Of a DNA stretch of 20,617 nt, positions 1 through 20,617 are shown in pieces. A program made the position numbers and the translations under genes. Within the stretch, counting starts at the first letter, position 1; each line of letters begins with the position of its first letter. The notes below the pieces were generated by a model, which saw only the letters and a list, made by a program, of their open reading frames with translations, had not been told where the DNA came from and did no database searches. The stretch comes from an uncultured Syntrophorhabdaceae bacterium. GTDB lineage: Bacteria > Desulfobacterota > Syntrophorhabdia > Syntrophorhabdales > Syntrophorhabdaceae. The DNA lies in assembly GCA_964393225.1 (NCBI GenBank), contig CAYMTB010000030.1:1-20617 (forward strand), given 5' to 3'.

Positions 1-1150
1 AAGCATCTGTGTGAAAAAGTTGCCGTGAAATGCCGTGAGTTTTGCAAGAGGGCCAATGTTGATTATGATAGGGGGCTGAATGGGCTTCTCGCCATCAAAC
101 CCTCCAGGTGGTCCTTGTGGTTCTTGCCGCCCAGCCTGTGTCTTTTTCCACTCTGCTTTCTTTATCTCTTCGTTCTTTCTTTCTTCCACACCTTCATCGT
201 ATTTCTGTTTTTTTAGTTTTGTGTCTTTGAGGAGGTCTTTGATTTCCGCGTTTTCAGGAAAATGAACGCGCAGTTTATCCAGATCTCGCTGGGCTTCATT
301 GAACTTTTGCGTGTTAACGAGCAACATTATATCGGCAAGGCTTTCTTGTAGTTTTAGCAGCTTCACTTCCTCGTCCAGTTTCTTTTCTTGCTCGTCCTTC
401 CTTCTTTCAACCTCCTGTATTTTCTCCCATATTTCCTCGGCCATCTTTGGGTATGCCTTTTCGGCATCCTGATAAAGATCTATAGCCCTCTGAAAATTAT
501 TCGATTCTTTGTAACGATCACCCCTTGTTACAAAACCTAAGGCCTTGTTTCTCGCTTCATCGTCAATCATCTCTTCGGCACATGCTTCACAGCATCTCCG
601 TTCCTTATTGTAGTGTTCTTTGTGTAAAGGTCCTTTTGCACAGAGTTTACAGGTAAATGATTGCTGGCCATCTTCAATCGGGTGTCCGCACAATGCGCAG
701 TTTATGGCTTCAGGTTTTATTTCTCTTGCACATTCATTACAAAAATATGTTTTGGGGTCTTGATGTTCGTTACAAATTAAATCCCTATTACATTTTGAGC
801 ACGTGAAATAGTTGTCCTTTACAAGCCTCTTGCAGATCGGACATCTTTCGCCGATCTTCGTAGCACTCCCCGGCTCTTTAGATTTTTCCTGATGTATATG
901 TACCTCTTTCTTGTTGACCGTTAAACCACCTCTTATTATTGAGCCCTTTATATTGACATCATCGCTTCTTGTCGTCTCCGCATTTTTCGTATCTTCTTCC
1001 TGGGTCTTTGTCGCAGAGTTTGTAAAAGCCTCTTTATTGATATGAGCATTTATGACCTTCGCGGTTTCACTCTTCGACAAAAGGGTGCTGCAGTTAAAAC
1101 ATATTTCATCTCCCTCTTTATTCGGCTGTCTACATCTCGGACAATCCATG
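1..1150 (-). CDS. Partial CDS: multi-zinc-ribbon, TPR-like/coiled-coil protein. The N-terminus (ATG as cat at 1148-1150) is in the window. The open frame runs off the left edge, so the C-terminus is missing.
   Basis: I translated the minus strand by hand from 1150 to position 1 and found no stop (about 383 aa). The ORF track lists only complete ORFs, which explains its absence there. The N-terminus is MDCPRCRQPNKEGDEICFNCSTLL, a CxxC...CxxC zinc ribbon. There are at least four more Cys pairs (CPICKRL...CSKCNRD, CNECARE...CALCGH, CKLCAKG, RCCEACAEE). A TPR-like FQRAIDLYQDAEKAYP and an E/K-rich coiled coil follow, then a Gly/Pro-rich tail (QGPPGGFDGEKP). The 27-nt gap to the upstream gene fits operon membership. 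Confidence 0.6.
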
Positions 1151-1177
1151 GCCTTCTCCTGGTAGATTTGTTATATT

Positions 1178-1954
1178 TTAAACAAATTGCTTGTTTTCTT
1201 TTCCATTTAATTGCTTTCCTTTGAGCCAGAGTTCCCACCCCATCTCGATTATCGTATTGCTGAGACCCAGACTGTAAAACACATTCTCTATTTTCATATT
1301 TCTGCAGAGCGAAACCATCTTTGCTATGCTCTCCCAGCCCTGTGTTTCGATCAGGTACTCGATAATGCTGGCTGCTTCTGCATAGGCAAGCTGTCTTATG
1401 TTTTCATCCGTATGACTAAAAAGTCTCATTGAGAGCACCTCAATAGGAATGGTTTTGTCATTCTTTATTGCATTTTGAAGCATTGAGCGATATTGATCAG
1501 ACATTTGTTGAGATATGCAGACTGCAAGTCCTTCATTCAACCAGTCGGGACAATTACCGTGGCACATTAGATCAAGGGCAAGGTGCGTTATCTCATGTGT
1601 CAGGACTACGCACAAAGACTCGGTGTCGCCATTCTCGAGTTCCGAAATGACTCTGATCTCTCCATCATATATGCCTGCTATCCAGGAGGCGTAGCGACTT
1701 CTCGACCTCCCTTCCTGTCTCATTTCCTCTTTGGAGTTATAAATATGAATATCTATTCCCCCGGGATTATATCCAAACATTTTTTGTATTATGCTTTGCG
1801 CCCGTTTGACCGTTCGGAACAATGCAAGAATGTCATGGTTCGGGTTCTTGATGTGAAATGAAATATTAATATCGTCTTGAGAAAGTCTGACGAAATCATC
1901 CCCACCGATATAACTTGAATCTGCTCCCTCCAAGCCTGTTGTTTCGCCTTGCAT
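1178..1954 (-). CDS. Gluzincin-type zinc metallopeptidase (peptidase MA-like domain)
   Basis: The 258-aa ORF contains VVLTHEITHLALDLMCHGNCPDWLNEGLAV. This is HExxH followed about 19 residues later by a NEGLA-type glutamate, the thermolysin/gluzincin signature. It is tightly spaced, 29 nt downstream of the transglutaminase-like gene. Confidence 0.65.
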   Translation of the reverse strand: MQGETTGLEGADSSYIGGDDFVRLSQDDINISFHIKNPNHDILALFRTVKRAQSIIQKMFGYNPGGIDIHIYNSKEEMRQEGRSRSRYASWIAGIYDGEIRVISELENGDTESLCVVLTHEITHLALDLMCHGNCPDWLNEGLAVCISQQMSDQYRSMLQNAIKNDKTIPIEVLSMRLFSHTDENIRQLAYAEAASIIEYLIETQGWESIAKMVSLCRNMKIENVFYSLGLSNTIIEMGWELWLKGKQLNGKENKQFV

Positions 1955-1983
1955 AACCCGCCTTCCGGTTTGTCAGACTGTGC

Positions 1984-3207
1984 TCACAATGGTAACGGTG
2001 CCACCCTCTCTCTCGCAATTATCACATCTATAACGGCCTCAAAAGATTTTGAGCAATAAAAGATTCCCTGATCTACACATTCCTTGAAATTCTTCTCGGA
2101 TGTAAAGGTCGTCGAGTTAATGGGTAAAATAAAACCTTCTTCTATTGCATTTTTGTACCGGTCATATCGTCCGTTTAAAAAAGCCATGTATTCTTCGTTA
2201 TTATCTATCCTCTTTTGTGAATACAGCTCTTTATCATGTTCCCAGAATTCATAAAACTTACCCATTGAGCGCCATACACCGAGAAAGGCATGGCCTGGAA
2301 TGAGAAATATCAGTGGATATAATCCGATCCTTTCCAAGCAAGCCGCATATAACAGGGCAAGATCGAGGCACGTCCCACGCCCTATATCCAGTATCTCTTC
2401 GGGCGGTAAGATTTTTTGCCCGGTTTTTTCAAAGCTTGCCGGAGGGTTTATGTATTTGATCTGGAGCTCATTCTGCAAAATAAGATAAAAGGCATGTGTC
2501 ATCGCAGTAACCTTATCTGCATTTCCCGACTGGTATCCGTCGAGAGATGATCCGAAATTGAGCTGTTCAAGGTAACTACCGGCCCCCTTTATGGCTTCTT
2601 TGACCGCAGTGGAATTAGGAAAGATAAAGCTTGCCAGTATATCGGGAAACAGCGGATGAAAATACCATTCATGATATGCCAGCACTTGAATTGGTCTTGT
2701 GTCAGCAAAGAGGGTATTTCCATCGGAAGCAATTTCAAACTTTAATGAGGCTTGCTCTTTTTCGTTCACATCACGGAGTCTCTTCTTGTCAATAGAGAGA
2801 TTAATATCCTCGTTCGTAAATTCTATATGCTGTCTTGATGGAATAGACTGGACAGTTTTCTCCCAGGGTACACAGTAGTCAGGGGCAAGTTCAATCCTGA
2901 GAATAATGTTGTGGATATCCGAGTATGATACATTGGAAATTTTAATGCTGTTCAGGAAGGGTACTCCACAATTCACAAGAGACCAGTTGAGCCTGTCCCA
3001 GCAATCAATATCAACCTGAATGTCCCTGGATTCTGCAGCCTTGAAACTGGTAAATCCCGACGATGAGCTCCGCTTGCCCGCTGTTTCGGATAAACCAGGG
3101 CTATCAGTATATCGTTTTTCGATATCAACCTTTGTAAAATCATGACCGCATGACGGACAGGTATTGTCGAGAATGCTGACTTCGGCCTTGCACCTTTTAC
3201 AGATCAT
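1984..3207 (-). CDS. N-terminal zinc-ribbon protein with a C-terminal transglutaminase-like cysteine protease fold
   Basis: The 407-aa ORF starts MICKRCKAEVSILDNTCPSCGHDF (CxxC-x11-CxxC). The C-terminal region GRGTCLDLALLYAACLERIGLYPLIFLIPGHAFLGVW...EHD fits the Cys-His-Asp transglutaminase-like core. Its start overlaps the stop of the upstream kinase gene by 4 nt. Confidence 0.7.
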   Translation of the reverse strand: MICKRCKAEVSILDNTCPSCGHDFTKVDIEKRYTDSPGLSETAGKRSSSSGFTSFKAAESRDIQVDIDCWDRLNWSLVNCGVPFLNSIKISNVSYSDIHNIILRIELAPDYCVPWEKTVQSIPSRQHIEFTNEDINLSIDKKRLRDVNEKEQASLKFEIASDGNTLFADTRPIQVLAYHEWYFHPLFPDILASFIFPNSTAVKEAIKGAGSYLEQLNFGSSLDGYQSGNADKVTAMTHAFYLILQNELQIKYINPPASFEKTGQKILPPEEILDIGRGTCLDLALLYAACLERIGLYPLIFLIPGHAFLGVWRSMGKFYEFWEHDKELYSQKRIDNNEEYMAFLNGRYDRYKNAIEEGFILPINSTTFTSEKNFKECVDQGIFYCSKSFEAVIDVIIARERVAPLPL

Positions 3208-5018
3208 ACAATAGCATTCCTTAATTCGTTTATACTCTGCCAGCGTTTCTCGCGCTCAAAAAGTATGCATTTCTGGATAGCTTTGTTGATCCGAAGTGAT
3301 GCTGCATCACTCTCTACAAATACAGGGACATAGGTGTTGTCGTGGTCCGTTGTCTTTCCCGTCAATACCTCATAAAGTGTAATCCCGAGAGAGAAAATAT
3401 CATCCCTTTCGTCTACATCGGCAGAATTAGCCCTCTGCTGGGGCGATGCGTATGGGGTGGTATAGGCGTGAAAGGCTATCCTGGACATCTTTATATCATC
3501 TTTATCTTTAGCAAGACCAAAATCGGCAAGCTTAATCCTTGCCGGATCAAGCGAGGTGTCGAGGAGTATGTTTTTGGGCTTTATATCCCGGTGGACGATA
3601 CCATTCTTATGAATGTATTCAACGGCATCAAGTAGTTGTGTGGTGAGTCCCCTGAATATCCCGTGAGTGAGGGGTTTTTTCAGTATGAATTCATTGAGGT
3701 CCCCGCCACCGATATAATCGAGGACAATGTAATGTTCGCCATTGGCCTCACCGTATTCGTATCCCTTGAGTATGTTTGGATGATCGAGCTTTTCTACAAG
3801 GAGTCTCCCTTCCCTCTTGAATCTGGCAATAAGCATCTCTGGGGATGCTTGAGTAGAAAGCTTCTCAAGCATCAGGTATTTAATAACTATGGGTTGGTTG
3901 CCTTCTATCCTGATCCCTCGAAATAATCTTGCCATACCGCCAGTGGCAATCTCTTCGAGTTTCATGTATTTCTTATCAAATGCCCCTTCTTCCCCTTTTT
4001 GCTTATCGTAAACCTTTTTGAGTCTCTCTATGGCGTTTTTAAGATCTGATTCTTCATGGGAAGTAAGTTTCCTGTCATACTCCGACGTTGGGTCAGTGGT
4101 AAGGAGTTTTTTCATGTCAAGCTTGTTTATTACTCGTCTTAACTCTGAGGCAACTGGCATGTCCTTTTCTGCACTATAGATATCGAGTACTGTTTGTCGG
4201 TTCACTTCTCCGTTCTCTTCTATTACCTTCAAGAGATACGTTGCAGCGTCTTTCCTGAGCTTTGCATCGGGGCTTTCTCTCAGGAAGTCACAGAGGGCTA
4301 TAGGGTCAAGGGGGAAAAGTTGTTTGGTTGGTCCTTCATTGGCATTAATATGGCGCTCATGATCTGCTTTATTCTCTTTCTTCTTCTGCTTGCCTGGTTC
4401 GCTGATAGGCCGACAAAGCAGTACATCTTCTATAAGTCTCCTGATTTCGCTTGCTGTCAGATTAATTTCCTTACTCCTGACTTGATGTGCTTTTTCAGGT
4501 AATTCAGGAAAGCCAACGATATGGAACCACGGCAACAAATTAAAGTTGAAGTATAATTGAGATTCTTGGTGAAGACGTGGGGAAATAGCTACGATGCTGC
4601 TTATCTGTTTAAACTCTGTATGTTCGGCTTTCTGGGATGCAATAAACCTGGGACGATTTTGGTTCAGAAAATCTCTCAGCGCAAAGTAATAAGCTCTCAC
4701 CTGCTGAAAAGGATTCCCGTGTTTCCCTCCCTTAAGATAAGCTTGTTCACCGTTCTGCCCGTCCATAATGAGCCATTCCCCGTTTTCCGACGCCTTAATC
4801 GGCTTTGAACATTCCTTCAGTTCAATGATGATGATCCCATTTTCCTTAAAAACAGCAAGGTCCATATCTGCAATACCACAACTGAAGTTAAAAGCTACAC
4901 CGACAAAAGTATCCAAACTGGAGAATTTTGCAGAGAACATGTCTATTATCTGTTGCTGGGCTGACACTTCATGGGCATATTCAAACTCCGGTTTGCCCGT
5001 CCAGAACTCTATCGGCAT
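3204..5018 (-). CDS. NERD (nuclease-related, PD-(D/E)xK-like) domain fused to a Hanks-type Ser/Thr protein kinase
   Basis: The 604-aa ORF has an N-terminal region (residues ~10-125) matching the NERD pattern: EYAHEVSAQQQIIDMF, then ADMDLAVFKENGIIIIELKE (D...ELK catalytic-like motif), then ENGEWLI, then NPFQQVRAYYFALRDFL. The C-terminal half (~350-604) carries kinase subdomains: IATGGMARLF, IVIKYL (Lys), HRDIKPKNILL, ADFGLA, SPQQ (APE-like) and DIFSLGITLYEVLTG. A strong SD, AGGAGGGG, lies 3 nt before the ATG. Confidence 0.8.
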   Translation of the reverse strand: MPIEFWTGKPEFEYAHEVSAQQQIIDMFSAKFSSLDTFVGVAFNFSCGIADMDLAVFKENGIIIIELKECSKPIKASENGEWLIMDGQNGEQAYLKGGKHGNPFQQVRAYYFALRDFLNQNRPRFIASQKAEHTEFKQISSIVAISPRLHQESQLYFNFNLLPWFHIVGFPELPEKAHQVRSKEINLTASEIRRLIEDVLLCRPISEPGKQKKKENKADHERHINANEGPTKQLFPLDPIALCDFLRESPDAKLRKDAATYLLKVIEENGEVNRQTVLDIYSAEKDMPVASELRRVINKLDMKKLLTTDPTSEYDRKLTSHEESDLKNAIERLKKVYDKQKGEEGAFDKKYMKLEEIATGGMARLFRGIRIEGNQPIVIKYLMLEKLSTQASPEMLIARFKREGRLLVEKLDHPNILKGYEYGEANGEHYIVLDYIGGGDLNEFILKKPLTHGIFRGLTTQLLDAVEYIHKNGIVHRDIKPKNILLDTSLDPARIKLADFGLAKDKDDIKMSRIAFHAYTTPYASPQQRANSADVDERDDIFSLGITLYEVLTGKTTDHDNTYVPVFVESDAASLRINKAIQKCILFEREKRWQSINELRNAIV

Positions 5019-5045
5019 TTACCCCTCCTGAATGGTTTCAGTAAA

Positions 5046-7160
5046 CTAATCGGGTTCTATTTCGTATCTACAGGAAGGACATCGTTTTGCTGGCGCTTTG
5101 AATTCAATCTTCTTTTTGCAGCTCGGGCATATCGTTACATAGACAACCTCTTTTTCCGGCGTACCCATTTGAACATTATAGAAACCAGGTCCTCCTGGAC
5201 TTCCCCCGGGGCCAGGGTAAAATCCACCGGGGGGCCCGCCCTGGCCGTATGGAGGATATACAACATTCGGTCTCCCACTCTGAGCAACACCTACAGCAAT
5301 GTCCTTTGCCGTATCGAGGGCCTTGTTGTGTTCCCGCTCGAACTGAGCCATGGCCTTATCCTTTTCCTGGAGGGTTTTGTCTTTTTCCTCCATTATTTGC
5401 TTGTAGAATGCATCCCTCTCTTCATGAGATAAAGCTTCAAGGGCTTTTGCCAGTTCAGGTGATTTCTGTGCCATGTACCATTTGACCTTCTCCTCGGATA
5501 AATCCTTAAGGTTTTCGGATTCCCGCATCTCCTTGATTATCCTTGCCTGTTCAGGTCCCACCATGGCAAGAATTGCCTCTACCTTTACATTGTCAAAGGT
5601 TTTTATCTTATCTATCTCGTGCTGTTGAGCGGCACGTATTTTTTCCATTTCAAGCGCTTGCAGCTTTGTCTGTCTCTCTAATTCCGTCAACATACGTTCA
5701 TGGTCTTCTTTGCGGTTTACTGCCTGTAATTTTTCCAAGGCTAAGAGATCGTTCTCATCTTCCAGTTTTTCCAGTTCTAATTCGATCCTTTTCTTTTCTG
5801 CTTCGGTTTTGGCTTTATCCAGTTCTATCCTGAGAGTTACTTCGCTGTTCCTGGCCTGCTCTTCCCTTGCAATAAGGTTCCGAATCTTCAGTTCATCTAT
5901 TTCAGCATTTAACTGAACCTTTTTCTTCTCAATCTGTTTTTCAAGAACCTCTTTTTCTATACCTTCCTTCCCTACCAGCCTCTGTCTCTCGTAGTCCAGT
6001 TCCTGCTGCAGGGAAAGCTGCCTTATTGCAAATTGCCTTCTAAGATTATGATCCACCGCCTTCTCGTCAAGCGTTATCTTTAACTCCCTCATTTCTTCAT
6101 CACGCAGAAGCTTTCCCTTTTCTATCTCCATGAGAAAAATCTCAATTTCCTCATCGGATTTACCCTTGTCAAGAAGGTATTCCTTCAGGCGTTTCCTTGT
6201 ATCGGCGGCAACCTTCCATTCACCTATTTCCTGATCAGCTTCAACGCCTTTTACGTCCAGATCAGCTTCCATTTTTGCCCGTTTCCGATCAACCATTGCC
6301 TTGGACATCATCCGGTAGTGTTCCGTTTTCTTTGTTTCCTCGAAGATATCCTGGAGCTGAGACTCATCGTACACGTCAAACAGCCTTTTTCTCCTCTTCA
6401 GTTTTGCATCTTCTTCGCTCACGAGGAGAAAAATCTCCTCGTTAATGCCCCTTATCTTGTCATAACCCTTAAAATTGTAGTCGACTGTTCGAAGCTGTAT
6501 AAAACGAAAACCATTCCGCTCGAAAGTCCTTTCAAGGTGTTTCTCCACAGAGACCTCAAACTCACGCTTCAAGTCTAAATTCCAGTTAAGATCACTCACT
6601 GACCTTTCACTTATTAATGCATTGAATGCATTCTGCATTTCATAATAGAGAGACGCCCTCAATTCATTCTTAGGGTATCGCTCCATGCGCTTCACGACAT
6701 TGTTGTAGAATTTCGTGTAATCTGCTATCTGGACTACGACATTGCAACGGATATCTATTGAAAGAGGGTCTTTCGTATATGCCGGTATGATTATGGTAAA
6801 TTCAAGATCACTCGCATCGACAATAACGGCAGTAACCTTTCTGTATGTTCCGGGAATAGAATCAGAAATCTCGTTAAGCCAACCTTCGTTGTATAGGCCT
6901 GGTTCTAATGTCTCTGCAAGGGCACCATTAATAAAGAGAAGTGCCTTGTTTCCCTGTTCTACGACGATACCTTTTTTCAGCGTTGCGGGGAAATCGTCGT
7001 AGTCAACGCGGGTGGCAATATACTCAGCATCCCTTTGCCATGAAGCGCCTTCCATATTTGACGCTTCAGGTGTTTCGCCGAGTTGCTCCGAGCATTCTAT
7101 GCAATATCTTTCCCCGGCTGGATTTTCGTGACCCTTGGAACACCTGACTATTTCCGGCAT
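5046..7160 (-). CDS. SPFH/band-7 (flotillin-like) protein with zinc ribbons at both termini, a long E/K-rich coiled coil and a Gly/Pro-rich tail. No transmembrane segment.
   Basis: The 704-aa ORF starts MPEIVRCSKGHENPAGERYCIECSEQL (zinc ribbon). The SPFH core follows: KGIVVEQGNKALLFINGALAETLEPGLYN ... TIIIPAYTKDPLSIDIRCNVVVQIADYTKFYNNV ... LRASLYYEMQNAFNALISERSVSDL. After that come ~330 aa of charged heptad-like sequence, then GGPPGGFYPGPGGSPGGPGFY, then CPSCKKKIEF...CPSCRYEIEPD (second zinc ribbon). An SD, GAGGGGG, precedes the ATG. Confidence 0.7.
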   Translation of the reverse strand: MPEIVRCSKGHENPAGERYCIECSEQLGETPEASNMEGASWQRDAEYIATRVDYDDFPATLKKGIVVEQGNKALLFINGALAETLEPGLYNEGWLNEISDSIPGTYRKVTAVIVDASDLEFTIIIPAYTKDPLSIDIRCNVVVQIADYTKFYNNVVKRMERYPKNELRASLYYEMQNAFNALISERSVSDLNWNLDLKREFEVSVEKHLERTFERNGFRFIQLRTVDYNFKGYDKIRGINEEIFLLVSEEDAKLKRRKRLFDVYDESQLQDIFEETKKTEHYRMMSKAMVDRKRAKMEADLDVKGVEADQEIGEWKVAADTRKRLKEYLLDKGKSDEEIEIFLMEIEKGKLLRDEEMRELKITLDEKAVDHNLRRQFAIRQLSLQQELDYERQRLVGKEGIEKEVLEKQIEKKKVQLNAEIDELKIRNLIAREEQARNSEVTLRIELDKAKTEAEKKRIELELEKLEDENDLLALEKLQAVNRKEDHERMLTELERQTKLQALEMEKIRAAQQHEIDKIKTFDNVKVEAILAMVGPEQARIIKEMRESENLKDLSEEKVKWYMAQKSPELAKALEALSHEERDAFYKQIMEEKDKTLQEKDKAMAQFEREHNKALDTAKDIAVGVAQSGRPNVVYPPYGQGGPPGGFYPGPGGSPGGPGFYNVQMGTPEKEVVYVTICPSCKKKIEFKAPAKRCPSCRYEIEPD

Positions 7161-7209
7161 TTTATACCCCCTCTATGGACTTATGGACTTTATGATAAAC
7201 TTGATTTCC

Positions 7210-8271
7210 TCATATTTTTCTATTTCTGAATTCATTTACAACATTCTTAATGGAGCGATGCAATGTATTTACATCCTTTTCGATATTATCTGTACCGTCT
7301 GCAGTAACCTTGTCGTATAGTAAGCCGCTTGCCTTTGTAAGGGTTTCGAGACTTTCCTTGAATTCTCTATCAAATTCGAGGGTCTCTTTCAATTCTCCTT
7401 TACTGCGCATTGCCGTACTCCCCCTGGCAGCGTTCTCAACGAGTTCCTTCAGGGCCAAGGCATCCATCTCCAGGTCTTTCATCATCCTGGCTGCCTTACT
7501 GCTGCCCTTGTCCATTGCTTTCGATTTTGCCTCGGAGATATCAGTAAGTACCTTGCCGACCTCCTTTGCAAGGTTCACCCGCGTTTTTACATCCTCTGTT
7601 ATCACATTTTCTTTCACCTTTGTCTTCACGCGGACCAATACTATCAAAGCAATAAAACCAAGGACGATGACAACAACCCCGATGAAAAGACCGTTTCTCC
7701 AAGGTGACACAGCAGTCACGGCAAAGTCCTTCGAGAAGACAATCTCGCCTTTCTCCACATCGTCGAGCTTCAGGTGAACCTTCATGGAATACGAGAGAAA
7801 ACCACTTCCGGCAGCATCCACCTTTCCCATGAGAAGCCCTTGAACGCCCTTGATCTTGCCATGCCGAATCCTCGTTTTCTCATCCATAATATCCTTGAGC
7901 TGGAGGCCCTGCTCTGTCAGTATCTTGTCGAGATCGGCCCGCTCGATTACTTTAAAGCTGGTTTTTTCCGTTATTGCTGACACAACAGCGTTCCTGATTG
8001 TGCCATCATCACCTTCAAGGTCGAGTACTGTTATCCGGACAATACTTCCTTCCACGGGAAGCGCCTTCACTAAAACTCTCTGGAAGTTTTTGATAGCCTG
8101 GCTTTTGAGATCCTCTGCTGCAAAAGCAGATATGGAAAAGAAAAACAGAAAAACGAAGCAAATGAATACAGCTGATAGGTTTTTTCTTTGCATTAAACCC
8201 CTCCCTAAGCGCCCCCGCAGATTTTTTTTAATAATTTCATTGTAAATTACGTTATCCATAAAGTCAATCAT
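7210..8271 (-). CDS. Membrane protein with an N-terminal signal/anchor, a periplasmic CsgG/LpoB-like region, one TM helix and a charged cytoplasmic tail
   Basis: The 353-aa ORF has a hydrophobic N-terminus, AVFICFVFLFFFSISAFAAE. The motif FKVIERADLDKILTEQGLQL is typical of the CsgG/FlgO/LpoB-type periplasmic fold. An internal TM, LFIGVVVIVLGFIALIVLV, is followed by an E/K-rich tail. The true start may be the internal MQRKNL. The gene abuts the stop of the upstream gene (8272). Confidence 0.45.
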   Translation of the reverse strand: MIDFMDNVIYNEIIKKNLRGRLGRGLMQRKNLSAVFICFVFLFFFSISAFAAEDLKSQAIKNFQRVLVKALPVEGSIVRITVLDLEGDDGTIRNAVVSAITEKTSFKVIERADLDKILTEQGLQLKDIMDEKTRIRHGKIKGVQGLLMGKVDAAGSGFLSYSMKVHLKLDDVEKGEIVFSKDFAVTAVSPWRNGLFIGVVVIVLGFIALIVLVRVKTKVKENVITEDVKTRVNLAKEVGKVLTDISEAKSKAMDKGSSKAARMMKDLEMDALALKELVENAARGSTAMRSKGELKETLEFDREFKESLETLTKASGLLYDKVTADGTDNIEKDVNTLHRSIKNVVNEFRNRKI

Positions 8272-9531
8272 TTACATTAGCTTCCTTGCTTCAAGATAAA
8301 TTGTTGACCCCTTTACGTTCTCAATGACAAAACTATTCAATCCCGCAATCTCTCTGATAAGATAATCGACATCTTTTCCTGCTTTGACACGCATCACCAT
8401 CTTTTCGGATATAATGTCCATTTTGACAGCCTTAATTTCCCTCAAATAGGGGATTGCTGATAACAAACCTTTTATTTTACCGATAGATGAATATCCCCCT
8501 GTTTCCCTGATTATAAGCGTAAAGCTCTTCACTTCTTTTTTGCTAAGAATCTTCATTGTCCCTTCAGTCAAAGATGTGGAAGCCTTTTGAAGGGCATCGA
8601 GGCACGCCTTATCTTCACCGCTCCCAAAGCCTTTAATATTCTGCCCTGAAGTAATGGTATTTACTTTGTTGCTTCCTATGTTATAAACCCTTGCGTGCCC
8701 CTTTGCATGCGCTGAATAGATTTCCTGTGTCTTTTCGCTAAAAGATGCTTCGACAGATCCCATAATAATAGTGTTTGCCAACAAATACATACCAAGGGAC
8801 TTAACGGCCGCAGCGCCTCCTCTTCCCGAAGAAGCAATGAGCCGTGTCAGTGTATCATTTTTCATTGTGCGGTAGCCCACAACGGTATACCCTTTTAATT
8901 TTACCTTTGAAATAATTTCTTGCTCAAGGATACGTTTTTTCGTGGGTTTTTTGTTGCTCTTTTCTTCAGTAATGACAATTATTCTGTCATCGAAGAGGTT
9001 TTGAGATATGGCCTCTTCAACAATTCCTTTGTTGATTTTAAACTCCATCCTCACATTTAAAGCGCCGCCATCATCTCTATTTTCCGAAAGCGTTTTGGTT
9101 TCACCAAAAATATCTCCTTCTTTTGCCTTGAAGACTTTCAGGAGATACACCTTCTCTTTTGAAACGAGGTCAGGATGTACATATAACCCGGCAGCTTTCA
9201 GGATTGCCTTTTCCCGTGCGTTCGCGATGGCCGCTCCGCGTGCTTCTTCTGTGTCCTTCCCTTCCGGTATCCCGGCTTTCCCTTCTGCTACAATAATCAC
9301 TGCGGTATCAGCTGCCTCCTGTGATGCCTGCCCTTTTATTGTGGTATCACCGGAAGTTAGAGGCGCTGCTGCAGCATATGCATGAATGAGAAGCGCCAGA
9401 TAAATGACGACTAAAAGCCCTATAGTTACAACCCGTGCCGCCTTAAACTGTATGCACATAAACCAATACCTCCATTTACTGTGTAATAATGTTTTCATGA
9501 TTGCCCCACAGCTTACTCCGGGGTAGTTCAT
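8272..9531 (-). CDS. Membrane-anchored periplasmic protein with an LPP20-like region
   Basis: The 419-aa ORF has a TM/signal anchor, VVTIGLLVVIYLALLIHAYAAAAP, and the motif TEEARGAAIANAREKAILKAAG, which resembles LPP20/FlgP-type lipoprotein domains. Its start overlaps the PP2C stop by 4 nt. Confidence 0.45.
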   Translation of the reverse strand: MNYPGVSCGAIMKTLLHSKWRYWFMCIQFKAARVVTIGLLVVIYLALLIHAYAAAAPLTSGDTTIKGQASQEAADTAVIIVAEGKAGIPEGKDTEEARGAAIANAREKAILKAAGLYVHPDLVSKEKVYLLKVFKAKEGDIFGETKTLSENRDDGGALNVRMEFKINKGIVEEAISQNLFDDRIIVITEEKSNKKPTKKRILEQEIISKVKLKGYTVVGYRTMKNDTLTRLIASSGRGGAAAVKSLGMYLLANTIIMGSVEASFSEKTQEIYSAHAKGHARVYNIGSNKVNTITSGQNIKGFGSGEDKACLDALQKASTSLTEGTMKILSKKEVKSFTLIIRETGGYSSIGKIKGLLSAIPYLREIKAVKMDIISEKMVMRVKAGKDVDYLIREIAGLNSFVIENVKGSTIYLEARKLM

Positions 9532-10373
9532 TTCCTTTTTCTTAGTATCCGGCGCATTAAACTTCGTTTTTTTGCCTCGACCACAATAACAGAAACATTA
9601 TCCGGTGCACCTCCCTCAATTGTCTCTTTAATAAGGGCTTCGCATTTATCCTTAGCAGAAATACTGTTCATCAGAATCTTACTTGCTACATCAACATTCA
9701 GGACCCTGAAGAGACCATCGGATGAGAGCAGAAATATGTCGCTGTCTCCAACATCAAATATACTGATATCGGGTTTTACCGCTTCTCTTGCGCCCACAGC
9801 CCTGGTCAAGGCATGGCTCAATCGATGGTTTTCTGCCTCCAGATCGGTAATCATGCCCAGATCAACAAGGTTTTGCGCCTGCGTATGGTCTTTCGTCAGC
9901 TTTTCCGTCGTTCCGCCCCGTATGCGGTAGGCCCTGCTGTCTCCTACATGGGCAAGGATGACCTTCTCATCCCTGAATAAAAGAAATGTCAGAGTTGTGC
10001 CCATTATTTCGTCTCCGGACTGCCCGTAGATATTCCGGTGAGCCTCCTGGATTGACATCGAAACAAGCGACATAATAGTGGAGTCGTCGCCCGCCCTATC
10101 TATCAAGTCTGGCACGATATTTTTCTTCATGAAATCATGGATCGCATTTACCGCTTCCCGGCTTGCAATCTCTCCCTTTGCATGCCCGCCCATCCCATCG
10201 GCGACGATGTAAAGCATAAGATCGTTGTCAACAAGGATACTATCCTGATTGTTTGTCCTCCTGATACCCTTATCTGTCATACCGTATCCGTTCATAGACA
10301 CTTTATGTGATTTCCTCTTTATCTGTGATTTGGATCTGTTTGTCATCCGCAACCTCGATCTGCTTTTCATCAT
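9528..10373 (-). CDS. PP2C-family Ser/Thr protein phosphatase (PstP/Stp-like)
   Basis: The 281-aa ORF reads MTDKGIRRTNNQDSILVDNDLMLYIVADGMGGHAKGEIASREAV... The DGMGGH metal-binding motif is present, with later acidic motifs (VGDSRAY, LLSSDGL). The basic N-terminal 27 residues of the longest ORF may not be translated, and the start is probably MNGYGMTDKG. The stop of the upstream gene overlaps this start by 1 nt (TAATG). Confidence 0.9.
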   Translation of the reverse strand: MMKSRSRLRMTNRSKSQIKRKSHKVSMNGYGMTDKGIRRTNNQDSILVDNDLMLYIVADGMGGHAKGEIASREAVNAIHDFMKKNIVPDLIDRAGDDSTIMSLVSMSIQEAHRNIYGQSGDEIMGTTLTFLLFRDEKVILAHVGDSRAYRIRGGTTEKLTKDHTQAQNLVDLGMITDLEAENHRLSHALTRAVGAREAVKPDISIFDVGDSDIFLLSSDGLFRVLNVDVASKILMNSISAKDKCEALIKETIEGGAPDNVSVIVVEAKKRSLMRRILRKRK

Positions 10374-10792
10374 TATTTTATGCTTATTGAATAATTGTAA
10401 AGCATTATTTTCTCTCCTATTGTAATCCTCGCCTTATTCTTGCCCGGTCTTTCACCTTTAATTGCTATACTATCTTCAGTGTGGCTCAGGATATTCCATT
10501 CCCCGCCGTTAATAAAAATATCACAGAGAACAGGCGGTATCCCCGGCCCTTTCAACGGGATGTCGCACTCGGGACTTCTCCCGATACGGTAATGGCGTTT
10601 TCTGAGGGGCATGCTGAGAAACACTGCTCCGTCTCGCATGACCGTCAAGAGACGCTCTGCCCTCTGTTTTGGCGAAGACATTCTTGCCGTACCATTTAAG
10701 ATGCTTGCGAAGAGAAGTAGGAGTGCGACAACCCCGGCGGAGGCCACAAAGACTGCGTTGAGCAGTTTTATCGTATAGTGAGTCAGTTCCAT
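10373..10792 (-). CDS. FhaB/FipA-like membrane-anchored FHA domain protein
   Basis: The 139-aa ORF has an N-terminal TM, LLNAVFVASAGVVALLLLFASIL. An FHA core follows: HYRIGRSPECDIPL...ILSHTEDSIAIKG. It sits between the fhaA-like gene and the PP2C gene, as in the actinobacterial fhaA-fhaB-pstP order. Confidence 0.75.
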   Translation of the reverse strand: MELTHYTIKLLNAVFVASAGVVALLLLFASILNGTARMSSPKQRAERLLTVMRDGAVFLSMPLRKRHYRIGRSPECDIPLKGPGIPPVLCDIFINGGEWNILSHTEDSIAIKGERPGKNKARITIGEKIMLYNYSISIK

Positions 10793-11707
10793 TTATGCCA
10801 CTTTCAGGAGTACTTTCTTGCCTACGGCAATAACATCGCCTTTTGCAAGCTCCGCTTCATCAATTTCAATACCATTCACCCCGGTCCCGTTCTTGCTTCC
10901 CATATCCTGAATCCTTAGTTTCCCCTGCCTAATGATGAGCTTAAAATGCATCCTCGAAATGCGATGTTCCTCATCTTTTAAAAGAATGTGTGCCTCCTTG
11001 CCCCTTCCAAAGGTGTATTCCCCTTCCTGGAGGGCAATCACGTCTCCTTTATCTTCACCATCAATAATTTCAAGCTTTACCCTTGCAGTATCAAAGTACT
11101 GTGTCAGCGATTCCTCGAAAATGTGTGTTCCCACATCATCAATAATCTTCGTATGCTGTTTTTCGTCCTTGCTGTAAGGGGCATTGACGGCATTATCTGT
11201 TCCATGGGGGGATTCCTTCGCGTGACCGGGGTTTTTCATCTCCTCCGGGTGTTCCTGGAAGAGAGGTATAACACCCTTTTTTTCGTCATGCTCAGGGAAA
11301 AGCGGCGCATTGCCCCTTGACTGTTGTGGAGACGATTTCTCCTTGAGAAAAGATGACTCCACCGCCATCTGATTGCGAAGCAGTCCAGCATCTTCCCGTA
11401 TCTCGATGTTGACAGATGTTGAAAGAAGCTTATATCCCTTTTTCCTGATTCTCTCGTTCAGTTTGTTTTTCAATTGTTCCTTGATACCCGAAAGAAGAGG
11501 GGAAATCTCTTCGTAGTCGAAGGGGCTGAGATACATGATGTAGACATTAGGCACAAAGGCCTTCTCCTCGATGCCGTATTTCTTTCGCTTTTCAAGCTCC
11601 CTGAAAAGCTTAATGAGTATATCTCTGGGCTGAATCTCCGTGGCAGACGTGTGAAAAAACCGTGTAAAGATACTAAAAACACCTTTAATCCTGTTAATGA
11701 ACTCCAT
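10793..11707 (-). CDS. FhaA-like protein: N-terminal DUF3662-like domain plus C-terminal FHA domain
   Basis: The 304-aa ORF has N-terminal IKGVFSIFTRFF...EIQPRDILIKLFRELEKRK...FVPNVYIMYLSPFDYEEI, a DUF3662-like pattern. The C-terminal region YTFGRGKEAHILLKDEEHRISRMHFKLIIRQGKLRIQDMGSKNGTGVNGIEI is a clear FHA domain. A strong SD, AAGGGAGGG, lies 5 nt before the ATG. Confidence 0.8.
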   Translation of the reverse strand: MEFINRIKGVFSIFTRFFHTSATEIQPRDILIKLFRELEKRKKYGIEEKAFVPNVYIMYLSPFDYEEISPLLSGIKEQLKNKLNERIRKKGYKLLSTSVNIEIREDAGLLRNQMAVESSFLKEKSSPQQSRGNAPLFPEHDEKKGVIPLFQEHPEEMKNPGHAKESPHGTDNAVNAPYSKDEKQHTKIIDDVGTHIFEESLTQYFDTARVKLEIIDGEDKGDVIALQEGEYTFGRGKEAHILLKDEEHRISRMHFKLIIRQGKLRIQDMGSKNGTGVNGIEIDEAELAKGDVIAVGKKVLLKVA

Positions 11708-11770
11708 ATTGCCCTCCCTTGTAAGTAATTTTTGGCCACATAGATTATTAGACTGATGAAAGGATTTTTT

Positions 11771-11797
11771 TATGCAGGTTAAATTATGATAGTTTTA
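11771..11797 (-). promoter_or_regulatory. Candidate sigma70-like promoter for the 10-gene fhaA-like operon
   Basis: On the minus strand there is TTGACT (complement of 11792-11797), a 15-nt spacer and TAATTT (complement of 11771-11776), about 60 nt upstream of the ATG at 11707. It sits in a 238-nt intergenic gap. This is a pattern match only. Confidence 0.25.
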
Positions 11798-11916
11798 CAA
11801 AAGTCAAAAACTGCTGCGGTAAAGCCTGTCATCGAATGGTTTGAATAGGTCACAATAAATAATTATCGCAGCTTATGCCGGGCGAGGGGCTTACACCTCA
11901 ACATAAAAAACTTCAG

Positions 11917-14100
11917 AAAACAGAAAATCAGAATCCAGAAGACAACTACCTGGGGGAAGAGGCAATCCTAAACCCGCTGTAGAAGTCCCTGTCCGACGGA
12001 TCGTCGCTGCCCCGGACCGAAGCACGGATGCTCCCCGGAATGCCGTCCCAACTGCCGCCACGAAGCACCCTGTCTCGACCAGAAGAAGGACCTTGAGGGT
12101 TGTCTCTGGGACTTCTTTTATAATAGTTTTCATCGTACAAGTCCGATACCCATTCCCAGACATTGCCGGTCATGTCATAGAGACCGAGGGAATTGGGCTG
12201 TTTCTGGCCTACAGGGTGGGTTTTACTGCCTGAGTTCAAGTAGTACCAGGCATAGTTTCCAAGTTCTGAATCGGAGCTTGTACCTGCATATTTCTCTTTC
12301 TTGCCGCCACTGCGGGCGGCATATTCCCACTCTGCCTCGGTGGGGAGGCGGTAGGATTTGCCGGTACGGGAGTTGAGTTTCTGGATGAACCCCTGGGCAT
12401 CGTCCCAGGAGACTTCTTCTACGGGACAGGTATCACCGCAGGATGAAAGGTGTGAGGGATTGCTGCCCATGATAGTTTTCCACTGTCCCTGGGTGACTTC
12501 GTATTTCCCTATGGAGAAATCAGAGACGCAGACATTGTGGACCGGTTTTTCATCGGATGAGCCACCGCCGAAGGTATCCCCCATGTCGAAACATCCGCCT
12601 TTCACGAAGACAAATTCCATGCCCGTTACAGGGTCGGTATAGGCAGAAACTAAAGTTGGTTTTGCAGGAACTGGCACAGTGGTTGCTGCTGTTTTCTTGG
12701 CAGGTTTTAGGAACTCATACAGATATTGTATGGTTTCTGCAGGAGTTACGTTTTCTTTATAATTACGATAATAGTATAGGCCTATTACGCCGGCAAAAAT
12801 GATAAAAGTGGTAACGAATAAGAAAACAATAACCTCTGTATCCGCTTTCCTCCAGGTCTGTGCTTTCCTTTCTTCTTGTTTTCTTTGTGCGTCTTCTGCC
12901 TCGTGTCTGCGTTTATCCTCTTCTTCCTGTTTCTTTTCTTCTTCCTTCTGTTTCTTTTCTTCTTTTACCCGCTTTAATTCCTGTTCCCGATGCTGCTTTT
13001 TCTGTTCCTGCTCCTTCCGTTCCTCTTCCTCTATCTTCTTCCTTTCAAGGAACTGTTCTCTTTCGCACCTCACCCTCTCATCTTTTTCCTGCTGTTGTTT
13101 TATGAGCGTTTCCTGACGCTCTTTCTCTTCTTCTTCTTTCTGTCTCCGCTCTGCCTCTTCAGCTTCGTTCTTGAGCCGCTTCTCTTCCTGCCTTTTCCGT
13201 TCACCTTCTTCGACCTCTTTCTGTCTTATTTCCTCTTCATGTCGTCGTTTTTCATCCTTTGTCTTCTCCACTATGTTAAGAAAAGCATCCGAGAGTTCCC
13301 TGGCATTCCCATAGCGATTCTCCTTTCGAATAGCAACACACTTCCGGTAGATGTCGTTGATCTCAGGAGGAAGAGATGGATTGAATTCTGTGGGCGGTTC
13401 CGGCCCTATGGTATTCTCCAGCGTAAGCAGTTCAAAGAGTACTACCCCTACGGAGTAGATATCGGAGCGTTGATCCACCAGGTCCGGTTTGTTTTTCTGT
13501 TCCGGAGACATGTAATAGGCAGTGCCGATTCCTTTCCTGGCATCTTTGTGGACATCGAGGACCATAGCAAGGCCGAAGTCGGTGAGCTTGAGGGCATTAT
13601 CGGCGGCAATGAGGATGTTCTCTGGTTTAATGTCCCTGTGGACGGTAAGCTTGTGGGCCTCAGTGAGGGCATCGCAGAGCTGGGAGATAATGGGATATGC
13701 TTCGTCAAGGGTAAAGGGCTCTCCGGTCTTCTTTCTCTCTTCGATAATCTCCCGTAAGGCCTTTCCTTCTATCCACTCCATGGTAAAGAATTCGAGACCG
13801 TTATAGTCATTGATGTCGTAGACTCTCACGATATTGAAGTGACGGAGGTCGCGGGATATCATTACCTCCTGTCGAAACATATTAAGGATATCCTGCGAAT
13901 TGAGGAGATGGGGGTGGATAACCTTGAGGGTGGTGATCCTCCCTCCGAGCTTTGTATCCTTTACCTTATAGACAACACCCATACCTCCTTTCTTGCCTTC
14001 TGTGATGATCTCATACCGGGAGGCAAAGAGGGAGCCGGGGGTAAAGGGGTTTTCTATGATCTCAGGGCCGGTGTAAGAGTCATCGATGTGGGCAAAGAGG
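11917..14100 (-). repeat. Copy A of a dispersed, mosaic gene duplication (kinase-FGE paralogs about 4.2 kb apart). It includes a conserved ~27-nt 3' flank.
   Basis: Direct comparison shows 12290-12330 and 16735-16775 share gcggcatattcccactctgcctc[g/a]gtggggaggcggta. The 13540-13740 and 17628-17830 segments are about 92% identical. The 3' flanks cagaaaacagaaaatcagaat[c/a]caga are shared. The middle segments (coiled coil/TM versus none) are unrelated. Confidence 0.7.
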
Positions 14101-14144
14101 TCGTCATGATTACCCCTTCCGCTGCCTCCCTTTCTGTCTGTCAA
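11946..14144 (-). CDS. Receptor-type Ser/Thr protein kinase (kinase-FGE paralog A): Hanks kinase, E/K/R-rich coiled coil, single TM helix, extracytoplasmic FGE-sulfatase (SUMF1-like) domain
   Basis: The 732-aa ORF has a kinase domain (KKGGMGVVYKV, LKVIH, HRDIKPENILI, TDFGLA, YMSPEQ, DIYSVGVVLFELLT). About 130 aa of KEEEKKQEEE-type repeats follow. The TM is VIVFLFVTTFIIFAGVIGLYYY. The FGE-like domain reads FVFVKGGCFDMGD...YRLPTEAEWEYAAR...GNVWEWVSD...RVLRGGSW...GFRIASS. The start as called is a TTG immediately after an in-frame TAA; an AGAAAGG SD-like sequence lies 8 nt upstream. Confidence 0.85.
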   Translation of the reverse strand: MTDRKGGSGRGNHDDLFAHIDDSYTGPEIIENPFTPGSLFASRYEIITEGKKGGMGVVYKVKDTKLGGRITTLKVIHPHLLNSQDILNMFRQEVMISRDLRHFNIVRVYDINDYNGLEFFTMEWIEGKALREIIEERKKTGEPFTLDEAYPIISQLCDALTEAHKLTVHRDIKPENILIAADNALKLTDFGLAMVLDVHKDARKGIGTAYYMSPEQKNKPDLVDQRSDIYSVGVVLFELLTLENTIGPEPPTEFNPSLPPEINDIYRKCVAIRKENRYGNARELSDAFLNIVEKTKDEKRRHEEEIRQKEVEEGERKRQEEKRLKNEAEEAERRQKEEEEKERQETLIKQQQEKDERVRCEREQFLERKKIEEEERKEQEQKKQHREQELKRVKEEKKQKEEEKKQEEEDKRRHEAEDAQRKQEERKAQTWRKADTEVIVFLFVTTFIIFAGVIGLYYYRNYKENVTPAETIQYLYEFLKPAKKTAATTVPVPAKPTLVSAYTDPVTGMEFVFVKGGCFDMGDTFGGGSSDEKPVHNVCVSDFSIGKYEVTQGQWKTIMGSNPSHLSSCGDTCPVEEVSWDDAQGFIQKLNSRTGKSYRLPTEAEWEYAARSGGKKEKYAGTSSDSELGNYAWYYLNSGSKTHPVGQKQPNSLGLYDMTGNVWEWVSDLYDENYYKRSPRDNPQGPSSGRDRVLRGGSWDGIPGSIRASVRGSDDPSDRDFYSGFRIASSPR

Positions 14145-14211
14145 TTAATCAACCTTTCTTACTAATATAAATGAAGCATGACAATTTATATTCTCCAAGC
14201 CATGAATGGTT

Positions 14212-16002
14212 TTATTCCTTCTTGTCCCCTGATGCAAGAGTCACATGCAGCATGACATCGCCGATTGTAATCTCTGAGTGTTCCGGGAGCAGTTTTCGTA
14301 TCTCGGGTTCCAGCCTTGTTCTGTCCAGATATGTCCCGTACTTCGAGTTTAGATCCTCAATAAAATACCGCCCTTCCCGAACTGAGAGTCGAGTGTGAAT
14401 GTCCGATACCGTTTCATTATCTATAGATATGCCGTTTGAAATGTCCCGGCCTATGGTGAGCTCCTTTACCAGAATAATATATCCTTCTGCACCAGGACAG
14501 TTGTTCTTGCGCGTGATCAACGCTGCATGGGCAAGACCCTTTGTATCCACCGGGAGGAGCCTCCACATAAGGTCAAGATGACCTGCCACACCGATGAGAG
14601 CGTGGTCAGGAATCATGCATGCCACATTGGGCTCAAGCCTTTGCCCGTTGAGAAAGGTGCCATGGGTACTCCCTTTTTCGTGTGTACCCGTATCCACTAT
14701 GAAAAAGACACCGTTTTTCTTAACAATCTCACACTGTTTGGCGCTTATCCGTATATTCTGCGTATAGTAGGACATAGGTACGCTTCCCGGATATGTTTCT
14801 TCAAGGAGAAGTCGATTGAGTTGCCTGATCATAATCTGCTCTTCCTTATGCATTTTCCGATATTCCTTCCTTTGTCGGAAGCCTTCCGCTCTTTTAATGT
14901 GGCCGGTAATATGCCCAGAATATTTCCTCAACGCCTTCTGCATGCCTGCTGCAGGAGGGAGCTTTTGAAGCATTTCATAGAGGTCGGACTGGGTAATGAA
15001 GGTATTCAAAGCCTCTATACCTGCAACATCATCGGACAAATCGGGCAGATTAAATCCTGCGCGACGCAGGTTTTCAGAGAGTGCAGATGCACTATAAGGA
15101 GGCGCAAACTGTTCGGCATAGAAGTCCGGCGAATCAACAAACTTCGTGCCATCCTCTGACCATCTGGTTTGCGGGAAGACCAGCGTAACGATATCGTTGT
15201 CCGGTCCCCTCCCGAGAGAAATACTCTTCTTTGAAAAAAGGTATACTCTTCTTTCCGGACGATCGAAAGTAATGACACCGGAGGTAGATGGTTTAACCTG
15301 TTTTAGCTCTATTTCGTCGCGTTGTCTTTGTGTCTCATCCTCATCCAGATCAAAATTAATCCTCCACCAGAACTCCTCATCAACCCCTTGAGAAAAGGAA
15401 GAACTTTTCGGGCCTTCTTTTATAAAAGGAAGTATATCTTCCATGCCCAGATTCTCCCTGATTATACCTCTATTATTCTCATTATTTAATGTAAGGGCGA
15501 AACTTTGTATACCCGATGACGCACTGCTGTGAACCTTGAATGGAATGGTTGTGTTGAAAATAAATGGCCTTCCTTTAGAGTCGGCATATTTAAGAATCAG
15601 CCTTGCTATATAGACCCCGCCTTTTTCAGGGAAAAACGAGAAATATTCACTTTTCCCTTTTGTGAGGGCTTTATAGGGAATTTTTCTTTCTTCCGGTTCT
15701 TTCCTCAGTTCATGCTCAATAACAAAAAGGATATCTGAAATCTTGCTTGACGTAACGCGGGTAAATTTCAATTCAAAATTGCAGTTGTTGTCTTGAATAT
15801 ATACCTTCTTAATATTGAGCCATGCAGCTATATCAATGTTTTCAAGCCCCAATTCCCTGCGAACCTGATGCCTGTGTTCATCGGTAAGCTCAGCAAGGCA
15901 CTCTGCGCAACAGGAAATATTGTCCAGAGGTCTGTTGAGCTGGAGGTACGATTCAACCATGTCATTCAGCTCTTTCCTGCATTCAGGGTTTGGACATCGC
16001 AT
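14212..16002 (-). CDS. Zinc-ribbon protein with two C-terminal FHA domains and a possible third, degenerate one
   Basis: The 596-aa ORF starts MRCPNPECRKELNDMVESYLQLNRPLDNISCCAECL (zinc ribbon). FHA1 reads ISAKQCEIVKKNGVFFIVDTGTHEKGSTHGTFLNGQRLEP. FHA2 reads LTIGRDISNGISIDNETVSDIHTRLSVREGRYFIEDLNSKYGTYLDRTRLEP. A middle segment, SISLGRGPDNDIVTLVF, is FHA-like. Confidence 0.75.
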   Translation of the reverse strand: MRCPNPECRKELNDMVESYLQLNRPLDNISCCAECLAELTDEHRHQVRRELGLENIDIAAWLNIKKVYIQDNNCNFELKFTRVTSSKISDILFVIEHELRKEPEERKIPYKALTKGKSEYFSFFPEKGGVYIARLILKYADSKGRPFIFNTTIPFKVHSSASSGIQSFALTLNNENNRGIIRENLGMEDILPFIKEGPKSSSFSQGVDEEFWWRINFDLDEDETQRQRDEIELKQVKPSTSGVITFDRPERRVYLFSKKSISLGRGPDNDIVTLVFPQTRWSEDGTKFVDSPDFYAEQFAPPYSASALSENLRRAGFNLPDLSDDVAGIEALNTFITQSDLYEMLQKLPPAAGMQKALRKYSGHITGHIKRAEGFRQRKEYRKMHKEEQIMIRQLNRLLLEETYPGSVPMSYYTQNIRISAKQCEIVKKNGVFFIVDTGTHEKGSTHGTFLNGQRLEPNVACMIPDHALIGVAGHLDLMWRLLPVDTKGLAHAALITRKNNCPGAEGYIILVKELTIGRDISNGISIDNETVSDIHTRLSVREGRYFIEDLNSKYGTYLDRTRLEPEIRKLLPEHSEITIGDVMLHVTLASGDKKE

Positions 16003-16024
16003 CTTTTACTCGACTATCCTTTGC

Positions 16025-16030
16025 ATTATA
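16025..16030 (-). promoter_or_regulatory. Perfect TATAAT -10 hexamer (minus strand) 23-28 nt upstream of the multi-FHA gene start, inside a 340-nt ORF-free gap
   Basis: The plus strand reads attata at 16025-16030. No convincing -35 lies at 17 nt (TTGTAT lies at 22 nt). Confidence 0.2.
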
Positions 16031-16286
16031 AAAAATGGACTGCGTTTCATTTATACAACCTGATCGCTGTTTCTGTAAATATTTACACTATGTTCGCAAA
16101 TAACATCAAACTATTTTTTCAATGCTGCGCATGCAGGGCTTTCGGTAATATGAACAGCTTACCAACCATGCATCCCCCTCCTTCAATCCTTTGTCGGCCT
16201 ACACGTGTAACAGATATAGATAGAGCGAATGAACAAACGTTTTCTGCAAAACAACAAGATAAAAAAGCTAAGGCGCCCTCAGGAGA

Positions 16287-16329
16287 CAGAAAACAGAAAA
16301 TCAGAATACAGACATGTCCCGTGGTCTGT
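16287..16329 (-). terminator. Candidate intrinsic terminator downstream of kinase paralog B
   Basis: On the minus strand there is a hairpin, acagac-cacgggacat-gtctgt (6-bp stem; alternative cccg/cggg and gacatgtc palindromes). A U-rich tract, auucugauuuucuguuuucug, follows immediately. The same U-rich tract follows paralog A (11917-11943), but without a good hairpin. Confidence 0.35.
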
Positions 16330-18160
16330 TCGGGTGAAACAACTACCCGGGGGAAGCGGCAACCCGAAACCCATTGACGTTGTACCTGATCGACGGATGG
16401 TAGATAAACCGGCTCGCAGCACGGACATTCCTCGGAAAGCTGAACCAACAGCCACCACGAAGCACCCGGGGGCTACCAGTAGAAGGTCCTTGGGGATTGT
16501 CTTTGGGGCTGTCTTTGTAATAGTTTTCGTCAAACCAGTCATGACACCATTCACAGACATTGCCGGACATATCGTAGAGGCCGAGAGAGTTGGGCTTGAA
16601 GGTGCCTACTTGTGTGGTTTTTTCACGGTACTCTCCTGCGGAGGAATAAGGTTCTACATAGTCTTTGCTGGCATCGAAATTTGCTTCTTCTGTGCTGATT
16701 GAATCTTTTCCTGTTCCGAAGCGGACCTTCTTTCCTCTTTCTCTTGCGGCATATTCCCACTCTGCCTCAGTGGGGAGGCGGTACTTGCCGTCAGTCTTCC
16801 GGTTGAGTTCCTTGATGAACTCCTGGGCAGCGTCCCATGAAACACTCTCAACCGGGTAGTCGTCTCCCTCTTGAAAACGAGAGGGGTTATTCCCCATAAT
16901 CTTTTTCCACTGGCCCTGGGTGACAAGGTATTTACCAAGATAGAAGTCGTTGACTGTGACGGTATGAACGGGTTTCTCATCATCATTCGCATCCCCGAAG
17001 GTGTCACCCATCTCATACGTGCCACCCTTGACGAAGACGGACTCTATGCCGGTGACGGGGCAAGTATACTGCTCGGTTTCTTTCTCTACTATCTTTTTAA
17101 GGCGATTACTGTTTATTTCATCATCAATAAACTTCACGTAATTATTTTTGAATGCCTTGTTCAAAGTGCTCCTAATAGACTTCTCAATATCATAGTCATC
17201 CGAGTACTTTTTTATGGAAATAACATCGCCATTATTATTCAAAACCGGGGCTAAGTATTTACCAGTGGCAATGTTGAATTCGGGAATATAAATCCATACA
17301 TTATTTTTGTAAACGTATTTTATAGTCTTTTCAGCAATCGGTATCTCTTTTTCTTTTTCTGCTATCTTTGTAAGAGCGTCCGAGAGTTCTTCTGCATCAC
17401 CATAGCGGTTCTCCCGTTTTGTGGCAAGGGCTTTTTTGGTGATGGAGTCTATCTCTTTCGGAAGTGAGGGGTTCAGTTCGGAAGGAGGTTCAAGCCCTAT
17501 AACATTCTCCAGTGTGAGCAGTTCAAAGAGGATGACCCCTACTGAGTAGATATCGGAGCGTTTATCCACCTGATCCGGGTTATTTTTCTGTTCCGGTGAC
17601 ATATAGTAGGCAGTACCGATTCCTTTCCTGGCATCTTTGTGGACATCGAGGACCATAGCAAGGCCGAAGTCGGTGAGCTTGAGGGTATTGTCGGAGGCGA
17701 TGAGGATGTTCTCCGGTTTAATGTCCCGGTGGACGGTATGCTTGTGGGCCTCAGTGAGAGCATCGCAGAGCTGGGAGATAATTGGATATGCTTCGTCAAG
17801 GGTAAAGGGTTTTCCGGTTTCTTTCTTCTCGTCTACGATCTCCCGTAAGGTCTTTCCCTCTATCCACTCCATGGTAAAGAACTCAAAGCTGTTATAGTCG
17901 TTGATGCCATAGACTCTCACGATATTGGGATGAGAGAGGTCAAGGGATATGGCAACTTCCTGTCTGAACATCTCAAGGATATGCTCGGAACTAAGGAGGT
18001 TTTGATGGATGACCTTGAGGGCGGTGATTTTTCCCCTGAGCTTTGTATCCTTTACCTTATAGACAATGCCCATACCTCCTTTCCTGCCTTCTGTAATAAT
18101 CTCGTAACGGGAGGCAAAGAGAGAGCCGGGGGAGAAAGGGTCTTCTATGATCTCGGAGCC
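16287..18160 (-). repeat. Copy B of the dispersed kinase-FGE duplication
   Basis: See copy A. It has about 92% nt identity blocks in the kinase and FGE segments and a shared 3' flank. It carries a 27-nt insertion holding the terminator hairpin. Confidence 0.7.
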
Positions 18161-18202
18161 GGTGTAAGATTTGTCGATGTGGGCAAAGGGGTCGTCAGTC
18201 AT
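16343..18202 (-). CDS. Soluble Ser/Thr protein kinase (kinase-FGE paralog B): Hanks kinase plus C-terminal FGE-sulfatase-like domain. No TM and no coiled coil.
   Basis: The 619-aa ORF has a kinase domain about 85% identical at protein level to paralog A (RKGGMGIVYKV, HRDIKPENILI, TDFGLA, YMSPEQ). The linker has no 20-residue hydrophobic stretch. The FGE-like domain reads VFVKGGTYEMGD...YRLPTEAEWEYAAR...GNVCEWCHDWFDENYY...RVLRGGCW...GFRVAAS. Confidence 0.85.
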   Translation of the reverse strand: MTDDPFAHIDKSYTGSEIIEDPFSPGSLFASRYEIITEGRKGGMGIVYKVKDTKLRGKITALKVIHQNLLSSEHILEMFRQEVAISLDLSHPNIVRVYGINDYNSFEFFTMEWIEGKTLREIVDEKKETGKPFTLDEAYPIISQLCDALTEAHKHTVHRDIKPENILIASDNTLKLTDFGLAMVLDVHKDARKGIGTAYYMSPEQKNNPDQVDKRSDIYSVGVILFELLTLENVIGLEPPSELNPSLPKEIDSITKKALATKRENRYGDAEELSDALTKIAEKEKEIPIAEKTIKYVYKNNVWIYIPEFNIATGKYLAPVLNNNGDVISIKKYSDDYDIEKSIRSTLNKAFKNNYVKFIDDEINSNRLKKIVEKETEQYTCPVTGIESVFVKGGTYEMGDTFGDANDDEKPVHTVTVNDFYLGKYLVTQGQWKKIMGNNPSRFQEGDDYPVESVSWDAAQEFIKELNRKTDGKYRLPTEAEWEYAARERGKKVRFGTGKDSISTEEANFDASKDYVEPYSSAGEYREKTTQVGTFKPNSLGLYDMSGNVCEWCHDWFDENYYKDSPKDNPQGPSTGSPRVLRGGCWFSFPRNVRAASRFIYHPSIRYNVNGFRVAASPG

Positions 18203-18345
18203 AGGGAGGGTATTCCATTCGCAGTTCTACGGTATGCCATATGATAATGGAAGAGGAGGGTGATTTCAAGGCAATTATTTGATGAAGAGGTGCATAGCTT
18301 GGAGCAAGGAGGTTTTTTTGCCCTGTGTGTAAATAGTTTCTCCTT

Positions 18346-19773
18346 TCAGGCCGATGCTCTTTTTCCGGACGTTTTGTAAAACACCAAGGTTTGGCCTATT
18401 ACTACCTTGCCTTTTGTATCAAGGCCATTCCAGAATAGGATGTCTCTCTTAACGACATTAAATTTGTCACTGATTTGTGTTATGGTGTCTCCTTTTTTAA
18501 CGGTATAGCTCACCACTCTTATATCGTTTTTTGTATATATTTTTAGCTTTTGTCCAGCTAAAACCTTATTGCTTTTCATGTGATTCCACTGTTTTACTTC
18601 ATTGATGTCAACTTTGAAATGCGTTGCAATATTTATAAGAGTATTACCTTTTTTCACTGTGAAAACAACCTGTCTCGGCTTAGCATTTTTATATGCTGCC
18701 TTGGTTGATGTTTTTATGACTTTTGTTTCACCGACGTTGTGTGGCTGCTCTTTGAATGAAGCAGGTACCGTTTTAAACTTGCCCTGTCTGTAATTGGCGA
18801 TCAGGGATTCAGATTCATCATTATTCTGATTAGGAGCAGCAAAACCAAAGGCTTCGGGATTATTGCCGATAATTGCTGCGGCGATAATCTTTGGAGGAAA
18901 CTCCCGTGTCTCCAGAGGCAGGAAGGCTCTTGCTTTCCAGAAATTTCTCTCTTCGAAAGGGTTTTCAAGTTTCTTTAGGGTTCCTATGATTTTTCCTTCA
19001 CCACCATTGTAAGCTGCCATAGCAAGAAGAAAGGAATGAGGACCGAATATGGCTATGAGGTTTTTGAAGTGTTCTGCGGCTGCATAAGTTGACTTAATGG
19101 GGTCGAGCCTGTCATCTGTACTTTTGCTGACTGTAAGACCGTAATCCCTGGCTGTCTTTGGCATGAACTGCCATAGACCCTTTGCCCCTTTCGGGCTAAC
19201 TGCATCAGGGCTAAATCCGGATTCGATGAAGGCAATGTACGCCATATCTTCTGGTATGTTTTTCTCGGCCAGTATTTCCTTCACAGCACTCATATATTTC
19301 CCTGATCTCTTAAGAGACGCAGTGACAAACTTCTTATACTGCGGGACGGTTTGAAAAAGTCGTATATAGAGCGTCACCTCCTTCAAGAAGACAGGTGGCA
19401 CCTCGTCTGTTTCGCTACCAAATTCGTTGAGAATTCTGATAAGTTCGTTTTCAATCATTTCATCAGCGCCTACGTTTGCAGCTTTATCAACGTTTCTGAT
19501 GTTTTCCTTTGAGATAATAACCTCCTGTAGCACTGTGTCTTCCGTAGAAATATCTTCTGCTACAATGTTGTCCTGAATTTTATCGGCAAGAGGAACATCT
19601 ATATTTTCTTGGAGTGATTGCGGTTCCTTTATGGGTGACATGGTAACATGAGACAGAGGAATTGCGGTAGAGCAGGACGATATCAACACAACCATAGAAA
19701 ACACAATAGCAAGATATGTTATAGAACCTATCATTTTCAATAGAGACCTCCTTATTTTGTTATTTATTCTCAT
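18346..19773 (-). CDS. mltD: Membrane-bound lytic murein transglycosylase (MltD-like): SLT domain plus two LysM domains
   Basis: The 475-aa ORF has an N-terminal hydrophobic anchor, ITYLAIVFSMVVLISSCSTA. The SLT core is MAYIAFIESGFSPDAVSPKGAKGLWQFMPKTARDYGL. Two LysM repeats follow: YTVKKGNTLINIATHFKVDINEVKQWN and YTVKKGDTITQISDKFNVVKRDILFWN. The gene symbol is by family resemblance only. Confidence 0.8.
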   Translation of the reverse strand: MRINNKIRRSLLKMIGSITYLAIVFSMVVLISSCSTAIPLSHVTMSPIKEPQSLQENIDVPLADKIQDNIVAEDISTEDTVLQEVIISKENIRNVDKAANVGADEMIENELIRILNEFGSETDEVPPVFLKEVTLYIRLFQTVPQYKKFVTASLKRSGKYMSAVKEILAEKNIPEDMAYIAFIESGFSPDAVSPKGAKGLWQFMPKTARDYGLTVSKSTDDRLDPIKSTYAAAEHFKNLIAIFGPHSFLLAMAAYNGGEGKIIGTLKKLENPFEERNFWKARAFLPLETREFPPKIIAAAIIGNNPEAFGFAAPNQNNDESESLIANYRQGKFKTVPASFKEQPHNVGETKVIKTSTKAAYKNAKPRQVVFTVKKGNTLINIATHFKVDINEVKQWNHMKSNKVLAGQKLKIYTKNDIRVVSYTVKKGDTITQISDKFNVVKRDILFWNGLDTKGKVVIGQTLVFYKTSGKRASA

Positions 19774-19782
19774 AAAAATATT

Positions 19783-20169
19783 TTACGGATTTACCGGTAT
19801 CCAGACTTTATGTGAATGTACCCATCTGCCGTTTACCCATTGTCCCGACACATCAACCCATCTACCCGGAGGGCTGTCCATGCTTGTGGGTAATGCAGTA
19901 TAAGCCATCCTTTGTGATTGTTCCATGTTGCCCAATCGCTCCCTTGTTTCTACCTGGTCAACTGCATTCCCTGCGATAGCTCCTGCAAGGGCTCCGCCCG
20001 CTGTCCCAATGAGCGTCGCACCGGTATTGCCCCCTATTGTCTGGCCTGCTATGGCCCCAATAACTCCTCCTATCGCTGCACCTTTCTGTGTGTTATACCC
20101 CGTAGACGAACACGCAAAACACGCAAAGACAAGAAAGAAAACTGGCATTATGTACCAAACTCCTTTCAT
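19783..20169 (-). CDS. Glycine-zipper (2TM / 17-kDa-antigen-like) lipoprotein
   Basis: The 128-aa ORF has a signal peptide with a Cys-containing lipobox-like LVFACFACSS. The core GAAIGGVIGAIAGQTIGGNTGATLIGTAGGALAGAIAGNAV is a glycine zipper. The C-terminus is W-rich. Confidence 0.65.
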   Translation of the reverse strand: MKGVWYIMPVFFLVFACFACSSTGYNTQKGAAIGGVIGAIAGQTIGGNTGATLIGTAGGALAGAIAGNAVDQVETRERLGNMEQSQRMAYTALPTSMDSPPGRWVDVSGQWVNGRWVHSHKVWIPVNP

Positions 20170-20339
20170 ACCAACACCTCCTCTAAAATATTTAAATGGT
20201 GTCCCATATGTTATTCAGACGATTTAAAAGGATTTTTTATGCAAATGATTATTGTAATTTGGGCAAATTAATTCTGAGTGTCGTCGCGCTGAGCAAGCGC
20301 CTAATCGTTAGCCCTTCAAATTGAAGGTCCACAAAATTT

Positions 20340-20398
20340 AAATTTAGGGTGCAAACAAAACTACACAGAACCTGTCAGTATATATAACGTACAGGTTT
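20340..20398 (-). terminator. Weak terminator-like hairpin plus U-rich tract after the partial upstream gene
   Basis: The pair aacctgt (20369-20375) and acaggtt (20391-20397) forms a 7-bp stem with a 15-nt loop. On the minus strand it is followed by guaguuuuguuugc. The loop is long for an intrinsic terminator. Confidence 0.2.
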
Positions 20399-20426
20399 CA
20401 TGATTTTGCTTTAAGTATATCTCAGA

Positions 20427-20617
20427 TTATTCCTGTTCGCGTGGAAATCTGTCTATAAAGCTTAATATCTCTGAGTGGGCTATTCCCTTTTTTCGCTTCT
20501 CTAATATAATCAGCCTTTCGCCTTCATCGAGTATTACGTCATTTCTCTCATTGAAAAAGCGCGCCAATTCATCCTTTGTGGCTGTAACATTCTTTATTTT
20601 CTTAAGAAGGCTATCGC
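20427..20617 (-). CDS. Partial CDS (C-terminal 62 codons) of a gene whose start lies beyond the right window edge. Function unknown.
   Basis: The minus-strand frame is open from the window edge to TAA (complement at 20427-20429). It reads ...DSLLKKIKNVTATKDELARFFNERNDVILDEGERLIILEKRKKGIAHSEILSFIDRFPREQE. I recognise no domain in it. Confidence 0.35.
   Translation of the reverse strand, partial: DSLLKKIKNVTATKDELARFFNERNDVILDEGERLIILEKRKKGIAHSEILSFIDRFPREQE

Follow-up and report, generated by a model that had tools for sequence, protein, structure and literature searches.

The stretch of DNA analysed here (20,617 nt from an uncultured Syntrophorhabdaceae bacterium; hereafter, the window) carries in its first 7160 nt five genes, denoted K to O, all located on the minus strand at the positions assigned to them in a preliminary description of the locus. 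The gaps reported there between K and L (27 nt), L and M (-4 nt) and M and N (29 nt) were confirmed, but that between N and O is 28 rather than 27 nt. Upstream, the spacing is 49 nt for J-K, 0 nt for I-J, -4 nt for PP2C-I, -1 nt for FHA-PP2C and 0 nt for FhaA-FHA. Because no gap, upstream or downstream, exceeds 49 nt, the genes are considered to form a ten-gene operon running from position 11707 to position 1, with the FhaA gene first and K-O last. The intergenic gaps of the operon contain no promoter-like or terminator-like sites, site counts not rising above those of shuffled sequences. The features are as follows:

10793-11707, minus strand: FhaA-like protein (context), FhaA_N and FHA matches
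10373-10792, minus strand: membrane-anchored FHA protein (context), FHA match
9528-10373, minus strand: PP2C phosphatase (context), PP2C match
8272-9531, minus strand: I (context), exported or membrane-anchored, no Pfam family
7210-8271, minus strand: J (context), signal/transmembrane segment, periplasmic CsgG/LpoB-like domain, transmembrane segment, cytoplasmic helical tail
5046-7160, minus strand: K, 704 aa, zinc ribbon, SPFH domain, coiled coil, Gly/Pro-rich low-complexity region, zinc ribbon
3204-5018, minus strand: L, 604 aa, NERD, helical middle and Ser/Thr kinase domains
4404-5018, minus strand: L residues 1-205, NERD (PD-(D/E)xK-like), NERD profile match
3984-4328, minus strand: L residues 231-345, helical middle domain conserved with the kinase, no Pfam family
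3207-3983, minus strand: L residues 346-604, Hanks-type Ser/Thr kinase domain, Pkinase E = 5.2e-38
1984-3207, minus strand: M, 407 aa, zinc ribbon, linker, beta-sandwich, transglutaminase-like core
1178-1954, minus strand: N, 258 aa, gluzincin, Peptidase_MA_2
1-1149, minus strand: O, 5' 383 codons without a stop, running past the window edge

Profile HMM searches and a confident AlphaFold model upheld the folds previously assigned to all five proteins, and no transmembrane segments were predicted in K, L, M or N. K had been described as a cytosolic SPFH protein with zinc ribbons at both termini, in agreement with its Band_7 match (E = 8.7e-9; 36.1 bits against a Pfam cut-off of 23.6) and its lack of a transmembrane segment; against Band_7_1, the YdjI-type family, it scores 17.1 bits, under the cut-off of 24. 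Terminal CxxC pairs are found at both ends of the K homologues (n = 10 distinct), none of which has a hydrophobic stretch. M consists of a zinc ribbon (aa 1-25), a disordered Ser/Thr-rich linker (aa 29-54), a beta-sandwich (aa 63-175) and a transglutaminase-like core (aa 187-400), in which C280 and H306 are invariant (n = 31 homologues). The zinc ribbon and fold proposed for M thus stand, whereas the Cys-His-Asp triad has to be amended to Cys-His-Asn, because the third position is N364; in helicase-fused relatives, this position is D or E. N is a gluzincin, as proposed, with a Peptidase_MA_2 match (Pfam; E = 1.7e-14) and the motif HEITH...NEGLA, and the partial O displays the expected profile matches to several zinc ribbons and TPR, along with a coiled coil. 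The O orthologue at locus L085 is full-length (659 aa), with a transmembrane segment (433-451) and a periplasmic DUF4384 (32.3 bits; cut-off 27); L090 and L012 encode O-like proteins of weaker similarity, and O is only loosely conserved overall.

The fusion in L of a NERD domain (27.8 bits; Pfam cut-off 22.1) with a Ser/Thr kinase was likewise recovered, both parts yielding profile matches, and the kinase appears to be active judging by its intact catalytic motifs (HRDIKPKN, DFG and the beta-3 Lys). The NERD motif, D51/D53...E66-L-K68, is invariant in the two homologues of this domain detected among 5.8 billion proteins, both of which are standalone NERD proteins. The fusion is restricted to the window and relatives more than 90% identical; kinase orthologues in L001, L003, L087, L089 and L090 lack the NERD domain, which is a recent lineage-specific addition. 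By contrast, the helical middle domain is conserved alongside the kinase in the same five loci (E = 2e-17 to 5e-30) and marks an 'L-type' kinase. The stop codon of L lies within a 4-nt overlap with the beginning of M, and the kinase is coupled to M also in L001 and L003, by an 11-nt overlap.

The five genes do not recur as a conserved unit: across phyla, only K-M plus kinases is found again. Of 17 distinct loci with sufficient flanking sequence (Desulfobacterota, Acidobacteriota, Eisenbacteria and unassigned contigs), 15 have an M homologue next to or near K, and the K-M(-kinase) linkage spans at least three phyla. What is conserved is the K-M pair, nearly always accompanied by Hanks kinases and directly adjoined by a kinase in most loci; K and M are the conserved core components. 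The NERD fusion, N and O are lineage-specific. N homologues lie directly 3' of M in L001, L003 and L085 only, and most K-M loci have none; N is an accessory cytosolic gluzincin confined to close Desulfobacterota-type loci. In L085, N is followed by O and a TPR protein, and in L003 and L001, directly, by an ECF-like sigma factor (Sigma70_r2, 27.0 bits against a cut-off of 24, in L003; region 4, weak, in L001) and a protein of ~145 aa. The latter arrangement, as well as the sharing of one operon by two peptidase folds and kinases, would suit a device for regulated proteolysis, in which envelope signals turn on a regulon once the kinase-coupled M and N have cut a regulator (an anti-sigma factor, for example), and K does no more than restrain the proteases. 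SPFH proteins are indeed known to control proteases, as in the case of HflK/C with FtsH. Nevertheless, we regard this scenario as improbable: in addition to the scarcity of N, sigma and anti-sigma genes are absent from the window and from L085, and the linkage of K-M to Snf7 and Vps4 (see below) would be left unexplained.

In several bacterial phyla, the pair neighbours genes for signalling kinases and for functions in the cell envelope or in membrane remodelling. J matches CsgG (E = 4e-9) and, narrowly, LpoB (22.5 bits; cut-off 22.3) and has two hydrophobic segments; its homologues are located directly 5' of K, or of M where these two genes are in reverse order, in L003, L004, L087, L089 and L090, and J-like proteins are also encoded in L086 and L038. 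I, whose position 5' of J is conserved, has a single N-terminal hydrophobic segment, with homologues 31-39% identical in L087, L089 and L090 and further ones in L003 and L001. In about six Desulfobacterota-type loci, K-M is accompanied by FhaA, FHA, PP2C and two envelope proteins. The association of I-J-K-M with FhaA/FHA/PP2C is maintained through rearrangement in L003, L087, L089, L090 and the window/L085, with differing gene orders: the linked trio is complete in L003, L085 and L090 and represented by FhaA in L087 and L089. The window additionally encodes a receptor-type kinase, E, with a transmembrane segment ahead of an FGE-sulfatase domain.

The upstream half of the operon, with its FhaA_N and FHA domains, small membrane-anchored FHA protein and PP2C, resembles the actinobacterial cluster fhaA-fhaB-pstP-rodA-pbpA-pknA-pknB, a likeness that L003 extends to kinase-RodA-PBP2. 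The block could be an accessory of a FhaA-FhaB-PP2C-kinase-RodA-PBP2 elongation cluster, a regulator of wall growth or division in which K and M target peptidoglycan-synthesis proteins rather than membrane damage. In L003, the block I-J-K-kinase-M-N is immediately followed by FhaA-FHA-PP2C-kinase-RodA-PBP2-SLT/LysM; PBP2 and FhaA lie upstream in L087, an M23 peptidase 3' of M in L086, and an FtsW/RodA-like gene and SLT-LysM near an M-type fusion in L030; the LpoB-like domain of J points in the same direction. However, RodA and PBP genes are absent from the window, although it contains an SLT-LysM gene; many K-M loci (for example, those of Acidobacteriota) carry Snf7/Vps4-like genes instead, and the family is too rare for a general part of the elongasome. 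We therefore rank this explanation as the least probable of those considered. The actinobacterial cluster itself is, to our knowledge, devoid of SPFH, transglutaminase-like, zincin and NERD genes. The peptidoglycan genes alongside K-M in L003, L087, L086 and the window also speak for the membrane or envelope module proposed below.

In Acidobacteriota and Eisenbacteria, K-M shares operons with genes of the Snf7 family and with Vps4-like genes. Loci with such operons are L006, L008/L086, L012, L038 and L088; the genes for M, the Vps4-like protein and Snf7 in L038 have 4-nt overlaps. Moreover, the M-type domain is fused to Vps4-like ATPases in L030, P0095, P0097 and P0112. No likeness to ESCRT-III could be demonstrated for the small partner proteins of the Acidobacteriota loci. 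In archaea, ESCRT loci include genes for SPFH proteins with a coiled coil and a zinc ribbon, for Ser/Thr kinases and phosphatases and for FHA-domain proteins, together with PQQ or PEGA sensor domains, Vps4 and Snf7-type ESCRT-III; in bacteria, ESCRT components were reported as not identifiable (Makarova et al., 2024; PMC11188069). L088, L038 and L086 are comparable to the archaeal loci, a resemblance that favours a role at the membrane or envelope. A transglutaminase-like component is not mentioned in that paper. Unlike the archaeal loci, the operon in the window has neither Vps4 nor Snf7, and the absence of ESCRT-III, PspA and Vps4 genes from the window counts against such a role, as does the result for the small Acidobacteriota partner proteins.

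The preliminary description had raised the possibility of a conflict or abortive-infection system. In such a system, the kinases, FHA proteins and PP2C would gate a NERD nuclease, a transglutaminase-like peptidase and a zincin as effectors; upon infection, these would kill the cell, arrest it or act on the proteins of an invader. The homologies of the effector-like domains speak, indirectly, for this possibility and against a membrane or envelope role. Residues 74-407 of M share homology with the N-terminal part of helicase-nucleases of ~2000 residues, aligning with the first 314 positions of NF058533, 'anti-phage protein ProA' of NCBIfam (E = 8e-72; 242 bits, the cut-off for the entire profile being 1500), and ProA-like genes are mobile, with 76 plasmid records containing one and IS110 flanking the gene in one example. 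The NERD region of L matches the N-terminus of the PADLOC candidate PDC-M16A (E = 2.8e-23), and its kinase gives its best matches to defence-kinase models (PD-T4-6, MADS6 and Stk2). The Vps4-TGL fusion of L030 (Chitinilyticum) adjoins a caspase-FGE-sulfatase gene, transposases and an S24 repressor, and FGE-sulfatase and caspase domains are frequent effectors of conflict systems in multicellular bacteria (PMC7159879). The standalone M family is also rare and phyletically patchy, compatible with an accessory or defence role.

The genomic context, however, argues otherwise. The Pfam-annotated flanks read for approximately eight loci contain no recognisable defence gene; they are of housekeeping or envelope type, and genes for restriction, CRISPR, Abi or toxins were not encountered in them. 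The kinase matches are generic and far under the NCBIfam cut-offs (111 versus 460 bits for MAD6), and the sole nuclease, NERD, is missing from all but the near-identical orthologous loci. Outside fusions, no M homologue was found on plasmids, and a structural search yielded no meaningful viral match. On chromosomal contigs, standalone M neighbours FhaA/FHA/PP2C, CsgG/LpoB-like, RodA, PBP2, SLT-LysM, M23 and Snf7/Vps4-like genes, and linkage to RodA, PBP2, SLT and LpoB-like proteins is hard to reconcile with immunity. Whereas M and the ProA-type N-terminus have in common the Cys and His, and this domain of MTES_1575-type helicase-nucleases has already been named 'Transglutaminase' (PMC3710099), ProA-type proteins are ~1900-2100 residues long, with DUF4011, SF1 helicase, MTES_1575 nuclease and DUF3320, none of which is present in M; their genes are solitary and mobile, M having instead an SPFH partner and an N-terminal zinc ribbon. 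Known kinase/phosphatase-gated defence or secretion systems, namely Stk2, the TerY-P triad and T6SS Fha-PpkA-PppA, similarly bring together a Hanks kinase, PP2C and FHA with putative effectors, but the window lacks the vWA (TerY) gene of the triad and T6SS genes. As previously noted, the combination corresponds to no named system: PADLOC models match none of K, M, N and O, and literature searches covering ProA, bacterial Vps4 and the domain combination yielded no description of it. On balance, the conflict reading appears unlikely, albeit less so than the other two alternatives.

A new membrane or envelope module fits the K-M contexts better than an anti-phage system does, and of the two options initially put forward, it is the second, regulated proteolysis or a membrane microdomain tied to envelope signalling, that the gene contexts favour. 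Specifically, judging by gene association, we tentatively propose, at a little short of an even chance, a thiol-enzyme module that acts at the membrane or envelope, is controlled by phosphorylation and is built on an SPFH scaffold. Among characterised systems, the nearest counterpart would be PspA-YdjGHI (SamGHI) of Bacillus subtilis. There, membrane proteins recruit YdjI, which connects the membrane with an ESCRT-III homologue, and peptidoglycan synthesis becomes delocalised when YdjG/H is lost (PMC8581546; bioRxiv 10.64898/2026.02.06.704340). [quoted passage not shown] Yet K differs from YdjI in its additional N-terminal zinc ribbon and in a coiled coil of far greater length, the window encodes no PspA, YdjG or YdjH homologues, and neither a transglutaminase-like enzyme nor a kinase, FHA protein or PP2C belongs to the Bacillus operon. 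A further parallel is with SPFH-protease pairs (HflK/C with FtsH, and stomatin with its operon-partner protease), in which, as in the window, the gene for an SPFH oligomer sits beside peptidase genes, an arrangement that suggests a scaffold or cage restricting substrate access; the Vps4-like AAA-TGL fusions resemble the AAA-plus-peptidase layout of FtsH. Unlike these pairs, K has no membrane anchor, and the place of FtsH or an NfeD-type serine protease is taken by a transglutaminase-like thiol enzyme and a Peptidase_MA_2 zincin; we know of no such pair under kinase, FHA and PP2C control.

The block would thus be the output end of a module controlled by Ser/Thr phosphorylation, with the scaffold K and the thiol enzyme M at its heart. 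Envelope-spanning J and O and the receptor-type kinase E might report the state of the envelope, upon which kinases, including the M-coupled L, would phosphorylate components of the module, the marks being read by FHA proteins and erased by PP2C. The K oligomer could serve as a membrane-proximal scaffold, recruited through contacts of its zinc ribbons or tail with J or O, much as soluble YdjI/SamI is brought in by YdjG/H in B. subtilis, and might position M and, in the lineage of the window, also the zincin N, with M cleaving, de-conjugating or cross-linking a protein substrate. Such a logic would be that of the recurring partnership between SPFH proteins and proteases, with a parallel in the eukaryotic thiol proteases that operate with ESCRT-III and Vps4.

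The five genes that encode K (an SPFH scaffold), L (a NERD domain joined to a Ser/Thr kinase), M (a zinc-ribbon transglutaminase-like protein), N (a gluzincin) and O (a zinc-ribbon/TPR protein), which the preliminary description put forward as a candidate conflict or regulated-effector system, are arranged in the window as follows:

5046-7160, minus strand: K, 704 aa
3204-5018, minus strand: L, 604 aa
1984-3207, minus strand: M, 407 aa
1178-1954, minus strand: N, 258 aa
1-1149, minus strand: O, with its start Met at 1149 and no stop codon before the window edge

Every long ORF of the window is on the minus strand, and the genes from K to O are spaced by 27, -4, 29 and 28 nt. Upstream of K, the distances are 49 nt to J (a CsgG/LpoB-like envelope protein), 0 between J and I (a second envelope protein), -4 between I and the PP2C gene, -1 between PP2C and FHA, and 0 between FHA and FhaA. 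Because the intergenic spacing is tight throughout, the ten genes spanning 11707 to 1 appear to form a single transcription unit; a consensus scan of the window detected no promoter- or terminator-like sites in any intergenic gap and no excess over shuffled sequence, and Rfam and tRNA scans of the window returned neither Rfam families nor tRNAs. The same gene order is found in a relative with over 90% identity (L085, on a contig of 40 kb). The operon includes an FhaA_N+FHA protein, a small membrane FHA protein, a PP2C phosphatase and a Hanks kinase, that is, the components of an FhaA-FhaB-PstP-type cluster; the window lacks RodA and PBP2, which two related loci, L003 and L087, do have, and an SLT-LysM gene lies at the far end of the window. 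Also on the minus strand are two paralogous Ser/Thr kinase-FGE-sulfatase fusions, one (11946-14144) with a TM segment and a long Glu/Lys-rich coiled coil and the other (16343-18202) without a TM segment, and, between them, a zinc-ribbon protein with two FHA domains (14212-16002).

The domains initially assigned to K, L, N and O were borne out by profile matches (Band_7, NERD, kinase, Peptidase_MA_2 and zinc-ribbon/TPR). K matches the SPFH family PF01145 over residues 66-224 (36.1 bits versus a cut-off of 23.6), with Band_7_1 (PF13421) remaining below its cut-off (17.1 versus 24 bits). Both termini of K carry Cys/His pairs, its middle is long and helical, and its last zinc ribbon is preceded by a Gly/Pro-rich stretch; this C-terminus, in which the Gly/Pro-rich stretch precedes CPSC...CPSC, is of the YdjI/SamI type. 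Flotillins, HflK/C and stomatins are held at the membrane by a TM helix or hairpin. By contrast, no hydrophobic segment was found in K or in ten distinct homologues, so that K resembles the soluble YdjI rather than these anchored proteins. Every K homologue combines terminal zinc ribbons with an SPFH domain and no membrane anchor; a word-indexed search with the K N-terminus yielded three matches, which says little. PspA, YdjG and YdjH are not encoded in the window, and K accordingly lacks a pspA-ydjG-ydjH operon context.

The N-terminus of L matches NERD (PF08378; 27.8 bits versus a cut-off of 22.1) and carries the motif D51/D53...E66-x-K68, the residues of which are invariant across three sequences; profile and D...(D/E)xK motif together identify a NERD domain and hence a putative nuclease. 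The C-terminus is a Hanks-type Ser/Thr kinase (PF00069, E 5.2e-38) with the beta-3 Lys, HRDIKPKN (HRD and Asn) and DFG readable in the translation. Among the loci compared, the NERD domain occurs only in the window and L085, and orthologous kinases align from residue ~231 onwards. A word-indexed search of 5.8 billion proteins with the NERD (plus middle) region yielded only two homologues, both standalone, which shows the NERD-kinase fusion to be rare. N matches Peptidase_MA_2 (PF13485; 54.5 bits versus a cut-off of 32.4), with HEITH and NEGLA (HExxH and the downstream Glu ligand) readable, and O consists of zinc ribbons and TPR, with only weak relatives in L090 and L012. The 659-aa O orthologue of L085, which is full-length, also has a TM helix and, in the periplasm, a DUF4384 domain. 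The two O proteins are 83% identical over residues 1-343 and then diverge completely, over the last ~40 codons before the window edge (window 1-120 versus L085 13070-14039). This divergence may be a contig-end assembly artefact; the real O protein should continue into the TM helix and DUF4384.

The assignment of M as transglutaminase-like fared differently at the levels of structure and profile. The predicted structure places a Cys at a helix N-terminus and a His on the next strand and is similar to known members of the transglutaminase-like/papain-like fold; the transglutaminase-core profile (PF01841) does not match M, and the only hit was DUF553 at E 0.023, below the cut-off. At the position that aligns with the putative third catalytic residue (Asp), the standalone family has N364 and the helicase-fused relatives have D or E; D394 of M is also nearly invariant. 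Homology searches were started from M because it is the least promiscuous of the proteins. No Pfam model exists for the beta-sandwich plus transglutaminase-like domain of M, and an exhaustive search of 50% identity clusters gave 7012 representative clusters at E <= 1e-3, of which 2052 remain when the limit is tightened to E <= 1e-30. A sequence search with the M profile found no relatives in the PDB, and Foldseek found only weak beta-sandwich matches among viral structures.

The M-type domain occurs in three architectures. Standalone proteins have about 400-540 residues and in most cases carry an M-like zinc ribbon at the N-terminus; fusions to a full-length Vps4-like AAA ATPase have about 750-780 (L030, P0095, P0097 and P0112). 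The fusion in L030 shares 39% identity with a Vps4-like protein across 346 residues; its identity with M is 31%. It is encoded at 8729-11008 in the cultured Chitinilyticum aquatile DSM 21506 (NZ_KE387259.1), which opens this architecture to experiment. The fusion gene overlaps small unknown genes on both sides, followed by a caspase-FGE-sulfatase gene, and is flanked by Mu/rve transposases and an S24 repressor upstream and by SLT-LysM and FtsW/RodA-like genes downstream.

In the third architecture, helicase-nucleases of about 1900-2100 residues carry DUF4011, AAA_11/12, an MTES_1575 nuclease and DUF3320 beside the M-type domain and are labelled 'anti-phage protein ProA' in NCBIfam (NF058533). 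The N-terminal domain of such proteins had already been labelled 'Transglutaminase' (Anantharaman et al., 2013; PMC3710099); our literature searches yielded nothing usable that defines 'ProA' and only incidental mentions of DUF4011. M matches the ProA profile at positions 1-314 only (E 8e-72). We rejected M as a ProA protein, given its 242 bits against an equivalog threshold of 1500 and its lack of the DUF4011, AAA_11/12, MTES_1575 and DUF3320 regions of true members. ProA-type genes are solitary and mobile, with 76 plasmid records holding one; on the Klebsiella michiganensis IncFIB plasmid NZ_OP378641.1, such a gene (7995-13886, 1963 residues), annotated only as 'DUF3320 domain-containing protein', stands alone between IS110-family transposases. 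The homology of M to an anti-phage protein is consistent with a conflict (defence) system, as is the mobile-element, caspase-FGE-sulfatase context of the Chitinilyticum fusion, but standalone M was not found on plasmids.

Neighbourhoods were compared using precomputed Pfam annotation on seven contigs and phmmer/BLAST scans of 90 loci, most of them MAGs or metagenome contigs. Of the 17 distinct loci with sufficient flanking sequence, 15 have a K homologue adjacent or close to standalone M; this count is a sample because the genome scan kept 80 of 270 hits. A Hanks kinase adjoins in most standalone-M loci. The five-gene block is real but is not a conserved unit: because NERD, N and O are absent or weak in most loci, it is best described as a lineage-specific elaboration of a K-M-kinase core. 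An N homologue directly follows M only in L001, L003 and L085; M is followed by an Hsp70/MreB-like protein in L090 and by an M23 peptidase in L086. In L090, the zincin is replaced by a 751-residue Hsp70/MreB-like ATPase with O-like zinc ribbons (8406-10661), which shares a stop/start base with M. In L003 (12038-13094) and L001 (12156-13212), the genes after the N homologue encode an ECF-like sigma-70 protein, in L003 with sigma-70 region 2 above the Pfam cut-off, and a ~145-residue protein without a family. These sigma-factor genes hint at a transcriptional output that is absent from the window, and proteolytic signalling to an ECF-type sigma factor, suggested by the same two loci, is a reading of the module that we consider quite improbable.

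Loci of the window's type (type B) have the order I, sometimes a 105-residue membrane protein, J, K and M, together with FhaA, FHA, PP2C and a kinase of the 'L-type', which joins the middle domain (231-345) to the kinase domain; they comprise L003, L087, L089, L090 and window/L085 and, in part, L004 and L001. Gene order varies among them (the FhaA trio is downstream in L003, for example), and that the linkage has survived such rearrangement speaks for a functional connection. In L003, kinase-RodA-PBP2-SLT/LysM comes next, and L087 begins with PBP2. On the unclassified metagenome contig of L003, a single run (13528-21194) of FhaA, a small FHA protein, PP2C, kinase, RodA, PBP2 and SLT-LysM directly follows the I-J-K-kinase-M-N block, in the order of the actinobacterial fhaA-fhaB-pstP-rodA-pbpA-pknAB cluster. 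That the system is a regulator of cell-wall growth as such we consider very unlikely.

These links also bear on a role in defence. The NERD domain is similar to the PADLOC candidate PDC-M16A and the kinase to defence kinases, albeit generically; however, the only nuclease is a recent add-on, and K, M, N, O, I, J and both FHA proteins have no match in PADLOC-DB v2, where only the kinase, NERD and PP2C domains match. The K-M(-kinase) linkage is conserved, the whole block is not, and the Pfam-annotated flanks, where the preliminary description would have looked for defence islands, hold housekeeping, envelope or kinase genes with no recognisable defence gene. The recurrent links are instead to peptidoglycan enzymes, membrane-spanning CsgG/LpoB-like envelope proteins and Snf7/Vps4-like genes, and a conflict system is, in our assessment, unlikely. 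Named and candidate PADLOC-DB v2 anti-phage systems were rejected, as non-kinase components lack system-specific models, and so was membership in Stk2/PD-T4-6/MADS6, the kinase similarity being generic; no window protein contains a vWA (TerY) or T6SS family, which excludes the TerY-P triad and the T6SS threonine-phosphorylation pathway. No description of a combination of SPFH, zinc ribbon, transglutaminase, FHA and PP2C was found in a literature search.

The closest characterised analogue of the module is the YdjI system of B. subtilis, in which the membrane proteins YdjG/H recruit YdjI, which in turn recruits the ESCRT-III homologue PspA, and loss of YdjG/H delocalises peptidoglycan synthesis (PMC8581546; bioRxiv 10.64898/2026.02.06.704340). 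Judging from domain content and gene neighbourhood, we tentatively favour a phospho-controlled envelope mechanism, to which we give a slightly less than even chance. The envelope-spanning J, O and receptor-type kinase E, which has a TM segment, would sense the periplasm; kinases, including the M-coupled kinase L, would write phospho-marks that FHA proteins read and PP2C erases; K would form a membrane-proximal scaffold; and M, here also N, would act on a protein substrate at this scaffold.

In a second arrangement (type A), the operon of K and M also encodes a Snf7-family protein and either one or two AAA ATPases that are Vps4-like. Type A comprises L088, one locus from Eisenbacteria and five from Acidobacteriota MAGs (on contigs as long as 1.96 Mb). 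The following regions hold K, M, Snf7-family and Vps4-like homologues, on MAG contigs that are from Acidobacteriota and Candidatus Eisenbacteria, apart from one that is unassigned:

L006, 753-11095
L086 (same contig as L008, CAYYTC010000008.1), 129-11422
L012, 1-11029
L038, 6814-12788
L088, 1-13182

The Pfam families Snf7, MIT, AAA and Vps4_C are all present in L088 (the last three in the Vps4-like protein), and the Snf7 match in L038 is 28.1 bits versus a cut-off of 27.3, with M, the Vps4-like gene and Snf7 overlapping by 4 nt. Compared with L088, the Acidobacteriota proteins show 33% identity to the Snf7 protein and 44% to the Vps4 protein; hhalign gave no support for the Acidobacteriota proteins of 202, 205 and 237 residues as Snf7-like, and the Snf7-like alignment, used as a profile, retrieved nothing from the PDB. 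In L009 (361-3078) and L007 (2-2131), both from Acidobacteriota, the 237-residue protein of the Snf7/Vps4-K-M operon corresponds to the C-terminal part of a larger protein, of 905 aa with a subtilase (Peptidase_S8) domain in L009 and of 709 aa in L007. In a phmmer search of the PDB with the Vps4-like protein, the two-domain Cdc48/p97 came out on top because its two AAA domains both add to the score, so that this ranking cannot separate Vps4 from other classical AAA proteins; the label 'Vps4-like' is based on MIT and Vps4_C in L088, weak Vps4_C in Acidobacteriota and adjacency to Snf7-family genes. None of the 15 window genes encodes a Snf7-/PspA-family protein or a Vps4-type AAA ATPase.

Archaeal ESCRT loci include SPFH-coiled-coil-zinc-ribbon proteins, kinases, phosphatases and FHA domains (Makarova et al., 2024; PMC11188069). 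Type A loci deserve a separate look because ESCRT components were not found in bacteria in the same study and a Vps4-like ATPase appears absent from bacteria according to a 2025 review (PMC7619361). A joint reading, which we regard as doubtful but worth stating, is that K and M form a conserved accessory pair of bacterial Snf7/Vps4-type ESCRT-like machinery. The SPFH protein would nucleate or confine the polymer at the membrane, and the transglutaminase-like enzyme might process polymer or cargo, by analogy with the thiol proteases and deubiquitinases that act at eukaryotic ESCRT-III. The window operon would then be a derivative in which Hanks kinases, FHA and PP2C, instead of Vps4, control assembly, and the same enzyme domain would have been separately recruited into ProA-type anti-phage helicases.

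Collectively, our results define a large domain family without a Pfam model, which combines a beta-sandwich with a transglutaminase-like core, occurs in three architectures and has an obligate-looking SPFH partner. They provide a testable link among Ser/Thr phospho-signalling, SPFH scaffolds and proteolysis at the bacterial envelope, and the M family may give a hint of the function of the uncharacterised N-terminal domain of ProA-type anti-phage helicases. The bacterial operons with Snf7-family and Vps4-like genes, in turn, bear on whether ESCRT-III remodelling driven by Vps4 is confined to archaea and eukaryotes.

Follow-up and report, generated by a model that had tools for sequence, protein, structure and literature searches.

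A single gene at 3204..5018 on the minus strand of the analysed window (the whole 20,617-nucleotide stretch of DNA) encodes a 604-residue protein in which a NERD-type PD-(D/E)xK nuclease module, a helical domain and a Hanks-type Ser/Thr kinase are fused. The NERD module is a rare, derived addition to a kinase that resides in a conserved chromosomal signalling operon found in syntrophic bacteria. Judging from residue conservation, both the NERD domain and the kinase are apparently active, i.e. predicted to be catalytically competent. Our best reading of the fusion, tentative and at somewhat less than an even chance, is a kinase switch to which a nuclease effector is tethered.

Domain structure of the fusion protein

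The open reading frame begins with an ATG (5018-5016) preceded at a distance of 5 nt by a Shine-Dalgarno sequence, GGAGG, read directly from the minus strand (5024..5028), and ends with a stop codon at 3204-3206. Its start lies 27 nt away from the stop codon of the SPFH gene upstream. The gene belongs to an operon: it has a strong ribosome-binding site, and its stop codon overlaps the start of the downstream ProA-N-like gene as ATGA. The N-terminus, MPIEFW at residue 1, is conserved throughout the alignment of the nuclease module family (N-module family hereafter). The strand of the frame was absent from the initial annotation; the minus strand was established here, and a plus-strand reading of 3204-5018 was rejected since it contains many stops. 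A scan for promoters and terminators gave no signal above shuffled background. An exact-sequence look-up of the protein returned no match because the public copy differs by a single residue, K96E. This variant is found in GCA_037128475.1 and ERZ27300065 with neighbours identical in kind. The same frame and the same neighbours are thus present in two independent public assemblies, and we rejected an assembly chimera or artefact as the source of the fusion.

The presence of Pfam NERD and Pkinase matches in one frame confirms the initial annotation of a single polypeptide with nuclease-like and kinase domains. The NERD assignment, previously confined to the N-terminal ~120 residues, was correct, but the nuclease module extends further, to about residue 205 (aa 1-205, 4404..5018, minus strand). 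Its core matches NERD PF08378 at aa 48-123 (4650-4877; 27.8 bits, E 3.9e-6, gathering score 22.1), so that the profile match proposed as a check is present above the gathering score. The same profile is matched by 68 of 79 N-module family members (best E 4.5e-15). Both motifs noticed earlier, the signature ADMDLAVFKENGIIIIELKE (D53, E66, K68) and NPFQQ (Q106), were found in the frame. On the minus strand, the putative catalytic core D53...E66-x-K68 lies at 4815..4862; E17 is encoded at 4968-4970, and 4689-4703 encode the Q106xxxY110 motif. The second proposed check, an alignment of homologues, likewise came out in favour of a nuclease: the Asp, Glu and Lys positions are conserved in 99-100% of 110 homologues (E17 100%, D53 99%, E/D66 100%, K68 100%, Q106 100%). 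All five residues are unaltered in our protein and in four out of four NERD-kinase fusions, and about 15 further near-invariant positions are also kept. The module is modelled very confidently with a restriction-endonuclease-like alpha/beta fold; a profile search of it against PDB sequences gave AcrVA1 as the sole match, an insignificant one. Position 111 is Tyr instead of the Arg/Lys seen in 101 of the 110 family members (92%), a substitution that might impair catalysis or the binding of DNA.

The kinase domain (aa 346-604, 3207..3983, minus strand) matches Pkinase PF00069 at aa 351-559 with 131.4 bits (E 5e-38, gathering score 31.7). All motifs listed initially are there: IVIKYL with K380 (3879-3881), HRDIKPKN at aa 476-483 (3570-3593), DFG at aa 499-501 (3516-3524) and SPQQ. 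In the kinase-family alignment no variation is seen at K380, E403, H476-R477-D478, N483 or D499-x-G501, and position 500 is Phe throughout except in one protein (P0041). The glycine-rich loop reads A358-T-G360-G361-M-A, its first Gly being replaced by Ala where orthologues have G, A or D; it resembles the GFGGMS loop of PknB-type kinases. In Foldseek searches the kinase domain matched CaMKII, MST and PknB kinases (TM-score to our protein ~0.75), and the full-length model compared with PDB matched kinase domains only. No transmembrane segment was found in the protein, and a membrane receptor kinase was rejected on this ground.

The ~220 residues between the domains that had been left unassigned resolve into the remainder of the nuclease module to ~205, where conservation in the N-module alignment ends, a Lys/Glu-rich disordered linker (aa 206-235, 4314..4403, minus strand; pLDDT <50 at aa 211-231) and a middle domain of five helices (aa 236-345, 3984..4313, minus strand; helices predicted at 239-341 with pLDDT ~90). 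The middle domain matched no family in Pfam, and ‘HEAT-like’ is a weak label for it since HEAT/ARM-type matches were all sub-threshold. The AlphaFold model of the whole protein has a mean pLDDT of 88.3 and a pTM of 0.55, at which the inter-domain geometry is uninformative; dimerisation-coupled activation, considered below, is therefore conjecture.

The operon and its kinases without NERD

All genes described here are on the minus strand. Upstream of the fusion gene lie conserved operon members encoding a Zn-ribbon/SPFH (Band 7)/coiled-coil/Zn-ribbon protein (5046..7160; Pfam Band_7), a CsgG/LpoB-like protein (7210-8271; Pfam CsgG and LpoB) and a 419-aa protein of no named family (8272-9531). 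Further upstream in the direction of transcription, Pfam matches place the FHA proteins and the phosphatase, as had been noted, at 9528-11707: PP2C at 9528-10373, a small FHA protein at 10373-10792 and an FhaA_N+FHA protein at 10793-11707. Hanks kinases are encoded at 3204-5018, 11946-14144 and 16343-18202 and are co-oriented with the FHA and PP2C genes; the locus thus has the adjacent, co-oriented FHA, FHA, PP2C and kinase genes of an FhaA-FhaB-PP2C-kinase operon. Downstream, translationally coupled to the fusion gene, is a gene for a 407-aa protein that has a Zn ribbon and a domain resembling the ProA N-terminus (1984..3207; NCBIfam antiphage_ProA positions 1-314, E 8e-72). It is also similar to the N-terminal part of plasmid-encoded ‘DUF3320/DNA helicase’ proteins of ~1,960 aa; a full-text literature search on the identity of ‘ProA’ found nothing usable. 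It is followed by another conserved member, a Peptidase_MA_2 zincin (1178..1954; Pfam E 1.7e-14).

Orthologous operons are present in Syntrophus and Syntrophorhabdaceae genomes, where they are collinear across genera (30-59% identity) on Mb-scale chromosomal contigs. Zincin orthologues (37-54% identity) adjoin orthologous kinases at five loci (L004, L010, L011, L012, L040), Zn-ribbon-SPFH orthologues (33-44%) occur at six (L007, L011, L012, L035, L036, L040), and orthologues of the CsgG/LpoB-like and 419-aa proteins (31-59%) at five (L004, L007, L010, L012, L035). FHA and PP2C orthologues (37-48%) in L010 adjoin FtsW/RodA, PBP and SLT-LysM genes. Gene content on both sides of the conserved kinase varies between loci. 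A ProA-N-like orthologue, 45% identical, follows a NERD-less kinase in L011, and a weak Peptidase_U49/Lit-like match is seen in L007. The operon is itself uncharacterised, and our literature search found no description of this operon type. No known defence system and no BREX match was detected by PADLOC among seven neighbouring proteins. The locus looks chromosomal and housekeeping-like, outside any recognisable defence island.

The helical domain is a conserved N-terminal appendage of the kinase family, and at least 15 orthologues of the helical-domain kinase have no NERD. Such kinases occupy collinear operons (P0078, P0081, P0084, P0100, P0126, L012, L033-L040), the first five being instances of the helical domain with the kinase and without NERD. 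In Syntrophus and Syntrophorhabdaceae they are 41-54% identical to our protein over helical domain and kinase and share its neighbours (the 419-aa, CsgG-like, Zn-ribbon-SPFH and Peptidase_MA proteins, plus the ProA-N-like gene in L011). Unlike it, they have ~10-85 residues ahead of the helical domain and lack a nuclease module. Since orthologous kinases do without NERD in collinear operons, the kinase has its own role and NERD would be an added output. The 15 or more NERD-free orthologues, together with the deviation at conserved R111, would also fit a NERD module that is a recent neutral accretion, or is degenerating, and has no part in the kinase's job. We consider this very improbable: the five catalytic positions and ~15 other near-invariant ones are kept, the nuclease module is modelled with high confidence, the N-terminal start and ribosome-binding site are intact, and two near-identical copies from independent samples retain the full frame. 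It is further countered by a second operon-type NERD-kinase fusion (P0015), present on four contigs with every catalytic site kept.

Recurrent fusion and proposed working

A word-indexed homologue search with aa 1-345 gave two relatives only, and the family was recovered by an exhaustive HMMER search. The N-module matches 485 representative clusters and is located at residue 1 in most of the best 150 of the 485. In the main it is joined to STAND NTPases bearing TPR, WD40 or Sel1 repeats and to SF1 helicases (UvrD, Dna2, Upf1-like); a kinase is the partner in four of the ~140 best representatives. The N-terminal position it occupies is that of the effector in Avs/NLR-type proteins. The module is rare on plasmids and had no match in phage genomes, so a phage-borne origin of the gene was rejected.

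Fusion of this NERD subtype to kinases has happened on at least two or three separate occasions. Two proteins, P0041 and P0058, are independent fusions to Hanks kinases, with NERD sub-clades, kinase sub-clades and contexts all differing; they are surrounded by conflict-system genes with EAD7, AAA_35 and Prok_Ub. Recurrent fusion in which both catalytic sets are kept every time argues for functional coupling in cis, and suggests that such coupling is general for this NERD subtype and kinases. The contig sequence available around these two independent fusions, 5.4 kb in one case and 11.6 kb in the other, has no FHA or PP2C gene; gating by FHA/PP2C is therefore no general requirement.

Two hypotheses had been put forward for the fusion, phosphorylation gating the nuclease and the kinase signalling a nucleic-acid state, and we rank the former higher. 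The two enzymatic activities, the signal, the role and which domain controls the other are all inferred in the following account. In this lineage the cytoplasmic Hanks kinase of an FHA/PP2C/multi-kinase operon of syntrophic Desulfobacterota has gained an N-terminal NERD through a flexible ~30-residue tether; the kinase half would be the switch and NERD the output. A signal may reach the kinase by way of partners associated with the envelope (the 419-aa and CsgG/LpoB-like proteins and the Zn-ribbon-SPFH scaffold) and trigger the usual activation of Hanks kinases by dimerisation and trans-autophosphorylation. Two tethered nuclease domains would thereby be brought together, or set free, to cut DNA. 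At the same time the kinase would phosphorylate FHA-readable targets, with PP2C resetting the system. The role is most likely a response to stress or invaders, with DNA as the target. The housekeeping-like look of the locus, whose relatives adjoin FtsW/RodA, PBP and SLT-LysM genes, counts against this account, as do its position outside any recognisable defence island, the PADLOC result on the seven neighbours and Tyr at position 111.

A chromosomal FHA/PP2C/kinase locus whose relatives carry FtsW/RodA, PBP and SLT-LysM, and a kinase that is the conserved component with its own role without NERD, speak for an alternative in which NERD is the input of a DNA-sensing kinase. NERD would bind, and perhaps nick, DNA in a particular state (free ends, damaged or foreign DNA, for example) and activate the kinase, which would phosphorylate FHA-readable substrates so as to arrest or reshape division and the growth of the cell wall, a checkpoint-like link from DNA status to the FHA/PP2C envelope module. 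We regard this as fairly unlikely. Catalytic residues, beyond mere binding surfaces, are invariant in the 110 homologues and in every kinase fusion, which points to selection for cleavage, and in STAND/NLR-like proteins the N-module is at the effector position while the sensors are the C-terminal repeats.

Alternatively, this could be an abortive-infection or defence operon that has escaped recognition, with the nuclease and the kinase as separate co-effectors after the pattern of PglW and DndF: once an upstream sensor fires, the nuclease would attack DNA and the kinase, in parallel, phosphorylate host or phage proteins without inter-domain control, the ProA-N-like protein and zincin being further effectors. 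Such an arrangement, which we find unlikely, agrees with the Aravind lab's view that the NERD and S/T/Y-kinase modules of PglW and DndF are co-effectors (PMC12839542, PMC10853773), with the effector-like domains among neighbours (ProA-N-like, Peptidase_MA, the Lit-like match in L007), with the variable genes flanking the conserved kinase and with the conflict-system contexts of P0058 and P0041. PADLOC defence-kinase models (mad6, PD-T4-6, MkoA, Stk2) also score strongly on the kinase domain, but these matches are limited to the generic kinase fold, and any Hanks kinase is expected to match. The absence of a known defence system among the seven neighbours scanned, the collinearity of the locus across genera on large chromosomal contigs with peptidoglycan genes adjacent, and the phage and plasmid distribution of the N-module also speak against it.

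A broader and rather improbable proposal is that the 419-aa, CsgG/LpoB-like and Zn-ribbon-SPFH proteins, the helical-domain kinase and Peptidase_MA, together with FhaA, FhaB and PP2C, form an undescribed envelope-surveillance pathway. The cytoplasmic Hanks kinase would be its hub, with interchangeable effectors supplied by fusion or adjacency (NERD here; ProA-N-like; zincin or Lit-like peptidases elsewhere). If true, the machinery of cell-wall growth would have an immune or suicide circuit wired into it, with a kinase at its centre and the NERD-kinase as its nuclease-armed variant.

Comparison with known systems

The actinobacterial cluster has the gene order fhaA-fhaB-pstP-rodA-pbpA-pknA-pknB. 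As in that cluster, FhaA_N+FHA, a small membrane FHA protein and PP2C are encoded here in a row, followed by Hanks kinases, and we take the FtsW/RodA-PBP-SLT-LysM setting of the relatives to recall it as well; related loci (L004, L010) carry FtsW/RodA and PBP as the cluster does, while no FtsW/RodA or PBP/PbpA was found within the window. The actinobacterial-type kinase is a membrane protein with an extracellular PASTA sensor, whereas ours is a cytoplasmic protein that lacks both a transmembrane segment and PASTA domains. The operon also has genes beyond those of the cluster (CsgG-like, SPFH, zincin, FGE-sulfatase kinases).

Stk2, PD-T4-6 and MADS MAD6, defence kinases that act singly or at the centre of a system, have a Hanks kinase domain in common with our protein (profile E 1e-23 to 5e-51); the matches cover the kinase fold only and none of these models aligned to the NERD region. 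Assignment to MAD6 (NF047741) was rejected at 111.5 bits against a cutoff of 460, with the PADLOC mad6 match restricted to aa 316-556.

Full-length proteins of the PADLOC candidate PDC-M16A, defined by an N-module plus a RecD-like helicase in ~900 aa, belong to the N-module family. P0144, P0146 and P0105 are true members, with the profile aligned end to end; our protein aligned only at aa 10-220 with profile positions 10-207 of 917 and was rejected as a member. PDC-M16A and other N-module proteins share with it the N-terminal NERD subtype of ~200 aa, at 25-52% identity and with the invariant residues unchanged, but they continue into a C-terminal helicase or a STAND ATPase (NB-ARC/NACHT) with repeats in place of the kinase. 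PDC-M16 is a candidate defence system only, and a NERD protein is a component of the experimentally active defence system HEC-02 (bioRxiv 10.1101/2024.01.29.577857).

The pairing of NERD with a kinase is already known from phage-defence proteins and is not unprecedented, since PglW (from the type-2 BREX, or Pgl, system of Streptomyces coelicolor) and some DndF proteins carry both in one protein (PMC12839542, PMC10853773, PMC4365076). In these, as here, an N-terminal NERD-type PD-(D/E)xK domain is followed by a Hanks Ser/Thr kinase. In PglW the kinase autophosphorylates and defence depends on its catalytic Lys, and PglW is toxic in E. coli (PMC4365076); NERD in PglW and DndF has been interpreted as a suicidal or back-up effector (PMC12839542, PMC10853773). 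The PglW kinase is thus needed for defence while its NERD is uncharacterised, like that of our protein (PMC4365076, PMC12839542, PMC10853773). We rejected membership in PglW on score, domain layout and gene neighbours. NCBIfam PglW NF033442 gave 64.2 bits against a cutoff of 990, over the kinase region only (aa 398-568 against model 553-721), and Pfam found no PglX methyltransferase, PglY, PglZ or other BREX or Dnd genes among the 14 largest frames of the 20.6-kb window. PglW has 1,400-1,600 aa, an inactive pseudokinase before the active kinase, a C-terminal sensor half of ~800 aa, and PglX, PglY and PglZ as partners. Our protein, in contrast, has 604 aa and a single kinase with which it ends, a small helical domain standing at the place of the pseudokinase.

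NERD plus kinase has been known only within such giant defence proteins, where the role of NERD and its relation to the kinase are not worked out. The 604-residue fusion is a minimal, soluble version of the pair, in which a flexible tether joins one nuclease to one kinase. With naturally NERD-less orthologues as built-in controls and cognate PP2C and FHA proteins from the same operon, it is a manageable system in which to ask whether a PD-(D/E)xK nuclease can be gated by a Hanks kinase, or the reverse, in the arrangement that PglW and DndF embed in far larger proteins.

Gene structure and catalytic domains of the fusion protein

The region 3204-5018 is filled by a single 604-codon open reading frame on the minus strand; a plus-strand reading was rejected, as it meets stops throughout. 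A Shine-Dalgarno sequence, GGAGG (5028-5024, minus strand), lies 5 nt ahead of the ATG (5018-5016) and 27 nt past the stop of the preceding gene, while the TGA stop overlaps, as ATGA, with the ATG of the next gene, which encodes a 407-aa ProA-N-like protein (1984-3207, minus strand). The 14 largest ORFs are all on one strand and jointly tile the window, therefore the gene is located inside a long operon; a sequence scan revealed no promoter-like or terminator-like signals above shuffled background. A protein that differs solely by K96E is encoded next to the same neighbours in a GenBank MAG (GCA_037128475.1) and in an independent ENA assembly. Thus, an assembly artefact was rejected as the source of the fusion.

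The NERD and kinase motifs quoted in the initial annotation, which described a nuclease-like NERD domain joined to a Hanks-type kinase, were all found in the protein. Both assignments were borne out by Pfam: NERD (PF08378) matches aa 48-123 with 27.8 bits (gathering score 22.1), and Pkinase matches aa 351-559 with 131 bits. We conclude that the NERD-kinase fusion protein is real and its domain assignment correct. When aa 1-345 were searched exhaustively with HMMER, 485 representative clusters matched, and the matches divide the non-kinase part into two units, aa 1-~205 (the N-module) and aa ~236-345. Among the best 150 of the 485 representatives, the N-module starts at or within ~40 residues of residue 1 in host proteins of 100-1,500 aa; the counterpart of the second unit was found apart from it, immediately before the kinase in ~400-aa proteins. 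The AlphaFold model of the whole protein (mean pLDDT 88.3) has four regions: an alpha/beta domain (aa 1-205, pLDDT above 90), a Lys/Glu-rich disordered linker (pLDDT below 50 at aa 211-231), a five-helix domain (aa 239-341) and the kinase that follows it. No Pfam family was found for the helical domain, HEAT/ARM-type hits being sub-threshold only, and the protein has no membrane segment. The linker tetrapeptide T231-K-Q-L (aa 231-234; window 4317-4328, minus strand) fits the FHA preference pT-x-x-(I/L/V), possibly by chance; in three orthologous kinases lacking NERD (P0078, P0100 and P0081) TxxI/L motifs also lie shortly ahead of the helical domain, in columns not strictly aligned with this one.

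The catalytic Asp, Glu and Lys proposed for the nuclease are 99-100% conserved across 110 homologues; the two checks set by the initial annotation, a NERD match and conserved catalytic positions, thus leave its claim standing. In this N-module alignment E17, E/D66, K68 and Q106 reach 100% and D53 99%, and a dozen or so other positions (N44, K58, E78, N79, G80, W82, N102, P103, P147, W164 and F165) are at least 84% conserved. Q106xxxY110 resembles what we take to be the QxxxY motif of RecB-like PD-(D/E)xK nucleases. As a caveat, aa 111 right after it (window 4686-4688, minus strand) is Tyr, with Arg/Lys in 101 of the 110 homologues; it is the sole strongly conserved basic position where our protein differs from the N-module family. 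On the kinase side, the family alignment shows no variation at K380, E403, H476-R477-D478, N483 and D499-x-G501, and P0041, another NERD-kinase fusion, is the only member without Phe at position 500. T520/T521 lie in the activation loop. The glycine loop, A-T-G-G-M-A, is PknB-like with the first Gly missing, and Foldseek matched the domain to canonical kinases. Judging by its sequence, this is a predicted active Hanks kinase.

Relatives of the two halves

The helical domain and kinase are orthologous to NERD-less kinases (41-54% identity), and in a neighbour-joining tree our protein falls within their clade. NERD is absent from at least 15 orthologous kinases, being present only in our protein, its near-identical copies and the fusion P0015. 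Around these kinases, in a Syntrophus MAG, a 5.5-Mb Syntrophorhabdaceae chromosome and eight metagenome contigs, the order is collinear: a 419-aa protein, a CsgG/LpoB-like protein, Zn-ribbon-SPFH, a variable slot, the kinase, a second variable slot and Peptidase_MA_2. Genes for FhaA, FhaB, PP2C, FtsW/RodA, PBP, SLT-LysM and FGE-sulfatase kinases are frequent nearby. No description of this collinear block was found in the literature searched. It occupies window 1178-9531 (minus strand) and is also seen in L007, L010, L011, L012, L035, L036 and L040, loci from Syntrophus or Syntrophorhabdaceae MAGs and metagenome contigs; its SPFH member has a Zn-ribbon-SPFH-coiled-coil-Zn-ribbon layout, and a sigma-70-like and Zn-finger pair often comes after Peptidase_MA_2. 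In L007 a 389-aa protein (4529-5698) with a weak Peptidase_U49 (Lit-like) match is encoded in the slot that separates the SPFH gene from the NERD-less kinase. Thus, variable, effector-like genes may lie on either side of the conserved kinase.

Downstream of the fusion gene, the 407-aa protein joins an N-terminal Zn-ribbon to a domain of ~330 aa that shares homology with the N-terminal part of NCBIfam 'anti-phage protein ProA' (E 8e-72). This domain also opens ~1,960-aa plasmid-encoded proteins of Klebsiella, Raoultella, Acinetobacter and cyanobacteria, annotated as 'DUF3320 domain-containing protein / DNA helicase'. The 407-aa protein has neither a Pfam domain nor a PDB relative; its GRGTCLDLALLYAACLERIGL...PGHAFLGVW segment looks like a putative transglutaminase-type Cys/His core.

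Pfam NERD recognises 68 of the 79 members of our N-module subtype, which include full-length proteins of the PADLOC candidate PDC-M16A. Partners of the N-module are mostly SF1 helicases (UvrD, Dna2, Upf1-like) and STAND NTPases (NB-ARC, NACHT, nSTAND3) with TPR, WD40 or Sel1 repeats. Phage genomes gave no match to the module, and plasmids seldom carry it. Further NERD-kinase proteins are P0015, P0041 and P0058, but the pairing is uncommon: only 4 of the ~140 top N-module representatives carry a kinase. P0041 adjoins a Prok_Ub gene, while P0058 has an additional AAA_35 ATPase and adjoins EAD7-AAA_35 and AAA_35-kinase genes. Since their NERD and kinase sub-clades and contexts differ, P0041 and P0058 are independent fusions; P0015 sits in an operon of our type and may stem from the same fusion event or a separate one. 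Both catalytic sets are intact in all four fusions, and we regard NERD as a functionless accretion as very improbable. On metagenome contig L009 (220-7635), EAD7+AAA_35, NERD+kinase+AAA_35 (P0058, 855 aa) and AAA_35+kinase (1,163 aa) genes stand in a row, and the trio looks like a conflict system built on this NERD subtype.

Operon setting and a working model

At the head of the co-oriented gene array stand genes for an SLT lytic transglycosylase bearing two LysM domains and for a glycine-zipper lipoprotein (18346-20169, minus strand); an SLT-LysM orthologue, 51% identical over 65 aligned residues at the contig end, flanks L010 next to FtsW and PBP. Further minus-strand genes encode two paralogous Hanks kinases with C-terminal FGE-sulfatase (formylglycine-generating-enzyme-like) domains (11946-14144 and 16343-18202), the former with its kinase and FGE-sulfatase parts set apart by a long low-complexity insert rich in Glu/Lys, and a 596-aa protein (14212-16002) that begins with a Cys-rich, Zn-ribbon-like segment and ends with two FHA domains, and whose 565-aa orthologue in L010 has similar architecture. 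The operon also encodes a PP2C (9528-10373) and FHA proteins (10373-11707). The left edge of the window cuts through a gene (1-1150, minus strand) whose product has several CxxC Zn-ribbon motifs and, after them, a coiled-coil-like stretch rich in Lys/Glu; a gene occupies this position in the near-identical MAG contig L002 as well.

We thus have in hand two catalytically intact-looking domains, a flexible tether, an operonic place, and a derived and recurring fusion. In STAND/NLR-type proteins (Avs/NLR) the effector sits at the N-terminus and sensing falls to the C-terminal repeats; PD-(D/E)xK nucleases as a rule work as dimers or in higher oligomers, and dimerisation with trans-autophosphorylation switches Hanks kinases on, as established for PknB. 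Based on these precedents, the most economical model, to which we tentatively give nearly an even chance, has the kinase half acting as a switch that, once activated, would assemble or release the tethered NERD nuclease. In parallel, the kinase would phosphorylate FHA-readable targets, and PP2C would reset the system. The opposite direction, with NERD sensing a DNA state and feeding the kinase, seems unlikely. No FHA or PP2C genes were seen around P0041 or P0058 on their short contigs (5.4 kb and 11.6 kb, respectively), which argues that the coupling of NERD and kinase lies within the polypeptide itself, with FHA/PP2C control as an operon-specific addition. Alternatively, NERD and kinase might act side by side, without a link between them, as co-effectors of a defence operon not yet recognised, in the way proposed for PglW and DndF; we consider this similarly unlikely. 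The chromosomal, peptidoglycan-linked context and the lack of known defence systems among the proteins scanned around the gene speak against a simple defence-island reading.

Comparison with known NERD-kinase systems

NERD followed by an S/T/Y kinase is known in PglW, the type-2 BREX/Pgl kinase, and in a subset of DndF proteins (PMC12839542, PMC10853773). In PglW, whose NERD is uncharacterised, the kinase autophosphorylates and defence depends on its catalytic lysine; PglW is toxic in E. coli (PMC4365076). HEC-02, an experimentally active defence system, includes a NERD protein (bioRxiv 10.1101/2024.01.29.577857). Our protein resembles a stripped-down N-terminal half of PglW but, unlike it, has neither the pseudokinase nor the C-terminal sensor half. 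PglW membership was rejected (64 bits vs 990, kinase region only), and no PglX, PglY or PglZ was found among the 14 largest ORFs of the window. Identity with the MADS kinase MAD6 (111 bits vs 460) and with PDC-M16A (match limited to the N-module) was likewise rejected. The first three genes of the operon recall the actinobacterial fhaA-fhaB-pstP-...-pknB cluster; unlike in that cluster, the kinase is cytoplasmic and has no PASTA domains. The architecture is thus a compact, new form of the known NERD-kinase pairing in an undescribed operon context, not a new category. While the pairing as such would not greatly surprise a specialist, nuclease-kinase coupling finds here a minimal, genetically framed system in which to be tested.
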